In this document: positions 1-64,000 of the stretch, piece by piece | How positions within the stretch are numbered: position 1 is the stretch's first letter | How the letters are laid out: each line of letters starts with the position of its first letter | Origin: Parcubacteria group bacterium M6-OD1-1 | GTDB lineage: Bacteria > Patescibacteriota > Minisyncoccia > GWC2-36-17 > M10-OD1-4 | DNA: 64,000 nt | Assembly (NCBI GenBank): GCA_003056085.1 | Contig: LSNK01000001.1 | Coordinates: 152,729-216,728, forward strand | Reading direction: 5' to 3' | The notes under the pieces: generated by a model | Told to the model about the DNA's origin: nothing | The model's input: the letters and a program-made list of their open reading frames with translations, nothing else | Databases searched by the model: none | Translations under genes and position numbers: made by a program

Positions 1-470
1 GTCTAAAAAGACAGTTAAATTATTGCTTTTATAATCCTGACCTTTAAGAAAAACCTTAATTTTTCACGGTTATCATATTCAATCTAAGAGTCTCCCGGTA
101 ATACTCATAACCGTGAAAGATTGTGGTAATCCTTGTCGAGCAAAGCGTTAAGCATACAACTTACCAATAATTTCAGTAACTTGCTAAACGCTTATCTCTG
201 TCTCAGCACAACGTCAAGCGCATGCGGGGACAACTTCCATTCTTTGCTTAAAAAATGGTCAGATGTCAGTTCGTAATAAAGAATACATCTTCAACATTTG
301 AAATGATAACTATTTTTATATGAATTGATTTTTAAATAACTAACTGCCTTATTTATAAGTATATACGAAAAGTATAAGTTTGGCAATGAGACTTTATCCA
401 CAGAAGATTATAAACATATTAGAATAAACTTATGAATTATTTAATTCTGGTTGTTATTGGAGGATTGAGT

Positions 471-500
471 AAAAGGTGTAAAAGGTGTCAGGTACCTTTT
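471..500. repeat. AAAAGGTGT half-site plus AAAAGGTGTCAGGTACCTTTT palindromic repeat (copy 1)
   Basis: Exact motif shared with copies at 6180-6262, 6509-6530, 8688-8708, 8743-8766 and 10035-10070. Contains the AGGTACCT palindrome and a 7-bp stem followed by a T-run. Confidence 0.7.
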
Positions 501-825
501 ACTTTATTAAATAATAATACAGTTGCACTCAACTGTAACTTTATATGCTCATCCTGTGTCACTTTTTTGCTAAAATAAGGGTGTTCCCGATTTGTTTAAA
601 TTCTTTGATTTGATTACAAATCGCAATCCTCTGGAGGGCTCTAAGTGAGTCGAATATTTAATATAAAATGGCTTGAAAAAGCCTTACCCAAACCTACCCC
701 ACCACGGTTCTAGCACGAGGTGAGCTACCAATTCGAGCGTAGTATTTGCGCTCTAAGTGGGTTGAAAAAAATTCTTATTATGTTATAAAGATACCATAGC
801 TTTTCAAAAACATAGGAGACTACTA

Positions 826-1614
826 ATGAATCAACTGATTGAATTTAAAAATAAGTTTGGCAACACTCTAAGAGGAATTTTGTCAGTAGCCGATAATAAT
901 GAAATTATTTTCTGTATTCATGGTTTTGAAAGAACTTCCACAACGGAAAAAAAATTTAAAGTTGTGGCAGATGCACTTTTAAAAAGTAATACTTCTTCTT
1001 TTAGATTTGATTTTACAGGGACAGGATTATCTGATGGTAACTTTAGCCATACAACAGTTTCAAGTATGACAAATGATTTAAAGCAGGCCTTAAATACAAT
1101 AAATGTAAAAGGAAAGAAAATAAGCGTTATTACTCATAGTCTTGGGGCATGCATAATAGCAAAATTCATTCAAGATAATCCCGACTTTAAATTTAAATCT
1201 ATTGTGTTAATATCTCCTGCTTTAAACCAAAAAGAATTGTTACGTTTATGGTTTGTTGCTTCAAAAATGAAAAAAGAAAATCCAGATCTTAAAATAACTT
1301 GGGAAAACTATAAAGATTATCTTAATGAAGATGATTTTCTTTCTGACTGTGAACGACAAGATAAAATGACTAAATCAAACTATATATCAGCAGGTTATTT
1401 TCTAGAAAATAAAGATATAGACTACTCTGATACTTTATCTAACATGCCAAATATTCTGCATGTGCATGGAGATTCGGATGATAAAGTGCCCTTAGAAAGC
1501 CTGTCCGCTCAATTTCAAAGTCAAATAATAATTCAAGATGGAGATCATAATCTTGAACGACCTGATATAAGAGAACAGTGGTTAGAAAAAGTTATTAACT
1601 TTATAGTAAGTTAA
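826..1614 (+). CDS. alpha/beta-fold serine hydrolase
   Basis: GHSLG-type nucleophile elbow (ITHSLGA). Later HG and D motifs are typical of alpha/beta hydrolases. Confidence 0.55.
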   Translation: MNQLIEFKNKFGNTLRGILSVADNNEIIFCIHGFERTSTTEKKFKVVADALLKSNTSSFRFDFTGTGLSDGNFSHTTVSSMTNDLKQALNTINVKGKKISVITHSLGACIIAKFIQDNPDFKFKSIVLISPALNQKELLRLWFVASKMKKENPDLKITWENYKDYLNEDDFLSDCERQDKMTKSNYISAGYFLENKDIDYSDTLSNMPNILHVHGDSDDKVPLESLSAQFQSQIIIQDGDHNLERPDIREQWLEKVINFIVS

Positions 1615-2094
1615 TCATAAGCCGTATGGTTCGTCCAACGGCTTTTTCTTTCGCCTATATACGGGGTTATTTGAAATAATAGGGTATTTTGCTAAAATTA
1701 AGAGTGCTCTATGTGGGTCGAATGTTTAATACAAAATAGCTTGAAAAAACCCGACTCGCTACGCTCCCTGAGCTGCTGTTTATTAGCCAATCACTACACC
1801 TAAAGGTACTGCGTTTTAAAACCAATCGCTCTGCTCTTGGATAAAACGGGAGTATTCTTGGACAAACAGGGAGCATTTACCACCCTACCTTACCAATTTT
1901 GTCCAAATTTTAATTTAACAACAAAACGTTCCCGATTTATTCAAATTTTTAATTTGATAATAAATCGCAATACCCTTGTGGCGCAGTCCTCTTGAGGGTT
2001 TGGGCTCTAAGCGGGTCACTCTTAACCAAAACCCACAGATTTAAATCTGTGGGTTTTGGTTTTCCTAAAAGGGTTCCTGACCCCTTATTTTCTT

Positions 2095-3678
2095 CTATAA
2101 TCTACCATGTGTCTCGAGTATTTTCTCAACCTGTTCTTGTGTAAGCGACAGCCAAGGAGAGTTATCAGGATTGGAAGCTGCGGCAGCTGGACTTTCTCCT
2201 TGATTCCACCATTTTGCTTGAAAAGGCACACCATCAAAAAGTACACGATTGCCAGCATTGTATATTACTGTTCCAGACCAATTCTGGTATGTGCCCACTG
2301 GTAATGTTGGTGGCTGAATTGGTTTTTCGCCTGGCAAAACAGGTCCAATCAATTTCCATGATGTTTCCCATAATTGTAAGACCGGATTATCTGGCAGGTC
2401 ACCTCTTGTCCACCACTTTGCCTCATAGACATTACCGCGCCATACTATTTTTGTTCCTCTCGGATATGCTCCGGTTTCTTTCCAGACTTGATATGGACTT
2501 TTTTTAGGATTATCAACTACTTGATAGTTGATCTCAGAATCTTCTACTGTTAATAATTTAGCATTTTGCATAAGGTCTCCATCAAAACCAGCGCTTAGAC
2601 TCTTTGTAAAAGCAAATTGAGGATATGATACTCCGCTACATGCATCAGAAACAACCTTTACATTAACATAGTTTTCTCCGCACGGAATATCTCTATTAGC
2701 TGACCACATTGACATTCGACCAGCGCCTTGATTATATGCAAATAGATTAAGCATCTTAGCATCCTCCAATGTAAAGATCTCTTCCAAAAAATCATTTTGA
2801 CCAATCATTGGAGTTGCACCAATTTTTTGCCATAATGAATTACTACTCAAGCTTATTCCTGCTTGTTTATATAAAACTCCCAATTGACGATGGCTCTCAA
2901 TCAATGCTATTTTTGATGCCTCAAACATTGAATCTTCTTGGTCGCGGCTGGCACCATAATCCATAGTCATTACATTAACTCCGGATAAGTCAACTCCACT
3001 CGATAACATCTGAGTTATAACATCCGTACCTTCCTTCGTCATACCTTGCGGAGACACTGGTAACGTCAGCCAGATAGATAGATCTTCTTCGTTATCTCGA
3101 TAGTACTTTTGTAGCTGTGCAATGACATCCGCACGGCGCTTAGACGCATCAATGTCTACTAATCCCTGATTTTCAAGATCTAAATCTATCGTATTGATAT
3201 TATAATGTTCTATAACAGACTTGTAAGCATCAAATAATTCTTTTTCATCGGTACATTTAAGAGCAAGTTCAGAATTTAGCGCACCACCAAAAGAAATTGC
3301 TATTCTACCTCCCTGTTGTTGAAGTCTAGCAATTCTACGATCAAGATCGAGAGATACTGCCGCCTCACTCATTGTATAATATCCTCCCCAAGTAGGAATA
3401 CAGGGATCCATTGCATCAGAGACAATGAAAGAAAGAATAACATCAGATTTTGTATTTAATCCTAATTTTTCAAATGCGTAAGTAGGTGTGGATGTTACGT
3501 CTACGTATGCAGCAAACCATGGACCATATTCAGCCCTAGATTTATTCTCCTGCCACCCCTCAAAACTAAGAGACACACCATAAATAAGGCCAATAAAAAT
3601 AACAATAACATACACTAATCTTAGGAGAGAGAGTCGTCTTTTTGGTTCGCTATTTATTTGTGTGCCAGAATTTTTCAT
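2095..3678 (-). CDS. GH18 chitinase-like glycoside hydrolase with two C-terminal CBM5/12 chitin-binding modules and an N-terminal membrane anchor
   Basis: DxDxE catalytic motif (TIDLDLEN) and the MxYD motif (MTMDYG) of GH18. Two AKWW(T/N)(R/Q)G repeats typical of CBM5/12. Hydrophobic N-terminus. GC visibly higher than surrounding genes. Confidence 0.7.
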   Translation of the reverse strand: MKNSGTQINSEPKRRLSLLRLVYVIVIFIGLIYGVSLSFEGWQENKSRAEYGPWFAAYVDVTSTPTYAFEKLGLNTKSDVILSFIVSDAMDPCIPTWGGYYTMSEAAVSLDLDRRIARLQQQGGRIAISFGGALNSELALKCTDEKELFDAYKSVIEHYNINTIDLDLENQGLVDIDASKRRADVIAQLQKYYRDNEEDLSIWLTLPVSPQGMTKEGTDVITQMLSSGVDLSGVNVMTMDYGASRDQEDSMFEASKIALIESHRQLGVLYKQAGISLSSNSLWQKIGATPMIGQNDFLEEIFTLEDAKMLNLFAYNQGAGRMSMWSANRDIPCGENYVNVKVVSDACSGVSYPQFAFTKSLSAGFDGDLMQNAKLLTVEDSEINYQVVDNPKKSPYQVWKETGAYPRGTKIVWRGNVYEAKWWTRGDLPDNPVLQLWETSWKLIGPVLPGEKPIQPPTLPVGTYQNWSGTVIYNAGNRVLFDGVPFQAKWWNQGESPAAAASNPDNSPWLSLTQEQVEKILETHGRL

Positions 3679-3684
3679 ATTGTA

Positions 3685-5913
3685 TTAGCTATTTCTATTT
3701 ACTAATATTTTTCTCCATTTTAATTTTGGTATAATTTTGATTAATTTATGTAATAACTCTTCCTGAGGAATCTCTACATAAAGCATATCCTTAAAAGCAA
3801 GCCAAATATCAACGATTAAATTTTTAAATCCAATATATGCAACAATTGCCCATAAAGCAGCAAAAGCATTAAATCCAGCAAATGCTGCATTACCCCAATT
3901 TTCACCTTCAATGTTCCGCCACAATGTGAAAATTGAAAAGCTAACAATAAGTATTGGTGCTATTAAATACGGCCATGCCGTAGCTGTTCTATTTTTAATC
4001 TTAGGGGTTCTGGCAAATGGTATTTTTTTGGTTGTTATTGCTTGCTGTAAAGACTTAAGCGTTCCTGCAATATTTACTGGAAGCAATATCAGATTAAAAC
4101 CATAAATACGCATGATGTCACTATATTTATAACGACAGTATTTTAAATCCATAGACATGGCTAAAAAATAAGGTGCCGCAGCAAGTAGTACAAGCGGACT
4201 TAATAATCGTCCATCGTATGGATATGCTAAAAGAAATATCAAACCAATATTTGACCATGCTATTGATGACATATAATTGGCTCTAATCAAAAATTCAAGC
4301 TTCGACAATGGTCTGCCTTCGTGTTTTAGTTTATTAAATAATTTCAATAATTTTGGAAAAATTAGCAATCCCCCATTTGCCCAGCGCTGACGCTGCACAA
4401 CTAAAGATCCGAAATCAGATGGTGTTGCACTATAACTCAAACGCTCTGGATAGTTAACTAATCTCCAGTCATGAAGTGCTAAATCAATGCTTGATTCGGT
4501 GTCTTCTATAACCGTATGATCTTGCACATATCTTTTTATTTCAAACCCACCAATCCATTCTTTTTCAACAATATCCTCAAGAGCATTTTTTCGTATGACA
4601 GCATTAGCTCCAACCCAAAAAGCCGCATTGTAATAACTCATTCCCTGATGAATAATGTGTTGGATATCAGTCGTGGCACCAGACAATCTCTCAAGGCGAG
4701 ATGGAGCCCCTCTAAATGAAGAATACGGTGTTTGTACAACAGCAACATCAGCATTGTTAGGCTGTTGTAAAAAATAGACCAAACGCAAGCAATATTCTCG
4801 TAGTAATATAGAATCAGCATCTAATGTAAGTATAAAATCACTATCCCTAACGATTAGGTCAGTACTCTTTTTATCTTTAGTCGGCATTAAAATAGTCCCT
4901 TCAAGCGACTGTTCTTTTCTATATGTACCTCCCATGAGTCCGATATATGAATTGAGATTCATTGCCTTGTTTAATTCATGAGACAAAGAAATATACCTTT
5001 TTCGTTCAAATAGTTCTATCTTTACACCAAATATCCATACAAGCCTATTATATAGTTGTTCTATACGAGTCTTAGAAAATTGAGTACCTTGCTTTTGCGA
5101 GACTATCAGTTCTTCCCCTGTTTTTTGTAGGTCTTTGGCTAGTTCACGTAAAATTTGATCTGCAAAAAACACATCAACGTGATCATCAATGACCTCTTTC
5201 TCTGCTAAGCTTTCCAGCCACTGGGCTGCCCACATATACTGCTCAGATACTTTTAAAACAGCATTTCCTACAGATTTTCTATCTTTAAAATTACTCCCTT
5301 TAAACTGGGTCAGTATTTTATTAAAACGTTTATATGGTTCAGCTAAAAGAGCTTCTATCTCACTGCTTAATGCATGCGTCTCTTCGATTCTATCTCTATC
5401 TTCTGGACGAACCTTAAAAGGATCGTCATCGAGCAACAGGACTACACGAATATCCGGATATTCTTGAAGCGCTGCGGATAGTAATGTTTTTCGAATAACC
5501 TGAACTTCTTCACTATATGAGGGAACTAAAACAGTTATTGATGGTTGGTGGGTATAAAAATGTTCATCAAGTAAACGTTGAGGAGTACGAATATGCTTTT
5601 TAAAACGTTGTAAGGCGCCTTGTCGTGCAATCAAATACACTAATGCAGATAGGGTTAAAAAAGATACAATAACAGAATAGCCAAAAACTTCCACCGTAAA
5701 TTGATAATTTTGGGGACCATCAATAAGTTGGCGAATAATCACCGAAGTGATATACATCAACCAAAATAGTATTGTTAGTACAATTGCTATCCTACTAAAA
5801 GCTATTGCAAAATCCGAGGGCTTTTCATGAAGGATAGATAACACAGGCATCTCTTTTTCAGAACCCCATTGTCTTTTATAAAAATCCTGCTTGTTACGAT
5901 ATTTTTTATTCAC
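3685..5913 (-). CDS. processive family-2 glycosyltransferase (cellulose/chitin/PNAG-synthase-like)
   Basis: DAD (LTLDADS) and QRQRW (Q-x-x-R-W) motifs. Multiple N- and C-terminal hydrophobic segments. Only 6 bp from the GH18 gene. Confidence 0.7.
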   Translation of the reverse strand: MNKKYRNKQDFYKRQWGSEKEMPVLSILHEKPSDFAIAFSRIAIVLTILFWLMYITSVIIRQLIDGPQNYQFTVEVFGYSVIVSFLTLSALVYLIARQGALQRFKKHIRTPQRLLDEHFYTHQPSITVLVPSYSEEVQVIRKTLLSAALQEYPDIRVVLLLDDDPFKVRPEDRDRIEETHALSSEIEALLAEPYKRFNKILTQFKGSNFKDRKSVGNAVLKVSEQYMWAAQWLESLAEKEVIDDHVDVFFADQILRELAKDLQKTGEELIVSQKQGTQFSKTRIEQLYNRLVWIFGVKIELFERKRYISLSHELNKAMNLNSYIGLMGGTYRKEQSLEGTILMPTKDKKSTDLIVRDSDFILTLDADSILLREYCLRLVYFLQQPNNADVAVVQTPYSSFRGAPSRLERLSGATTDIQHIIHQGMSYYNAAFWVGANAVIRKNALEDIVEKEWIGGFEIKRYVQDHTVIEDTESSIDLALHDWRLVNYPERLSYSATPSDFGSLVVQRQRWANGGLLIFPKLLKLFNKLKHEGRPLSKLEFLIRANYMSSIAWSNIGLIFLLAYPYDGRLLSPLVLLAAAPYFLAMSMDLKYCRYKYSDIMRIYGFNLILLPVNIAGTLKSLQQAITTKKIPFARTPKIKNRTATAWPYLIAPILIVSFSIFTLWRNIEGENWGNAAFAGFNAFAALWAIVAYIGFKNLIVDIWLAFKDMLYVEIPQEELLHKLIKIIPKLKWRKILVNRNS

Positions 5914-6020
5914 AATTTTTTATATTATAGTTGTTATATTCTTTTAATTGAGAAATTTTACTCAACAATCATATATATAACATTATTGCGTTCATAAAAT
6001 AACAAAAAAATGATATTTTG

Positions 6021-6180
6021 TCAAGGTTTATAGCATTGCAGCGTCAAGTTTACACTTGCCTTCTCTTCTAATTTTTCAATAGGAGTCATGCCATCCATAC
6101 CCAATCCTCTATGCTTCTTTTGGTAGTTGTAGTAATGAAGAAATAAATTAAGTTTGTATTGCATTTCATCTAAAGAAGAA
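6021..6180 (-). pseudogene. C-terminal fragment of a DDE (rve-type) transposase, truncated at a repeat copy
   Basis: Minus-strand translation gives LDEMQYKLNLFLHYYNYQKKHRGLGMDGMTPIEKLEE, the typical C-terminal tail of IS3/IS481-like integrase cores. The upstream part is missing. Confidence 0.4.
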
Positions 6181-6262
6181 AAAGGTGTCAGAAGAAAAAG
6201 GTGTCAGGTACCTTTTATTTTATTAAATAAAATACAAGTAAAAAGGTGTCAGGTACCTTTTT
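6180..6262. repeat. three tandem copies or half-copies of the AAAAGGTGTCAGGTACCTTTT repeat
   Basis: aaaaggtgtcag, then aaaaaggtgtcaggtacctttt, then aaaaggtgtcaggtacctttttt. The 3' flank (attttattaaataa-aatac) is also conserved with copy 1. Confidence 0.7.
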
Positions 6263-6280
6263 TCCCTCTTTCTATGCCCC

Positions 6281-6574
6281 ATGCATATTGGGAAAGATTT
6301 TTTCAACGACTTGATAGCTTTTATGACATCTGGACCATCTGAACTCTTCATACTTCGTAGAAAAAATGGTAAAGACACTCTACGTGGTAAGTTTGACACA
6401 AATATAAGGTGTAATGCGGTGCATTCACTAAATAGTGAAGAAAATTGGGTAAATAGAATAATTGATAAATTTAAGTTGGATATAACTACAAAGAAAGAGG
6501 AAGACCTAAAAAAGGTACCTGACACCTTTTCTTTACCTCTGGCAATGTTTCAAGTAGAAACACTTGCGAGATGA
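6281..6574 (+). CDS. hypothetical small protein between inverted repeat copies
   Basis: 97-aa ORF only, with no recognisable motif. Bounded by inverted copies of the 21-bp repeat. Confidence 0.25.
   Translation: MHIGKDFFNDLIAFMTSGPSELFILRRKNGKDTLRGKFDTNIRCNAVHSLNSEENWVNRIIDKFKLDITTKKEEDLKKVPDTFSLPLAMFQVETLAR
6509..6530. repeat. inverted copy of the AAAAGGTGTCAGGTACCTTTT repeat
   Basis: aaaaaggtacctgacacctttt is the reverse complement of the motif. Together with 6240-6262 it brackets the small ORF 6281-6574. Confidence 0.65.
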
Positions 6575-6709
6575 AACAAGTAGTCGCACCTACACGAGCA
6601 AGTACTAAGATTTTATCATAAAAATACAAAAAGAAAAAAGCCCCCGCACCAAAAAATTGGAGCGGAGGCTCAAGGTTTCAAGAGGAACAAGTCCTCAAGA
6701 GTTCAAGGT

Positions 6710-7501
6710 TCAGATTTTCCGAGCAGACGAAATGCCGAGCCCACTGCTACGGCCGCCATCCCAGCTGCCGTCGACATCGAGACCACCCCCACCGAAACCA
6801 CCGACGTAGATGTGGAACCCTTCCGCATCAACAGACGAAGTCCTGACATAGAACCCCTGAAGCAAGTAAGTACCACGAATCTTGAAGTAGGCGGTGACAG
6901 CATAGCTGACTTCGGAGGTGTTCGGAACGTGCTCAACCTCGGTGATGAGGTCTTTTTGTTCCTTCCACGTCTTACTGAACGAGTTAGGATAGCCTTCCTT
7001 ACGGATAGCGAGCCACTGTCCAGCTTTGACCATATCGGTCTTGGCGAACTTTTGGCTGTCGTTGGTGTACCACCCTTCGGTCTTCGAGTAGAAGAGTTGG
7101 TTTTCAAGCTCACGAACCTCGAGGAGGTTCATCTCCGTCTGTGGTCCTGCCAAGAGTATATACCCGTGACTATGGAACCACTGAAGGGTTTTCTCATCGG
7201 GAAGAGTTTCAGCGAGATGTTTGAGTTGGTTCTCACTGTAGCTGAAGCCGTAAGCTCCTGCCACTTCCTCGGGTGAGATGAAATCATCACCCAAAATGAG
7301 ATTGGCGAGTTCATATCCTTTCGGAGCATCATCACCACGTGCGATGGAAATCGCACGTACCATTCTTCCCTTGTTTTCAATTAACTCCTGAAGAAAATCA
7401 GGGGTTCCACCTTGTCTGCCGAACTCGGCAACGAACTCGTAGGCTTGACCGAGCGAAAAATCACTCGGCTTGCTGTGAGCTACACGATTTGCTGTTTTCA
7501 T
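6710..7501 (-). CDS. hypothetical protein of foreign (very high GC) composition
   Basis: 263-aa ORF with GC far above its flanks. Overlapping ORFs on other frames are typical artefacts of high GC. Gly-rich C-terminus (GGFGGGGLDVDGSWDGG). Confidence 0.5.
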   Translation of the reverse strand: MKTANRVAHSKPSDFSLGQAYEFVAEFGRQGGTPDFLQELIENKGRMVRAISIARGDDAPKGYELANLILGDDFISPEEVAGAYGFSYSENQLKHLAETLPDEKTLQWFHSHGYILLAGPQTEMNLLEVRELENQLFYSKTEGWYTNDSQKFAKTDMVKAGQWLAIRKEGYPNSFSKTWKEQKDLITEVEHVPNTSEVSYAVTAYFKIRGTYLLQGFYVRTSSVDAEGFHIYVGGFGGGGLDVDGSWDGGRSSGLGISSARKI

Positions 7502-7912
7502 CGCAGTACTCCTTTTATGCCAAGTTCGCTTTGACTATTGCGGTCTGTCTCGATATGAGATAAACATTATATATACCAGTGATTTGATATACAGAATGCT
7601 TATCTCATACAAGTTTTGAACCTTTTTATTACTGTAAAAGAACTATAAACACAGTATAACACTTTATATTATATATGTCAATAGTTCGCTATTTTCTGTT
7701 CCATATGAGCATTTATGTTGAGATTTGCTTTAATGGGCTAAAACAAGCATTTCTTCAAGGTTTTGAATTGAACTCTTGATATAATCTCTCTGTGAAACAA
7801 GTTCTGAAAGCCAAGCAGAGGGGCTACCAATTTGAGCGTAGTTATTATGCACAAGGTACGTTGTAGACAACTCACTATATAAAAAATCAATCATCTGCGG
7901 TAAGATTAAAAC

Positions 7913-8326
7913 ATGAAACCAATATATCTACAATTTAACTGCAAGGAATCTAATGAGCTGGACATGCGTCAAGCTGATGCAATTTTAAAGTATAAGCCTG
8001 ATATCATAATTCTTGAGTATCCGAACAACAACAAAACTCCTAACCTGCCTCTTAATAAATATTCCGCTTTAAAAAAGCCAAAAAACTTAGTAAAAAAACG
8101 CCTCAAAAAGTTTTCTGATAAAGTTTTAAAAATTCATCCCTGGGCTGAAGCAGACACTATAATGTGGAAGAATGTTGCGAGCCTTTGGGAAAAAGATCAT
8201 CAAGTTTTAATATATTCAGTAGATGCCCCAAACGAGCTGACAGAAGAACTGCGAGAAGTATGGAACTATACATATCCATGTATTAAAAAAAAATTGGATA
8301 TGGTGGGTAAGAATATACTTGCGTGA
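7913..8326 (+). CDS. hypothetical protein
   Basis: ORF only. Abuts the next ORF by an 8-bp overlap. Confidence 0.35.
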   Translation: MKPIYLQFNCKESNELDMRQADAILKYKPDIIILEYPNNNKTPNLPLNKYSALKKPKNLVKKRLKKFSDKVLKIHPWAEADTIMWKNVASLWEKDHQVLIYSVDAPNELTEELREVWNYTYPCIKKKLDMVGKNILA

Positions 8327-8579
8327 GAAGATTATGGCAAAAAACATTCAATGGATATTAGACAACTACAAAGAAAAGAAAGAGCCTAAAGTTTTAGTAT
8401 TTTTACAAAGCTTTCATTGGGATCATGTAAAATTTTTACTAAACAATCCATCTAAAAATAAGATATGGAACTACTATTTCGGAAATTTTTCTGAAATAGA
8501 CAAACAAAGCATCGGAAACAAAATAAAAAATATAAACAAGGTATTTTATAAATATTGGAGTAAAATATCTGATTTTTAA
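8319..8579 (+). CDS. hypothetical protein (probable true start at ATG 8334)
   Basis: ORF only, with overlap and possible coupling to the previous ORF. Confidence 0.3.
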   Translation: MREKIMAKNIQWILDNYKEKKEPKVLVFLQSFHWDHVKFLLNNPSKNKIWNYYFGNFSEIDKQSIGNKIKNINKVFYKYWSKISDF

Positions 8580-8687
8580 TATACAGTAAACTTTTTGGAT
8601 TCAGCTTAAGGATGAATCCTCCACCAAACGCTCCAAATACACCATTTGGAGCGTTTGGTGCATTATAAGAGAGAAAGGTGGAGAAAT

Positions 8688-8766
8688 GTGTCAGGTACCT
8701 TTTATTTTATTAGAGTAAGAAAAGATATCATGAAAAAGGTAGCAGGTATCTTTTTTCCTAAGAATT
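8688..8766. repeat. two degenerate copies of the AAAAGGTGTCAGGTACCTTTT repeat
   Basis: gtgtcaggtaccttttatttt at 8688-8708 and aaaaaggtagcaggtatctttttt at 8743-8766. Confidence 0.55.
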
Positions 8767-8831
8767 TAATAAATAGCCAGCTCATTTCGTAGTGAAAATA
8801 ATAGAGCAAAACCAAAGAAATCCTTTCCTTT

Positions 8832-9878
8832 TTAATTAAAATAATTATTTACAGCGTCTTCAAATTGCTCGATAAATATTTTTTTAAAATAAAAAATATT
8901 ATTTATCTCATAGAATAATAAGCTTGCCTTTTTGTATTCCCCAACATCTACAATCCTATAAGAAAATGGTATTGAATTATGTGCTAATAAAATAGCATTT
9001 GAAAGCATACGAGCTGTTCTTTTATTTCCATCCTCAAAAGCCTGAATATATGAAATTAAAATTAACCCAAGAAAAGCTTTTTCAAAAAATAATTCTTTTT
9101 TATTTATTAGGTCAATCATTCTTTCTAAGACTTCCTTAAGTTGAAATAAATTATCCAATGGCTTATATTTTGTAGCAGTAATACCCACCGCATTATTCCT
9201 AATATTTTTTGTAATATTAAGTTTTTTGGTTAAAACAGAATGAATATATTCAATATCAGAATAATTTAATTTTTTAAATCTCTCTTTGTTTAAAATAGAC
9301 TCATTAAAAGCATCTTTATGATTAAGAATCATTTGAGTCTCTTTTTCCGTTTTTCCTTTCCCAACAATATTTTCCTTAATCAAAGCTTCCGTACTTAAAA
9401 GTGAGTAAGTATTTCCCTCTATGACTGAAGATTTCCAAGAAAATTCAATCATTATTCTTTCAAATTCTTTATTTATAAGAGTTTGACTATCATATTCAGA
9501 AAAATTTTTTATAAACTCCCTTTGTAATTTTTCAATTTTTGCCTTTTCTTCTTTAGTGAAAATATCACCTTCCAAAATATTAAAAATTTCAAAATTAAAA
9601 CTTTTTTTTACTTCTCTTTCTGTGTATGGAATAGAAAAATATTTTTTAGCATCAATTTTATTTATAATTTCATAATTTTCAGACAAAGAGTAGATTACGC
9701 CTCTTCCTAATCCTTTTTTAAAAATTAAAAACTTTTCTTCTAGTTCTTTTAAATCTCTTTGTAGTGTTTTTCTATCAATATCCACACTCAAAAAAGACAG
9801 AATATCAGACACCGATACTTCTGTCCTTTTCTTTATAAAAGTAATAATTTTATCTTGTCTTTTTTGCTTTTTATTCAT
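8832..9878 (-). CDS. Fic/DOC-family protein with N-terminal winged-helix domain and a degenerate Fic motif (QAFEDGNKRTAR)
   Basis: The core motif aligns to HPFx(D/E)GNGRxxR. His is replaced by Gln and the second Gly by Lys. Basic N-terminal HTH-like region. Confidence 0.6.
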   Translation of the reverse strand: MNKKQKRQDKIITFIKKRTEVSVSDILSFLSVDIDRKTLQRDLKELEEKFLIFKKGLGRGVIYSLSENYEIINKIDAKKYFSIPYTEREVKKSFNFEIFNILEGDIFTKEEKAKIEKLQREFIKNFSEYDSQTLINKEFERIMIEFSWKSSVIEGNTYSLLSTEALIKENIVGKGKTEKETQMILNHKDAFNESILNKERFKKLNYSDIEYIHSVLTKKLNITKNIRNNAVGITATKYKPLDNLFQLKEVLERMIDLINKKELFFEKAFLGLILISYIQAFEDGNKRTARMLSNAILLAHNSIPFSYRIVDVGEYKKASLLFYEINNIFYFKKIFIEQFEDAVNNYFN

Positions 9879-9896
9879 ATATAAACAATATAATTA

Positions 9897-10002
9897 ATTG
9901 CGACATTTTACAATACTAATTGCGACACCTTTAAAGTATTTATTCATAAAATCGTTATTTATAGCAGTTTTATTGCGACATTTTATAATACTAATTGCGA
10001 CA
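9897..10002. promoter_or_regulatory. four direct copies of ATTGCGACA (two 30-bp units) upstream of the Fic gene, a candidate operator
   Basis: Copies at 9897-9905, 9919-9927, 9972-9980 and 9994-10002, with spacing 22/53/22 bp. They begin immediately upstream of the start codon at 9878. Confidence 0.4.
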
Positions 10003-10034
10003 TATTATAACTCCCCTTGAGAATACCTTTTCCA

Positions 10035-10070
10035 AAAAAGGTGTCAGAAAAGGTGTCAGGTACCTTTTTT
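10035..10070. repeat. half-site plus full copy of the AAAAGGTGTCAGGTACCTTTT repeat
   Basis: aaaaaaggtgtcag followed by aaaaggtgtcaggtacctttttt. Confidence 0.65.
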
Positions 10071-10107
10071 CACTCATTTATAAAAATAATATTTTTTTTC
10101 ATATAGA

Positions 10108-10365
10108 TTATTTAATATTTTTTGAAGAATTATCTGATATTTTTACTTTTAGAAAAACGAGTATTATAAATAGAATAATAAATAATAAGAAAGAAATTGC
10201 ATAATAAGGAACTGCGTGATCTAAAAGATTATATACATAAGGACAACCAGGATTATTATCGCCAGAATTAGGCATTATAACTTTTCGAACTATTAATTGC
10301 ATACCGATTAAAATACCGATATTAACCCAAAATAAAATATATATAATTTTATAAATTTTTATCAT
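10108..10365 (-). CDS. small hydrophobic membrane protein
   Basis: 85 aa with two hydrophobic stretches. 4-bp overlap with the upstream gene. Confidence 0.3.
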   Translation of the reverse strand: MIKIYKIIYILFWVNIGILIGMQLIVRKVIMPNSGDNNPGCPYVYNLLDHAVPYYAISFLLFIILFIILVFLKVKISDNSSKNIK

Positions 10366-11402
10366 TTCTTAAAACAACCGATAAACCAAGCTCTTTTTAG
10401 AGTTATCTCCCCTTTTTCTGCACCAATAGAAAGATACTTTCCGTCTCTACCGTTCCCACTCTTAATTGTTACATTATCACAAGAATTTATTTTGTCTAAA
10501 TATTTTTCTTTAAAAGTATTATACGCATAATTTTTCTTTTTTTGAATATCCGTACAAGCATTAGCATATTCTCCACAGTACTCAAAACTCACACCATACA
10601 AAGACTCCTCTTTTCCAGTTTCCAGATTAATCTTTGTAAGCCTCGCTGCAGCAACTCCTGCATCACCCATAGAATAAATAAGTAAAAGTGAATTTTTATC
10701 TGGCATATAATCAACTACTGTTACAATTCCAACAGGTGAGGTTTCTATTTTGTCAACTATAATTTTATTTTGTTTTGATTTATTATTATAAACCCCCAAA
10801 ACACACGACATTCTTTCTGAACAACCATTTCTTAAATAAAATACTAAATTACCTGAAACATAAAAATCATTTATATTGGAATTTTCAGAAAATTCCAATT
10901 GATTAGTATTTTTAGTTTTTATATCAAAATAATTTATCTTTCCCTTCTTATTTATAAAATAAATTTTATCCCCCTCAAGTCTTGGCTTAGCTATCCATGG
11001 CTCTGTTGAAACAAAACCAATTTTTTGTTCTGTCTCAGTTTTTGTATTAAAAATAGAAAAGAAAAAAGCGTTTTCGTAATGATTGTTTTCTGTTGGTGTT
11101 CTTTCTTCTTTTAAAATAAGTAATCCTGAGTTTAAATTCTCAAAAGAAATGATCGGAAAACTTTTTATAAGTTTATCTATTTTAAGTTTAGTGCTTGTTG
11201 CTATGTTAAAAAAAGGCGGTGAAATATTGACAATATTTTTAGGAGGCTCAACTCCAATACCTCTATTATAAACTGAATCTGCACTTGAAGCTTTTTTGAA
11301 AACTGCCAAATTATACTTTTCAATAAAATAAAAAACACTAAAAATAATCAATCCGGAAATAATCAATGCTCCAATTATTAAAATATTACTTTTATTAAAC
11401 AT
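10362..11402 (-). CDS. hypothetical membrane-anchored or secreted protein
   Basis: N-terminal hydrophobic anchor. No other motif. Confidence 0.4.
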   Translation of the reverse strand: MFNKSNILIIGALIISGLIIFSVFYFIEKYNLAVFKKASSADSVYNRGIGVEPPKNIVNISPPFFNIATSTKLKIDKLIKSFPIISFENLNSGLLILKEERTPTENNHYENAFFFSIFNTKTETEQKIGFVSTEPWIAKPRLEGDKIYFINKKGKINYFDIKTKNTNQLEFSENSNINDFYVSGNLVFYLRNGCSERMSCVLGVYNNKSKQNKIIVDKIETSPVGIVTVVDYMPDKNSLLLIYSMGDAGVAAARLTKINLETGKEESLYGVSFEYCGEYANACTDIQKKKNYAYNTFKEKYLDKINSCDNVTIKSGNGRDGKYLSIGAEKGEITLKRAWFIGCFKK

Positions 11403-11427
11403 AAATTAACTAAGCTTATATATTAGA

Positions 11428-12348
11428 TTAACTTTCTAAAACATTAAATCCATTAAATATGGCATCACACATAAAATCTTCCAATAAACTGGAATCTCCA
11501 CTTTGTTGAGACTTATTTAAATAATTATAATAAAATCTTTTATTTTCTTGCTTAATAACTGCTGGCGGTAAATTTCTTCTCAAAAACATCGCTACCACAA
11601 TAAGACGCCCAATTCTTCCGTTGCCATCAGAAAAAGGATGAATTTTCTCAAAATCACTATGTATTTGAGAAATATGTTTTACTACATCATCTTCTTCTTT
11701 ATTTATATTTTTTATTAGCCTTACTACTAACTCTGGGACTTTCAAATAATTAGCAGTAGGAATATTGGCTCCGACAATTCTCACCCCATGATTTCTATAA
11801 AAACCCGCATCATCTCTAATGCTATTCATTAAAATGCTATGTAATTTTAAAATTAATAATTCTGTAATTTTAAAATTTGGCTTAATCTGTTTAAATAAAA
11901 ACTGTAAAGCTGTTTGATGATTTTTAGCCTCTAATTGTTCAATTAAATTTCTGTTTTTCAAAGATATGTTCCGAAATAAAATATCTGCAGTTTCATTTTC
12001 AGTTAAAGTACTGCCTTCTATGCTGTTTGTATTGTAAGTTAAAGATAAAATAAACTGATCATAAATATCTTTACGACTGATGATTTCTTTTAATATGTTT
12101 GTGTATTTTTTTGATTTATTGTAAATAACATCTTTTTTTGCTTGTAAAATATTATCTGGAATAATTTTTTGCCCTGTGTATTTTTTATACAATTCATCAA
12201 TCAACTCCCGCCTTCTTTTGTGAGGAACTGATTTGTTATTGATCCAGCTATTTAAAGTTGCAAAAGACACCTCCAGCTCATAAGCAATTTTTTCTTGAGT
12301 TAAGCCTGAAATTTGTTTAATTAATTTTAGTTTCTCTGATGTATTCAT
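11428..12348 (-). CDS. Fic-family protein (AMPylase-type) with N-terminal XRE-like HTH
   Basis: Canonical HPFSDGNGRIGR motif. N-terminal LTQEKIAYELEVSFATLNSWINNK helix-turn-helix. Confidence 0.8.
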   Translation of the reverse strand: MNTSEKLKLIKQISGLTQEKIAYELEVSFATLNSWINNKSVPHKRRRELIDELYKKYTGQKIIPDNILQAKKDVIYNKSKKYTNILKEIISRKDIYDQFILSLTYNTNSIEGSTLTENETADILFRNISLKNRNLIEQLEAKNHQTALQFLFKQIKPNFKITELLILKLHSILMNSIRDDAGFYRNHGVRIVGANIPTANYLKVPELVVRLIKNINKEEDDVVKHISQIHSDFEKIHPFSDGNGRIGRLIVVAMFLRRNLPPAVIKQENKRFYYNYLNKSQQSGDSSLLEDFMCDAIFNGFNVLES

Positions 12349-12421
12349 AATATCAGTATATTATAGAACTTTATAAAGTTTGTCAAATTTAATAAACTTT
12401 ATAAAGTTTTAATTTAATACT

Positions 12422-12566
12422 CTCTAAGCAAAACAAAAAATCTTTCAATTTCTTGAAAGATTTTTTGTTTTATTGTTTTTCTGTCTTAAACAAATGTTAA
12501 AGCATTTCCTTTGCTGTCTCCTCTGCCTGTTCTGCCTATTCTGTGGACATAGTCGTTGTATGACTG
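12422..12566. repeat. 145-bp direct repeat, copy A: orphan 27-codon 3' end of the DEAD-box helicase gene plus terminator hairpin
   Basis: Identical to 18305-18449. Contains the hairpin aaaaaatctttcaa-tttc-ttgaaagatttttt and an out-of-context coding tail ...YNDYVHRIGRTGRGDSKGNALTFV* on the minus strand. Confidence 0.85.
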
Positions 12567-12614
12567 CGTTTTGAGTTACTTTAAATAGTTGATATTTCAT
12601 GCAAATATTATAAA

Positions 12615-13112
12615 TTACTTTACAACAAACTTCTCAGATGCAATGTTAATAGAATAAGTTTTTTCCTCTTCAATTCTCTTAATTATTTTTGGAATATCTG
12701 GATCCCAAAATAAATCTTCCATGCTTTGTATTTTTTCGAGAGTAAACCAATCATATTCAAGATCTTCTGAATTTTCTATTAATCGTCCCGTTAGCTCCGA
12801 AATAAAGATTATCTTTACGGCATGCAAAACAATATCATTTTTATACTTTATTAATGGAAAAACACCTGCAAGTTCTTTTATTTTTACCTCAAGACCAGTT
12901 TCTTCTTCTGTCTCCCTCTTTGCTCCAATTATAATATCCTCTTCCATCTCAAGCCACCCTGAAGGAATGCTCCATTTTCCATTTTGATGAATTAGTAAGT
13001 ATTTATCATCTTTTACAACAACAGAGCCGACAATAATAAATGGCTGTGTGACACAGCGTTTGTTTCCTTGTTCTGTTTTAGTAACTATTTGTGGTTTATC
13101 TTTAGAATCCAT
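12615..13112 (-). CDS. NUDIX hydrolase
   Basis: Nudix box GWLEMEEDIIIGAKRETEEETGL matches GX5EX7REUXEEXGU. Confidence 0.8.
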   Translation of the reverse strand: MDSKDKPQIVTKTEQGNKRCVTQPFIIVGSVVVKDDKYLLIHQNGKWSIPSGWLEMEEDIIIGAKRETEEETGLEVKIKELAGVFPLIKYKNDIVLHAVKIIFISELTGRLIENSEDLEYDWFTLEKIQSMEDLFWDPDIPKIIKRIEEEKTYSINIASEKFVVK

Positions 13113-13114
13113 TT

Positions 13115-14056
13115 TTATTTTTTATTTAATATTATATTATAATATTTTTTTTCGGTATCATTGAATATTGTTTTCATCTCTTCTATGCAAGATTCTCCAT
13201 TTAACGCACTCAGAGGTAATATCAATATATTCTCATCTATAGTATTATAACACGGTTCAAATACACTTAAAAATATATTTAATTCATATAAACGTGTTGT
13301 TATCTTTTTTAAACACTTTTCATCACTTTCATTATTATGACTACCATACCTATCTATCCTTGATTTACATTTTAATAATGTTTGATGTAGTGCATAATAT
13401 GTATTATTAAAATTATCTTCTAAGTAACAGAAATCTTTACCATAGAGAACTATATTTCTATAGTAAGCAACAGAAATCTCATGCTTCGTCGCATCTTCAT
13501 GAACTACACCAGCATAAACGGTATCATTTACAGGAAAGTTTAAACTCATGTTATCTTCTCCATATACAAAATAATTAATATATTTTGCTTCGATATTTAG
13601 ATTACTTCTTAACTCTTCAGACACCAATACATTATCTAATGAATATGAAAATTCACTACCTTTAATAACAATTCCCAGATCTATATCGTCAGGAGCATAA
13701 TCCCTATATCCATAAACATAACTGCCGTATACGTAAATGGATATTATGTCCTCAATATTAAAATTAGGACATTTACTCATAACACTCTCAATAACAGAAT
13801 TTATATTTTCTTTTAATTTTAAAATTCTTCCAATTATCAATTTATTTTGATTGCTATCAAATACCCGATAATACGGATTTCTATTTTTCAAATTATCTAT
13901 AATATCTTTTTCTGAATCAAGACAGATATTTTCATTAGAAAAAATAAATAAGGGGTATTCATATTGATACCCCTTATTTAATTTATTATTATTTTCCTTT
14001 CTTATCTCTTTGATGATCTTCTCTGCGTAATTACGAGAGGACAATAAACTCCACAT
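13115..14056 (-). CDS. nucleotidyltransferase (Pol-beta superfamily minimal NTase fold)
   Basis: YGSYVYGYRDYAPDDIDLGIV matches the hG[GS]-x9-13-D-h-[DE]-h NTase signature. 2-bp gap to the NUDIX gene and 55-bp overlap with the upstream gene. Confidence 0.55.
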   Translation of the reverse strand: MWSLLSSRNYAEKIIKEIRKENNNKLNKGYQYEYPLFIFSNENICLDSEKDIIDNLKNRNPYYRVFDSNQNKLIIGRILKLKENINSVIESVMSKCPNFNIEDIISIYVYGSYVYGYRDYAPDDIDLGIVIKGSEFSYSLDNVLVSEELRSNLNIEAKYINYFVYGEDNMSLNFPVNDTVYAGVVHEDATKHEISVAYYRNIVLYGKDFCYLEDNFNNTYYALHQTLLKCKSRIDRYGSHNNESDEKCLKKITTRLYELNIFLSVFEPCYNTIDENILILPLSALNGESCIEEMKTIFNDTEKKYYNIILNKK

Positions 14057-15108
14057 TTATCACACCCTCTTGAAAGCGCCTCTGGATCACAACTTTTTAT
14101 CAACGATCTTTTTTGCAGGACATCCCTATCTTCTTCCATCAAATCAGGAATACGAGCCATATCTCCAGAATGAACAGCTATTTTTGCAGACATTATACCC
14201 CTTTCAGAATCATCAAGCGTAGGAAATCCCTTATGCTCATTAGCTGGAATAGTTGTAATTTTGCCAACATTAAATCTAGCCGCCTCTGCCGCACCTATAG
14301 CAGATGCTATATAATCATACGAACCGCATACATCGGTTACAACTGGTCCAAGTAATTGAAACGGCACATAATCCCCATGAGTCTCCCTGATGCTACCAAT
14401 CATTTCGGCTATCATATGAAATGGATAATGACTCATCACCTCAACTATAGATAAAACTCCATTTTCTTTCAGAAAAGAATACATCTCCATCTGTTTTCCA
14501 ACCTCCCACAAATGAGATCTATCGTTAGCTTCAACTATCCCCGCAGCTCTAAAAGTAGAACCTATGTGAATAGTAGTATTATACTCCTTAGCCAAGTCAA
14601 TAATATCATCTAAAATAGGATAATAAGGATTATCTACTTTATGCTTTCTCATCGTTACAGCTAAGAGACCTCCTTGTCTTCCTGTTATAGGGATCAAACG
14701 ACCACTTGAATAGGTCTCGAGTTCTTCTCTAGTTCTTGGAGTAAAATTGATCGTCATATGGTCACCCCCTCCAAGAATAAAGCACTCAATTTCTTCAAGT
14801 AAAACGTCAGGATAAACTTTTGTTTTGTTTTCTATAAAAGGTAAATAGATGGGATTCATACCAACACCAATGTGTGGGTATTTCTCTTTAACATACCTCC
14901 AGAGTGGTTGTTTGAGCCTGATTGTACTAAGGTCGGTTATTGTATGAACTCCAAGCTTAGCAGCAAGATCTATTTTTTTCATCTCTTGATGCACCGAATC
15001 TTCATCTACTTTATTAGTCCCCACAATGAAATTTATCTTTGTAGTAGCTCCCTCTCCTACTTCCAAATTAACATCACCAAGCTTATTGCCAACAATTATC
15101 TTATTCAC
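14002..15108 (-). CDS. short ThiC-family protein (phosphomethylpyrimidine-synthase-like, radical-SAM-type)
   Basis: LLGPVVTDVCGSYDYIASAIGAAEAA matches the ThiC LGPLxTD...GYDHIxSAIGAA block. A C-terminal CDKCGVYC resembles the ThiC CxxCxxxxC cluster motif. Other ThiC-like blocks are recognisable. Only 368 aa. Confidence 0.6.
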   Translation of the reverse strand: MNKIIVGNKLGDVNLEVGEGATTKINFIVGTNKVDEDSVHQEMKKIDLAAKLGVHTITDLSTIRLKQPLWRYVKEKYPHIGVGMNPIYLPFIENKTKVYPDVLLEEIECFILGGGDHMTINFTPRTREELETYSSGRLIPITGRQGGLLAVTMRKHKVDNPYYPILDDIIDLAKEYNTTIHIGSTFRAAGIVEANDRSHLWEVGKQMEMYSFLKENGVLSIVEVMSHYPFHMIAEMIGSIRETHGDYVPFQLLGPVVTDVCGSYDYIASAIGAAEAARFNVGKITTIPANEHKGFPTLDDSERGIMSAKIAVHSGDMARIPDLMEEDRDVLQKRSLIKSCDPEALSRGCDKCGVYCPLVITQRRSSKR

Positions 15109-15123
15109 TATATTGTCTCCTAT

Positions 15124-15813
15124 TTAAAAGATGTTCTTATCAGAAAATACATCTATAATCCTATTGTGTACAGTTTCGATATCATCATTTCCATCTATAC
15201 GCATAAGATCATACTTATTGGTCAAGCGCTCAAATTCATACCTGTATTGCTTCAAAAATGTAATACTAGAAGTATCATACCCACGCATCGCAACTCGCTC
15301 ATCTGCGATTTTAGGATCAGTGTCCAACCAAAAATTTAATTTTGGAGGATCAAGATAGAGAAGGATATTTTTTACATGCTCATAAGTTTCATCGGAGCAT
15401 CCATTAGCCATAGCTCCAGCAAGCCAATCAAAAACGGATCTTGAAGAAACAATCGTAAATCCCGAGTTTACAACGGAATCAATCTTCTCCATTTTATTCC
15501 TTAGCACCTCAAAGCTTATTGCCACCATGTACGCATCTATGCCAAGCAACGCATGCCCAGACTTGATGCCCATGCTCTTACCTATTATGTAACTCATTTC
15601 AGAAACAAAGTATCTTGTCTCCTCATATCTTGCTACAGCAATACCCTTTTCCCTTCTTAGCCACCCACATAATAAATTCATTTGGGTGGTTTTACCAGCG
15701 CCATCAATACCAGAAAAACCTATATGTACACCATTATCACATTTCATGATAAGTCTCCTATATACCTGATTATTAAATTGGAAAAAAGCAATCTTACACA
15801 CAAGGAATACCAT
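15124..15813 (-). CDS. thymidylate-kinase-like P-loop nucleotide kinase (probable true start at the internal Met, about 15747)
   Basis: IGFSGIDGAGKTT matches the Tmk P-loop and LDTDPKIADERVAMRG matches the Tmk lid region. The first 22 codons look like a spurious N-terminal extension. Confidence 0.6.
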   Translation of the reverse strand: MVFLVCKIAFFQFNNQVYRRLIMKCDNGVHIGFSGIDGAGKTTQMNLLCGWLRREKGIAVARYEETRYFVSEMSYIIGKSMGIKSGHALLGIDAYMVAISFEVLRNKMEKIDSVVNSGFTIVSSRSVFDWLAGAMANGCSDETYEHVKNILLYLDPPKLNFWLDTDPKIADERVAMRGYDTSSITFLKQYRYEFERLTNKYDLMRIDGNDDIETVHNRIIDVFSDKNIF

Positions 15814-15846
15814 GTTATAAGCTTCATGTCAATCAAATTTCTTAAA

Positions 15847-16133
15847 TTAACACCTGAAATGCACACTATTAAAAACTTGATGCGGTGTTAAATAGTTAAG
15901 ACGTTTACGAGGTCTGTTATTTAACTTTCTAACAGCTCTTTTTACATCTTTATCCGTAATTGTAGCAAAAGAAGATCTTTTAGGAAAATATTGTCTTAAT
16001 AAGCCATTAACATTTTCATTAGCGCCTCTTTGTTGAGGTTTGCCTTTGTCTGCAAAATACACTAAAGCTCCCGTTTCTTGTTCTATAAATTTATGTTCTG
16101 CAAACTCACTTCCATTGTCGTAAGTTATTGTAA
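15847..16133 (-). mobile_element. IS30-family transposase remnant (C-terminal ~95 aa, frameshifted upstream)
   Basis: Translation ITYDNGSEFAEHKF...QRGANENVNGLLRQYFPK...LNNRPRKRLNYLTPHQVF matches the IS30 DDE C-terminal signature. The upstream portion is out of frame. Confidence 0.75.
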
Positions 16134-16390
16134 GGCAACTGCCTTGTGGACAAATTCCAAAAAACCTCTTGTGTATTCTTTCATCAGTCTATTTCTCTTC
16201 TGTTGGTTAAATATTACATAGTGTTAACTCCAAGATAACTATACTTATATTTCACAACAAATCAACAATCTCCGCTGATCCATCCACCCATTTCCTTGTC
16301 TTATAAAGTATTTGATGCTATAAATCATATTGGTTTTAGAGGATGTTCTTTATATAAAAAATAAACAACTTAAACAAGGGGTATATCACT

Positions 16391-17851
16391 ATGTCAACAT
16401 CAGATATTTTTGAAATGGAAGACCTTATTTTTACAAACTCTACAGAACAAATCGTAACTGGAGGAAGAGATAAATTCCCTTTATTGTCTAAAGCATTCAA
16501 AGATATAAAGCAAATAGGCATTATCGGCTGGGGCTCTCAAGGTCCGGCGCAATCTCAAGACTTACGAGACTCACTGAAAAATACTGGGGTCAAAGTAAAG
16601 ATTGGACTTAGGGAAAACAGCTCATCTATGACAAAAGCCAGAAAAGCCGGCTTCACTGAAGAAAACGGCACTCTTGGTGAAATGTATGATGTTGTCGCTG
16701 AGTCAGATATGGTAATCTTGCTTATAGCAGATTCTGGTCAGGTTGCTGAGTACAAAAAGATATTCACAACAATGAAAAAAGGTGCTACTCTCGGTCTGTC
16801 TCATGGTTTTCTATTGGGACACTTGAAGAACGTTGGAGAGTATTTTCCAGACGATATAAACGTTGTAGGTGTTTGCCCTAAAGGTATGGGACCTTCTGTT
16901 CGTAGACTTTACGAGCAAGGTTCAGGTATCAACGATAGCTTTGCAGTGGAGTGTGACATAGATAGTCGCGCTACAGATATTGCTCTTGGCTGGGCAGTTG
17001 CACTGGGTGCTCCATGTATCTTTGAGACAACCCTGGAGATGGAGTATCGCAGTGATATCTTCGGCGAACGTGGTATCTTGCTCGGCGCCGTGCATGGAAT
17101 AGTTGAAGCACTCTATTATATTTTCTGCTTAAAAGGAGCGAGTAAAAAAGCTGCTTACAGACTGTCAGTAAAAAATATAACAGGTCCAATAAGCCATACT
17201 ATTTCTAAAAATGGAATAATTGGTGTTTACAACAGCCTCAATAGTGGCACCGATAAAGTAATCTTCCATGAAATGTACAAAGCTGCTTACACTCCTTCAT
17301 TGGCACTTCTCAGTGAAATATACGATGAAGTAGAAAATGGGAATGAAATAAGAAGTGTCATAATGGCGGGGAGAAGAAATAATGAATTCCCTATGGGCAA
17401 TATCGACAAAAGCGAGATGTGGGATACAGTAGGTAAAACAGTAAGAGAAACAAGAGGCGACAAAGAGATGCCAATATACCCCATGACTGCTGGTTTGTAT
17501 TGCGCTGTTATGATGGCGCAGATAGACTTATTAACAAAGAGAGGTCATTGTGTGAGTGAAATATGCAATGAATCAGTTATTGAAGCTGTTGATTCGCTCA
17601 ATCCTTATATGCATCATGCAGGGATTGCTCACATGATAGACAACTGTTCGACCACGGCGCGCCTTGGTGCGAGAAAATGGGGACCTCGCTTCTTTGCACT
17701 TATAATGCAAGAAATTAAACCTTCTTTTTCTAGTAGATTAATCGCGGATAATGACTTGATCGATGCCTTTGTGAATCATCCAATTCATAACGATCTCAAA
17801 GTATGCAGTGAACGCAGACCACCCATTGATATATCTCTCAACATTGATTAG
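16391..17851 (+). CDS. ilvC: ketol-acid reductoisomerase, long class-II form
   Basis: GWGSQG Rossmann motif plus LGLSHGF, VCPKGMG and FGERGILLG blocks. 486 aa with the duplicated C-terminal domain typical of class II. Confidence 0.8.
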   Translation: MSTSDIFEMEDLIFTNSTEQIVTGGRDKFPLLSKAFKDIKQIGIIGWGSQGPAQSQDLRDSLKNTGVKVKIGLRENSSSMTKARKAGFTEENGTLGEMYDVVAESDMVILLIADSGQVAEYKKIFTTMKKGATLGLSHGFLLGHLKNVGEYFPDDINVVGVCPKGMGPSVRRLYEQGSGINDSFAVECDIDSRATDIALGWAVALGAPCIFETTLEMEYRSDIFGERGILLGAVHGIVEALYYIFCLKGASKKAAYRLSVKNITGPISHTISKNGIIGVYNSLNSGTDKVIFHEMYKAAYTPSLALLSEIYDEVENGNEIRSVIMAGRRNNEFPMGNIDKSEMWDTVGKTVRETRGDKEMPIYPMTAGLYCAVMMAQIDLLTKRGHCVSEICNESVIEAVDSLNPYMHHAGIAHMIDNCSTTARLGARKWGPRFFALIMQEIKPSFSSRLIADNDLIDAFVNHPIHNDLKVCSERRPPIDISLNID

Positions 17852-17880
17852 TTGTTTTTTATTGTCTATTTAGTCCACAA

Positions 17881-17910
17881 GGACCTCTTTACAAAGAGGC
17901 CCTTTTTTAT
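17881..17910 (+). terminator. rho-independent terminator after ilvC
   Basis: ggacctcttt-aca-aagaggcc followed by TTTTTT. Confidence 0.55.
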
Positions 17911-18304
17911 TTCTTTAAAAATTTACAACATCTAATCCTACGATAAGAGACTGACCAATATTATACATCCTATGATAAAATACAGATATGGAAAGAAGAT
18001 GTTTCTATATATAATATTATTGGAATTGTATTAATTATTTTTGACATTTTCTTATTAAAAATAAAGTGAATATAAAACATGCCTATTTGTTTAAAAGTAA
18101 TAAGATTGAATAAAAATATTAAAAAAAAATTTCTGCTATTTATTACATGATACATACCTATTAATATCTATTCTAAGAACTATTCCTATATAAATATAAC
18201 ACAAAAGAGATCAGAAGCTTTTTCGTCATCTTTTTCATTCTTTTCCTTCTTTCTGACAACTTTTCTTCCATTTTTTTCTTTTAAAAAATATCATTTAACA
18301 CCCC

Positions 18305-18449
18305 CTCTAAGCAAAACAAAAAATCTTTCAATTTCTTGAAAGATTTTTTGTTTTATTGTTTTTCTGTCTTAAACAAATGTTAAAGCATTTCCTTTGCTGT
18401 CTCCTCTGCCTGTTCTGCCTATTCTGTGGACATAGTCGTTGTATGACTG
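18305..18449. repeat. 145-bp direct repeat, copy B: native 3' end of the helicase gene plus terminator
   Basis: Identical to 12422-12566. Confidence 0.85.
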
Positions 18450-19622
18450 AGGTATTGTGTAGTTTATAACATGAGTGATGTCTTTAATATCAAGACCTCT
18501 TGCCGCTACGTCTGTTGCAACTAAAATATTTATTCTGCTTTGTCTGAAGTGCGTTAAAGACCTCTGTCTTTGATGCTGTCTTTTGTCTCCATGAATAGAA
18601 TCAACCTTAAATCCATTTCCTCTTAAGTTGACTGTCAGTTCTTCTACATCTTTTTTAGTTTCTGAAAAGACGAGAACTTTTTTAAACTCAGGGTCAGAAA
18701 GAATACCTTTTAATGTATCTATTTTTGAAGCGTTTTTAACTCTTACAATATCTTGGTCAACATTGTCTGCTGTTTTGCCGACTTGAACAGACACCGTAAC
18801 GGGATTACGCAAAAATTGGTCTGTTATTCTTTTAATTTGATCCGGCATTGTAGCAGAAAAGAAAAGCGTCTGTCTTTTTGAATCAGTTTTGCTTAAAATT
18901 TCTCTTATGTCATCTATAAATCCCATATCTAACATCCTGTCTATTTCATCCACCACTACATTATTAAAAGATCTCAAATTAAGAGCGCCTCTTTTTTCAA
19001 GGTCTTTTAATCTCCCTGGTGTGCCTATTATGAAATTTGGATTTCTTTTTAAATCTCTTAACTGTTTGTGTATCGGCATACCTCCTATACATGTTGTTGA
19101 GTAAAGATTCATACCGTAAGCAAAAAGCTTGAACTCGGTTTCTATTTGGGAACAAAGCTCGCGCGTTGGAGCGATAATCAAAACTTTTTCCGTGCGGCTG
19201 CCGGCTACTTTATTTATCTGAGGCAATAAAAATGCTCCTGTCTTGCCTGTTCCTGTGTTTGCAAGCCCAACAACATCTTTCCCTTCAAGTATATACGGGA
19301 TGGATTGGTCTTGTATGGGAGTTGGTTTAACAAATTTTCTTCTTTTTATATTTTCCTGTATCTTTTCAGAAAAATTAAAATCAGCAAACAAATTATTTAC
19401 TTTTATTTTCTCGCTTTTTACGCCGGAAGCCTTTTTGACAAACTTAGATATGTCTATGTTGTTTGACCTTCTTTTAAACCCTCTTCCTTTGTATCCTCCG
19501 CTTCTTTTACCGGAACGATGCTTTGAAAAGCTGCCGTACGATTTTGAGTTTGTTGATGACCTGTTTTTATTACCACCAAATCTATTACCAGACCTCTGTC
19601 TGGATTTATTATTATTATTCAT
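18369..19622 (-). CDS. DEAD-box ATP-dependent RNA helicase
   Basis: Q-motif region, GTGKT Walker A, DEID (DEAD variant), SAT and HRIGRTGR motifs. Arg/Gly-rich N-terminus. Confidence 0.85.
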   Translation of the reverse strand: MNNNNKSRQRSGNRFGGNKNRSSTNSKSYGSFSKHRSGKRSGGYKGRGFKRRSNNIDISKFVKKASGVKSEKIKVNNLFADFNFSEKIQENIKRRKFVKPTPIQDQSIPYILEGKDVVGLANTGTGKTGAFLLPQINKVAGSRTEKVLIIAPTRELCSQIETEFKLFAYGMNLYSTTCIGGMPIHKQLRDLKRNPNFIIGTPGRLKDLEKRGALNLRSFNNVVVDEIDRMLDMGFIDDIREILSKTDSKRQTLFFSATMPDQIKRITDQFLRNPVTVSVQVGKTADNVDQDIVRVKNASKIDTLKGILSDPEFKKVLVFSETKKDVEELTVNLRGNGFKVDSIHGDKRQHQRQRSLTHFRQSRINILVATDVAARGLDIKDITHVINYTIPQSYNDYVHRIGRTGRGDSKGNALTFV

Positions 19623-19955
19623 AATTTTCCTTTCCCTGTCTGTAAGTTGGTTTCAGACAGTAATTAACACTTCCTAATCCCTAAAATCTTTATTTAGAGA
19701 CTTCAATTGCTGTATAAAAAATGAAATGCTAATTACCGAATGTATCTTAAGATGAGAGGTTTTTAAGATACGCTTTAATAGATTCTCTCTTTATAGAACA
19801 ATTTTAATTAAAATTAGGACTTAAGCACTTAAGTCCTAAAAAATTATTAACTTTCAGTACCATAGCATAAACTTTAAAAAATAGCAAGGAGTTGCGCTGT
19901 GAGCTTAAAAACAATGGATTTTTTATTTTTATATTAAATATGATATACTTTTTGT

Positions 19956-20747
19956 ATGATTGAAGGTTTTATATTTGGAACATTACAGGGAATAGCAGAA
20001 TGGCTTCCGGTTAGTTCGGAGGGGGTTATTTTTTTGGTGCAGACAAACTTTTTTTCAAATTTAACTATTGAACAAACAATAAGATTTGCGCTCTTTTTGC
20101 ATTTGGGGACCGCTCTTGCCGCTTTGCTGTATTTTTGGAAAGATTTTTGGAATCTTTTGAAAACTTTTTTCAACTATAAAAATGAAACCGGTGAAAACAA
20201 GCTTGTTTTGAATTTTCTGATAATCTCCACTTTAATAAGCGGAACCTTAGGGATTTTACTGCTTAAAACCTTAATAAATATTGAGGGGGCTGTTGAACTT
20301 TCAGGGAAAACCTTAACTTTCTTGATAGGTATATTGCTTTTGTTTACCGCATACCTGCAGCTTAAGAAAAAATCTGAAACCTCCAGAAACTTAAACGACT
20401 TAAAACCATCTGACGGTATTTGGCTTGGCATAGCACAAGGTATCGCAGTGCTTCCCGGGCTCTCACGCTCAGGAATGACTGTTTCTGTACTGCTTTTGAG
20501 AAAATTTGACGATGTTTATGCCTTGAAACTGAGTTTTTTAATGAGTGTACCTATAGTGATTGCGGGAAATATAATTTTAAACATTAAAGATTTTTCTTTA
20601 TCATTGGAAAATCTAATCGGCTTTTTCTTTGCATTTTTATTTGGAATTTTAACCATCAAATTTTTGCTTGAGTTTGCAAGAAAAGTAAATTTTGGATACT
20701 TTATATTGATATTTGGAATTTTAATGATGATTTCTATCTTTTTCTAA
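19956..20747 (+). CDS. uppP: undecaprenyl-diphosphatase (UppP/BacA family)
   Basis: EWLPVSSEG and PGLSRSGMT motifs. Polytopic membrane protein. The His of the usual SS(T/S)GH motif is replaced (SSEGV). Confidence 0.75.
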   Translation: MIEGFIFGTLQGIAEWLPVSSEGVIFLVQTNFFSNLTIEQTIRFALFLHLGTALAALLYFWKDFWNLLKTFFNYKNETGENKLVLNFLIISTLISGTLGILLLKTLINIEGAVELSGKTLTFLIGILLLFTAYLQLKKKSETSRNLNDLKPSDGIWLGIAQGIAVLPGLSRSGMTVSVLLLRKFDDVYALKLSFLMSVPIVIAGNIILNIKDFSLSLENLIGFFFAFLFGILTIKFLLEFARKVNFGYFILIFGILMMISIFF

Positions 20748-20910
20748 ACATCAACTAAGAGAATATAAAATCATTCTCCTTAAACCTTTCGCGAAAATTA
20801 CTGCTCATTGCGCAACTGTACAATAAGCAGTAATTTGAAATCTGTTGACATCCTTGGATTTTTGTATAGTATAAAATAAGTTCTTTTTACAACAAACTGG
20901 AGGACTTGTA

Positions 20911-21501
20911 ATGATAATGTCAATTGAAGATAAACTCCTTGAGAAATACTTGAGTGAAAACTATATGTTTTCACATGAAATTCTCACTAAAGAAAAATTT
21001 CTTCTTCGTTTATGGGATATTTTCTCGTTGATAATTCAATACAACAGAAAAAACACATTGGTTTTAAAAGCTGTTGGAAAATGTCCTTATATTATTCCAA
21101 AATCATATACTATTATTTCCATTCTTTACGGAGCATTTTCCAGCGAACCTCATTTAAAAATGGTCGTCAAAGAATTTGTCTGCATGCTCAATGAAGATAT
21201 TGATAAAAAAGAGCTTAGTGTACTCACATACGCCTCTCATAAAAGATATTCATTTTTCCCCGAACTTTACGGTATATGGAAAAAAATTGATGAAATATAC
21301 ACCTCGGGCTCTTTTGATACAACTAAAATTCCTGTAACTCCTTATCGCGCATTTTCTTTTTTCACTTTAAATCACGCGGAAATGATTGTCAATTATACAA
21401 GTATTGACGATATATATACAAAATTGAGACATCTTCAAGACAACAGAAATGAGTTGGAAATTTTAATATCTGAGAAAAAAGACAAGTTAGAAATACACTG
21501 A
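20911..21501 (+). CDS. hypothetical protein
   Basis: ORF only. Followed by a terminator at 21519-21547. Confidence 0.35.
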   Translation: MIMSIEDKLLEKYLSENYMFSHEILTKEKFLLRLWDIFSLIIQYNRKNTLVLKAVGKCPYIIPKSYTIISILYGAFSSEPHLKMVVKEFVCMLNEDIDKKELSVLTYASHKRYSFFPELYGIWKKIDEIYTSGSFDTTKIPVTPYRAFSFFTLNHAEMIVNYTSIDDIYTKLRHLQDNRNELEILISEKKDKLEIH

Positions 21502-21518
21502 GCTTTCAGGCTCTTAAG

Positions 21519-21547
21519 TCGCCGGCAAAAAACCGGCGATTTTTTAT
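21519..21547 (+). terminator. rho-independent terminator
   Basis: tcgccgg-caaaaaa-ccggcga followed by TTTTTT. Confidence 0.6.
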
Positions 21548-21613
21548 TTTCTGAGATTAATCAAAAAGGATGTTTTTCTTGATTCTTTATTTTTTATTCG
21601 TTATTCTTACCTT

Positions 21614-22636
21614 ATGATAATTTTAGCCATTGAAACTTCATGTGATGACACTTCTGTTTCTGTTGTAAAAGTCACCGGCAAAAAAACACCGAAGTTTCAA
21701 ATTTTATCCAACGAAATATCTTCTCAAATAGAAGTCCACTCACCTTACGGAGGAGTGGTGCCGTCTTTGGCGTCTCGCGAACATTTAAAAAACTTGCCTT
21801 TAGTTTTTAAAAAGGCAATAAAAAAAGCAAATATAAAACTAAAAGATATAGACTATATAACTACGGCAACAGGACCTGGGCTTATCATCGCGCTTCTTTT
21901 AGGGGTAAATTTTGCGCGGGCGCTTGCTTACTCTTTGAATAAAAAAATAATTCCAGTGCAGCATATCTCGGGACACATTTATTCAAACTGGCTTTCAAAC
22001 AAAAAAATAGAATTTCCGGTTTTAAATTTAGTGGTTTCGGGAGGACATACTCAGCTTATTTTGATGCGCAAGCACGCAAAATATAAAATCTTGGGATCCA
22101 CGCGAGATGATGCTGCCGGAGAAGCTTTTGACAAAGTTGCAAAACTTTTAAAACTTAGTTACCCGGGTGGCCCTATAATTTCAAAACTTGCAGAAAAGGG
22201 AGACTTTAAAAAATATGATTTCCCCCGTCCTATGATTAATTCAGATAATTTTGACTTTTCATTTTCAGGACTTAAAACATCTGTATTTTATTTTGTAAAG
22301 AAACACCCAAAAGCACTAAAAAAAGGAAAAGTGCAAAACGATGTTTGCGCTTCATTTCAACAAGCGGTTTTGGATGTTTTAATTTCAAAAACAATGAAAG
22401 CGGCAAAAAAATATAAAGTAAAACACATTTTGCTTGCGGGAGGCGTCTCGGCAAATAACGAACTTAGAAAACAATTGGAAAAAACTGCAAAAGAAGAAGG
22501 ATTCAAATTTTTAGTTCCTGAAAAAATATTTTCAACAGACAACGCAGCTATGATAGCTTCCGCCGCTTATTTTAACCAAAAAAAGGCAACTTCATGGAAA
22601 AAGGTGGATGCAAGCGCCAATTTAAAACTGATATAA
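21614..22636 (+). CDS. tsaD: tRNA N6-adenosine threonylcarbamoyltransferase
   Basis: N-terminal IETSCDDTSVSV, the HSPYGG and SGGVS blocks, and length 340 aa match the Kae1/TsaD family. Confidence 0.85.
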   Translation: MIILAIETSCDDTSVSVVKVTGKKTPKFQILSNEISSQIEVHSPYGGVVPSLASREHLKNLPLVFKKAIKKANIKLKDIDYITTATGPGLIIALLLGVNFARALAYSLNKKIIPVQHISGHIYSNWLSNKKIEFPVLNLVVSGGHTQLILMRKHAKYKILGSTRDDAAGEAFDKVAKLLKLSYPGGPIISKLAEKGDFKKYDFPRPMINSDNFDFSFSGLKTSVFYFVKKHPKALKKGKVQNDVCASFQQAVLDVLISKTMKAAKKYKVKHILLAGGVSANNELRKQLEKTAKEEGFKFLVPEKIFSTDNAAMIASAAYFNQKKATSWKKVDASANLKLI

Positions 22637-22710
22637 TTTGACATAAAAACTTCTTATGATAGGCTAAATTTAATATTATATTTGTTCCTTCAAAAAAAAA
22701 GGGGTATGCC

Positions 22711-23361
22711 ATGCCTGAAAATACATACAAAAAACTTATCAAAAAAAGTAAGGAAGATTACAAAGCTGCGCTTAATATAAAGTGTGAAGATAAAAAATAT
22801 AAAAAAGTATTGTGCTTAATGTCACATATATCTGAAATATATTTTTCATCTGCACAAAATATATCCAAAAAATCAACTGGGATTAAACCTTATTTTATTT
22901 CCACTTGGTATTTTTTAAATGCTTTTTTTTGGTCTTTTTTACTCAATATTAAATATAGAATTGACTCTTTAAATAGCTCCCAACTGATAAATCATGCTGT
23001 TATTTTAAGTAAATTTGGAATGCATAAAACAGCAAGAAAATACGCAATATTGGCTATTTCATATTCTGATATCTCAGAAAACAACAAAGCCATCGCATGC
23101 TCAAAACTTTTGAAAAATCCAACCTTAAGTGAAAAGGAGAAATTATTTTATTATATGCTGACCCAACGCTTGGTCAATGAAGGCAAGGTTACACTTGCTG
23201 CAAAAATAAAAATATTTCAAACGTTGGCCGTTTTCTCCAAAAAGAGAGGTTGTCACAAAGACTCTGAAAACCATATCAACCAAGCTATAAATATAGCAAG
23301 AAAATATGGCTATAAAGAAAAAATCAGAACTATAAGAGCAACTTTGGAAAATATTTCGTGA
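22711..23361 (+). CDS. hypothetical protein
   Basis: ORF only. Confidence 0.35.
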   Translation: MPENTYKKLIKKSKEDYKAALNIKCEDKKYKKVLCLMSHISEIYFSSAQNISKKSTGIKPYFISTWYFLNAFFWSFLLNIKYRIDSLNSSQLINHAVILSKFGMHKTARKYAILAISYSDISENNKAIACSKLLKNPTLSEKEKLFYYMLTQRLVNEGKVTLAAKIKIFQTLAVFSKKRGCHKDSENHINQAINIARKYGYKEKIRTIRATLENIS

Positions 23362-23368
23362 AAATTAA

Positions 23369-23396
23369 AGCGGTCGTGAAACGACCGCTTTTTTAT
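23369..23396 (+). terminator. rho-independent terminator
   Basis: agcggtcgt-gaaa-cgaccgct followed by TTTTTT. It lies inside the annotated 5' end of ORF 23358-24332, which implies a later start. Confidence 0.55.
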
Positions 23397-23432
23397 TTGA
23401 TTGTTTTGAGCTTTTATTTTATACTTCAACTT

Positions 23433-24332
23433 ATGAATGAAGAAAAAAACAAACAAAAAATAATCTTAGTCACAGGCGGAGCCGGGTTCATTGGCTCGCA
23501 TTTGATAGAAGAGTTAGTCAAAGATAAAAATAATAAAGTTATATCTTTAGATAATTATTTCACCGGAAGCACTAACAACCACATTGAAGGCGCTGAATAC
23601 ATTGAAGGTCATACAAAAGATATAAAAAAATACATAAAAGAAACTCCGGACATTATTTATCATCTTGGTGAATATTCTCGTGTTGCAAAAAGCATAGAAG
23701 AACCTGATATTGTTTGGGACCTCAATATAAATGGAACTTTCGGTGTTTTGGAATTTTGGCGAGAAACAAAATGCAAACTTGTTTATTCTGGGTCTTCAAC
23801 AAAATTTTCGGATTCACGCAAAGAAGGAACAGAGGGACGAAATCTTTCTCCTTACACATGGATGAAGTCGGCAAATACAGAATTAGTTAAAAATTATGGA
23901 AATTGGTTTGAGTTGCCCTATGCCATAACCTATTTTTATAATGTTTACGGACCAAGAGAATTGTCCGGAGAATATGGAACATATATAGAAATCCTGAAAC
24001 AAAAATATCTAAATGACGAACCTTTTGAAGTAAGATTACCTGGGACTCAAGAGCGTAATTATACACATATAAAAGACACCATTTCCGGACTTCTACTTGT
24101 GGGGGAACAAGGAAAGGGAGATGAGTACGGCATTGGAGCAGAAGAAAATTATACAACTCTTGATGTCGCCGAGCTTTTTGACCATAAAATAAAAATGCTT
24201 CCTGAAAGAAAAACGAGTAGACCTTCAACAAAAAATATAGACATCAAAAAAGTTAAGAATTTGGGCTGGAAACAAAAATACGCATTGAAGGAATATATAA
24301 AAGACATTATTAAATCCAAAAAAAATGCCTAA
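23433..24332 (+). CDS. NAD-dependent epimerase/dehydratase (extended SDR) family protein
   Basis: VTGGAGFIGSHL glycine-rich NAD motif and a YxxxK-like catalytic region. The start is moved to the Met after the terminator. Confidence 0.65.
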   Translation: MNEEKNKQKIILVTGGAGFIGSHLIEELVKDKNNKVISLDNYFTGSTNNHIEGAEYIEGHTKDIKKYIKETPDIIYHLGEYSRVAKSIEEPDIVWDLNINGTFGVLEFWRETKCKLVYSGSSTKFSDSRKEGTEGRNLSPYTWMKSANTELVKNYGNWFELPYAITYFYNVYGPRELSGEYGTYIEILKQKYLNDEPFEVRLPGTQERNYTHIKDTISGLLLVGEQGKGDEYGIGAEENYTTLDVAELFDHKIKMLPERKTSRPSTKNIDIKKVKNLGWKQKYALKEYIKDIIKSKKNA

Positions 24333-25539
24333 AAAAATACTCATCTTTTCTCTTTCCTACTATCCAAATTATGTAGGAGGAGCAGAGGTTGCGATAAAAG
24401 AAATAACCGATAGAATTTCACAAAAAGATATGGAATTTCATTTAGTATGTTTGCGATTTGACAGCAACCTGCCAAAAGTTGAAAAAATAGGAAATGTACT
24501 TGTGCATCGCATTGGTTTTTCAAAAAAAAATCCGGACTTGCCTCAGCTCAAAGAATACCCCTTGCACTTTAATAAGCCTCTTTATCAATTTCTTGCGGCC
24601 TTAAAAGCCATGCAACTTCACAAAAAATATAAATATGACGGTATTTGGGCTATGATGGCGCACTCAACCGGGGTTCCGGCAGCTATTTTTAAATTATTCA
24701 ATCCAAAGGTACATTACGCTTTGACTCTTCAAGAAGGGGATCCGACAGAATATATAGAAAAAACAATGAAACCTCTCTGGCCTTTGTTCACCCGCGCATT
24801 CACCAAAGCAGATGTTATCCAGCCAATATCAAACTTTTTAGGAGAATGGGCAAAAAAAAGAAATTATAAAGGACCTATAGAAATTATCCCAAATGGTTTT
24901 TCTCCTGCGTCTTTTTCTCAAAAATATTCTGAAGAAGAACTCAAAAAACTTAAAAAGAAACTCGGAAAAAAAGAAAATGATATCTACATTGTCACTGTTT
25001 CACGGTTAGTGCATAAAAATGCCGTAGATGATGTTATACGAGCGCTCCCCCTTTTGTCTGAAAATATAAAATTTATAGTAGTTGGAGGCGGTCCGGATGA
25101 AGAAACACTCCGCAGTCTTGCGAAAGAACTGAAAGTTTCAGAGCGTGTAAAATTTATCGGACAAGTTGATAGAACAGAAACGGCAAAATATAGAAGAATT
25201 TCTGATATATTCTGTCGTCCCAGTCGTTCTGAAGGAATGGGAAATTCATTTGTTTCTACCATGGTCACACGTTTGCCAATTATTACAACCCAAGAAGGAG
25301 GTATTGCTGATTTTCTTTTTGATGCCAAAAGAAACCCTGATAAGCCAACCACGGGCTGGGCGGTAGACAAAGACAGTCCGAAGCAAATAGCCGAAGCTGT
25401 AAACGACATAATTGCAAATCCAAAACAAGTTAAAAAAGTAACTGAAAATGCATTTGAGCTTGCTTATGAAAATTACAACTGGGATTTCATTGCAAAAGAT
25501 ATACAAGAAAAAGTCCTAACTCCAAAAAAGAAAGTATAG
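24325..25539 (+). CDS. GT4-family glycosyltransferase
   Basis: C-terminal E-x7-E region (SRSEGMGNSFVSTMVTRLPIITTQEGG) and the GT-B two-domain layout. Confidence 0.7.
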   Translation: MPKKILIFSLSYYPNYVGGAEVAIKEITDRISQKDMEFHLVCLRFDSNLPKVEKIGNVLVHRIGFSKKNPDLPQLKEYPLHFNKPLYQFLAALKAMQLHKKYKYDGIWAMMAHSTGVPAAIFKLFNPKVHYALTLQEGDPTEYIEKTMKPLWPLFTRAFTKADVIQPISNFLGEWAKKRNYKGPIEIIPNGFSPASFSQKYSEEELKKLKKKLGKKENDIYIVTVSRLVHKNAVDDVIRALPLLSENIKFIVVGGGPDEETLRSLAKELKVSERVKFIGQVDRTETAKYRRISDIFCRPSRSEGMGNSFVSTMVTRLPIITTQEGGIADFLFDAKRNPDKPTTGWAVDKDSPKQIAEAVNDIIANPKQVKKVTENAFELAYENYNWDFIAKDIQEKVLTPKKKV

Positions 25540-25628
25540 ACAAAAATAGAATTTTATGCTAAAAAATAATCAAGTAAAATTGATTATTTTTTAGCATATT
25601 AAAAACTACATAAATTAGGAGAAACGAA

Positions 25629-25907
25629 ATGAACTTTATGTTTATTTATTGGAATCATAAAAACCGAATAAACCCAATGCAACTGGCCGACCTTTTAACA
25701 AAAGCCTTGCGGGAAATCAACGCTTCAGACACTAAAGAAGTACCAACCGTCACAGCAGTACCATATTATTTAGCGATTGCTATAAGTAGCGAAATTATTG
25801 ACACTACCACAGCAAATAAACTGTGGAACGATTATGCTATAAATGACTGCAACAACAGTTTATTAGAAGATGATATTGTTTTGTCAAAGAAATACGAGGA
25901 GAAATAA
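25629..25907 (+). CDS. hypothetical protein
   Basis: ORF only. Confidence 0.3.
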   Translation: MNFMFIYWNHKNRINPMQLADLLTKALREINASDTKEVPTVTAVPYYLAIAISSEIIDTTTANKLWNDYAINDCNNSLLEDDIVLSKKYEEK

Positions 25908-26649
25908 AATGAATAACGAAGATTACGGATTACTTTTGCGTGTTTATGCAAAAACGCCCGAGGATGTAAATAAGATCGTAGAGCGAGCTATTACAAATGT
26001 AATTTTAGCGGTTAATCTTGATATTTTTTCTAACATTATTGTTTTGGTTCCAAAAGATTATGATTGTGGAATGACGGCAAAAACTTTGTCAAACAAACTG
26101 CAAGAACAAAACATCAAAGGCATTGTTTTTGAAATACCTGGGCACCACAGCTCTGAAGCGCTAAACGAAACTCTAAGTGAGTTTCATTGGACTATTGATA
26201 ATGTTGTTATTATTTCCGGTAAAGCTATGCCTTATTTGACCGCTGCAAATATGAACGCAGCTGACGAGGCATTTTCCGCCGGCGCAATGGTTGTCGGAGT
26301 TGTTGTAAACGAACTTGAGAATATAATTCTTTCCGGTCGTGTGCAAAATACCTTTGCTGTTTGGAAATTAGAAGAACTTTTGTCACTGGGAGGATTTCAA
26401 ACCAACCTTGACGTTGAAGAAATCGACCCTTTGGTAAAATTAATTCAAATAAACGGCAAATGTATCGCTATTTTGGATCCGGAAGAAAAACCGAAATTAA
26501 ACATCCGTAAAAGCAAAGACGGTATCGCTCGTCACAATGAAGTTATGACTACAAAACTTAAAAATCAACAAATAGAAGTTGATAGGCTCAGTGTTGATTT
26601 TGACTTCATTAAAAATGGCATAATGGAAGGTTATCCTAAAAAAATATAA
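25870..26649 (+). CDS. hypothetical protein (likely start at 25909, MNNEDYG)
   Basis: ORF only. Terminator at 26676-26703. Confidence 0.4.
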   Translation: MILFCQRNTRRNKMNNEDYGLLLRVYAKTPEDVNKIVERAITNVILAVNLDIFSNIIVLVPKDYDCGMTAKTLSNKLQEQNIKGIVFEIPGHHSSEALNETLSEFHWTIDNVVIISGKAMPYLTAANMNAADEAFSAGAMVVGVVVNELENIILSGRVQNTFAVWKLEELLSLGGFQTNLDVEEIDPLVKLIQINGKCIAILDPEEKPKLNIRKSKDGIARHNEVMTTKLKNQQIEVDRLSVDFDFIKNGIMEGYPKKI

Positions 26650-26730
26650 ATCTTTCTAAGAAAATAAATCTTACAGGCTCCCCTAATAGGGAGCCTTTTT
26701 TATTTTTTGTAAAATGCTATAATTAGTTTC

Positions 26731-27504
26731 ATGAAAGAATATAACTTTATAAAAAAAACCATAAAAGAAGCGGGCAAGCTTCTCTTACAGAAACGCGAAG
26801 AAGGCTTTTTTATAATGCAAAAAAATGATGACCCGCGCAACATCATAACTAATGTTGACAAAGAGATAAATAAATTTATTATAAATGCAATAAAAAAAGA
26901 ATTTCCCTCCCATGGTATTTATTCGGAAGAAGGGGAAGGAATAAAAAATACAAATGACTACTTGTGGACCATAGACCCGATAGACGGCACAGCAAATTTT
27001 TCTCGAAATATACCCCATTTTGCCGTATGTATCGGTGTTTTAAAAAAGGAAGTGCCTGTCGCCGGAGGAGTTTATAACCCGATAACAGATGAATTATTCA
27101 GTTTTAAAAAAGGAGAAGGGGTATTTTTAAACAATAAAACCATCTGTGTTTCAAAAATAACGGAACTTTCTAAAGCTCACATTTTATTTCACGCCGGAAG
27201 AAAAGAAAATTTAAGAGAGTGGGGCGGAGAATCATATAAAACTCTCTTGGGAAATGCAAAAAAAACCAGTAATCTTGCATCTTCTTCACTTGATGCCTGT
27301 TTTGTGGCGGCTGGAAGAGTAGAAGCAAATGTTTATGGAACACTTTCAACTTTAGACATTTCTTCTGCTATTGGAATACTTAAAGAAGCGGGAGGTATTA
27401 TTGCAAACGAAGATAAAGAAGATATTTCTTTATCTTCGAAGCCACAAAAAGTTTTTATGACAAATAATAAAAAGATTTTAAATTCTCTGATAGAGTTAAT
27501 TTAA
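26731..27504 (+). CDS. inositol-monophosphatase family phosphatase
   Basis: WTIDPIDGTANF metal-binding motif. Confidence 0.75.
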   Translation: MKEYNFIKKTIKEAGKLLLQKREEGFFIMQKNDDPRNIITNVDKEINKFIINAIKKEFPSHGIYSEEGEGIKNTNDYLWTIDPIDGTANFSRNIPHFAVCIGVLKKEVPVAGGVYNPITDELFSFKKGEGVFLNNKTICVSKITELSKAHILFHAGRKENLREWGGESYKTLLGNAKKTSNLASSSLDACFVAAGRVEANVYGTLSTLDISSAIGILKEAGGIIANEDKEDISLSSKPQKVFMTNNKKILNSLIELI

Positions 27505-27507
27505 AAT

Positions 27508-28608
27508 CTATAACTGCCTAAGTTCTTTTTGTCTATTTTTTTCTACATCAGAACGAAGAGAATCCCGTGATTTTTTATACTCCAAAACCAATTTTTCAGA
27601 GATTAGCTCATTATTTAAAATAGATTCTAAAACTGCTGACCAAAAGTCTATTCGTCTCTCACTCAAAATTTTTAAATCTCCGGAAGTTTTTTGAAGAGAC
27701 TTAACATAAAACTCCAAAAGAAAACCAATTTTAAAAACCCTCATAAGACGTAAAGAAAGATACTCTTCTTTGTCCCTGTTTTCTTGTATATACTTTACAA
27801 AATATTGCTCCAACTCTTTATTGTAGATAATCATATAGTTTAAAAATCTTGCCCAGCTTTCATATTTATTTCCAAAAAACAAAGAAGCAAAATCCAAAAG
27901 ATAAATATCTTCTTTAACTACACGAAAATTATGAGGCACAAAATCTGTATGAGTAAGAAATCCCGAATAACGATTCATGGTTTCCTTATTTGAAACCAAA
28001 AATTTTTCGGCTCTTTTAAAAATTTTTATAAGATTTTTATTTTCCGGATAATAATTTTTACAAGTTTCTGAAAATCTTAAAAATTCTTCAATATAGTAAT
28101 TGTCACCTGCAACTCCAAATTTCTTTTTTATAAATTTAGTATGAGAATAAGTTGTTGCATGAACTCCTTCTTGTATCTTAAATGAACGTAAAGATGCAAA
28201 AAATTGATCTTTTAAACTCAATGAAAGAAAGGATACTTCCTCTTCAATGTAAAGATTAATAGATATAAAATATCCTTTTATTTTCTTAAACAAAATCTCC
28301 TCCGGCAAAAAAAATGTATGATAAGAGAAATTTAAATTATTTAAAACTTCTCTTCTTTTATGCTCCTCTTTAATCTCCTTAATTCCGCTTTTTTTACTGC
28401 TGACTTTTATTACAACCTTTCTGTTGTCGCTCAAACGCCTGCCGATAAGAACAAGCTTTTCACCGCTCATTAAGTATCTCTCGCCCCCTATATGAATTTG
28501 ATTCTCATCTACACTAAACCCTAAATTTTTAAGCATAGGCAAAACTCCTGCTATTTCGCTTTTGCAGTATTTGTTCCATTTTTGTTTTTCGTCGCTATTT
28601 TGTTGCAT
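27508..28608 (-). CDS. APH/choline-kinase-like phosphotransferase
   Basis: HTDFVPHNF (HxDxxxxN catalytic loop) and a downstream DFA motif. Confidence 0.45.
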   Translation of the reverse strand: MQQNSDEKQKWNKYCKSEIAGVLPMLKNLGFSVDENQIHIGGERYLMSGEKLVLIGRRLSDNRKVVIKVSSKKSGIKEIKEEHKRREVLNNLNFSYHTFFLPEEILFKKIKGYFISINLYIEEEVSFLSLSLKDQFFASLRSFKIQEGVHATTYSHTKFIKKKFGVAGDNYYIEEFLRFSETCKNYYPENKNLIKIFKRAEKFLVSNKETMNRYSGFLTHTDFVPHNFRVVKEDIYLLDFASLFFGNKYESWARFLNYMIIYNKELEQYFVKYIQENRDKEEYLSLRLMRVFKIGFLLEFYVKSLQKTSGDLKILSERRIDFWSAVLESILNNELISEKLVLEYKKSRDSLRSDVEKNRQKELRQL

Positions 28609-29143
28609 GTTTAAATTTCTCTTTAAGCATTTTTAAATGCATATTCCAAGAATTTTCGTATAATTTAATTTCCTTCTCCGGTTTCTCATCAAATGGCAAA
28701 ATTTCCGGCAACTTTAAAGAAATCTCCTTTATTACAAATTTAGCATGATTAGAAATAAAATTATTTATATATTTTGATATTTTATTTTTCTTTATTTTTT
28801 CATCTGCAACAGGATCTCCAATATGGAAAATAAACGACTTGCGCCTTAAAAGAAAAATCAAGCCAACAGGCAATTCAACAGATGCCCCATTTTCAGAATA
28901 AATAAGATCCGCATCTTTTGAAGCTCGTAAAAGCGAATAGAAAAAACTTAACAAACGCAAAGGCAATAAACGATTTTTGTTTATACAAATAAAAGAAACT
29001 CCTGAAATTTTTTCCGGCAATCGCCCATACATAATGACCGTTAGCTCATGCTCTCCGGCTAATCTTTTTGTCAGCTCTTTTATATAAATTGCCGGACCGC
29101 CTATTTCCGGTGGATATATTGGTGTTGTTATTATTATTCTCAT
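28595..29143 (-). CDS. GT4 glycosyltransferase N-terminal-domain protein (no C-terminal catalytic half)
   Basis: IITTPIYPPEIGGPAIYIKEL start typical of GT4 N-domains. Only 182 aa. 14-bp overlap with the downstream kinase-like gene. Confidence 0.45.
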   Translation of the reverse strand: MRIIITTPIYPPEIGGPAIYIKELTKRLAGEHELTVIMYGRLPEKISGVSFICINKNRLLPLRLLSFFYSLLRASKDADLIYSENGASVELPVGLIFLLRRKSFIFHIGDPVADEKIKKNKISKYINNFISNHAKFVIKEISLKLPEILPFDEKPEKEIKLYENSWNMHLKMLKEKFKHATK

Positions 29144-29306
29144 ACAGGCAGTTTATCACAAAACAGACAAACAGCTCAATTAAAAAAACAGCAAAAGATA
29201 TGCGAGAAAAAGTGTTTAAAAAACTTCTTTCTTGATTTGACAATCTATTAAAAATATAGTATATTTTGATTAAAGTTTTAATGGTTCAAAAATAAGGAGG
29301 CGTGAC

Positions 29307-29603
29307 ATGAAGCTGTATATTAACAAACTAATTCCATTTTGTTTGAAATATTTTTTAACCTGGAAATACTCCCTCCTTGCTCCGTATATGCAAGGACTTA
29401 TGGTGCAGGCTAAATTTTTGTACAAGCAGTCTGACCTTTTTAAAACCCGGTATCAAATCTTTGGGATTGAATTTGCCGAGCAGACATTTGAACAAAATGT
29501 GTTTTATTTTTTTCAAAAAGCAAAACAAGAGCCGTTTATTATAAGAGCAAAAATATTTTTTGATGCCACATTGGGCAAAGCCCCGAAACCCTACTACATG
29601 TAG
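29307..29603 (+). CDS. hypothetical protein
   Basis: ORF only. Confidence 0.3.
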   Translation: MKLYINKLIPFCLKYFLTWKYSLLAPYMQGLMVQAKFLYKQSDLFKTRYQIFGIEFAEQTFEQNVFYFFQKAKQEPFIIRAKIFFDATLGKAPKPYYM

Positions 29604-29711
29604 GGTTTTTTAAATTTTCACTTAAAACAGGCAGAGATTGCAAAAACTTGAGTTTTTTTGTCAAAAAAGCTATTATTCTAAGGGTATATTGGATATATCC
29701 TTATTAATCAC

Positions 29712-32384
29712 ATGACTACTAAAACAAAAAAAATAAATAGCAAAAAATCTCAGCTTCAAACAACTTACGAACCAAAAAAAGTTGAGGATAAAATATATAA
29801 AACATGGGAAAAATCAGGATATTTTAATCCTGATAAACTTCCTGACAAAAAATCCAGAAAAAAATCGTACTTCATACCGATGCCGCCTCCAAATGCCACA
29901 GGAATATTGCACTTGGGGCACTCTCTTATGCTTGCCATACAAGATGCCCAAGTGAGATTTCACAGAATGCGCGGAGAAAAAACTCTTTGGATTCCGGGCA
30001 CAGACCACGCCTCTATCGCCACTCAAAATGTAGTTGAAAAACTCCTTTTAAAAAAAGGTGTAACCAAAGAGGACTTGGGACGGGTTAATTTTTTAAAAGA
30101 AGTTGATAAATTTGTAAAAGACTCAAAAAACACCATAAAGACTCAAATAAAAAAAATGGGGTCATCTTGCGACTGGTCTCGCGAAAGATACACATTGGAT
30201 GCGGGAATGACGGAAGCCGTACAAACTATTTTTGTAAATATGTACAATGACGGCTTAATCTACAAAGGATGGAGAATGGTCAACTGGTGCCCAAGATGCG
30301 TTTCCACTTTGGCGGATGATGAAGTTGACCATAAAGAAATAGAAGGAAATTTGTATTATATAAAATACCCCATTAAAGATGGCGGATTTTTGATTGTTGC
30401 AACAACCCGCCCGGAAACAATGCTTGGTGACACAGCCTTGGTGGTTAACCCAAAAGACAAAAAGTATCTTGATTTTATAGGCAAAATATCTCAAGTGCCG
30501 CTAACTCAACGTGAAATTCCGGTTCTTTCCGACTCTTATGTTGAAATGGAGTTTGGAACAGGGGTTTTAAAAGTCACACCTGGACACGACCCCAATGATT
30601 TTGCCTTGGGCAAAAAACACAAGCTTGATGTTATAGATATTTTTGATGACATGGGAAAAATTTCTGACAAAGCTTCCGAGTATCATAATTTTGCAAAATA
30701 CAAAGGACTTGATAGATTTGAAGCAAGAAAAAAAATTATAGATGATCTTAAAAAAGAAGGAAGCCTTGTTAAGATAGAGCCTCACAAACATAATGTTGGG
30801 CATTGCTACAGATGCAAAACAATAATTGAGCCTAAAATTTCCGAGCAATGGTTTGTTTCTGTAAATAAAAAAATACGGGGAGGAAAATCTCTAAAACAAA
30901 AAGCTATTTTGGCTGTAAAAGATAAGAAAATAGAGATCATCCCGGAAAAATTCAATAAAACATATTTCAATTGGATGAACAACCTTCATGATTGGTGTAT
31001 TTCAAGACAAATTTGGTTTGGTCACAGGCTTCCTGTCTACTATTGCGGTGACTGTGAAAATACAATGGTTCAAATAAAAAGACCAAAACAATGCGCAAAA
31101 TGCAAGTCTAAAAAAATAAAGCAAGACACAAGCACCTTAGACACATGGTTCTCTTCCGGACTTTGGACTTTTTCAACTTTAGGATGGCCGAAAAAAACAA
31201 AAGATTTAAAAGAATTTCATCCGGCGTCTTTGATGGAAACCGGCTATGACATCATATTTTTTTGGGTCGCAAGAATGATAATTATGTCTGAATACGCGCT
31301 CAAAACCATTCCCTTTAAAAAAGTTTATTTACATGGACTTGTATTGGATAAAAAAGGCATCAAAATGTCAAAGTCAATCGGTAATGTCATTAACCCTTTA
31401 AAAATGTCAGAAAAATATGGAGCTGATGCAACAAGACTTTCTTTAATTATAGGAAACTCGCCAGGAAACAACTTGAAGCTTTCTGAAGAAAAAATAGCAA
31501 GTTTTAGAAATTTTTCAAATAAAATATGGAATATTTCAAGATATATTATTTTAAATAAAAAAGACAAAAAACCAGCTTCCAAAAAATTAACACTTCCCGA
31601 CAAATGGATATTAAAAAAATTAGAAAATCTCACCAAAGATGTAACGCAGCATTATGAAAAAATAGAACTTTCCCTTGCGGGAGAAAAGCTTCGCGAATTT
31701 ATTTGGGGGGATCTTGCAGACTGGTACTTGGAGATATCAAAAACTCAAGAAAAAGATGTTTTAAACCAAGTTTTAAAACAAGTTTTGATTTTATCCCACC
31801 CGCTTCTTCCTTTTTTAACCGAATACATTTGGGAAACGGCAGAATTTAAAAAAGGACCGAAAAAACTTTTAATGGTGGAGCCTTGGCCTGCCATCACTAA
31901 AGCCTCAAAAAATAAACCCGCTCAGGTGGAAAAAGAATTTGAAATGCTAAAAAGCATCATTACTTCCATAAGAAATGTACGAGCGGAATATAAAATTGAA
32001 CCAAAACAAAAAATATCCGCTGTAATTTATTCAAAAGAAGAGAAAATTCTAACCTCCGTGAAACCGGCTATTGAATTTCTTTCCGGACTATCTCATGTTA
32101 CAATAAAAAAAACGGGAGAAAAGCCTGAAAATTCCTCTGAAATAATACTCAAAAAAGCTTCTATTTATATACCTATGGGAGATTTAACCAACAAAGAAAA
32201 AGAAGTTGAAAGAATACAAAAAGAACTCAAAAATGCTAAAGATTATAAATTGGTTATACAAAAAAAACTTGAAAATGAAAACTTTATAAAAAGAGCTCCG
32301 GAAAATATAGTAAAAGAAGAACAAAAAAAACTAAAAGAACAAAATATGTTAATAAAAAAATTAGAAGAAAAATTAAAACTATGA
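29712..32384 (+). CDS. valS: valine--tRNA ligase
   Basis: PPPNATGILHLGH (HIGH motif), KMSKS motif, 890 aa and a C-terminal coiled-coil arm. Confidence 0.9.
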   Translation: MTTKTKKINSKKSQLQTTYEPKKVEDKIYKTWEKSGYFNPDKLPDKKSRKKSYFIPMPPPNATGILHLGHSLMLAIQDAQVRFHRMRGEKTLWIPGTDHASIATQNVVEKLLLKKGVTKEDLGRVNFLKEVDKFVKDSKNTIKTQIKKMGSSCDWSRERYTLDAGMTEAVQTIFVNMYNDGLIYKGWRMVNWCPRCVSTLADDEVDHKEIEGNLYYIKYPIKDGGFLIVATTRPETMLGDTALVVNPKDKKYLDFIGKISQVPLTQREIPVLSDSYVEMEFGTGVLKVTPGHDPNDFALGKKHKLDVIDIFDDMGKISDKASEYHNFAKYKGLDRFEARKKIIDDLKKEGSLVKIEPHKHNVGHCYRCKTIIEPKISEQWFVSVNKKIRGGKSLKQKAILAVKDKKIEIIPEKFNKTYFNWMNNLHDWCISRQIWFGHRLPVYYCGDCENTMVQIKRPKQCAKCKSKKIKQDTSTLDTWFSSGLWTFSTLGWPKKTKDLKEFHPASLMETGYDIIFFWVARMIIMSEYALKTIPFKKVYLHGLVLDKKGIKMSKSIGNVINPLKMSEKYGADATRLSLIIGNSPGNNLKLSEEKIASFRNFSNKIWNISRYIILNKKDKKPASKKLTLPDKWILKKLENLTKDVTQHYEKIELSLAGEKLREFIWGDLADWYLEISKTQEKDVLNQVLKQVLILSHPLLPFLTEYIWETAEFKKGPKKLLMVEPWPAITKASKNKPAQVEKEFEMLKSIITSIRNVRAEYKIEPKQKISAVIYSKEEKILTSVKPAIEFLSGLSHVTIKKTGEKPENSSEIILKKASIYIPMGDLTNKEKEVERIQKELKNAKDYKLVIQKKLENENFIKRAPENIVKEEQKKLKEQNMLIKKLEEKLKL

Positions 32385-32424
32385 AATAATTACAAAATAA
32401 TTTTGTAATTATTTCTATTTTAAA

Positions 32425-33195
32425 ATGCTTGAACAAATACAATATTTTTCTTTTTTAATATTTGTCGGAACTATTCCAAGTTTGATTTGGCTTTTTTATT
32501 ACCTTAAAAAAGACGAACATAAAGAACCGAACAAAACGTTAATTCAAATATTTCTCCTTGGGGCTCTGTCTACAGTTTGGGCGCTGCTTCTTGAAGCTTT
32601 GTTTTTGAAAGGGCTTGAAGCTGTCGGTATTGAATGTTTAGGGTGTGAAGGCTTAATACCCGACTTTCTCGGCGCAGTTAATTTTCAAATATTAAGCGCA
32701 TTGTCTTTTGTGATATTTCTTGGGCTTGCTTTTATAGAAGAAGCTTCTAAGTATCTTATTGTTAAATTCAGGATTTTAAAGGACAAGGCTTTTGACGAGC
32801 CTGTGGATGCAATGATATACTTAGTTGTAGGAGCATTAGGGTTTGCAGCGGCAGAAAACATAGGCTACATCATAGCCGCTAACCCAGAGGATGTTCTTGG
32901 AGTATTATACCTCAGATTTTTTACAGCAACCTTCCTTCATGCTTTAACATCTGCTATTGTCGGATACTTTTTTGCTCTTTCTATTATTCACAAAAGAAAC
33001 CATTTTATTTTTATAACAAGCGGAATACTGCTTGCAACTTTAGCTCATGCTTTATTTAATCTGCTTGTAACCTTAATGGAAAATTCTGACTTTTCGTTTT
33101 TATACTTAGTAGTGCTTATGATATTCCTATTTGAGTCAGTATCGTATCTTTTCAGAAGAATAAAAAAAATACATTACAATATGCAAAATCAATAA
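32425..33195 (+). CDS. PrsW-family intramembrane protease-like protein
   Basis: EExxK (EEASK), FxxxH and HxxxN (HALFN) motifs in a polytopic membrane protein. Confidence 0.5.
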   Translation: MLEQIQYFSFLIFVGTIPSLIWLFYYLKKDEHKEPNKTLIQIFLLGALSTVWALLLEALFLKGLEAVGIECLGCEGLIPDFLGAVNFQILSALSFVIFLGLAFIEEASKYLIVKFRILKDKAFDEPVDAMIYLVVGALGFAAAENIGYIIAANPEDVLGVLYLRFFTATFLHALTSAIVGYFFALSIIHKRNHFIFITSGILLATLAHALFNLLVTLMENSDFSFLYLVVLMIFLFESVSYLFRRIKKIHYNMQNQ

Positions 33196-33216
33196 ATAAT
33201 AATTTAAACTAAAAAT

Positions 33217-33765
33217 ATGAGTATAAAACCATCTTTTTTTGAAAAAATAACAGGAACTAAAAGCGTTCAGAGAGAACCGAGAATCACTCAATCCCAGCTA
33301 AGAAGACCTCAGAGACCTCCTGCACAAGAACCGCCTCAAGAGAAAATAACAAGAGACGTACAAATTCAAGAAGAAACTCCAAAAAAAGAAACTCCTAATT
33401 TAGAAAAAAGAAAAAAAGAATTCCTTTCAGAAGCAGAAGGTCAGTTGGTTTTAGATGTTTATCAAGACGATGGAAATATAATAGTAAAATCAACTCTTGC
33501 AGGAGTAAAGCCTGAAGACATAGACATAACTATCACAAATGACATGCTGTCCATTAAAGGCGCTCGAGAAAAAGAAGAAAATATTGAAGAGGATAACTAT
33601 TACTATCAAGAATGTTACTGGGGAGCATTTTCAAGATCAGTTATTTTGCCAACAGAAGTAGAAGCAGACAGAATACAAGCATCAATCAAAAATGGAGTAT
33701 TAACTATAGTTCTTCCTAAAGCCGAAAAAGTAAAAACTAAGAAAATATCAGTAATAGAACAGTAA
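33217..33765 (+). CDS. Hsp20/alpha-crystallin small heat-shock protein
   Basis: Alpha-crystallin domain blocks (VKPEDIDITI, GVLTIVLPK) after a low-complexity N-terminus. Confidence 0.8.
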   Translation: MSIKPSFFEKITGTKSVQREPRITQSQLRRPQRPPAQEPPQEKITRDVQIQEETPKKETPNLEKRKKEFLSEAEGQLVLDVYQDDGNIIVKSTLAGVKPEDIDITITNDMLSIKGAREKEENIEEDNYYYQECYWGAFSRSVILPTEVEADRIQASIKNGVLTIVLPKAEKVKTKKISVIEQ

Positions 33766-33784
33766 ACACCCCAACCTTAACCTT

Positions 33785-33818
33785 AAAAAACACCGCATTT
33801 TGAATACGGTGTTTTTTA
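33785..33818. terminator. bidirectional terminator between the convergent Hsp20 and clpB genes
   Basis: aaaaaacaccg-loop-cggtgtttttt. Confidence 0.55.
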
Positions 33819-33851
33819 ATTCTTAAATTTGATATATTTTTTTATTGTCAG

Positions 33852-36440
33852 TTACATCGTTTTAAATGTCATTTTTCCATTTTTTGCGCTGATAAGAACC
33901 TTGTCACCGTCTTTTATTTTTCCATCTATGATATAAAGCGCAAGTTCATCATAAATCAACCGTTGTATCGCCCTTTTAAGAGGCCTCGCTCCGTACGCAG
34001 GATCATAGCCCTCCTCTACTAAAAGTTTTTTTGCGGGATCATCAATTGTAACAGTTATATTTTTCTCTTCTTTAAGCAAAAGTATTACTTCTTCAAGTTG
34101 AATATCAACAATCTTCAATAATTGCTCTTTTGTAATACGGTGAAATACGATTATATCATCAATACGGTTAAGAAATTCCGGACGGAAATGTTTATTTACA
34201 ATCCCCAGGACTTCCTTTTGTAATTTATCTTCATCTTTACCATCCCATTCAGAAATAATATCACCTCCAAGGTTTGAGGTCATTATTATTATGGTATTAC
34301 TAAAATCAACCGTCCTGCCTTGACTGTCAGTCAACCTGCCATCATCAAGAACCTGAAGCAATATATCAAATACATCCGGATGCGCCTTCTCAACTTCATC
34401 AAGCAATACAACAGAATAAGGTCTTCTGCGCACCGGCTCCGTTAGTTGCCCAGCCTCTTCATATCCCACATATCCCGGAGGCGCTCCGATAAGGCGGCTT
34501 GTTGAAAATTTTTCCATATACTCACTCATATCAATCCGAACCATAGCGTTTTTATCATCAAACAAAATATCTGCCAATGCGCGAACAAGTTCGGTTTTCC
34601 CTACACCTGTGGGGCCCAGAAATAAAAATGACCCGATTGGACGATTTCCGGACTTTAAACCGGCTCGAGAACGCCTTATAGCACGAGCGACGCCGGAAAC
34701 AGCCTCTTCTTGTCCAACGACACGCTTTTGCAACTCATCTTCCATATGCGACAATTTATCTACTTCTGTTTGCAGCAATTTTGTAATGGGAACTCCGGTC
34801 CACTTTGCTACAACTCTTGCGATATCTTCTTCCGTTACTTCTTCGCGAATAATTCTTTCTTTCTCCGGTATTTTGTCTAATTCTTTTTTTGCTTTTTTTA
34901 TCTCTTCTTCAATCTTAGGTATTTCACTGTATTGAATTTTTGCAGCCTCTTCATACAAACCTTCTCTTTGAGCAGACTCCTGCTTTGTTTTTAATTTTTC
35001 TATCTCGCTTGCAAGATTTCGCGCTTTTTCAACAAGGGCGCGCTCTTTTTCCCAACGTGTCTTTTTTGCATCAAGTTTTTCTTTCAGTGTTGCTATCTGC
35101 TGTTTTATTTCTTTTATTCTTTTTTTGCTTTTTAGATCTTTCTCTTTTTTTAAAGCTTCTTTTTCTATTTCAAATTGCATGATTTGCCTATGCAAAACAT
35201 CCATATCCGTAGGCATACTTTCTATTTCCATTTTAAGCGACGAAGTCGCCTCATCTATCAAGTCTATCGCTTTATCAGGAGAAAACCTGTCTGTAATATA
35301 TCTATCAGATAAACGCGCCGCCGCAACAATCGCAGAGTCAGTAATACGAACACCATGATGTATCTCATATTTTTCTTTCAGTCCGCGCAGTATTGCAATG
35401 GTAGCATCAAGGTCGGGCTCACCGACAAATACCGGCTGAAAACGCCTTTCTAAAGCTGCATCTTTTTCAATATACTTACGATACTCATTTAAAGTTGTCG
35501 CTCCTATCATATGAAGTTTGCCACGCGCCAAAAGAGGCTTTATCATATTTGCCGCATCCACCGCACCTTCTCCCCCGCCCGCATTAACAATAGTGTGCAA
35601 TTCATCTATAAATAAAATAATCCTTCCTTGCGCATCTTCAACTTCTTTGAGAACGGCTTTTAAGCGCTCTTCAAATTCTCCGCGAAATTTTGCGCCTGCA
35701 AGCAAAGACCCTATCTCAAGATTGATAAGTTTTTTATTTTTTAACGACTCCGGAACATCACCATTTATTATTCTCTGCGCTAATCCCTCTACTATTGCGG
35801 TCTTGCCAACGCCCGGATCACCGATTAACACAGGATTGTTCTTTGTGCGCCGTGACAACACTTGCATAACTCTTCGTATCTCTTCGTCACGACCAATAAC
35901 AGGATCTAACTCACCCTTTTTTGCAAGCGCTGTAAAATCTACTCCATATTTTTCCAAAACCTTGTATTTTGATTCCGGATTTGTATCTGTTACTTTCATA
36001 TTTCCTCTAATATTGGCTAAATTATTAACAATATTCTGTTTATTGATTCCATTTCTATCCAAAATTATCCCAGCCGTACCAGTTGTAGAACATATGGCAA
36101 TAAGCAAATGTTCTGTGCTTACATATTCATCTCCGAGTTCTTTTGTCTGTTTTTGCGAATCCTCCAAGACTTGCGCAAGCTCAGGAGTTATTCTGGGCAT
36201 CTCTTGACTTGCTAATACAGGTAATGCTGCAACTGCTTCTTTAACTTCTTTTTTTATGCTTTCAGCAGAAACGTCCAAACTTTCTATTAACGGCAACACC
36301 GCCGTATCTTCTTGCGATAAAAGCGCAAATAACAAATGTATCACATCCACTGTGCTGTTTTTATTGCTCCTTGAAAACTCAATAGCACTTTCAATTGCCT
36401 CTTTGGATTTATCTGTAAATTTTTCTAAATCAAATGCCAT
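33852..36440 (-). CDS. clpB: ATP-dependent chaperone ClpB
   Basis: Two AAA+ modules (GDPGVGKT and GPTGVGKT Walker A) and a long coiled-coil middle domain. 862 aa. Confidence 0.9.
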
Positions 36441-36571
36441 ATCTAAATTTTATTCCTCTTTTTTATTTTTTGCAATAACCTGAAACACTGTTCGTGTTAT
36501 TTACTTAAAAAAACCAAATTTAAAATGTTCAGCAAAAAAAACAAAGTTATGATATAATTTAAAGCACTATA

Positions 36572-38233
36572 ATGCAAAAAATTATTGAAAAAATAGGGTT
36601 TCTCATACTGATAGTTGCAATACTTTCATTTGCATCTTTTTTAGCTTTGGAAATTACTTCATTGGATAAAGTTATTTATGGAGTAAAAATAAACGACCAA
36701 AATATAGGAGGATTTAAAAAATCTGACTTAGAAGTGTTTGTTAAAGATGCTATTAAAAACTACGGAAAAATAACGATAAAATCAGAAAATTTAAAATTAT
36801 CAGCATCATTAAATGAGCTTGGCATTAAAGCAGATATAGATAAAACTATTGATTCTTTATTTTCCATCGGCAGAGAACGAAATATCTTTATGGGAATGAA
36901 ACATCAAATGGCATCATTGCTTTTTGGACGCACTGCCAGCATAAACTTGGCTGTAAATAATGAAACATTTGATAAATATATTTCAGAAAATACAGCAAAA
37001 TTAAATACACCGACGGAAAATGCAAATTTTTCTTATGAAAAAGACAATGTAACTATAAAACCGGAAAGATTAGGCAGAGTTGTAGATAAAAAAATATTGT
37101 TATCCAGTATAATAACATCAGTTTCATCTCTTAAAAAAACCCCTGTGCAAATATCATTTAAAATAGATAATCCAAAAATTTCAAAGAAACTGCTGGAAGA
37201 ACAAAAAGAAAAAGTTGAAAATATATTAAAAAATGCTCCTTATATAATATCGCAAGATGACTCCCAAAAATGGGAAATAGACAAAAGCCAAATAAAAGAC
37301 TGGCTAATTCCAAAAATATCAAACAATAAAGTGGCTTTGTCCTTTGATAAAACCAAAATAAAAAACTTTTTAATCCAAATATCCCCCTCCATAAACAGAG
37401 AACCGCAAGATGCTGTTTTAACGATGAAAGATGGGCGTGCAACAGAATTTCAGCTTTCAAAAAACGGAATTGAACTTGATGTCACGTCAAGCGCTCTAAA
37501 AATAGAATCTGAAATTTTAAAAGGAAATAAAAAAATAATTTTAAAGGTAAATGAAACACTACCGGAAATAAGAACGGACACTATCGAAAATCTTGGCATA
37601 ACTTCTTTGCTTGGAAAAGGTGAATCTGACTTTTCCGGCTCAATACCTTCAAGAATTCACAATATAAAACTTGGAGCGGAAAAACTCAACGGACTGCTTA
37701 TAAAACCCGGGGAAGAATTTTCTTTTGTAAAAAGCATTGGAGACATAAATGCAAAAGAAGGATACAAACCGGCATATGTTATTAAAAATGGAGCGACAAT
37801 TCCTGAATACGGAGGAGGTTTATGCCAAGTTTCAACAACAACATTTCGCGCCGCTATGTGGGCGGGGCTTAAAATAACAGAAAGATTTCCCCACAGCTAC
37901 CCGGTATCGTATTATGACCCGCAAGGTTTTGACGCTGCAATTTACGGACCGCATCCCGACTTAAGATTTGTAAATGACACGCCAAATTATATGCTTATTC
38001 AGTCAAAAATAGTCGGCAATAAACTCTATTTTGAAATATACGGAACGTCTGACGGAAGAAAAGTAAAGATAATAGGACCTGAAGAATACGACAAAAAACC
38101 GGACGGATCACTCAAAGCTCATCTTACAAGAGAAATATACGATAAAGACGGAAAACTTATCACAAAGAAAACATACTATTCAAACTACAAATCGCAAAAA
38201 CTATACCCTGTTAAGAAAAATCCTCTTGAATAA
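36572..38233 (+). CDS. VanW-domain protein
   Basis: GGGLCQVSTT block characteristic of VanW. N-terminal anchor. Confidence 0.65.
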   Translation: MQKIIEKIGFLILIVAILSFASFLALEITSLDKVIYGVKINDQNIGGFKKSDLEVFVKDAIKNYGKITIKSENLKLSASLNELGIKADIDKTIDSLFSIGRERNIFMGMKHQMASLLFGRTASINLAVNNETFDKYISENTAKLNTPTENANFSYEKDNVTIKPERLGRVVDKKILLSSIITSVSSLKKTPVQISFKIDNPKISKKLLEEQKEKVENILKNAPYIISQDDSQKWEIDKSQIKDWLIPKISNNKVALSFDKTKIKNFLIQISPSINREPQDAVLTMKDGRATEFQLSKNGIELDVTSSALKIESEILKGNKKIILKVNETLPEIRTDTIENLGITSLLGKGESDFSGSIPSRIHNIKLGAEKLNGLLIKPGEEFSFVKSIGDINAKEGYKPAYVIKNGATIPEYGGGLCQVSTTTFRAAMWAGLKITERFPHSYPVSYYDPQGFDAAIYGPHPDLRFVNDTPNYMLIQSKIVGNKLYFEIYGTSDGRKVKIIGPEEYDKKPDGSLKAHLTREIYDKDGKLITKKTYYSNYKSQKLYPVKKNPLE

Positions 38234-38284
38234 TTGCCGATTTAGAAAAACCGCTATGCGAATGCACAGCGGTTTTTTTGACTA

Positions 38285-39016
38285 TTATACTCCTATTTTT
38301 AAAAGTTGATCTTTTACGCCATTGGATTCGGCCAGTTCTTTTGCTTTTTTAAGAAAAAGACTGCCGTCTTCCCTGATTTTGTTCATTAGCTTGCCGCAAT
38401 TTTTGTAAATCCTAATTGCTTGGTTTACATCATATTTTTCAACTCCTCCTGCAAGCAAAGCGGCTTTTCTTATGTATTTTTTTGAAAAATTCCATTCGTT
38501 GAGATCTCTCGTATAATTTTCAGCAAGTCCTATATAAAAAAGAGCACAAGTATGCAAAGATATATCCTTCTTTTTAAGCCCGATTCTGATACAACTTACA
38601 GCTTCTCTAAACTTGCCGCATCTTCTGAGAATACTCTGCCTAATATCGCATTTATCTGCCGAAAAATTATGATAACCTCCGGCATACTTAAGCGATTTGT
38701 TTGATAATAGCAACATTCTCAAATAACACCAGCCGCCAAGCGGAAGCCAAGTTACCAAGAAAAAAGGAAGAGTTACAGGCAAAACGAGCAATGCCCACGA
38801 TGACTTAAAAAGCGATTTAAATTTTGCTGCTGTTGTGTCCGCAATAGAATAATAACTGCTGGAAAGAAATGAATAACCATCTGAGTTTTCCATTGTATTT
38901 TTAGATGACAGTTGGTTTGCGACACAATCATGCGAATCCATAAATAAAAAACTTTTATCCCAAAATGAATCTTTGTACCAACTTGATTGATAAGCTGATT
39001 CATAAACAGAAATCAT
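38285..39016 (-). CDS. hypothetical membrane protein
   Basis: ORF with a hydrophobic segment. Confidence 0.35.
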   Translation of the reverse strand: MISVYESAYQSSWYKDSFWDKSFLFMDSHDCVANQLSSKNTMENSDGYSFLSSSYYSIADTTAAKFKSLFKSSWALLVLPVTLPFFLVTWLPLGGWCYLRMLLLSNKSLKYAGGYHNFSADKCDIRQSILRRCGKFREAVSCIRIGLKKKDISLHTCALFYIGLAENYTRDLNEWNFSKKYIRKAALLAGGVEKYDVNQAIRIYKNCGKLMNKIREDGSLFLKKAKELAESNGVKDQLLKIGV

Positions 39017-39237
39017 AATTTTCTCCTCGTTTGTATTTAACTATAAAAGACCTAAAACTTTATGATGCCCACAATAACACACTTTAAAGAAAAATCAAGC
39101 TGTGTATGGTGCATATTAAACCCGCTTGCATCATAAAACAAAAACTGACTAAATATAGTCAATTTTTGTTTTATGTACTGAAATACTAACCTTTGCTCGA
39201 ACCTACTTTGATAAACAATCGCAAAGCGATTGACCTT

Positions 39238-39406
39238 TTCCACGCGCCCCGCGCGGTGGTAGATTCAAACTTTATTTTTCGCTCCGGTAATGCGGATAAA
39301 GAAAGGGAACGCTCCGCGTACTTTCTCTCTCGCTCTCTAGGACGCGAACAACTAACTCATCCGCGCCACTCGCCTCGCTCCGCTACGGCGAGCCCCAAAA
39401 ACAAAA
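39238..39406 (-). ncRNA. candidate structured RNA of unknown class (GC-rich patch)
   Basis: About 170 bp that is far more GC-rich than its surroundings, with no credible ORF. A strong GC hairpin lies at 39238-39259. The minus-strand reading starts GGGGCUCGCC, and minus-sense hairpin/T-run elements follow at 39216-39232 and 39133-39174. The class could not be assigned. Confidence 0.25.
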
Positions 39407-39554
39407 TTTGCCTTTTCCTTTTTCAAAAAAAATTAGGGGACGAAAAAAGGATAAAAACGCAAAGGCAAAATTTTGGTTTTTTGTGGGTTCGCCTTATAGT
39501 ATAATATATCACATTATTTTAATAAAACATAATATAATATAATATATAATATAA

Positions 39555-39788
39555 ATGTTGATAATCAAAAATACATTTATGAATAACAAAGCAGTACAGA
39601 GGTTTGGAAAAAATATGAAGAAAATTCGCGAAGCGAAGAAAATGTCGCAAGGCGATATTTATCGTGCAACAAAGATTGAGCGTGCATACATCAGTAATCT
39701 TGAAGCGGGTAAACAAAACCCCACTCTCGAAACAATGGAGAAAATCGCCAACGCGTTGAGGGTTAAGGTTTCAGATTTAACAAAATAA
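39555..39788 (+). CDS. XRE-family HTH transcriptional regulator
   Basis: MSQGDIYRATKIERAYISNLEAGKQNPTLETMEKIANAL is a classic Cro/C1-type HTH. Confidence 0.6.
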   Translation: MLIIKNTFMNNKAVQRFGKNMKKIREAKKMSQGDIYRATKIERAYISNLEAGKQNPTLETMEKIANALRVKVSDLTK

Positions 39789-39790
39789 GT

Positions 39791-40386
39791 ATGAATAAAA
39801 CAAAACAAAAAAAATGCAATTTTAATACATGGCACTTGTAGCAGAGAGGAGTATTATTCCGACAAACATCCCACTCTGAGCAATAGCCACTGGTTACCAT
39901 GGTTGTCCAAACAATTGATGACTTCTGACATTCCAACAATCGCGGTAGAAATACCAAATACCAAATGTCTACATGCCAAATTATGCTGTTTGGAAAAGAG
40001 AGTTTGAAAGATTTGACATTGGACCAGAAACAATCTTAGTCGGACACAGTTGCGGCGGCGGATTCTTAGTTAGATGGCTTTCAGAAAATAATGTGCAAGT
40101 TGGGAAAGTTGTACTATTAGCTCCTTGGTTAGATCCAGAGAAAAGCAAGGGTGTCGATAATAATTTTTTTAAATTTGAAATGCGTAAAGACTTAGTAAAT
40201 CAGACAAAAGGAATCACTCTTTTTGTAAGCAAAGATGACGACAGCGATATTCAAGTGAATGTTGAGAAAATATTGAGCAATATCGGTGATATAAAAAAGA
40301 TTAAGTTTGATAACCATGGACACTTTACTTTGCACAATATGGGAACAGAAAAGTTTCCAGAATTATTGAAAGAAATTATCAAATAA
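39791..40386 (+). pseudogene. RBBP9/YdeN-like alpha/beta serine hydrolase disrupted by two frameshifts
   Basis: The N-terminal ILIHG...HWLPWL segment, the middle segment and the GHSCGG nucleophile-elbow segment lie in three different frames. The first shift is at an A8 run (39807-39814). The second is at a 7-bp tandem duplication, accaaat twice (39953-39966). Confidence 0.5.
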
Positions 40387-40396
40387 AAAATTCAAT

Positions 40397-41218
40397 ATGG
40401 AAAAACTTAAAACAAAACTCAAAACATACAACAATGTTTATGTTGGTAATATTAACGGACAAAAAGTCATTGTGAAAAACATAACACCCGCTGAAAAAGA
40501 GTTTTTTGCGGTATCTACCGACTCGGTTTCAAGTAAGTACATTTCCACTCCATTAAAAATAACTGGTTCGGAGGCACAATATCTTTTTATTGAAGGTGGC
40601 GACATTGTCGGAAAAGACAAGAATACTTGGCTTAAAGCCGTACGAGTAATTGCATCGATTTGTACCATTGATTTACAATCAAAACAAAAACATCAATCTA
40701 TACCAAATGATGATGTCCAAAAATATCTTGAAAAAATAAATAATGTTGAGTTACTTGCAAATCAACATGGAGGGCACCTGAATGCAGAAAATTTCGTATT
40801 TATGCGAAAGATTTTAGACAAATTAGATCTATCAGAAAGTTTTTCTCATGATGACACGATTGCTTTAAATATTTTGTCATCCAATAACGAAGTAAAAATT
40901 ATAGACTGGGAACATGTAAAAATAAGCTTTGCTGAAAATGACATTGGTCGCTTTTTATCAGACCTTTACTGGGAAAATCCAAAAAGTGACAAATATTATT
41001 ATCCTAGCGAATGGCACGATGATTTACTGGGTGAATATTTGAATGAGAGACTCAAAATGAACCCAAATTTAGATTCAAAACAAGTTTTGGAAAACATAAA
41101 ATTTGCAAAAATGTGGAACTATCTCGGTCCGATATTTAGCATATTAAGTAAAGGCGATAAATTAGAGTCGGATTGGTTTTTGGCGAATATTGAAGCTTTT
41201 AACTTGCTTTCTAACTAA
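40397..41218 (+). CDS. APH-like phosphotransferase-family protein
   Basis: HGGHLNAENF (Brenner-like) and IIDWE motifs. Confidence 0.45.
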   Translation: MEKLKTKLKTYNNVYVGNINGQKVIVKNITPAEKEFFAVSTDSVSSKYISTPLKITGSEAQYLFIEGGDIVGKDKNTWLKAVRVIASICTIDLQSKQKHQSIPNDDVQKYLEKINNVELLANQHGGHLNAENFVFMRKILDKLDLSESFSHDDTIALNILSSNNEVKIIDWEHVKISFAENDIGRFLSDLYWENPKSDKYYYPSEWHDDLLGEYLNERLKMNPNLDSKQVLENIKFAKMWNYLGPIFSILSKGDKLESDWFLANIEAFNLLSN

Positions 41219-41266
41219 AATAATCTAACTAACTTAAAGACAAATTGTTAAAGTAATAAAACGAAT

Positions 41267-41683
41267 ATGAAATTAATTTTAGCTAGACATGGAGAAACAA
41301 TAGAAAATGCTACAGGCGTTTTACAGGGGCACTTGCAAGGTAAACTGTCCGAGTGAGGTCTTGCGCATGTGAAAGAACTTGCTGAGAAAATCAATGACGA
41401 TTTGCCAGATAAAATATATTCAAGCGACTTGGCACGAGCCAAAGATACAACAAACATAGTTGCTGAGAAACATCCAAATATCCCAGTTGAGTTTACGGAA
41501 CAGTTGCGCGAGCGCGATATTGGCGAGTTTACTGGCAAAACTAAGAAAGAGTCAGGGAAAGAAAATGAGAAGTTTCTGGTCACTTCACTCAACACTCCAA
41601 AACAACTCGATAACAAGCTTGTTGCTTACGCAACACCGCTCGCCGTTTTTCTATGTTTTGTGAACTTAGCACTAACTTTCTAG
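41267..41683 (+). pseudogene. histidine-phosphatase (phosphoglycerate-mutase family) gene with an in-frame TGA at 41354-41356
   Basis: LARHGET (RHG catalytic motif) ... LSE-[TGA]-GLAHVKELAEKI ... SSDLARAKDT, continuous in one frame across the stop. The ORF track finds only the 3' part (41369-41683). Confidence 0.55.
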
Positions 41684-41699
41684 AAGAAATATTTTCTAG

Positions 41700-42455
41700 C
41701 TATTTTTTCGATTTCAAAACCTCTCTTATCTGCTCATTTAAATCTATTTTCTTTCCAAAATTTTGGAGTGCCAATATGATTGATTTCATTGATTTTGCAA
41801 AAGAAGAACTTTCTATTTCAACTACGGACTTTTCGTTGAAATTAAAAATATATATAAAATCTTTATAAACAATTATCATATCTTTAAAATTCAAATATTC
41901 ATCTGGGATTGTATACACTATCGTCATTCTACCGAGCATATTCTCTAGAGTTTTTTTGTCGTAATTTTCCAAAAGTTTTATATTTTTGACACTTGATACA
42001 CCAACGGATATGTTCTTTCTTTTTTTGAATAGCTCAGCAATTGCAGAAATAGTATTTTGCTCTATTGAAGAAACAAATTTCTCCATTTGATGATATGGCT
42101 CAATAAAATATATTCTCTCGTTACTTTTGTTTTTTAATATCTTTACAATAATGCTATCTATGTTTTTCAGTGAATAGTAATTTGTAACTTTAAAATTATT
42201 GTCTCCTTTTTCTTCCAAAATAATATTTTTTGCATAATCATTGAGGGTCCATTCAAAATGTCCACCAATCTGTTCTCTTTTAACCAACCCTCTTTCACCC
42301 ATTTTTCTCAGTCGAAAAGATACACTGGTTCTTTGCAAATCAAGCTGTTTAGAAAGGGGGAGTATCTTGCTTCTACCAAGTTCATTTAGAGTGGAAAGTA
42401 TTCGGAAGTCTTTTTCAGATAGTCCTAAGTTTTTGATTCTTTTTGTATATCTCAT
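41700..42455 (-). CDS. winged-helix regulator-like protein
   Basis: N-terminal MarR/ArsR-like wHTH (LSTLNELGRSKILPLSKQLDLQRTSVSFRLRKM). Confidence 0.35.
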   Translation of the reverse strand: MRYTKRIKNLGLSEKDFRILSTLNELGRSKILPLSKQLDLQRTSVSFRLRKMGERGLVKREQIGGHFEWTLNDYAKNIILEEKGDNNFKVTNYYSLKNIDSIIVKILKNKSNERIYFIEPYHQMEKFVSSIEQNTISAIAELFKKRKNISVGVSSVKNIKLLENYDKKTLENMLGRMTIVYTIPDEYLNFKDMIIVYKDFIYIFNFNEKSVVEIESSSFAKSMKSIILALQNFGKKIDLNEQIREVLKSKK

Positions 42456-42617
42456 CTCCTCATTATAATACTGACAAGAATATTGTCAATATAATTGATA
42501 AAAAATCCTTGTTTTAAAGCACAAAACAGTAAATCGGCATTTTTTATTACAAATTAGACTCAAATATCAAATAATACTAACAGAGCACGAAGTACTTCGT
42601 TAATCAACAATAGGAGA

Positions 42618-42851
42618 ATGATTATGTTTAAAAAAGCTTCGTTATGTGGTATCGGACTATGTGTGGAAGTAGACACCACACCAAAAGCTGGAGTTGGCGG
42701 TTTTGCCGGACCAGCAAAGATTGGGAAAGAGGGTAAGAAAAATGTTGCGATTCGCAATAGTAAAAATCCTGATCTTGTAATTTTGTTCACATACGATGAA
42801 TGGCGCGTATTTCTCGTCGGAGTGAAAAATGGCGAATTTGACGTCAAATAA
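42618..42851 (+). CDS. hypothetical small protein
   Basis: ORF followed by a strong terminator. Confidence 0.3.
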   Translation: MIMFKKASLCGIGLCVEVDTTPKAGVGGFAGPAKIGKEGKKNVAIRNSKNPDLVILFTYDEWRVFLVGVKNGEFDVK

Positions 42852-42864
42852 TGTGGACTTCATC

Positions 42865-42895
42865 GCGGGCATGTTTACATGCCCGCTCTTTTTTT
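42865..42895 (+). terminator. rho-independent terminator
   Basis: gcgggcatg-ttta-catgcccgc followed by TCTTTTTTT. Confidence 0.7.
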
Positions 42896-42916
42896 AATAT
42901 AGCGAAGGAGCATGCG

Positions 42917-43195
42917 ATGACAATTAAAGAAATGTGTCTTTGTGACTATGTAGAATTGTTTATCTGCCGCAATATAAACTGTAACGAGCCGGCACAATAC
43001 TTAATAGTGGCATCGGAGGAAGATATCCTCGTCGATATTTTAATTCCTCGTCCATTATGCAGGTGCCATTTTGAAGAACTCCGAAGTTTATTTGAACAAT
43101 CAAGTATTAATCTAAAATGTGTTGAGTTGTGGAAGTATAAGAAATTAGAGAAGTTACACGATTGTGTAAATTTAACATCTGACACGAAGGGTTGA
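42917..43195 (+). CDS. small cysteine-rich (putative zinc-binding) protein
   Basis: CxC...CxxxxC...CxC pattern. The start is moved to MTIKEM downstream of the terminator. Own terminator at 43221-43247. Confidence 0.35.
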   Translation: MTIKEMCLCDYVELFICRNINCNEPAQYLIVASEEDILVDILIPRPLCRCHFEELRSLFEQSSINLKCVELWKYKKLEKLHDCVNLTSDTKG

Positions 43196-43305
43196 ATCAA
43201 TACTGGGTGGTGTTATTTCAAGCAGGTGCTTCGCGCCTGCTTTTTTGTGGAATGGGAGTAGAAAAATAACAACTATTTTAAAATGGTTGTTATTTTTATT
43301 TATTT

Positions 43306-43327
43306 GTGCCGGGGAGAGGACTTGAAT
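43306..43327. repeat. 22-bp duplicate of the tRNA-Leu 3' end (att-like remnant)
   Basis: tgtgccggggagaggacttgaa is identical to 43456-43477 (the 3' 20 nt of tRNA-Leu plus 2 nt), in the same orientation 128 bp away. Confidence 0.7.
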
Positions 43328-43335
43328 ACTCCCGA

Positions 43336-43382
43336 GTACTGCGTTTTAAAACCAATCGCTCTGCTCTTGGATAAAACGGGAG
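43336..43382. repeat. 47-bp segment identical to 1806-1852
   Basis: gtactgcgttttaaaaccaatcgctctgctcttggataaaacgggag at both loci. Confidence 0.7.
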
Positions 43383-43412
43383 CCTTCGGTTCAAGTCAAT
43401 CCAGACCGCAAT

Positions 43413-43452
43413 AAAACAAAAAACTGACTATGTTTAGTCAGTTTTTTGTTTT
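43413..43452 (-). terminator. palindromic terminator downstream of tRNA-Leu
   Basis: aaaacaaaaaactgacta-tgt-tagtcagttttttgtttt. A related hairpin lies at 39133-39174. Confidence 0.55.
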
Positions 43453-43457
43453 ATGTG

Positions 43458-43541
43458 TGCCGGGGAGAGGACTTGAACCTCCACAGGGTTACCCCTAATA
43501 GCTTCTAAGGCTACCGCGTCTACCAATTCCGCCACCCCGGC
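43458..43541 (-). tRNA. tRNA-Leu (anticodon UAG), CCA not encoded
   Basis: Reverse complement reads GCCGGGG-UG-GCGGAAUUGGUAGACGCG-GUAGC-CUUAGAA-GCUAU-long variable arm-GGAGGUUCAAGUCCUCU-CCCCGGC-A. Cloverleaf with anticodon UAG and a type-II long variable arm. Confidence 0.85.
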
Positions 43542-43706
43542 AAAAGTTTTTTATTTAATTTAATGCCATCCACAAAACATAGTAATATTATTTATGGTGG
43601 ACGCGAGTCTGCCAACCTGTCCCGTACAAAGCTTTGCTTTGTACGGGGTTCCGCCACCCCGACTCTTAATAACCTATACTACACTTTTTTCTTTTCTTTT
43701 TCAAGA

Positions 43707-43748
43707 TTAAAAATTTAAATTTTACCACTTCCTCACGACCGTGACTAT
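43707..43748. repeat. 42-bp hairpin repeat, copy 1 of 2, flanking the PaaX-like gene
   Basis: aaattttaccacttcctcacgaccgtgactatgtggtaaaat with a 10-bp stem attttaccac/gtggtaaaat. Copy 2 at 44379-44420 differs at 2 positions. Confidence 0.7.
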
Positions 43749-43825
43749 GTGGTAAAATATATATTATATGTAATGAGTAGTATATAATGTTAAATATAAT
43801 TAAAGATAAGTTTTAAATTAAACTA

Positions 43826-44377
43826 ATGCAATTAAAAAGTACTACTAAAAAGAAAATTTTATTGCTTCTTGCTGCTGGAATTGAGCTTGGAGTAAATAGA
43901 TCGCCATTAGGTCATATAAGAATATATAAACGCCTCAATAAAGAATGGGGAGAAATTAATAAAGAAATACTAAGAAGATCTATTCATGAATTTTATAGAA
44001 AAAAAATCTTGAAATTCCAAAAAAATAAAAATGGCTCTACTACTGTAATAATAACAGAAAATGGAAAAAATGCTGCTATGAAATATAAAATAGAAAACTT
44101 AGAAATTAAAAAACCTGGCTCTTGGGATAAAAAATGGCGGGTGGTTATATTTGATGTACCGGAAAATAGAAGATGGGCAAGAGATATTTTAAGATCAAAA
44201 ATAAAAAGTCTTGGTTTTATTGAACTTCAAAAAAGTGTTTGGATATATCCTTATAATTGCAAAAATATCATTAAACTTATTACTGATTTTTTTGAAATAG
44301 AAAAATTTGTACAATATATGACCGTGAGTGACATAACCAATGAGAAAGAAATGAAACTAAAATTTAATCTTGAATAA
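43826..44377 (+). CDS. PaaX-like regulator-domain protein
   Basis: WDKKWRVVIFDVPENRRWARDILRSKIKSLGFIELQKSVWIYP matches the PaaX C-terminal block WDGxW...DVPE...R...LGFG.L...VW..P. Confidence 0.5.
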   Translation: MQLKSTTKKKILLLLAAGIELGVNRSPLGHIRIYKRLNKEWGEINKEILRRSIHEFYRKKILKFQKNKNGSTTVIITENGKNAAMKYKIENLEIKKPGSWDKKWRVVIFDVPENRRWARDILRSKIKSLGFIELQKSVWIYPYNCKNIIKLITDFFEIEKFVQYMTVSDITNEKEMKLKFNLE

Positions 44378-44378
44378 T

Positions 44379-44420
44379 AAATTTTACCACTTCCTCACGA
44401 CCGTGATTGTGTGGTAAAAT
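44379..44420. repeat. 42-bp hairpin repeat, copy 2, immediately after the PaaX-like stop codon
   Basis: aaattttaccacttcctcacgaccgtgattgtgtggtaaaat. Confidence 0.7.
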
Positions 44421-44512
44421 TTAAACTTATTATTTTTCTGTAATTTATTTTTTTTTAAATTAATCAATTTTTATGCTAAAATATACATTAAATATACTTA
44501 AAATAAAATCTT

Positions 44513-45508
44513 ATGACCCAAGAAGAAGAAAGAGTTATTGATATTGTAAAAAAATCCTCTCCCGCAGTGGTTAATATTATAATATCTGAAAAAAAACGAA
44601 AGATACCTTCTCTTTCCGGTATTTCTAAAAAAAATAAACAAAATATCATTGGTGGAGGATCGGGATTTATTATTTCTGAGAACGGAATTATCTTAACAAA
44701 CAGACATGTAGTCGCAGATAGAAATGATGATTATGTGGTGGAACTGCAAAACGGAGATAAACACGACGCAAAAATTATAGCAAAAGACCAAATAAATGAT
44801 ATTGCCATTTTAAAAATTAAAGCTGAAAATCTTCCTTTTTTAGAGCTTGGAAGCTCTAAAAATTTGAAACTTGGACAAACCATAATAACAATAGGAAATG
44901 CCTTGTCTAAGTTTCATAACTCAATCTCAAAAGGTATTATATCCGGACTTCTTAGAGTTGTGTCTACTGAAGGAAATGAAGATAATACTGCACAAAACTT
45001 GAGAGGCTTAATCCAAACGGACGCCGCAATAAACCTTGGAAACTCGGGCGGACCTATGTTAGACACTGAAGGAAAAGTTATAGGCATCAATTCAGTTGTT
45101 GTTGCCGGAGCTGAAAATATAAGTTTTGCTATTCCGGTTTCCGGAGCGAGAAAAGATATAAAAGACATGGAAAAATTTGATAAAATTATTCAGCCGTCTT
45201 TAGGTGTTCGTTATGTAATTATAAATGAAGAGTTTCAAGAAAAATATAAACTTCCTGTAAGCTATGGAGCATGGATTATAAGAGAGCACTTACCGCACGA
45301 TCATGCTGTTACTCCCGGGTCTTCGGCAGAGAAAGCGGGAATAAAAGAAGATGATATTATACTTGAGTTTAATGGAATAAAAATATCAGATGGCATCGGG
45401 CTTGATGAACTTGTTCAAAAAACAAATATCTCAGACAAAGTAAGAGTAAAAATCTTAAGAAACAAAAAAGAAAAAATTGTAAATGCAATAATACAGGAAA
45501 AACGGTAA
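44513..45508 (+). CDS. HtrA/DegP-family serine protease with C-terminal PDZ domain
   Basis: Catalytic triad context: TNRHVV (His), DIAILKI (Asp), GNSGGPM (Ser). PDZ-like C-terminus. Confidence 0.8.
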   Translation: MTQEEERVIDIVKKSSPAVVNIIISEKKRKIPSLSGISKKNKQNIIGGGSGFIISENGIILTNRHVVADRNDDYVVELQNGDKHDAKIIAKDQINDIAILKIKAENLPFLELGSSKNLKLGQTIITIGNALSKFHNSISKGIISGLLRVVSTEGNEDNTAQNLRGLIQTDAAINLGNSGGPMLDTEGKVIGINSVVVAGAENISFAIPVSGARKDIKDMEKFDKIIQPSLGVRYVIINEEFQEKYKLPVSYGAWIIREHLPHDHAVTPGSSAEKAGIKEDDIILEFNGIKISDGIGLDELVQKTNISDKVRVKILRNKKEKIVNAIIQEKR

Positions 45509-45520
45509 CTCGAATTATTT

Positions 45521-45555
45521 AAAAACCCCGCACTTCAAAAAGCGCGGGGTTTTTA
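45521..45555. terminator. bidirectional terminator between convergent genes
   Basis: aaaaaccccgc-loop-gcggggttttt. Confidence 0.55.
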
Positions 45556-45562
45556 AATAATT

Positions 45563-47362
45563 TTATTTTTTCAATATTTCATCTAAAGCCTCTGTATACA
45601 AGGCTGCTGACCAACTTTGAGCAAAACAACCGAAAGAAGAAAATTTATCTGCAGAAGACACCTCAGAATGATGCCCTAATGCTCCGGACCACAAAATATC
45701 ATTTATACTTGCGCTCAAAATACTCTCTATATTTTTCTTAAATTTATGAACATCTGTCTTTTTTAATGCAATTACCGCCATATTATTTAAAAAATACCAA
45801 GAATCTCCGCGATGATAACTTTGGTCAGGACTTAAACAACCTCTGTATTCGCCGCAAAACAAAGAACTATTTTTTGATATACTTGAAAGCCCGCCCCAAG
45901 GAAGCCATAACTCATCTAATGCGTTTAAAAAAACTTTTGACCACTCGTGCTTAAACAAAAGCTCCGGATAAATATAAAAAGCAAAGAAAATATTTGGTCT
46001 TATGCTTTTGTCGTCTATCCCATCTTTTAATGACTCTCCAGTAAAAAAATATTCCCTAACTTTTTTTGAAAGATTATGTTCAAGTTCAAAATATTTTCTT
46101 TCTCCTGTAAGTTTTGCCGCTAAATTGTACATTTTTAATCGTAAAGCCTGCATTTCTATTCTTATTCCTTCTCTTGCATCTCCTTGAAATTCTGAATCCA
46201 TCCATGTTTCTTTTGGTCCATTTACTGCAAATCCTTCTCTTGTTTCATGAATTAAAACCCTTTTTATTTCCTCTTCTAAAATATTTTTAATTTCAAAAAT
46301 CTCATCTTGTGCAAGAATATCTTCTGAAATTAATTCTTCTGCTCTTTTAAAAAATAACCCGTGTGCACCAGCGCTCTCAAGACAACCGGTACTACAACTT
46401 GCTATTTTTTTATTATTTTTAAATTCTTCAAAATACTTCAAAAAAAGCTCTAATTTTTGACTATTAGACAAAGAAACTAATGAAATTAAAGAATCTCTCG
46501 CCCAGAATTGAGAAAACCATGGAATACCCGCATACATACCATCTATATTACCGTCTTGGTCATGAACGAGCATATTTGAAAGAGAAAATTTTGCTGAAAG
46601 AAAAGCCATTCCCGCTTCATTATTTGAAATCTCAGGACTATTTTGAGACTCAAATTCATTTATATTTTTTTGATGATCTTTTTTTAGCCCATCAAGATTT
46701 TTAAAAACAATCTCCGCTTCGGACACGGCTCTTTCTTTGTCTTCTGAAACTGAAAAAACAAATTTAAACCCCTCCAACTCCATTGCCGAAAAAACATAAC
46801 GCCCAAAAGGAGGGTCCTTTCTTTTGAAATCATATTTGTAATCACGCAATACCCAATTCTTTTTTATCTTATATGTAAAGCTGTCACTGTAAATTACTAC
46901 AAAAAAACTATATTTTTTTTCTCCATCTTGAGACTTTGTGTATTTTATTATTATCTTTTCATCTTCCTCTGAAAAATCATATACTCTATTCCATTCATCG
47001 TTATCAAACATTTCCTTTGCATCTAAAATGAGATCAAAAGAGACATTTTTATTTGTTTCATACACTAAAGTATTGAAGCCATAAGGTATAAAAAAAGATT
47101 CTTTAGTCTCATCTTTTCTTTCAACTTCAAAATTCCAAAAATTATTTGTGATTTTTTTAATCTCAGAAGCATTATGAAGCTTTATAGACTCAATAGACTT
47201 AAAAAGCTTTTCGTCATATCTGTGGTAGAATCCTCCGTATCTTGATTCCGGATTATCTTGCCATGAAAAAAAACCTCCAATCCTGTTTGTAAGAATCATT
47301 TTAAAATTCCCTTTTAAATCTTTTTCTGCCTCTTTGCCGGAAAATTTATGTAAAACTTTCAT
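45563..47362 (-). CDS. amylo-alpha-1,6-glucosidase / glycogen-debranching-enzyme family protein
   Basis: C-terminal six-hairpin glucosidase-like blocks (GxxWxxxxxxWxxG-type, WSAAL) and the genomic context. Confidence 0.55.
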   Translation of the reverse strand: MKVLHKFSGKEAEKDLKGNFKMILTNRIGGFFSWQDNPESRYGGFYHRYDEKLFKSIESIKLHNASEIKKITNNFWNFEVERKDETKESFFIPYGFNTLVYETNKNVSFDLILDAKEMFDNDEWNRVYDFSEEDEKIIIKYTKSQDGEKKYSFFVVIYSDSFTYKIKKNWVLRDYKYDFKRKDPPFGRYVFSAMELEGFKFVFSVSEDKERAVSEAEIVFKNLDGLKKDHQKNINEFESQNSPEISNNEAGMAFLSAKFSLSNMLVHDQDGNIDGMYAGIPWFSQFWARDSLISLVSLSNSQKLELFLKYFEEFKNNKKIASCSTGCLESAGAHGLFFKRAEELISEDILAQDEIFEIKNILEEEIKRVLIHETREGFAVNGPKETWMDSEFQGDAREGIRIEMQALRLKMYNLAAKLTGERKYFELEHNLSKKVREYFFTGESLKDGIDDKSIRPNIFFAFYIYPELLFKHEWSKVFLNALDELWLPWGGLSSISKNSSLFCGEYRGCLSPDQSYHRGDSWYFLNNMAVIALKKTDVHKFKKNIESILSASINDILWSGALGHHSEVSSADKFSSFGCFAQSWSAALYTEALDEILKK

Positions 47363-47374
47363 ATTAAAAAAATC

Positions 47375-49162
47375 TTATTTATATTTTTTATCTAACGCCA
47401 TCTGGTGCGCCTTAAAATATTCTTTCGCAAAAATACTCCAGTCAGCCTGAGCTGCCAAGTTGTAAGCGGATATCTTATTTTGAACTCTTTCTCTATGAGA
47501 AAACTTTGAATACTCCAGCATAATTTTAAATAAATCCTCCTCAACATCTTCGTCTTTGCGTTTAAGCCTGTCTATAACATAAACTCCAGGATATTTTTTA
47601 CCTTTAACCTTGTCTTTAAAATATCTTCCAAACCCGGAAAGATCGGTCGTAGCAGAAGCTACGCCAAGACCTGCGCTTTCCAAGGGTGTATAACCCCATG
47701 GTTCATAAAAAGACGGGAATGCCCCAAAATGAGCCCCTTGTATGCTTTCATAATACTCTAAATCCAAAAGTCCGTCAGAACCGCTATTGTAAATCGGATA
47801 AAATACGACTTTAACTTTATCTTCCTCTTTGTTGGTTAAGCCGTTTTCTTTTAAGGCTTTGAGTATAGAATCGTTCGGGTCAATGACATCATGAGTTGCG
47901 AGAAGAGGTGCGTCGTCAACACTGCTTTTTAAACGCTTTATTTGATTTCTCAGCGTTCTTAAAAATGCTTCGTCAAAAAGATCTTCAACCTTAACATCTT
48001 CTTTGGTAAGCAAAGAGTATAAGATTGTTTCGTCTAAGTCATCGTGAACTTCCTCAAAAGAATTCATAATATCATGAAAATACTCTCTTGATTTAACTAA
48101 TTTTTTGTTTATTCCACTAACTCCGGCAGGCACCCATATAAAACTAACTACTGTTTTTTTTGATTTTTCCTCTTTCATTTTTTGATTTAATTTTGCAAGA
48201 GATTTTATAAAAATATCTATACCTTTGTTGTGAAACTCATATCTTGCCCCTAAAAAGTAAAAAAGAGTTTGCTTTAAGTCAAAAGTGTAATAAGGGAAAA
48301 AATAATAAATCAAAAATTCTCTAATTCTGTTTCTTTGAATAGAATGCTGTTTTGTTATCTCTTCAATAGTTGGAAATTTTTCAACATCAATACCGTTTGG
48401 CAATGTCACGTCAGGAGCTCTTCCTAAAAAATGCTCTGCCTCTATCGCTGTGATTTCACTTACCGTAGTAAAAACATCTGCGCTTTGAGCGGCGCTTTTT
48501 TCCACCTTATATTTATGCTGTATAAAGTGAACTCTTGCTTCATTTTCCGGATCTATAGAATCAAAATTAGAATAAAAATCCACATTACTGCTTGCAAGAC
48601 TCCTTCCTAAAGTTGTCGCGTGAGTTGTAAAAACCGTTGCTAAATTTACATTTTTATTTTTAAGATACAAAATAGGCGATCCCGAAAGCCACTCATGAAA
48701 ATGCCCAAGAACTTTTTTATCCGGTACAGAAGCAATAAACTCCTCCAAAAACTTTCCTACACCAAAGCCCCAAACAATCGGATCATTAAAATCGGTGCCG
48801 GCACCGAGAGAATCAACCTGATAAAAATCCCATAATTCTTTTTTTATTGAATCTAAATAAGGCATCAAAGCATCAAATTCTAAAAGTATGACAAGCGGTT
48901 CTCCCTCTATTAACCATTTCCCAAAATGAGCTTTAACACCCTTTTTTTCAATATTCGTAAAAATAGTAGCGAAATATTCCGGAGCCTGAATTTCTTCAAA
49001 CTGACCAATTATTTTATCTTTAAAATAAGGCCCTATTAAAAAATAATTAGAGCCATAGTTTTTAACCATCTCCCTTGCCTTTGAAGCAATCACGGTATTT
49101 ATACCGCCAACTTTGTTAACCGCTTCCCAAGAAACTTCAAAAATAAAATCTGGTTTTTGCAT
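47375..49162 (-). CDS. GT3-type (eukaryote-like) glycogen synthase
   Basis: N-terminal FEVSWEAVNKVGGINTV block is the hallmark of GT3 glycogen synthases. 595 aa. Confidence 0.65.
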   Translation of the reverse strand: MQKPDFIFEVSWEAVNKVGGINTVIASKAREMVKNYGSNYFLIGPYFKDKIIGQFEEIQAPEYFATIFTNIEKKGVKAHFGKWLIEGEPLVILLEFDALMPYLDSIKKELWDFYQVDSLGAGTDFNDPIVWGFGVGKFLEEFIASVPDKKVLGHFHEWLSGSPILYLKNKNVNLATVFTTHATTLGRSLASSNVDFYSNFDSIDPENEARVHFIQHKYKVEKSAAQSADVFTTVSEITAIEAEHFLGRAPDVTLPNGIDVEKFPTIEEITKQHSIQRNRIREFLIYYFFPYYTFDLKQTLFYFLGARYEFHNKGIDIFIKSLAKLNQKMKEEKSKKTVVSFIWVPAGVSGINKKLVKSREYFHDIMNSFEEVHDDLDETILYSLLTKEDVKVEDLFDEAFLRTLRNQIKRLKSSVDDAPLLATHDVIDPNDSILKALKENGLTNKEEDKVKVVFYPIYNSGSDGLLDLEYYESIQGAHFGAFPSFYEPWGYTPLESAGLGVASATTDLSGFGRYFKDKVKGKKYPGVYVIDRLKRKDEDVEEDLFKIMLEYSKFSHRERVQNKISAYNLAAQADWSIFAKEYFKAHQMALDKKYK

Positions 49163-49347
49163 ATTTTTTATATTTAATAAAATTTTTAATTTATAATTAG
49201 TAATTTCACTTCATATCTTTGATTTATTAAAACTAAATAAATTGAGTAAAGTTTGAGGAAAAAACGAGGAGCGGAATAAGTCGTACTAATGATACGACAT
49301 TGAGCACAGAAGTTTTTAACGAAGAAATTTGCTCGATTTATTTAGTT

Positions 49348-50544
49348 TTAAGCTTCTTCAACTCTTTTTTTAAGATCATTATATACATTCATATACGAAA
49401 TAAAAGCGTCGTAAGGGGTGTCGTATGGGTTAAAATATGTATGAACATCTCCATCTGCAAACCATTTTGTGCACATATAATAGAAGTGATCGGAAGTCTG
49501 CAGCTTTCTCCAGTCAGAAATCAACTTTGGATTATTTTTTTTCAAAACAGCATTTTTAATTGAATATATCTTGCTGAGTGCTGAATACTGCATTGAGTTT
49601 GATCTCCACGCGCTTAAGTCGCGCTCTACATCAGCCCATGAAATATATCTACTTACATCTATTTCATCATGACAATTGTAAGAAGCTATCACTTCAGATG
49701 GAGTTTTAAAACCGTTATCTTTGTTTTTTAAAATCTCTCCCGGCAAGGAACGCAGAAAATTAAATATTCCGGTATCTTCCCACTGATGCTCCCCGAAAGT
49801 TTCATAATCCATAAACAAATTTATAACTTCACCATTTCCATTATGAGAAGACACCCAATGGGCAAACTTGTCGGCAGTCAGCGGCCAGTCGTCCCAGTCA
49901 CGAGAAGAAAATCTGAAAGCTATATCGTCTGATAATTTATAATTTTTAAGAAGCAGTTTAATGCGCTCTGTTCCTTTTGGCTTATAAACAAAGTTAGGGC
50001 TTCTCCAGTCTAAAATATCATCAACGCCTTCTGTTAAAATAGCGTCAAAACCAAGATCCTCCGCTATCTTTGCTATACTATTATTATATATTAATTCTGT
50101 ATTTCTAAAAACCTTTGGTTTTACGCCAAAAAAATTCTTTATGATATTTTGGTGCATTTTAATCTGATCTTTAAACTCATCTTCAGAATATAAAGAAGCT
50201 AAAGAGTGATAGTAAGTCTCTGACAAAAACTCAACTTGCCCAGTTTTAATAAGCTTATAAAAAGACAGCAAAACTTCCGGATAATATTCTTCCGCCTGCT
50301 CCAAGAAAGTTCCGGACAAAGAATAACTAATCTTAAATTCGGGATATCTTTTTAATAAAGAAAGCATATTTTCATTTGCAGGCAGATAGCATTTGTCTGC
50401 CACTTTTCTAAAAACTTTTTTATTGTTTAAATCCGTATCTGAGTCATCGTTAAAATAATTATGATCTTTCCCAATATTAAATATAGGATATTTTTTTATC
50501 CTTCTTGGTTGATGAACTTGAAAATAAAAACAAATATCGGGCAT
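49348..50544 (-). CDS. GH57-family glucan hydrolase/branching-enzyme-like protein
   Basis: N-terminal FYFQVHQPRR block (GH57 HQP motif). Glycogen gene context. Confidence 0.65.
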   Translation of the reverse strand: MPDICFYFQVHQPRRIKKYPIFNIGKDHNYFNDDSDTDLNNKKVFRKVADKCYLPANENMLSLLKRYPEFKISYSLSGTFLEQAEEYYPEVLLSFYKLIKTGQVEFLSETYYHSLASLYSEDEFKDQIKMHQNIIKNFFGVKPKVFRNTELIYNNSIAKIAEDLGFDAILTEGVDDILDWRSPNFVYKPKGTERIKLLLKNYKLSDDIAFRFSSRDWDDWPLTADKFAHWVSSHNGNGEVINLFMDYETFGEHQWEDTGIFNFLRSLPGEILKNKDNGFKTPSEVIASYNCHDEIDVSRYISWADVERDLSAWRSNSMQYSALSKIYSIKNAVLKKNNPKLISDWRKLQTSDHFYYMCTKWFADGDVHTYFNPYDTPYDAFISYMNVYNDLKKRVEEA

Positions 50545-50554
50545 ATAAATAAAC

Positions 50555-51754
50555 TTATCGTCTAATTAATTTATTATAAATATCTAAACATTTTTTTGCG
50601 GACTTAGACCAACTAAATTTCTTTAAATCTTTTTGTCCATTTTCTGAAAGACAATCTTTTAATTCTTTATATTCAACTACCGATAAAATTTTTGCCGCCA
50701 TATCTTCGACGTCCCAAAAATCGGTTTTTAAGCAATGAACTATATTCTCTCCAACTCCGGTTTGTTTTGATATTAAAACCGGGGTGCCGTTTTGGATTGA
50801 CTCAAGCACGGTAAGACCGAAAGGCTCAGAAATTGAAGGCATAACATAAAGATCTGCTGACTGATAAAGATTTTCCAATTCTTCTCCTCTCAAAAAACCT
50901 GCAAATAAAAAACTGTCTGAAATACCCATATTGGATGCGTCTTCTATTATTTTATTTTGCATATCACCGGAACCCGCCATAACAAAAAGTATATCTGGAT
51001 TGTGCTCCAAGCATTTTTTAGCGGCTGCAAGAAAATAATCCGGTCCTTTTTGGATAGTTATTCTTCCTACAAAAGCAACTATCGGTCTGCCTTTTAAATT
51101 AATTTTTAAAGTATCTTTGTGTTTTTTAATCTCTTTTTCTTCAGGAGCATTATACACAACCTCAATTTTTTCTTCAGGTATGCCATAATGCCTCACGATG
51201 GTGTCTTTTGTAAGCTGAGAAACCGCTATTATTTTATCCGCTTTTTCCATTCCTATTTTTTCCACTTCATAAACAAGCGGATTTACTCCTGTTCCTCCGG
51301 TTCTATCAAATTCCGTCGCATGAACGTGAACAATGAGGGGTTTTTGTGAAACTTTTTTTGCTTCAATGCCAGCTAAAAAAGAAAGCCAGTCATGAGCATG
51401 AATAACATCAAAATTTTCTTTCTGGGCTATTTTTCTTGCAAGTTTTCCATATCTTAAAACCTCTTCAAAAAGCGTATTGCCGTAAAAATGCTCTATCTGA
51501 AAATCATAAATAAGTTTTGAATATTTCTCTGAGGATAAATACGCAGACAAAAAAGAATCAACTTTTTTTACCTCTACATTTAAATCCGCAAATATAACAT
51601 CAAAATTATTTTCAGAAATATTTTTTTTCCTCGGCAAAACAAAAACAACTTCTGCGTCCTTCTGACTTAAAGCTTTTGTGAGATTAAAACAGGCAACACC
51701 TAAACCTCCGCTGTTTTCAGGCGGAAGCTCCCACCCGAACATTAAAATCCTCAT
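50555..51754 (-). CDS. GT4-family glycosyltransferase
   Basis: GT-B N-terminal RILMFGWELPPENSGGLG and C-terminal E-x7-E region. Confidence 0.65.
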   Translation of the reverse strand: MRILMFGWELPPENSGGLGVACFNLTKALSQKDAEVVFVLPRKKNISENNFDVIFADLNVEVKKVDSFLSAYLSSEKYSKLIYDFQIEHFYGNTLFEEVLRYGKLARKIAQKENFDVIHAHDWLSFLAGIEAKKVSQKPLIVHVHATEFDRTGGTGVNPLVYEVEKIGMEKADKIIAVSQLTKDTIVRHYGIPEEKIEVVYNAPEEKEIKKHKDTLKINLKGRPIVAFVGRITIQKGPDYFLAAAKKCLEHNPDILFVMAGSGDMQNKIIEDASNMGISDSFLFAGFLRGEELENLYQSADLYVMPSISEPFGLTVLESIQNGTPVLISKQTGVGENIVHCLKTDFWDVEDMAAKILSVVEYKELKDCLSENGQKDLKKFSWSKSAKKCLDIYNKLIRR

Positions 51755-52043
51755 TTTTCAAAGACATGTCGCACAATACTTTCTGCAGAAAAATTTTCTA
51801 ATTTAAAACAAAACAAAGCAAAAAGCATATATAACATACTTCTGTCAGAAATATTTTTACTAAGTAGCGGTTTAAATTAAAAAATCACCGCAAAAAAGGA
51901 CATCGCGTGACAAGCCTGCTAAGTCCCGCATTTATTATTTTTAGTGTCACTAAAAAATAATAACCGGTAGATTTATTTAAAAATAACCAACTGAGTGCAC
52001 CCGGTGCACATTTTAATTATATAACAAACAGCACTAAAAAACA

Positions 52044-52075
52044 AAAATACCGAATACAAAATTCGGTATTTTTTG
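52044..52075. terminator. rho-independent terminator
   Basis: aaaataccgaat-acaaa-attcggtatttttt. Confidence 0.55.
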
Positions 52076-52091
52076 TGCATAACTTTTTAAA

Positions 52092-52604
52092 TTATTTATT
52101 TAAAAAATCATTTATCTTTTTTTCATCAAATTCCTCCAAAATTTTTACTTTTCCGGGAGCGGTAAGTATTATTTTGCCGTCATATTTAGAGCTTGGAGCC
52201 AAATATACCGATTTTGGGAATTTCTTTGCTATAGCGGTTAATTTATCAACTAAATCTTCTTCACATTCAAATTTCGTGCAATTGTATTGAATAATCTTTC
52301 CCGGAGCACCCCCTCCGTCTGCATGTTCAAGCATATGTTTTTGGACACTTTCAGGCATTTCTTCATTAAGAATATGAGATTTTGGAACATCTTCAGAATG
52401 TCCTTGAGAAGAAATGGTGGGAAGTACTTTTGCGCTTGAAGCAAAGTACCAAATAACCCAAATAATGCCAAAAATAATCAAAAAAACATAAACTGTATTT
52501 AAAATACCTTTCATTGCCTTTTTTCTTTTTGCTTGAGCTTTATTTTTTATTTTCTCCTCTTTTTTTAATCTTCTTTTTTCTTGTTTTGAATTTTGTTCTT
52601 CCAT
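52092..52604 (-). CDS. hypothetical membrane-anchored protein
   Basis: Lys-rich N-terminus, one TM segment and a Cys-containing C-terminal domain. Confidence 0.35.
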   Translation of the reverse strand: MEEQNSKQEKRRLKKEEKIKNKAQAKRKKAMKGILNTVYVFLIIFGIIWVIWYFASSAKVLPTISSQGHSEDVPKSHILNEEMPESVQKHMLEHADGGGAPGKIIQYNCTKFECEEDLVDKLTAIAKKFPKSVYLAPSSKYDGKIILTAPGKVKILEEFDEKKINDFLNK

Positions 52605-52614
52605 TTCTAAAAAA

Positions 52615-52944
52615 TTATTTTTTATTATTTCTCTTTTTTGCGGCAGTTTTTGTTTTTAAGCGCGCTTCTAATTTTTTAACTCTTTTTTCCAAAGACAAAA
52701 GGTCTTTTTGTTTCGCTAAGGCAACTTTTTTTGCAAAACAAACAGCTTCTTTTTTAATCTGAGCTTGAAGTTTTGCCTCAGTTTTTTTTGAATTTTCTAT
52801 AAACTTAGACAACATAGCCTCACCTTCCTTTTTTGTTATCTTGTTTTTTTTAATAAGACTTTTTATATTTTTATCAAGTTCTTTTTGAGCTTTAGAATAA
52901 ACGCCTACCCCGAACAAAACACTTTTTTTTATAAAATCTTTCAT
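52615..52944 (-). CDS. hypothetical coiled-coil protein
   Basis: ORF only. Confidence 0.3.
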   Translation of the reverse strand: MKDFIKKSVLFGVGVYSKAQKELDKNIKSLIKKNKITKKEGEAMLSKFIENSKKTEAKLQAQIKKEAVCFAKKVALAKQKDLLSLEKRVKKLEARLKTKTAAKKRNNKK

Positions 52945-53013
52945 ATTTTTATTTTTAAAATTTTAATAAATACAATTTTATTATATAATGAAATGGTGTA
53001 ATTATACAACTTT

Positions 53014-53640
53014 ATGAAATCAAAGATTATAGACTTTTTTTATATTTTAAGCTTTTTCTTCAGTTTTGCTGTCGGTGTATTTTATTTTTACCTGACAAAA
53101 AATGAATTGGTTGGTTTTTTTATTTATACCGCAGCAGGACCACTATTACTTTCAATTCCTTTATTCCTGAAAAAAATAAAAGTGATTTATGAAAACTATA
53201 ATGACAACCTAAATAAGTTAGTAAAACTCTCTTTATTTTCAATAGTTTATGCTCATGGTTTTGGTTCTTTGGGTCTATACGATAAATCTTTTGAATACGA
53301 TCAAATAGCTCATTTCATCACCCTTGTATTCACAACAATACTGCTTGCACTGCTTTATAGAATAATAATAGTAGATGTTTTAAAAAGAAAAGAACATAAA
53401 CTTTTTATTGTTTTTTCCGTATTATTTTTATTGGGAATTTTAGGAGGAGCATTAACTGAAATAATCCAATTTTTCTCAGATAAATTTTTTGGAAGCAATA
53501 TGTTTTTTGATACAGATCAAATAATAAATATTGATGTTTTAACGGACATGAGAGCGAATTTACTCGGTTCACTGGCTGGAATTTTATTTTTAAAACTAAA
53601 ATGGTCAAAAATCAAAGAAAAAATAATAAAAAATAGTTAA
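53014..53640 (+). CDS. hypothetical polytopic membrane protein
   Basis: Multiple hydrophobic segments. Confidence 0.35.
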   Translation: MKSKIIDFFYILSFFFSFAVGVFYFYLTKNELVGFFIYTAAGPLLLSIPLFLKKIKVIYENYNDNLNKLVKLSLFSIVYAHGFGSLGLYDKSFEYDQIAHFITLVFTTILLALLYRIIIVDVLKRKEHKLFIVFSVLFLLGILGGALTEIIQFFSDKFFGSNMFFDTDQIINIDVLTDMRANLLGSLAGILFLKLKWSKIKEKIIKNS

Positions 53641-53656
53641 TATCTTTAAATAAATA

Positions 53657-55258
53657 TTATTTTATTATCACAATATCTCCTTCATATAAACCTGATAAAA
53701 TCTCTATTTTATCCTCAGACTCTTCTCCTGTCTCCACCTTCACCTCTCTTTTTGAACTTCCTTCAAGCAATATAACCTTCTTATAATTATCTTTTCTTAT
53801 TAAGGCGCTCTGAGGAATAACCAATACTCCTTTTTTTACAGTAGCTCTTATTTTAAGCTTTACATCCATTCCAAGCTTAAGCTTATCGCTTTCTTTTAAA
53901 AAAGCAATGAACACTTTAGACTTGTCGCTATTTCCTTCTATATTTACGACATTACCTTCAATGCCGCTTTTTTTCTCCGTATTTAAAATTATATCCACCT
54001 TATCTCCTACTTTTATTTTTTCAGCATCTTTTTTGGAAAGCTCAGACTCCACTTGAAAATCAGATATTAAAATTAAAGATACTACCGGTTTTTGAGACTC
54101 TACTAAAGAACCTTTTTTAACATAAATGTTTTTTACTATTCCTGATATCGGAGCTGTGAGATTCATATTTTTTATCTTCTCAACCGTTAATGCCTTAAGC
54201 GCTCCGGCCTCTTTTATCTGCGCCTCATAAACCGCTATTTCAACATCTCTTGGTTTAGCTTTTTTCAGCGCAAGTTCTCCTTCTTTTTCTGCAAGCAACG
54301 CCCTTTTTGAATTTACTAAATTTTCAGCCTCTGAAAGAGAATTTTGATTTGTAATTTTTTGCAAAGATATTGCTTGCTCCTTGTTTAAAAGTTCTGTTTG
54401 AATAGAATTTACCCCTGCTCTTGCTCGGTTAATGTCAGAAATAAACTCTTCTATGCTTTTTTGCCCGGAAATAACGGCAGCTGTTTCCAAAGCTTCGTAA
54501 GTTTTATTTAAAGAAACTCTTAATATTTCTAAATTTACTTTAAATTTTGGAAGTATTTTATCTATATTTTTATTAGAAGAATCTTCTTTTAGTTTTTCAA
54601 AATCATTTTTAATTTCTAAAAATGCGTTTCTTGTAAAGATAATCTGCCATTCTGCATCTGATTTTTTGCTAAAATCTCTTACAAAGAAAAAATTATTAAA
54701 CTTATTGCTTGGTTGATAAATCAAATCCAATATATCCATAGCATTGTTTGCTGTCAGCAAAACCGAATCCGACACATCAACCGCAGACTGATAAGTTTGA
54801 GTTAGCTTATTATCTAATTTTATTTTTAAATTTTCAAAATTTTGCAATGCATTATTCAAATTAATCTTGGCAGTTTCAACTTGAGCTTCAAAAAGATCCA
54901 ACTCCTCATTTCTTGTTCCTGCTAAAAGTTGAGAAAGCTTGGCTTTTGCAAGCTCTATTTGAGCTTCAGATTTTTTGAGCTCTGCTTTTTGAGCATTGGA
55001 ATTTAAAGACATCAAGATATCCCCTTCTTTAACTTTAGTTCCTGAAGAAATATAAATTTTATCAACTCTGCCGGCAACCTCAAAACCCATTTTTACCTCA
55101 TCTGAAGCAATAATTTTACCAAAAGCAGATATATTTTGAATAATATCACCTCTTTTTACTTCAAAAATTTCGGGCTTGCTCAAAAAAAATGAATAATATA
55201 TCCACGCTATAAGGAAAGCCCCTAAAACAACTATTATTATTTGTTTTTTCTTATTCAT
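53657..55258 (-). CDS. HlyD-family periplasmic adaptor (membrane-fusion) protein
   Basis: N-terminal anchor, long coiled-coil region and a C-terminal beta-barrel-like region. Confidence 0.55.
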   Translation of the reverse strand: MNKKKQIIIVVLGAFLIAWIYYSFFLSKPEIFEVKRGDIIQNISAFGKIIASDEVKMGFEVAGRVDKIYISSGTKVKEGDILMSLNSNAQKAELKKSEAQIELAKAKLSQLLAGTRNEELDLFEAQVETAKINLNNALQNFENLKIKLDNKLTQTYQSAVDVSDSVLLTANNAMDILDLIYQPSNKFNNFFFVRDFSKKSDAEWQIIFTRNAFLEIKNDFEKLKEDSSNKNIDKILPKFKVNLEILRVSLNKTYEALETAAVISGQKSIEEFISDINRARAGVNSIQTELLNKEQAISLQKITNQNSLSEAENLVNSKRALLAEKEGELALKKAKPRDVEIAVYEAQIKEAGALKALTVEKIKNMNLTAPISGIVKNIYVKKGSLVESQKPVVSLILISDFQVESELSKKDAEKIKVGDKVDIILNTEKKSGIEGNVVNIEGNSDKSKVFIAFLKESDKLKLGMDVKLKIRATVKKGVLVIPQSALIRKDNYKKVILLEGSSKREVKVETGEESEDKIEILSGLYEGDIVIIK

Positions 55259-55534
55259 AATTGCTATTTATAGCATACTTTTTTAAAATTGGACAGTCTT
55301 AAAATAAGTTTGAAAAATTCATCATAAAAAGGAAAAAGGCGGACCAATTGGACCGCCTTTTAAAAAACTAACTTAAATTAACTAATGATTATTTATTCAA
55401 ATGAAATGAACAAATGAGTGTATACGTCGTACAAGACAATATTTTTTTGCATCCTGCACTGTCACGCACTTAACTCTTTAACATTTTCATTATACTATAA
55501 TTTTAAAAAATTATACAATACCGACTGTGGATAA

Positions 55535-56143
55535 CTAATTTATAGGACGTACTCTCATTTGCGACTCACCGTTTACGCATTGCTCAAAATCATATTTTTT
55601 TTCTATCATTTTATCTTCTATAAATCCGAGCAAAGCATTACCGCCCAGATAATCTCTTTGGACACCTATATAAACGCCTTCCGGCACAGTGCATCCAAAA
55701 CGACTCTGAGAAATGTCAAAATAATTGTAATCATATTTACCTGCCCATGGAGTGCTGCTTATCCACCTCATATACGGACCATTCCAATTTGCCGCAATTA
55801 TATTTTGCCAGCCTGCGGGACAATGACTGCAATCTGTACCGGGCACTCCCGCATTTGGATCTCCTGCTTCTGCATCCGGATTCCAAGGCAAAGGACGCTC
55901 AAACCCGGGGTCCCAACCAACATTTGTTTCAGGAGGATAAAACCCCATATCACCCAAATAAAGATCAGCGGCTTTTATAGTTTCTCTTTGAAAAGCGCCC
56001 GTCTCCGCTATCTTTGCGAGATCACGAGCATAACGCACACTCAACAAAACAGTATTTGCCAAAATACCAATAATAGCCAAAGTAATTATTATTTCAATCA
56101 AGGTAAATCCTTTGCTTTTACGCAGATCAGATTTTTTAATCAT
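55535..56143 (-). CDS. type IV pilin-like protein (prepilin-type N-terminal domain)
   Basis: KGFTLIEIIITLAIIGIL matches the class-III signal and methylation motif (G-F-T-L-I-E). Confidence 0.65.
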   Translation of the reverse strand: MIKKSDLRKSKGFTLIEIIITLAIIGILANTVLLSVRYARDLAKIAETGAFQRETIKAADLYLGDMGFYPPETNVGWDPGFERPLPWNPDAEAGDPNAGVPGTDCSHCPAGWQNIIAANWNGPYMRWISSTPWAGKYDYNYFDISQSRFGCTVPEGVYIGVQRDYLGGNALLGFIEDKMIEKKYDFEQCVNGESQMRVRPIN

Positions 56144-56306
56144 ATTTAGAACATCAATAAAATTTAATTATATTGTACCATAATTGCAAAATAAATAAGA
56201 GTTAGAATTCATTTCGTACGATGATATAACATAAATAAAAATTAAAAAACCGCCTGTTTTATAAATTAAAGACGATTTTTAAATTCTTCTTTGAAAATTT
56301 ATTTTA

Positions 56307-56765
56307 TTATTTTGAAAACATTCCTCTAAGCGTTTTTACACTAAAGTAAAAAGCAAAAAGAAAATTAATAGCAAGGGAGTAATTTACTACAAATAGTAAA
56401 GATTTTAAAAAACTTCCATTATCGGTAAGATAAAATTGTATGCTGTAATATTCAAAAAAAGTAATAGCTAAGAAGGAAATTACAGCATTTGAAAACATAA
56501 CAAACTTTTGTTTTGGACTTGTAAGTCCTGCCAGTAAAATTAACAGTATAGCGCCTCCAAAAATAAGAACTCTATTATAAGTCAGCAAATTATAAAAGAA
56601 TGGAAATGTGACTAAAATAGTAATGCTTCCGGCAAAAAAGAGCTTTCTTATTATATCACCATAATAATGCTCTGAAATAGCAATTTCCTCTTTTAAAGAA
56701 CCTTCAAAAGACTCATCGCTCATACTAATTTTTTTCTCTTCTTTATTCATAGTATTATTACACAT
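56307..56765 (-). CDS. hypothetical membrane protein
   Basis: Hydrophobic segments. 1-bp overlap with the cupin gene. Confidence 0.35.
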   Translation of the reverse strand: MCNNTMNKEEKKISMSDESFEGSLKEEIAISEHYYGDIIRKLFFAGSITILVTFPFFYNLLTYNRVLIFGGAILLILLAGLTSPKQKFVMFSNAVISFLAITFFEYYSIQFYLTDNGSFLKSLLFVVNYSLAINFLFAFYFSVKTLRGMFSK

Positions 56766-57151
56766 TACTCGCCATGCTCTAATCTTTCAGCTTCATCCGC
56801 TTCTTCTTTTGTTTTATGAATAGTTTCTGGAGCGTGTTCTGGCGGAGAATATATTGTGTAAAGCTTTAATTCTTTATCTTCTGATGTGTTTATTACATTA
56901 TGCTCGGTACCCGATGGTATAACAACAGCATAGTCATCTTTTATTTCAGATTCTTCTCCGTCTAACACAACCTTTCCTTCTCCCGACTCAACTCTTATAA
57001 ATTGATCCAAACTATGAACCTCCATTCCTATCTCCTCCTTTGGTTTTAAATTCATAACAACAAGCTGGCTGTTTGGCGCAGTATATAAAACTTTTCTAAA
57101 ATATTCATTTTTTAATGTTTCTTCTTCAATGTTTGCTATATATCCTTTCAT
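56765..57151 (-). CDS. cupin-domain protein
   Basis: Two-His cupin blocks (GMEVHSLDQ ... GTEHNVIN). Confidence 0.6.
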   Translation of the reverse strand: MKGYIANIEEETLKNEYFRKVLYTAPNSQLVVMNLKPKEEIGMEVHSLDQFIRVESGEGKVVLDGEESEIKDDYAVVIPSGTEHNVINTSEDKELKLYTIYSPPEHAPETIHKTKEEADEAERLEHGE

Positions 57152-57342
57152 ATTTTTATTTTAATAATTACCTAATTTCAGTTTACTCCTATAAACATAA
57201 AAATCAAATAAAAAGTAAAAGGACGGCACGATTGTGCCGTCCTTGTTTATTGGAAAATGGATGATTCTTCTTGAAATCTACAAATTAGCTAAGGCCAATT
57301 CATACTTTCTCCTTGCCTTCGCAGGCAATACGCGGGGCAGGT

Positions 57343-57447
57343 TCAGGCGGTGGCCAGATCGTGGCAGGCGCCGGCAGCGGTGGCGATCAGAGTTGTTGTC
57401 TTCTTCAATACGGTAGCATTCTGGTGGTTGGGGTCATTGTTGTGCAT
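57343..57447 (-). other. candidate 34-codon small ORF (MHNNDPNHQNATVLKKTTTLIATAAGACHDLATA) inside a GC-rich patch, which may instead be an ncRNA
   Basis: AAGGAG sits 6-11 nt upstream of the ATG. GC-rich codons are atypical for this genome. The patch is bounded by terminator hairpins at 57218-57246 (minus sense) and 57461-57488 (plus sense). Confidence 0.2.
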
Positions 57448-57629
57448 GTCTGCTCCTTGTAGCTCGGCATCCCGAGCGGTTGTTTTTTAAAGTCACATCC
57501 CAGCTGACAACTTAATCCATCAGCTTCAAAGACACATTAACATCTTTAGAAAAACTTGTCAATAGCCTGTGGATATGTTATATTATTTTAGTGTTCATTT
57601 AAATGTATTTATCCGGAGCAAATATCAAG

Positions 57630-58062
57630 ATAAATAGACAATCGCTCTTTTGTTTGCTTGCAAGCGAGAGAGAGGAAAGTCCGGACTCCAACTATTATTT
57701 ATAATAGTTAAAACGCAGCGGCTAACAGCCGTCAAAGGAAACTTAGAGGTGCGAGCAGAGACGCCGATATTGGAAACGATATTCGGGCGATTCATTTATT
57801 TGGATCGTAGCCCCTTACTTGCTTGCAAGTAAGGGGGTGAAACGGCTAAATCCTTGCGGGGTGCAAGACAGTATTCCCCTTCACTTGGTTTTTTGAGTAA
57901 ATTTTTAAGTTGAATTTATACTTAAAATTTTCATTCACAAGCCCAAGTGAGGGGGAGGTAGTCGCATGAGCTTATTAGTAATAATAAGCCAAGATAAATG
58001 ATTGTCACCCTTAACTTGCTTGCAAATTAAGGGATACAGAATCCGGCTTATTTTTATCTTTA
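57630..58062 (+). ncRNA. rnpB: RNase P RNA (bacterial)
   Basis: GAGGAAAGUCCGGACUC near the 5' end, GGGUGAAACGG in the middle and ACAGAAUCCGGCUUAU near the 3' end. P1 pairs aagauaaa (5') with uuuaucuu (3'). Terminator at 58128-58158. Confidence 0.85.
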
Positions 58063-58238
58063 TTTGCTCCGAATAAATATATTTAAAATACAAGTTAAAA
58101 ATTCTCAAAAAATTAATTTTAAACATCAAAAAAACCGCTTTTCTAAGCGGTTTTTTTGGTGTTTTTTGGGGTCGGGGATGTAATAAGGTTAGAACCTGTT
58201 TTGTGGGAAAAGTATCTATACCACAATAGAGACTCACA

Positions 58239-58598
58239 TTATTCACCGATAAATTCTTTTATGCGTTGTTTGCCTAATTTTACTAATTTATTAGTTTTAT
58301 AATTTTGTATATGAGTGCCAAAACATAAAAAAACTATTTGATCATCTTTCTTTGCAAAACATATTCTTGGAGACTGATTTTTTCTGACACCTCCAATTGC
58401 CATATAAACCTTCCATAATTTATTATCCTTATATTCTCCAACTGGAGCTAACACATTAATGCCTAGATTGGTTGTTTTTTTCTCAAAATGACTAATTAAA
58501 AGGTTTTGCAATTTAAAAACCCACCCATCATCTTGGTGGTGTTTTTCTAAAAAATCTCCTATTTCTTTATCAAATTTTGGATGACTGGAATATATCAT
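58239..58598 (-). CDS. small toxin-like protein (possible RelE/ParE-fold partner of the Panacea antitoxin)
   Basis: 119 aa, ATGA-type 4-bp overlap with the upstream gene. C-terminal PRICFAKKDDQIVFLCFGTH resembles RelE/ParE C-termini. Weak. Confidence 0.4.
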   Translation of the reverse strand: MIYSSHPKFDKEIGDFLEKHHQDDGWVFKLQNLLISHFEKKTTNLGINVLAPVGEYKDNKLWKVYMAIGGVRKNQSPRICFAKKDDQIVFLCFGTHIQNYKTNKLVKLGKQRIKEFIGE

Positions 58599-59116
58599 GC
58601 ACCTATGAGCTCTTCTGAAGTTTTATCTCTATAAAAAGATAACTCATAAGGCATATATTCGCCTTGAGTAACCGCATTATATGGAGCTTCCGAATGAGAA
58701 ATTATTTCTAAATTCTTTCCGCTCATACCACCATAATCTTTGTATACCTTTCGTAATACTTGTTTTTCCTTTTCATTCAAATTGAGTGAGTCCACTTTTT
58801 TTTCAGTAATATTTAAAGAAAATACAACTGTATCATTCGGGAGTCCTGTTCTTTTGTGTTTTATTGTAACAAATGTTTTCCCTAAATCTTTTAAAGCCTT
58901 CTCTAATTCGTCAGGAACAGGACCCATTGGCAAGGCACGATATTTTGCCCCAGTAATCGGCTCCTCGTAAACTTCAAAATAATTAAAATCTGCAAAATAA
59001 AGAAGCTTGGCTAATTTTTTTTTGCCTTCAATAGTCTTGTTGTTATCAAGAGATAATAAAAATAAGATAGCACTTTTGAACTTACTTTCATTAAATTTTA
59101 CTTTTTGAGTATCCAT
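58595..59116 (-). CDS. Panacea (SocA/DUF4065)-domain antitoxin-like protein
   Basis: KLAKLLYFADFNYFEVYEEPITGAKYRALPMGPVP matches the Panacea core KLxKLLYfaD...G.P.tg..y.a...GPv. Confidence 0.6.
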   Translation of the reverse strand: MDTQKVKFNESKFKSAILFLLSLDNNKTIEGKKKLAKLLYFADFNYFEVYEEPITGAKYRALPMGPVPDELEKALKDLGKTFVTIKHKRTGLPNDTVVFSLNITEKKVDSLNLNEKEKQVLRKVYKDYGGMSGKNLEIISHSEAPYNAVTQGEYMPYELSFYRDKTSEELIGA

Positions 59117-59633
59117 ATATTAATTATTGATTAAATACTTGACTATCAGATACCATAAATATATTTATATGTCAATTAAAATTACCTAACCAATAATGTA
59201 AATCCTACCCATATAATATCATTTATGGTCTCAATTTACCACAAAAGATATGCACTATCAAGATTAATAGGATTATTTAATAGCCAATATTTTTTATTAG
59301 TCTCTACTACAATCTGCATCTACCTCGCTAAAACTAAGGTATAAACCAGCTAGTGAATCTAAATAATCACAGGCGGTTTCTTCTGAGATAATGTGGTTAT
59401 GTTTTTCTTTAAAATAAGTTATAGTTTCTTGTATTAAATTTTTACTAAAGTTATTCATTTGTAGAAAATTTAATATTTAACTTAATTGTAATTATTTTTT
59501 CTCTTTATAATTCTCTGGATTTATTCTTTTGTCTATTTCAAAAAGTAGACGAAAAAATCCTAATAAATTTTTTTGATGTTATTATAATCATCTTCTTTTA
59601 TACTTAACTAACTTAAGGTTCTTACTAGGGGCA

Positions 59634-60038
59634 TTAAGACCCCAATATAATCCAAGTTATGACAAAGATAGAAAAAATGAGATATATCCAAAAAACAGAT
59701 TCCTTATAAAGGATATTAGACCCTATCTTATTCTTCAAGGAAAACTCCTTTTTATTTTTACTTCCATACCCAATATAAATACCCGTCCATAATAAAAAAT
59801 GAAATAACACCACACTACCAATTATAACTGTAGACACTGCTATGAAGGCGTATAAAAAATCAAATAATTCAGCCCCTTCAAATCCATCCTTATATAATTC
59901 TGAAAATATCCAAATAATAAGACCTACGACAATCAGTCTATAGACAATATTAATCAATCTAGCCCACCAATACCTATCTTTTAAGTCCTTAAAAATTACT
60001 TCACTTAAATTTTTATGCAAAAATGATAATTTAAACAT
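59634..60038 (-). CDS. hypothetical membrane protein
   Basis: Hydrophobic segments. Confidence 0.3.
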   Translation of the reverse strand: MFKLSFLHKNLSEVIFKDLKDRYWWARLINIVYRLIVVGLIIWIFSELYKDGFEGAELFDFLYAFIAVSTVIIGSVVLFHFLLWTGIYIGYGSKNKKEFSLKNKIGSNILYKESVFWIYLIFSIFVITWIILGS

Positions 60039-60058
60039 CTCTTTGTGTGTTAATTTAT

Positions 60059-60511
60059 TTATTGCTCATACTCAGGAGCTGAATATAATCTACAGTCATA
60101 TTTTCCTTTTATTGAAGAATTATAATAAGAACCAAATGATGAAGTGTTCTTAAATGAATCCCATACTCTTTTAGACAAGGAACAATATTGATAATTAGTA
60201 CCACTTAAATTTATTATCATATATTTATTATCTTTATCATACCAAGCCCCTCGAACAAAAGAGCTTTTTTTGGTATCAAAATACTCAAACATAGGATTTG
60301 CGATATCAACACGACCATCCCTATATTTTATAGAAACATATTTTGATGCATAGCTTTCACTTAACTCTTTAACCTCTTTGATGGTTTCTGTATTTATAGA
60401 AACTTCGTTATCTTGTCCTCCAAAATAAATAACTGCACCAACTAATAATCCTCCTATTATGATTAAATAAGCTATACTAAATCCTTTTTGATTTTTTATT
60501 TCTTTATTCAT
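60059..60511 (-). CDS. hypothetical membrane-anchored protein
   Basis: N-terminal anchor. Confidence 0.35.
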   Translation of the reverse strand: MNKEIKNQKGFSIAYLIIIGGLLVGAVIYFGGQDNEVSINTETIKEVKELSESYASKYVSIKYRDGRVDIANPMFEYFDTKKSSFVRGAWYDKDNKYMIINLSGTNYQYCSLSKRVWDSFKNTSSFGSYYNSSIKGKYDCRLYSAPEYEQ

Positions 60512-60543
60512 ATTACTTAATTTTATTTTTATTCATTTCACAC

Positions 60544-60813
60544 CTATCTACTTGTAAGAGATAGAAATATAAAGAGAAGAATAATTGCTATAATCCACAA
60601 AGGACCAAGAGTGATTATTAGCCAAATTATACCGATAATAACCAGACTAATTACCGAAATTATTCCTATTCCTTTTATAAGACCTTTTGTTGTTTTTACT
60701 GATTCGAGTTGAAAAAATCTGCTCCAGATATTTAATAAGGTGGTATTAAATATTCTAGCACCAGTAGCTAAACCAATGAGACCAGAATAATAACCATCAT
60801 TACCGCAAACCAA
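60544..60813 (-). CDS. small membrane protein
   Basis: Two hydrophobic segments. Confidence 0.3.
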   Translation of the reverse strand: MVCGNDGYYSGLIGLATGARIFNTTLLNIWSRFFQLESVKTTKGLIKGIGIISVISLVIIGIIWLIITLGPLWIIAIILLFIFLSLTSR

Positions 60814-61124
60814 CCATCATCCCCTCCATACGAAGTAAGATCTACAATCCAAGCCATACTTACAAATAGAAAAAATAAACTAATTAAACTTAATACGAGC
60901 TTACGAAATGTAATTTTTGTTTTAACAGCTCTCTCTTCAGAATCAAATAACCATCCTAGTGTGTAAAAAATAAAAAGAAAAGGTAAAAAAAATATAATAA
61001 GTCCAGTAAACTCAGAAATTATGGTGGATGTAGCAGTATTAACACTTAAAACTACAATCCATATTACAAAACCAAAAAACCAAATAGTTAAAAGTTGTTT
61101 TTTTGTTATATTATAAACTTTCAT
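60768..61124 (-). CDS. small membrane protein
   Basis: Hydrophobic segments. Confidence 0.3.
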   Translation of the reverse strand: MKVYNITKKQLLTIWFFGFVIWIVVLSVNTATSTIISEFTGLIIFFLPFLFIFYTLGWLFDSEERAVKTKITFRKLVLSLISLFFLFVSMAWIVDLTSYGGDDGWFAVMMVIILVSLV

Positions 61125-61129
61125 ATTAT

Positions 61130-62389
61130 TTATAAAGTAGAAGCAGCGAAGTTTTGTTTAATTTTTTCTTTATTTGTGAAATCATTCATAATCTCATCTT
61201 TTTGAGACTCCTGCTCTTTAATGAGCCCCGAGTTAATAATGTATTGTTGCTCATCTCTATTATTTATAGCTGTAATTAGCCTCTGATAATATTTTGCTGA
61301 CGTATCTAGCCAAACTAATAAAGTTGCTCCTGAATCTGTATATTCCTTTGAATATTCCAAAAACTGTAACAAATACTCCCTATAACTTGAATTAGTTGTA
61401 TTAACAAGTAACTCATAAATATTTTTTTGAATTTCTTTTTCACCGTTAATTGTTTTTTCTATCGATGTATATCCATCCTTATATGTATTGAGAGTGTCAT
61501 TCATTACTGGAATAATTGAATCTGGGATAGTCCAATCAAATGCTTTTTTTGATTCTTCTTTATTATTATTTTCTGGAATAATCTTATTAGTTACAATTTG
61601 TTTTTCTATGCCTTGTTTTTCAGCCGTATTTATTTCTTCATATGTATCATAAATAATATTATTCTTTATTGCCTCAACTGAAAAAATTATTGAATTATGC
61701 GTATTGGTTGTTTCAAAATTTAATTTATCTTTATTAATGTTATCTAAGAATAATCTATCTATTTCGTTAATTATTTTATTTCTTTCAGATTTTGATATTG
61801 TATATGGAATTTCTCCCGTTGGATTTTCGCTTGAAGCAGGTCTAAATATTAAACTTGTTATCTGTGGGGCGGAAATCGTAATTAATTTAAATCCTTCCTT
61901 TTGGGAAGACAAAAATACAGCTGTGCTATATTCCAAATCCAATAAATCACCTTCTGTGGTAAGTGAGTTGTTCTTTAAATCTTCTAACAGTTTATTATTC
62001 GCCTCCATAACTACAACTGCCCCCACAATCATACCCTTAGTAGTTAAATTAATTATTTCATTATCATGTCCTACATATGACTTTACTCTATCTACCCCTA
62101 GCTGCATTAACTTTGTATCATTTAATAATTCTGTCATCCAAGTAATTTTATCAACATCACCAATCATATTATCAATTGAAGCAAAATAAAAATTATCTAA
62201 AGCTCCCAAAACGTCAAACACAGAATCAACTAATTCCTCTGAAGAAATATCTCCTTTTTGTGATTGTTCAATTTTGCTTTCTGGTATCGTAGCTTGCTCA
62301 ACTTTATTATCTTGAATAGTAACAAATATTAGTATTGTTACAGTGATTAGCACTAAAAAACTTATAATTATTTTTTTCTTTTCATTCAT
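61130..62389 (-). CDS. hypothetical membrane-anchored protein
   Basis: N-terminal anchor. ORF only. Confidence 0.35.
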   Translation of the reverse strand: MNEKKKIIISFLVLITVTILIFVTIQDNKVEQATIPESKIEQSQKGDISSEELVDSVFDVLGALDNFYFASIDNMIGDVDKITWMTELLNDTKLMQLGVDRVKSYVGHDNEIINLTTKGMIVGAVVVMEANNKLLEDLKNNSLTTEGDLLDLEYSTAVFLSSQKEGFKLITISAPQITSLIFRPASSENPTGEIPYTISKSERNKIINEIDRLFLDNINKDKLNFETTNTHNSIIFSVEAIKNNIIYDTYEEINTAEKQGIEKQIVTNKIIPENNNKEESKKAFDWTIPDSIIPVMNDTLNTYKDGYTSIEKTINGEKEIQKNIYELLVNTTNSSYREYLLQFLEYSKEYTDSGATLLVWLDTSAKYYQRLITAINNRDEQQYIINSGLIKEQESQKDEIMNDFTNKEKIKQNFAASTL

Positions 62390-62527
62390 ATTTTATTTTA
62401 AACTGCTGTTGCCTTTCTATAGACCTCTGTTTACCTACTTCACTAGCATAGTAAAACCCACCAAGAATAAAACTCGCTATTAAAATTGTTACAGGTAATA
62501 TTAACTTTTCTTTATTTATCTCCATAA

Positions 62528-63871
62528 TTACTCCCAATCAAAATTATAATTAAATTCTGGGACCTTCAGAGGTTCCCCACTCTCTCCAAGTATAGAGGAA
62601 TTAGAAGTATCTAGTATATGAGTTTCATTTGTAATATCGGATATTTCATTTTGTATTATTTTACTTGGATTTGGATTAAACCTTATTCTTACAAAGTCTA
62701 AGTTTTGAAAATCATTAGGTATAGTAAAAATTACATTCCCATCTACAACAGTTATGTTTTCTGCGATACTCCTTGTAGTATTTAAACTATCAACTAAAGA
62801 ATATTGTAAATTTGCTACTTTATACTCAATATTCTCACATAAACAATAGGTTCTAAAAGCTAGCTTCTTAATCTTAAATGGTCTTTCTGATTCAATATCA
62901 AACTTCCTAGGGTCATTTGTATCAGATCTCTTAATGGTAAGTGTTTGGTTTGATGTTTCTAGAGCTCCTGTTTCTGTCTCCTTATTATTACCATTAATAG
63001 ATTCTATTCCATAAGAATACTCAGACCCTGACACTAATCCGCTTATGTTAGCTATGTGCTTTCCAGAGGTTCCTGAAATTGAGAAAAATACTTGAGTTTT
63101 ACCATAGCCAGTTATAAAAACTTTTCCAGTTGTAGGGATATTTGTAGACCATGAAATAACAGCATCAACTAAACCAGGTTCTATTTTTACATCACTAATA
63201 ATAACATTCTCTTCTTCTGGTGTAGTTGTGGTTTCTTCTGTGTTAGTTGTAGTTTCTGTTGTAATTGAATCCTGAGATTCTGTATCATTACTGACTACTT
63301 CTGGAGTTGTATTTTGTTTTACATCACTGAATCTTAATTCTGTTTTTTCTGGATAAAAACTTGGTAATGCTTCTGTATGATTAACTTGATAGATTGAGTC
63401 CCAATCATAGCCAGCCTGTTCAAATTCTGAAGCTGTTAAATTAAGCCATCTTCTTTCTCCACTATCACTACCTGAAGCAGAAGTAACTATATATACTTTT
63501 GGGTCTGCTACTGAACCATCTGCATTAACTTCTATAACAAGCTCCGACAACATGAATTGGTCTTGGTCAGTTTGAGATACTGTCTTTACATCCTCCCATT
63601 TAAGATGCCCATAGGAATTGAAAATATCTGGATTTAGTATAAGTCTTTTAAATTTCTTACTACCTACCAACTTCACAATGTAAATATCTGGATTCTCAGA
63701 AGTAGTTATTAAATCACCATCTACTAATTCCCCTAACGTATACGTTTGAGCAAAAGCTGAAGAATAGATAAAAAAACTAAATACTAATACTAAAAAGATG
63801 GTTATTTTTTTCATATTTATTTTCATATTAATAATTTTTGTAACAAAAAAGGTCCCCCGAACCAGTGACAA
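62528..63871 (-). CDS. secreted surface protein with Thr/Glu-rich linker
   Basis: Signal-peptide-like MKKITIFLVLVFSFFIYSSAFAQ. TTETTTNTEETTTTPEEEN low-complexity linker. Confidence 0.4.
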   Translation of the reverse strand: MSLVRGTFFVTKIINMKINMKKITIFLVLVFSFFIYSSAFAQTYTLGELVDGDLITTSENPDIYIVKLVGSKKFKRLILNPDIFNSYGHLKWEDVKTVSQTDQDQFMLSELVIEVNADGSVADPKVYIVTSASGSDSGERRWLNLTASEFEQAGYDWDSIYQVNHTEALPSFYPEKTELRFSDVKQNTTPEVVSNDTESQDSITTETTTNTEETTTTPEEENVIISDVKIEPGLVDAVISWSTNIPTTGKVFITGYGKTQVFFSISGTSGKHIANISGLVSGSEYSYGIESINGNNKETETGALETSNQTLTIKRSDTNDPRKFDIESERPFKIKKLAFRTYCLCENIEYKVANLQYSLVDSLNTTRSIAENITVVDGNVIFTIPNDFQNLDFVRIRFNPNPSKIIQNEISDITNETHILDTSNSSILGESGEPLKVPEFNYNFDWE

Positions 63872-64000
63872 CTTCTTTTCGAAGTCATCCTGTTCCTTTC
63901 AGAGACAGACCACGGTAGCAGTACTGGTCAGGAGACCATTATTACTACCGTGGATTTACCGCCATGCCTTTAAAAATAAAGGTTTAGGTGATTAAATTGT
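63840..64000. other. GC-rich non-coding patch truncated by the window end (possible structured RNA)
   Basis: Hairpin ccacggtag...ctaccgtgg and other GC-rich stems. No ORF. Incomplete. Confidence 0.15.

Follow-up and report, generated by a model that had tools for sequence, protein, structure and literature searches.

To our knowledge, ThiC and its paralogue BzaF/BzaA-BzaB, a 5-hydroxybenzimidazole (HBI) synthase, are the sole characterised enzymes of the ThiC superfamily, and none other was found in the literature searched. BzaF differs from ThiC in three AIR contacts and no more (PMC12661338), and HMP-P formation is abolished in the ThiC mutants D383A and C474S (PMC11117688). Radical-SAM enzymes of another type, the viperins, are encoded by genes genetically linked to kinases of the NMP-kinase superfamily (bioRxiv 10.1101/2023.09.13.557418), and in phages, a Tmk-like kinase is encoded in clusters with an NTP pyrophosphatase and an enzyme that modifies NMPs (PMC13326640). 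The locus analysed here combines a ThiC-like gene with genes for a Tmk-family kinase, a nucleotidyltransferase (NTase) and a Nudix hydrolase; no description of this ThiC-like family or of the four-gene cassette was found in the literature searched.

The four genes lie packed on the minus strand at positions 12615-15813 of the window, the whole stretch of 64,000 nt that was analysed. In order of transcription, they are a mechanical ORF of 229 aa for the kinase (15124-15813), the ThiC-like gene (14002-15108; 368 aa), the NTase gene (13115-14056; 313 aa) and the Nudix gene (12615-13112; 165 aa). The junctions comprise a 15-bp gap, a 55-bp overlap, in which the start of the NTase gene reaches into the ThiC-like gene, and a 2-bp gap, exactly as reported in the first-pass annotation, whose view of the four genes as a single operon-like unit is supported. 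Its four family assignments were upheld by profile searches (PF02223, PF01964 and PF00293, and Polbeta/NTP_transf_2 for the NTase). The true start of the kinase is most likely the ATG at 15747, which gives a protein of 207 aa (15124..15747, minus strand); a Shine-Dalgarno motif, AGGAG (15759-15755), is located 7 nt upstream of it, the orthologues begin there and gene callers give the same 207 aa. Alignment of upstream regions delimited a 5' leader or promoter region at 15748..15832 (minus strand), with TTGACA at 15832-15827 and the conserved block AAGATTGCTTTTTTCCAATT. An Rfam search of this leader matched no family, and a TPP riboswitch was absent even at E<=1. A terminator-like scan revealed a hairpin at 13945..13980 (minus strand) with a 14-15-bp stem, a GGGG/CCCC core and a following T-run. 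It is situated 22 nt past the stop codon of the ThiC-like gene, within the 5' portion of the NTase coding sequence, and its palindrome is kept as a second blastn match in a prophage-borne copy of the cassette (L008); it may be an attenuator or a processing site.

The same gene neighbourhood was recovered from other genomes, contrary to the lack of co-occurrence that the first-pass annotation had named as speaking against the module. Kinase, ThiC-like and NTase genes occur in the same order in about 12 independent loci from metagenomes or MAGs, whose carriers include ultra-small bacteria and a prophage. The kinase gene was found upstream and the NTase gene downstream at all clade-A ThiC-like loci whose sequence extends far enough (window, L001, L008, L009, L010, L011, L018, L019, L021, L036, L037, L020, L041 and L042), and the Nudix gene accompanies the cassette in about 10 of 11 loci. 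The first three genes are strictly co-inherited and the Nudix gene is nearly always with them; the recurrence of the gene order is far beyond chance.

The ThiC-like protein matches PF01964 (ThiC_Rad_SAM) with 194.6 bits and aligns over the ThiC core (query 15-336 of 368). Its scores against the ThiC equivalog models were 194, 169 and 142 compared with cut-offs of 410, 460 and 650, and its BzaB score was 136 compared with a cut-off of 700. The family comprises about 45 protein clusters on a long branch in the NJ tree and is separated from canonical ThiC by a score gap from 337 to 135 bits; clustering with bona fide ThiC, named beforehand as an outcome that would count against the module, was not observed. 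The protein is about 60-250 aa shorter than ThiC, lacking the N-terminal segment, and its linker to the cluster motif is about 19 aa shorter. Like ThiC and the Bza enzymes, it carries a C-terminal three-Cys Fe-S motif, formed by C349, C352 and C356. The stretch CDKCGVYC, taken in the first-pass annotation for a ThiC block, is indeed this cysteine motif, but with CX2CX3C spacing (sometimes CX2CX7C in the family) instead of the canonical CX2CX4C of ThiC. An extra invariant cysteine, C340, is located 8 residues upstream of the motif; with this fourth cysteine, the cluster could be fully ligated and the predicted chemistry not of the radical-SAM type.

Active-site residues were mapped using the roles described for ThiC (PMC4389238, PMC11117688), and retention proved partial. 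In addition to the [4Fe-4S] cysteines, the SAM-holding second-metal site (His426/His490 in ThiC, with Glu489 as the Glu at the SAM ribose; PMC4389238) is kept as H227, E291 and H292. The phosphate anchor (Arg386, Ser342/Arg343) and the ribose 2'-OH contact (Glu422; PMC4389238) are likewise kept, the former as R144 and R187, joined by Y88 in the cassette clade, and the latter as E223. The AIR-specific positions are all changed (N228I, D383S/A, Y449Q, C474(Cc)T and H322N in ThiC numbering) and read I28, S184, Q251, T285 and N121 in the window protein. According to this mapping, all residues that recognise or process the aminoimidazole of AIR are replaced. The enzyme as an HMP-P synthase was rejected on the far-sub-cut-off ThiC and BzaB scores and the replacement of Asn228, Asp383, Tyr449 and Cys474, and the description of the homologue as short, atypical and not a plain thiamine enzyme stands.

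The kinase matches PF02223 (Thymidylate_kin; E 4e-14) and phrog_761 thymidylate kinase, and PDB thymidylate kinases align with it at E 7e-15; its TIGR00041 score is 57 bits compared with a cut-off of 83. The P-loop GIDGAGKTTQ is present. S-R-S/T takes the place of the DR(Y/H) motif, and alignments to orthologues and PDB thymidylate kinases revealed the thymine-recognising Arg not to be conserved. As judged from its sequence, the cassette kinase is distinct from dTMP kinases, base-recognition residues included.

For the NTase, the window protein yielded weak Polbeta/NTP_transf_2 matches (E 2e-3); four of five orthologues match these families, with a best E of 7.8e-6. The signature G111-S112-x11-D124-I-D126 is invariant in the orthologue alignment. 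The term "minimal" used for this protein was wrong, since its 313 aa form three parts: a domain of about 100 aa at the N-terminus, an NTase core (G111 S112...D124 x D126, E167) and, at the C-terminus, a bundle of helices. The fold is nearest to antibiotic O-nucleotidyltransferases, all of them Pol-beta NTases with a helical C-domain (ANT(3'')(9)/AAD(9), ANT(4') and LinB); sequence similarity to solved structures was undetectable even at E<=10. The extra N-terminal domain and membership in a family of its own, with about 98 representative clusters, some of them domains inside giant multidomain proteins, distinguish the protein from ANT/LinB and MNT/HEPN, and the conserved Rx4-6H motif of HEPN RNases is absent. 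The NTase is predicted to be an active enzyme of ANT-like fold. The Nudix hydrolase matches PF00293 (E 1e-14), PADLOC PDC-S07 (E 9e-8) and phrog_1198 (E 9e-18) and contains a complete Nudix box, GWLEMEEDIIIGAKRETEEETGL. Its nearest PDB entries are ADP-ribose pyrophosphatase 3o8s (E 3e-10) and MutT-like proteins.

The closest relative of the window cassette is the prophage-borne L008. DNA homology between the two (83% over 3250 bp) starts exactly at 15832 and extends to 12584, delimiting the transferable unit 12584..15832 (minus strand), and blastn gave no match to L008 outside it. The dN/dS values of the four genes were 0.10, 0.07, 0.18 and 0.10, and purifying selection acts on all of them. 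In the window, the unit is part of a 5.7-kb island (12584-18304) with an IS30 remnant and a KARI-like gene, bracketed by an att-like direct repeat of about 148 nt perfect identity (reported as 162 nt, 95%). Repeat copy 2 (18305..18466) is the genuine 3' end and terminator of a DEAD-box helicase gene with helicase domains (18369-19622, minus strand), and copy 1 (12422..12583), adjoining the Nudix end of the cassette, duplicates this terminator together with the final ~33 codons and is an orphan. Directly upstream of the cassette, the truncated, non-functional C-terminal remnant of an IS30-family transposase was found at 15847..16062 on the minus strand (NF033563 transpos_IS30, E 3e-19, model 215-267/267). 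The repeat-bracketed, IS-adjacent setting described earlier was hence confirmed, and its interpretation as mobile accessory cargo is supported, with the unit being conserved across genomes. Fic/PDC-S04 neighbours are also present in the window. The prophage of L008 carries a serine integrase, TerS, TerL and a ParB-methyltransferase; the cassette is placed between this integrase and an S24 repressor, with a caspase-like protein encoded alongside. In L041, genes for type I R-M, Abi_C and AbiEii adjoin it, and the L001 neighbourhood includes HicAB, an integrase and LexA/ImuB-type genes. The cassette transfers as a block, its settings being the prophage, the att-like island and the restriction and abortive-infection locus of L041. 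The purely housekeeping neighbours in L010 count against a conflict role.

An ordinary compact ThiC (HMP-P synthase) or a BzaF-like HBI synthase in thiamine or cobamide salvage is very improbable. The strong Pfam match, the kept metal/SAM site and phosphate anchor and the automatic annotation of several homologues as "phosphomethylpyrimidine synthase ThiC" would fit it; it is opposed by the equivalog scores, by the replaced residues, two of which are those of the inactive mutants, and by the missing TPP riboswitch. Moreover, ThiD, ThiE and purine-pathway genes were absent among the ~40 window ORFs scanned, bearing out the reported lack of thiamine genes nearby, and none of the ThiC-like loci examined had thiamine or cobamide genes as partners. 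A different biosynthetic reading is raised by the sister clade nearest to the ThiC-like enzyme, found in DPANN archaea (47-50% identical). Its genes are embedded in clusters for sugar phosphates and NDP-sugars, where the three cassette partners (kinase, NTase and Nudix hydrolase) are missing and the neighbours are ROK kinase, phosphohexomutase (PGM/PMM), DUF362 and GPI/TAL/PFK genes and sometimes a sugar-1-P nucleotidylyltransferase with a GalE/RmlB-like enzyme. This makes a substrate of the sugar-phosphate type possible and suggests that the sister clade, at least, carries out sugar-phosphate chemistry. The cassette could accordingly be a module that makes an unusual sugar or small metabolite in nucleotide-activated form for cell-envelope or glycan modification, where the kinase would phosphorylate a sugar-like precursor, the ThiC-like enzyme rearrange it, the NTase activate or decorate it with NMP and the Nudix enzyme recycle NDP-X. 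The active-site replacements are common to both clades, except for Tyr286, which is Ile in the sister clade; the NTase fold is nearest to enzymes nucleotidylating sugar hydroxyls of aminoglycosides and lincosamides, and Nudix enzymes hydrolyse NDP-X, with the nearest solved relative named ADP-ribose pyrophosphatase. Yet we regard this module as unlikely: beside the active site, Y88, N85 and F122 of the cassette clade are I, V and L in the sister clade, which suggests different substrates, the kinase is a member of the NMP-kinase (Tmk) family and not of a sugar-kinase family, and glycosyltransferase, mutase, flippase or other glycan genes occur in the cassette at 0 of ~12 loci. The surroundings are not envelope loci but a prophage, defence-type genes and toxin-antitoxin pairs.

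The gene content also resembles the phage pathways of nucleic-acid hypermodification (T4 hm-dC, 5-hydroxycytosine phages), in which an NTP pyrophosphohydrolase acting on dCTP or dUTP, a dNMP-level modifier and a dNMP or Tmk-like kinase act in sequence. Temperate phages of ultra-small bacteria might use such a pre-replicative pathway to evade restriction; the Nudix enzyme would make the NMP, the ThiC-like enzyme modify it, the kinase re-phosphorylate it and the NTase add a further group, and the modified nucleotide would enter phage or host DNA or RNA. The logic is that of the dCTP pyrophosphatase/dCMP-modifying enzyme/Tmk-like kinase clusters (PMC13326640), the closest relative sits in a prophage with integrase and terminase genes, and PHROG thymidylate-kinase and Nudix families were matched. 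We nevertheless consider this distinctly improbable. PHROG searches gave no family for either the ThiC-like protein or the NTase. The ThiC-like gene was found on no IMG/VR viral contig, which also counts against the main explanation given below, and in the window and most other loci, the cassette is on the chromosome, away from phage structural and replication genes; even in the prophage, the cassette takes the position of an integrase-repressor accessory ("moron") rather than that of a replication module. Furthermore, the phage modifier is thymidylate-synthase-like, whereas that of the cassette is a ThiC-type radical-SAM enzyme, and the cassette pyrophosphatase is of the Nudix and not of the MazG or dCTPase type.

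The parallel drawn in the first-pass annotation with viperin (pVip/RSAD2) and its CMPK2-like kinase is genuine, in that a radical-SAM enzyme, for the cassette putatively one that acts on the sugar of a nucleotide, is linked to a kinase of the NMP-kinase superfamily. Defence-type and mobile contexts are shared, and a nucleotide analogue is the expected output of the cassette. The folds are unrelated, with viperin being a canonical CX3CX2C partial TIM-barrel and the cassette enzyme ThiC-type with a C-terminal cluster. Viperin takes NTPs, whereas the cassette enzyme is expected to act at the NMP level; kinase linkage is 12% for bacterial viperins compared with every cassette locus with enough upstream sequence, and the NTase and Nudix enzymes are further partners. 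The kinase and the ThiC-like protein fit no PADLOC model, which counts against a defence reading.

The best explanation, which we put forward tentatively, is a rare and self-contained four-gene cassette, horizontally mobile, with a ThiC-like core making a modified nucleotide in a conflict role. The 5'-deoxyadenosyl radical would act on the sugar moiety of a ribosyl compound that bears a 5'-phosphate but is not AIR, our best guess being an ordinary nucleoside monophosphate, to give a rearranged or dehydrated NMP analogue. Since the ThiC pocket anchors one phosphate, an NMP-level substrate is expected, and the kinase would act after the radical step, not before it. The dedicated Tmk-family kinase would convert the analogue to the diphosphate and the cellular NDK to the triphosphate. 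The Nudix hydrolase might either feed the pathway by converting NTP to NMP, like dCTPase in the phage pathways, or cap the level of a toxic product. The ANT-like NTase might transfer a nucleotidyl group, possibly the modified one, to an acceptor hydroxyl; its role is the weakest link of the proposed mechanism. As part of this tentative explanation, the ThiC-like protein may represent a third functional type within the ThiC superfamily of radical-SAM enzymes. A modified-nucleotide, conflict-related role of the cassette is plausible, and for its carriers this would probably mean anti-phage or anti-competitor action through a nucleotide analogue.

The four minus-strand genes at 12615–15813 were recovered as open reading frames joined by a 15-bp gap, a 55-bp overlap and a 2-bp gap, which bears out the operon proposed in the first-pass annotation. 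Pfam and NCBIfam profile searches agreed with the protein families assigned there, namely a Tmk-like kinase, a 368-aa ThiC-like protein, a 313-aa nucleotidyltransferase (NTase) and a 165-aa Nudix hydrolase, with the NTase alone matching weakly. A search of 5.8 billion protein clusters with the ThiC-like protein returned only 45 clusters of similarly short proteins (~360–380 aa, 47–89% identity), with canonical ThiC next, at 135 bits, after a steep drop from 337 bits. The contigs of these clusters were retrieved and all of their ORFs searched with profiles made from the window's proteins, revealing the short ThiC-like family to be divided into two clades.

The first clade, which shares ~52% identity or more with the window protein and has source names that include Candidatus Shapirobacteria, 'bacterium' and a Planctomycetota MAG, carries the cassette, and this gene neighbourhood recurs in ~12 independent loci. 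Wherever enough sequence was available, the Tmk-like gene lies directly upstream and the NTase gene directly downstream of the ThiC-like gene, which the NTase gene often overlaps; the exception is locus L019, with a split ThiC-like gene and the kinase after the Nudix gene. The Nudix gene comes next in ~10 of 11 loci, its strand being that of the cassette in some and the opposite one in others, and is absent from the Shapirobacteria locus L001. Kinase and NTase orthologues are 33–43% identical across loci, with invariant catalytic motifs. In the closest relative, the prophage-borne locus L008, the four proteins are 79–89% identical to those of the window, and DNA homology extends over 12584–15832 and no further. 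The comparison revealed strong purifying selection on all four genes (dN/dS 0.10, 0.07, 0.18 and 0.10, with dS of 0.6–1.0). From the limits of homology and this selection we conclude that the four genes form a discrete, selected and transferable unit. A hairpin with a 14–15-bp stem, a GGGG/CCCC core and a T-run is located at 13945–13980, 22 nt past the ThiC-like stop codon, and is kept in the prophage copy. It was rejected as a simple operon terminator because it falls within a conserved coding part of the NTase gene; a possible role is attenuation or processing of the transcript between genes 1–2 and genes 3–4.

The ThiC-like protein belongs to the ThiC superfamily according to PF01964 ThiC_Rad_SAM (194.6 against 25 bits), and scored below the equivalog cut-offs of ThiC itself (NF009895, 194.4 vs. 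410 bits; TIGR00190, 169.3 vs. 460 bits; NF006763, 141.6 vs. 650 bits) and of the 5-hydroxybenzimidazole synthase paralogue BzaB (TIGR04386, 136.4 vs. 700 bits). The family was aligned to two canonical ThiCs recovered in the cluster search and to the ThiC structures solved for Arabidopsis and Caulobacter; residue roles were taken from Fenwick et al. 2015 (PMC4389238) and from mechanistic papers of 2024–2025 (PMC11117688 and PMC12661338). Invariant throughout the family are the second-metal-site histidines that chelate SAM (H227 and H292), the SAM-ribose glutamate E291, the glutamate holding the substrate 2'-OH (E223) and the three C-terminal cysteines; the phosphate anchor is likewise kept, with R187 and R144 invariant alongside the S/G-R-Q-G loop and, in the cassette clade, Tyr88. 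The cluster motif reads CX2CX3C, or CX2CX7C in a few members, versus the canonical CX2CX4C, with an extra invariant cysteine eight residues upstream and a linker ~19 aa shorter than in canonical ThiC.

The residues that contact the ThiC substrate AIR are replaced. Asn228, which contacts the 3'-OH, has become Ile28; Asp383, the acid at imidazole N3, Ser/Ala184; Tyr449, which stacks on the AIR amino group, Gln251; and Cys474 (Caulobacter numbering), the hydrogen-atom relay, Thr285, these four replacements being invariant or nearly so across the family. His322 is likewise replaced by Asn. In ThiC, the D383A mutation abolishes formation of the product HMP-P, and the C474S mutant yields none (PMC11117688). 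As judged from these alignments, the short family has a rebuilt base pocket. No TPP riboswitch was found at the gathering threshold anywhere in the window or at E ≤ 1 within 12300–16450, and neither this nor any other riboswitch was detected in the cassette leader. Thiamine, cobamide and purine genes were absent from the ~40 window ORFs scanned as well as from ~40 related loci. Scores below the cut-offs, replaced AIR residues and the lack of a riboswitch or thiamine genes mark the protein as neither an HMP-P nor an HBI synthase; the first-pass annotation had called a plain HMP-P salvage role less obvious.

The kinase is assigned to the thymidylate-kinase family by Pfam (PF02223, E = 4e-14, 53 against 27 bits) and falls below the cut-off of the dTMP-kinase equivalog TIGR00041 (57 vs. 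83.25 bits). Its true start is almost certainly the ATG at 15747, giving 207 aa, as evident from an AGGAG 7 nt upstream, the starts of its orthologues and the conservation of upstream DNA, which in a relative begins at TTGACA (15832–15827). In the alignment to solved thymidylate kinases (E = 7e-15), the DR(Y/H) motif of dTMP kinases is changed to S-R-S/T and the thymine-O4-reading arginine is missing, the equivalent of PfTMPK Arg78 being replaced. On these sequence differences, the phosphate acceptor is expected to differ from that of dTMP kinases.

Profile searches with the NTase by itself gave weak Pol-beta NTase matches, and the protein displays the hG[GS]x9-13Dh[DE]h signature, the third carboxylate and, in the modelled structure, the alpha-beta NTase fold of this superfamily. 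At the sequence level it is not a member of the ANT(3''), ANT(9), ANT(4') or Lnu families, and its family profile matched nothing among PDB sequences at E ≤ 10. A word-indexed search found 2 and then 5 clusters of homologues; the count rose to 98 when 1.84 billion representatives were searched exhaustively with an HMM, and the family is small and fast-evolving. Interpretation as a fused MNT-HEPN toxin-antitoxin was rejected, the C-terminal domain being devoid of the conserved Rx4-6H motif. Some family members are domains of giant multidomain proteins that also contain helicase, GNAT, sugar-transferase or methyltransferase domains. Examples among the homologues P0070–P0141 are P0073 (7465 aa), P0095 (5166 aa) and P0082 (2204 aa), the last combining an SF1 helicase, GNAT, the NTase-like domain and a bacterial sugar transferase, while other multidomain members contain PEMT, SAM-methyltransferase or PCMT domains; the NTase-like domain matched no Pfam family in the multidomain proteins scanned. 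The Nudix hydrolase is a member of its superfamily (PF00293, E = 1e-14, score 55.1 against 21.1) with the full Nudix box (GX5EX7REUXEEXGU) in its translation, and none of the NCBIfam equivalogs reached its cut-off.

The proposal that the cassette is mobile accessory cargo is well supported by the repeats around its island, an IS30 remnant, the prophage copy and the other loci. A perfect direct repeat of ~148 nt at 12422–12583 and 18305–18466, which duplicates the terminator and the last ~33 codons of a DEAD-box helicase gene, brackets a 5.7-kb segment that comprises the cassette, a truncated IS30 transposase and a KARI-like gene, with the Nudix end of the cassette abutting one repeat copy. This arrangement is the trace of an element that integrated at a gene's 3' end. 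The KARI-like gene (16391–17851, plus strand, 486 aa, two KARI_C stretches) is divergent from the cassette, scores just below the ilvC equivalog cut-off (221 vs. 226 bits) and, at ~38%, has a GC content above that of its surroundings.

In L008, the cassette resides within a prophage, where a serine integrase and an S24 repressor flank it and a caspase-like protein is its neighbour; a ParB-methyltransferase, TerS and TerL (phrog_38, E = 3e-76) are encoded downstream. The caspase-like Peptidase_C14 gene, accompanied by two small ORFs on the minus strand at 7819–9139 of that contig, between cassette and repressor, could be another accessory or defence gene occupying this 'moron' slot. Elsewhere, the cassette adjoins a type I restriction-modification system, Abi_C and AbiEii (L041), occurs with HicAB, a tyrosine integrase and LexA/ImuB-type genes (L001) or lies near small toxin-antitoxin-like genes (L009); in one locus (L010), only housekeeping neighbours were found. 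Beyond the island, the window contains two minus-strand genes for HTH-Fic proteins (8832–9878 and 11428–12348) that match the PADLOC candidate PDC-S04/SoFic with E-values down to 4e-42. Overall, these surroundings lean toward conflict systems. The flanking Fic genes, the KARI-like gene and the IS30 remnant were rejected as members of the system, since none recurs beside the cassette elsewhere and homology ends at the four genes.

Several further features of the window were recorded. The 346-aa protein encoded between the two HTH-Fic genes matched no family, and three direct repeats of a ~34-nt unit containing TTAATTGCGACA, which look like operator sites, are situated at 9894–10024, just upstream of the first Fic gene. 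A REP-like palindrome, AAAAGGTGTCAGGTACCTTTT, with a 7-bp stem is present in at least six intergenic copies, often paired ~45–50 nt apart (480–514, 6196–6230, 6241–6275, 8683–8717, 8734–8768 and 10049–10068). On the minus strand, the gene for a 742-aa GT2 (chitin/cellulose-synthase-like) glycosyltransferase is directly followed by that of a GH18 chitinase-like protein bearing a CBM5/12 module (2095–5913), and a glycogen-type cluster (45563–50544) comprises a GDE_C amylo-1,6-glucosidase-like protein, a GH57 enzyme and Glycogen_syn (PF05693, E = 5e-167), a eukaryote/archaeal-type synthase family unusual for a bacterium. RNA features are a LOOT motif (63867–63990, minus strand, 65 bits, gathering score 46), a tRNA-Leu (43457–43541), which is the sole tRNA found in the 64 kb, and a bacterial class A RNase P RNA (57626–58065, plus strand), by which the genome is confirmed as bacterial.

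Comparison with PADLOC-DB 2.0.0 revealed no model of the cassette and no match for the kinase or the ThiC-like protein; the NTase matched PDC-S09 marginally (E = 5e-3) and the Nudix protein the single-gene candidate PDC-S07 (E = 9e-8), and the cassette does not belong to any anti-phage system catalogued there. Nor is the ThiC-like protein a viperin (pVip), as it has a ThiC-type fold rather than the canonical CX3CX2C radical-SAM viperin fold and drew a blank in PADLOC; the linkage of a radical-SAM enzyme with a kinase is the only feature in common. The literature searched assigns the ThiC superfamily no more than two reactions, each with AIR as substrate; no third function, no such cassette and no ThiC-like protein in defence was found, and queries combining ThiC-like enzymes with defence, kinase, Nudix or paralogue returned nothing relevant.

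The sister clade of the family, a single group in the neighbour-joining tree, is 47–50% identical and is found on DPANN archaeal contigs (L003–L007, L012–L015, L022–L035, L039 and L040) with names such as Woesearchaeota, Pacearchaeota and Nanoarchaeota. Kinase, NTase and Nudix genes were never beside its ThiC-like gene in the loci searched. Its neighbours are instead a ROK kinase (13 loci), a PGM/PMM-type mutase (12 loci) and the Fe-S protein DUF362 (9 loci), in one case together with a sugar-1-phosphate nucleotidylyltransferase and a GalE/RmlB-like enzyme, and in other loci GPI, TAL or PFK is nearby. The rebuilt pocket is common to both clades, and a dozen clade-specific positions differ, among them position 88, where the phosphate-contacting Tyr gives way to Ile in archaea, and positions 85 and 122, which adjoin the active site. 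The archaeal gene would encode an apparently undescribed radical step in sugar-nucleotide metabolism, and the ancestral substrate may have been a sugar phosphate or an NDP-sugar, a sugar-type chemistry that the bacterial cassette may or may not have adapted to a nucleotide.

The operon, its conservation, its mobility and its non-thiamine nature are the established part of the initial interpretation; a nucleotide product and a defence or toxin role are hypothesised. The alignments show a ThiC-like enzyme with its SAM, cluster and phosphate machinery intact and its AIR chemistry lost, next to a P-loop kinase, an NTase with an intact catalytic signature in a modelled fold, and a complete Nudix box. 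We tentatively favour a modified-nucleotide, conflict-type role, holding its prospects to be close to even. The substrate of the ThiC-like enzyme would be a 5'-phosphorylated ribosyl compound, at best guess an NMP, from whose sugar the enzyme would abstract hydrogen and which it would then rearrange or dehydrate; the dedicated kinase, an obligate partner in that the ThiC pocket binds one phosphate, would phosphorylate the resulting analogue. The Nudix hydrolase may supply NMP from NTP or limit the product, and the NTase would move a nucleotidyl group onto a hydroxyl of some acceptor. This logic is common to viperin, which is linked to NMP-kinase-superfamily kinases (10.1101/2023.09.13.557418), and to phage hypermodification clusters, in which an NMP modifier is accompanied by a dCTP pyrophosphatase and a Tmk-like kinase (PMC13326640). 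The bolder proposal, a third catalytic class of the ThiC superfamily that acts on ordinary nucleotides, with the cassette as an independent viperin-like nucleotide-analogue immunity built on another radical-SAM scaffold in prophages and islands of ultra-small CPR-type bacteria and making a new antiviral or antimetabolite nucleotide, we regard as doubtful.

Caution on the nucleotide reading stems mainly from the sister-clade context and the clade-specific positions, and a pathway for a nucleotide-activated sugar or metabolite, with which the archaeal neighbourhoods would be consistent, is rather unlikely for the cassette. Phage-type nucleic-acid hypermodification, for which the prophage copy and the kindred enzyme logic might speak, is improbable; a scan of IMG/VR for the ThiC-like protein returned nothing. 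That the protein is a genuine ThiC or BzaF is scarcely credible. Several homologues do carry the database name 'phosphomethylpyrimidine synthase', and BzaF, the one further paralogue with a known function that was found, differs from ThiC in only three AIR contacts and still uses AIR (PMC12661338), with a nearly ThiC-like AIR site; the short family has instead lost the AIR contacts, and these names are very probably wrong given the replaced residues and the lack of a TPP riboswitch or thiamine genes. Taken at face value, such labels would attribute thiamine synthesis in error to organisms that are possibly incapable of it.

All four folds are known, so the cassette is a new arrangement of known parts and not a categorically new system; what would be new are its enzyme chemistry and its product. 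The ThiC reaction is among the most complex radical rearrangements known, and for a compact clade with the radical machinery, a rebuilt pocket and a kinase/NTase/Nudix operon, a novel radical reaction and a novel small molecule are predicted. Should the cassette make a nucleotide analogue for use in conflict, nucleotide immunity by radical-SAM enzymes would have arisen on at least two occasions, and the little-explored CPR/DPANN world would have yielded both a candidate defence system and a candidate antiviral scaffold.

Follow-up and report, generated by a model that had tools for sequence, protein, structure and literature searches.

Displaced ends of a tRNA-Leu(UAG) gene at a candidate recombination hot spot in Patescibacteria

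Tyrosine-integrase elements use att sites in tRNA genes, as exemplified by the satellite phage P4, which integrates at the 3' end of a tRNA-Leu gene. CIMEs are decayed islands, kilobases in length, that lack an integrase, have att sites at their borders, and accrete in tandem. Folded single strands serve as recombination sites in the case of integron attC sites and of the forked CTX-phi attP(+) hairpin. The tRNA gene fragments that integration leaves behind have been described in general terms (PMC9897764). In the 64-kb window considered here (the whole stretch of DNA that was analyzed), the locus of a tRNA-Leu(UAG) gene resembles the P4 type of att site in several respects: a direct repeat corresponds to the 3' part of the tRNA, starting in a loop; the gene at the proximal junction is regenerated; accessory DNA lies downstream; and relatives have empty sites. 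It differs in that there is no integrase nearby, the repeats enclose 129 nt of gene-less DNA, the distal repeat lacks a flank of ancestral type, and a 5' fragment of the same gene is also present. We interpret the tRNA-Leu(UAG) 3' end as a recombination hot spot in Patescibacteria, and the 22-nt repeat in the window as one of several insertion junction scars, with a probability that we place slightly above one half.

The duplicated tRNA 3' end and the DNA between its copies

The intact tRNA-Leu(UAG) gene (43457-43541, minus strand) is the sole tRNA gene detected in the window by ARAGORN, and is matched by Rfam model RF00005 (58.9 bits), indicating that a functional-type tRNA is regenerated at the proximal junction. 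Pattern matching finds exactly two copies of the 22-mer TGTGCCGGGGAGAGGACTTGAA in the window (43305-43326 and 43456-43477, plus strand), with zero expected by chance (100 shuffles). On the tRNA strand the repeat reads TTCAAGTCCTCTCCCCGGCACA; it starts at the first base of the T-loop and includes that loop, the 3' strands of the T-stem and the acceptor stem, and the discriminator plus two bases (CA). The proximal copy (43456-43477, minus strand) comprises the last 21 nt of the tRNA and one flanking base; the distal direct copy (DIR; 43305-43326, minus strand) is identical to the tRNA 3' segment at 22 of 22 positions. The initial annotation had recognized this duplicate, which is real, although it placed the downstream copy one base off, at 43306-43327. 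A second, divergent tRNA gene or a tRNA pseudogene was rejected as the origin of the distal copy, because no further cloverleaf was found: Rfam gives no additional tRNA-like match between 42800 and 44100 even at E <= 10, and ARAGORN finds one tRNA. In an independent assembly, a Logan contig (L003) carries the island side (see below), the distal repeat, and the first 30 nt of a 47-nt hairpin sequence, and then breaks, as expected of a k=31 assembler that meets a repeat. Thus, neither the distal repeat nor its junction with the island is an artefact of a single assembly.

The insert between the two copies (43327-43455, minus strand) contains no genes and measures 129 nt, one more than first reported. 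In the direction of the tRNA it consists of a terminator-like hairpin (hairpin B), an inverted core copy (INV), and the 47-nt hairpin. Hairpin B (AAAACAAAAAACTGACTA..TAGTCAGTTTTTTGTTTT; 43411-43454) directly follows the tRNA, is 44 nt long and 91% self-complementary, and is succeeded by a T-run; judged from these sequence features, it is the probable terminator of tRNA-Leu. The palindromic terminator originally proposed between the copies therefore stands as a 44-nt hairpin with a T-run, but a simple consensus terminator scan calls neither hairpin B nor the other AT-rich hairpins. INV (43388-43397, plus strand) is an inverted copy of the tRNA segment GGTTCAAGTC, with an exact inverted match of 10 nt (43470-43479 with 43397-43388) and weaker inverted similarity that runs on to about 43410. 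In the predicted fold of 43302-43408 (-31.6 kcal/mol, z -1.9), INV pairs with DIR in an 8-bp stem that closes the hairpin module, and within the insert an outer CUCCCG/CGGGAG stem closes the 47-nt hairpin. Another hairpin (hairpin C; AATAACAAC..GTTGTTATT and a T-run; 43262-43297) immediately follows the distal repeat; it is 36 nt in length and 94% self-complementary. Precise loss of the 151-bp unit would leave a junction of GGAGG with TTCAAGTCCTCTCCCCGGCACAAATAAATAAAAATAAC, and an excised circle would show the junction ...CGGGAGTA followed by the core and CATAAAACAAAAAAC.

The 47-nt hairpin exists as three identical copies: that of the tRNA locus (43336-43382), a second one in the window (1806-1852), and a third on a metagenome contig of the same sample series as the window (L005, 893-940). 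The identity between the two window copies had been noted before, and is confirmed at 100%. The 1806 copy lies between a hydrolase gene and GH18/GT2 genes, in a region with a G+C content of 0.35-0.41 vs. about 0.27-0.33; it is internal to, and not at the edge of, a segment that has 35-nt hairpin repeats as its borders (480 and 6196). The L005 copy adjoins XRE and nuclease-like genes. Only the tRNA-locus copy has a tRNA fragment next to it. None of 185,579 species genomes contains the central 24-mer; in JGI metagenomes it is confined to two contigs, both from the window's sample series, of which one represents the 1806 locus and the other is L005. A diverged homologue is present approximately 190 nt upstream of tRNA-Leu at locus L014, which belongs to a different Paceibacterota genome from that of the window. 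In a four-sequence alignment this homologue retains 13 of 13 hairpin pairs, three of them through compensatory changes (U-A to A-U, A-U to G-C, and C-G to U-A); this covariation is reached by 10 of 500 shuffles, and slid registers pair at 17-44%. The alignment, which holds just two distinct sequences, is suggestive of a structurally conserved hairpin.

These observations do not support the earlier proposal that the GH18/GT2 region and the tRNA locus have an element end in common, marked by the 47-nt segment: the copies at 1806 and on L005 lack a tRNA fragment, the hairpin appears to be conserved with compensatory changes, and a search for longer elements ending in it returned none from the 185,579 species genomes, and from JGI only the two same-series contigs, both free of tRNA fragments. 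We read the segment as a dispersed, conserved REP-like hairpin. Like REP/REPIN palindromes, it is a short imperfect palindrome present in several intergenic copies that are identical and located near terminators. Unlike them, it has only three known copies, and no RAYT/Y1-like transposase was found among the screened ORFs of the window; REPs are also species-specific, and for them a compensatorily changed homologue in another Paceibacterota genome would be unusual. Against Rfam 15, the 47-nt hairpin, the module, and the 5' fragment described below match no curated family, and the weak hits are hairpin-type chance matches far below gathering scores; assignment to a known RNA family was rejected, the miRNA/sRNA matches being those of generic hairpins. 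Other explanations that were tried include a retron, rejected for want of an adjacent RT gene, and a TnpB/IscB guide RNA or a CAST homing spacer, rejected because neither a TnpB gene nor a Cas gene lies alongside and any guide would be sequestered by the inverted copy.

Accessory DNA flanking the tRNA gene

The HtrA-like protease encoded beside the tRNA has its closest homologues in Azambacteria/Parcubacteria-type Patescibacteria, and five related loci (L006, L008, L010, L012, and L013; HtrA identity 63-73%) were compared with the window. In three of these (L006, L010, and L013) the gene order is aminoacyl-tRNA synthetase, PrsW, HSP20, VanW-like, terminator, tRNA-Leu(UAG) (on the opposite strand), htrA, and GDE_C. 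L013 has an additional 240-aa gene between VanW and the tRNA, the product of which is 48% identical to that of a 243-aa gene in the window (38285-39016); L008 and L012 have other DNA after the tRNA, which in L012 includes a mercury-resistance cluster; and in L006 a second tRNA (Val) lies upstream of tRNA-Leu. Within 700 nt of tRNA-Leu, all five lack a further copy of the tRNA 3' end. The comparison across relatives that had been recommended thus yields a plain locus in all five, terminator, tRNA-Leu, and htrA without a core copy, which is what unoccupied sites of an integration scar would look like.

Between the 243-aa gene and the tRNA, the window contains a decaying accessory island of 4.2 kb (39175-43261) that is absent from the relatives, as judged by synteny with L006, L010, and L013. 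Pfam and the ORF list give its contents as an XRE regulator, a truncated serine hydrolase, a kinase-like gene, a truncated histidine phosphatase, a TrmB-like regulator, a DUF397 protein, and a 114-aa Cys-rich protein. The island is bounded by two copies of the tRNA hairpin terminator that are 91% similar, at 39132-39174 (hairpin A) and 43411-43455 (hairpin B). Hairpin A lies 116 nt from the 243-aa gene, a spacing similar to that in L013, where the tRNA terminator is about 110 nt from the orthologous 240-aa gene. On the other side of the tRNA, a PaaX-like gene (43826-44377, plus strand; Pfam) is located between tRNA-Leu and htrA, is missing from the relatives, and is surrounded by a 46-nt direct repeat (43716-43761 and 44378-44423; 93%). 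Elsewhere in the window there is another insertion without an integrase, with a direct repeat of about 150 nt (12422-12583 and 18305-18466) that is near-perfect over the aligned stretch.

The 5' side of the gene has been disrupted as well. A 5' fragment of tRNA-Leu (43596-43663, minus strand) comprises positions 1-15 (GTCGGGGTGGCGGAA) and then TTGGCAGACTCGCG; it includes a 13-nt exact match and shares the strand of the intact gene, 120 nt upstream of it. A palindrome (43621-43647) with a perfect stem of 12 bp splits its D-loop, and the fold scores z -3.3. A promoter scan identifies TTGAAA-17-TAGTAT (43676-43704, minus strand) as the probable ancestral tRNA-Leu promoter, which now reads into the 5' fragment, as well as a promoter-like site, TTGGCA-17-AATAAT, at 43615-43587. 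The promoter region upstream of the fragment aligns with the DNA upstream of tRNA-Leu in L010, L012, L013, and L014, whereas the DNA upstream of the intact tRNA does not align with these conserved regions. Because the conserved promoter precedes the fragment rather than the intact gene, the fragment occupies the ancestral 5' position and the intact gene is the one that has been displaced. A T/C difference in the D-loop (TTGGTAGAC vs. TTGGCAGAC) was considered as proof of a foreign tRNA and dropped, because L012, L014, L015, and L016 likewise have T.

The intact tRNA is therefore bracketed by both a 5' and a 3' fragment of itself. Fragments of both ends, in the same orientation as the gene that they flank, are what the leftovers of neighboring copies would look like if a tandem array of tRNA-Leu genes had undergone deletions, and the tRNA-Val beside tRNA-Leu in L006 indicates that tRNA clusters occur at this locus. 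Such an array is nevertheless very improbable: it would require three copies and two precise deletions, no tRNA-like signal extends beyond the fragments, no relative has a duplicated tRNA-Leu, and the conserved promoter lies by the 5' fragment and not by the intact gene. Nor does a single nested insertion that split an ancestral tRNA suffice, since the far end of the inserted DNA lacks the ancestral 3' remainder. A decayed remainder beside hairpin A (from 39175 onward) gave a suggestive alignment, but was discarded because 27% of random window segments score equally. With the remainder missing from that position, at least three repeat-generating events are needed. The initial annotation drew a picture of one element that was subsequently deleted; it overlooked the 5' fragment, the 4.2-kb island, the duplication of the terminator, and the insertion of the PaaX-like gene, and the locus has several scars instead of one.

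Recurrence of the module in other Patescibacteria

Core copies were sought in one genome per species (185,579 species) with the pattern HTTCAAGTCCTCTCCCCGGCA, which excludes core copies that have G53, necessary for an intact T-stem, in front of them. This pattern imposes the left boundary that the copies have in common, but not their linkage to tRNA-Leu(UAG) or the arrangement of INV and DIR. Three loci were recovered (L014, L015, and L016), all in Patescibacteria, with the copies within about 350 nt of an intact tRNA-Leu(UAG). At L015, the tRNA is followed by a 127-nt insert and a direct core copy, at an offset of 129 compared with 131 in the window. At L016, the tRNA is followed by at least two identical tandem 182-nt units, each ending in a core copy, and the contig starts inside the array. 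L014 has two core copies in inverted orientation, the first of which faces the tRNA across a shared hairpin. The window and the units of L014-L016 have a layout in common, namely a hairpin after the tRNA, INV, a structured interior, and DIR; INV measures 13-15 nt in L015 and L016, 9-11 nt in L014, and 10 nt (exact) in the window, and the stems closed by INV and DIR are of 13 bp in L015 and L016, 9-11 bp in L014, and 8 bp in the window. The module interiors are unrelated between lineages. In all, the module is known from four genomes only, including that of the window, representing at least three distinct lineages, and 6 of the 10 tRNA-Leu(UAG) loci examined do not have it; viral contigs contained neither a core fragment nor an INV/DIR pair.

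A module of this form could conceivably be a structured RNA under selection that derives from the tRNA 3' end (a tRNA-linked small RNA, a processing decoy, or a 3'-trailer RNA). Consistent with such a role, the folds of L015 and L016 are very stable (z -6.5 and -7.4, respectively, with unit 2 of L014 at -4.5) and end in the 13-bp closing stem, DIR is conserved perfectly and has a hairpin and T-run of its own after it, and the 47-nt hairpin has three compensatory pairs. In addition, both internal INV/DIR mismatches (in L015 and in unit 1 of L014) are G-U compatible on the tRNA-sense strand; as a sign of selection at the RNA level these wobbles were set aside, given that two internal cases are not significant and that terminal wobbles are biased by stem extension. 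The window fold reaches a z of only -1.9, the interiors lack relatedness from one lineage to the next, most of the loci examined do without the module, and it is situated behind a hairpin and T-run, with no recognizable promoter for the insert in the promoter scan and no Rfam match, all of which makes a selected RNA quite improbable.

The alternation of the core copies in orientation is also predicted by template switching at hairpins (quasi-palindrome extension), which would involve no mobile element: the tRNA 3' end would be copied into INV across the terminator, and then into DIR across the next hairpin. Several details agree with this mechanism. In the window, INV directly adjoins hairpin B and prolongs its palindrome; across the shared hairpin, the first inverted copy in L014 agrees with the tRNA 3' end at 20 of 21 positions (18 exact); and the hairpins beside the intact tRNAs are local in type, hairpin B resembling hairpin A and the L013 terminator, and the L015 hairpin recurring after tRNA-Lys. 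However, DIR (21-25 nt, perfect) is longer and better kept than INV (8-15 nt), which excludes INV as its template, and in L015 at least 10 nt of the original flank downstream are present with DIR but absent from INV. Template switching accounts well for INV but leaves DIR with its flank, the 5' fragment, the islands, and the tandem 182-nt units unexplained, and we consider it unlikely as an account of the locus.

The downstream flanks provide evidence of insertion. In L015 the distal copy is followed by CCAGTAGTAACTTGTT, and the intact tRNA of L016 has almost identical bases behind it. After the tRNA of L019, which is related to L015 (73% IF-2 identity), comes a 2.2-kb island of XRE, unknown, and methyltransferase genes (restriction-modification-like); this island ends at AGCACCAGTAGTAACTTGTT, which is nearly the L015 flank, and is itself flanked by a 9-bp direct repeat, GCACCAGTA. 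The flank shared by L015, L016, and L019 shows that DNA was inserted between the tRNA core and the flank, and the different contents of L015 and L019 mean that the tRNA 3' end in this lineage took at least two different insertions that displaced the original flank. Moreover, the block of tRNA plus unit is reversed between L015 and L016 relative to the pilin-gene flank that both share. As read from these alignments, the insertions and the block reversal constitute the behavior of a recombination hot spot.

The hot-spot reading therefore retains part of the original idea that an element targeting tRNA-Leu was once present, in that the 3' end is displaced and duplicated at a site of repeated insertion and relatives have plain sites. 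It does so without an integrase: Pfam searches returned no integrase, Xer-like, or other recombinase gene or fragment in the insert, the 4.2-kb island, or about 40 screened ORFs of the window, and none among the neighbors of the L014 and L015 modules, so that the search for an integrase gene that had been advised came back negative. The further supposition that the element was almost entirely deleted is doubtful. As gene-less modules of similar size recur beside tRNA-Leu(UAG) in three other Patescibacteria, deletion of a large element is not the most economical explanation, and an att-arm-only unit or a stable residue fits better.

Under the hot-spot reading, the insertions would have brought with them their own copy of part of the tRNA gene, by Campbell-type integration of circular DNA at a core extending from the T-loop to the 3' end, and a tyrosine recombinase encoded elsewhere would be the most likely catalyst. 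The DNA between the repeats may represent a small recombining or residual unit composed of the hairpin terminator, the inverted core copy, and the 47-nt hairpin; at 129 nt, it would be closer to a mini-element made of att arms only than to what random deletion of a large element leaves. The locus would have been built by three or more separate events: one for the 129-nt module; one for the island bounded by the duplicated terminator; and one for an insertion on the 5' side, which would have displaced the first ~26 nt of the tRNA gene together with the ancestral promoter. A simple attL/attR arrangement is weakened by the flanks in the window, where hairpin C and the island follow the distal repeat in place of an ancestral-type flank. 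In L015, as comparison with L016 and L019 shows, the distal copy does have the tRNA's original flank behind it. The ancestral-type hairpins of the window are B, beside the intact tRNA, and A, 4.2 kb away, which is opposite to what attL/attR sites in their simplest form would show. To the left of the distal copies, the sequence has no inverted core-binding half-site of the kind expected of a double-stranded tyrosine-recombinase core.

By analogy, the modules might go further and form a family of gene-less Patescibacteria hairpins of 130-250 nt, each closed by one inverted and one direct copy of the T-arm of tRNA-Leu(UAG), that are mobile at the T-loop of this tRNA gene through a recombinase encoded elsewhere, although we regard this as rather unlikely. 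With similarly low expectation, their insertion, tandem multiplication, and inversion could be attributed to folded single-stranded or mini-circle att sites, and they could be likened, just as speculatively, to ORF-less integron cassettes or to the CTX-phi attP hairpin. If mobile, the hairpin module would be a minimal recombination unit.

Comparison with islands and folded recombination sites

That tRNA 3'-end fragments are scars of integration is well known, and in this respect the core finding is ordinary. What is unusual is the recurring arrangement of INV, hairpin, and DIR, seen in four genomes with no enzyme found, together with the bracketing of a tRNA gene on two sides. The locus offers a comparative example of how accessory DNA accretes in candidate-phyla-radiation genomes, which are small and little understood, when no integrase is resident, both on the two sides of one tRNA gene and at other repeat-flanked sites of the window. 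Fragments such as these can mislead the annotation of tRNAs and islands in metagenome-assembled genomes.

Compared with CIMEs, the tRNA-Leu loci likewise contain integrase-less DNA between att-like repeats and several layers at one tRNA, as well as tandem units (L016); CIMEs, however, are kilobases long, whereas the modules are 127-250 nt. Integron attC sites and CTX-phi attP(+) differ from the modules in the core, which in the modules is a tRNA T-arm and not dif or an attC R box, and in the direct repeats, which are 21-25 nt in the modules vs. about 7 nt. The resemblance to these folded sites lies in two inverted core-like copies that are 65-230 nt apart and form a long imperfect hairpin, in one copy that is continuous with the chromosomal junction, and in short gene-less units that occur in tandem. 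Paired inverted core sites, one of them at the junction, are a feature of folded single-stranded DNA sites, and the INV/DIR stems provide such pairs in the window and in L014, L015, and L016.

Hairpins, promoter-like sequence and repeats around tRNA-Leu(UAG)

A 91% similar copy of the hairpin that follows the tRNA-Leu(UAG) gene (43411-43455) lies at 39132-39174, at a distance of 4.2 kb and on the accessory island's far border; in the loop sequence of the two copies, the inverted orientation fits slightly better than the direct one. Within this AT-rich island, the non-coding stretch at 39220-39400 is rich in G+C and includes several short GC hairpins (such as CCACGCGCCCCGCGCGGTGG); no Pfam match was found for the ORF that overlaps it.

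The best promoter-like site of the region (TTGGCA-17-AATAAT; 10/12) lies on the minus strand at 43615-43587. It combines inserted DNA with D-loop sequence from the displaced 5' fragment of the tRNA, and could drive the intact tRNA.

A PaaX-like gene (43826-44377) is flanked by a 46-nt direct repeat of 93% identity (43716-43761 and 44378-44423), which holds a hairpin and a -10-like motif, TGnTAAAAT. The same motif also occurs upstream of htrA in the related Patescibacteria locus L006, and in relatives the interval from tRNA-Leu to htrA is free of genes.

The tRNA-Leu(UAG) gene in other Patescibacteria

In L019, a 2.2-kb module (8255-10420) encoding an XRE protein, a 396-aa protein and a methyltransferase is inserted exactly at the 3' end of tRNA-Leu(UAG), and a direct repeat of 9 bp, GCACCAGTA, accompanies the insertion. 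Both L019 and its relative L015, which has a 127-nt insert at this tRNA, carry a free-standing LAGLIDADG endonuclease gene immediately upstream of the tRNA gene. Downstream of tRNA-Leu(UAG) in the Patescibacteria relative L012 lies a mercury-resistance gene cluster (434-2580; MerA-like, MerT and HMA), which takes the place of the VanW-side synteny.

Structured RNAs, hairpin repeats and a 5.9-kb segment

Elsewhere in the window, the minus strand carries a LOOT RNA (63867-63990) whose 65 bits exceed the gathering score; on the plus strand lies a class A RNase P RNA of 440 nt (57626-58065). A hairpin family, AAAAGGTGTCAGGTACCTTTT, recurs at 480, 6196, 6241, 6508 (inverted), 8734 and 10048, and is REP- or terminator-like. 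Its 35-nt copies at 480-514 and 6196-6230 (97% identity) enclose the hydrolase/GH18/GT2 segment, the G+C content of which is raised. Two Fic/DOC-domain genes (8832-9878 and 11428-12348) both fall in an AT-rich stretch (27% G+C) that separates the GH18/GT2 region from a repeat-flanked 5.9-kb segment.

That segment, of higher G+C content, is enclosed by a direct repeat of approximately 150 nt (12422-12583 and 18305-18466) that is near-perfect over the aligned stretch, the repeat finder giving 162 nt at 95%. What is repeated is the 3' end of a minus-strand DEAD-box helicase gene (18369-19622) and the hairpin terminator of that gene. Encoded in the segment are a NUDIX protein, an unknown protein, a ThiC-like radical SAM protein, a thymidylate-kinase-like protein and KARI. 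The segment has the look of a further island that lacks an integrase and was integrated at a gene's 3' end.
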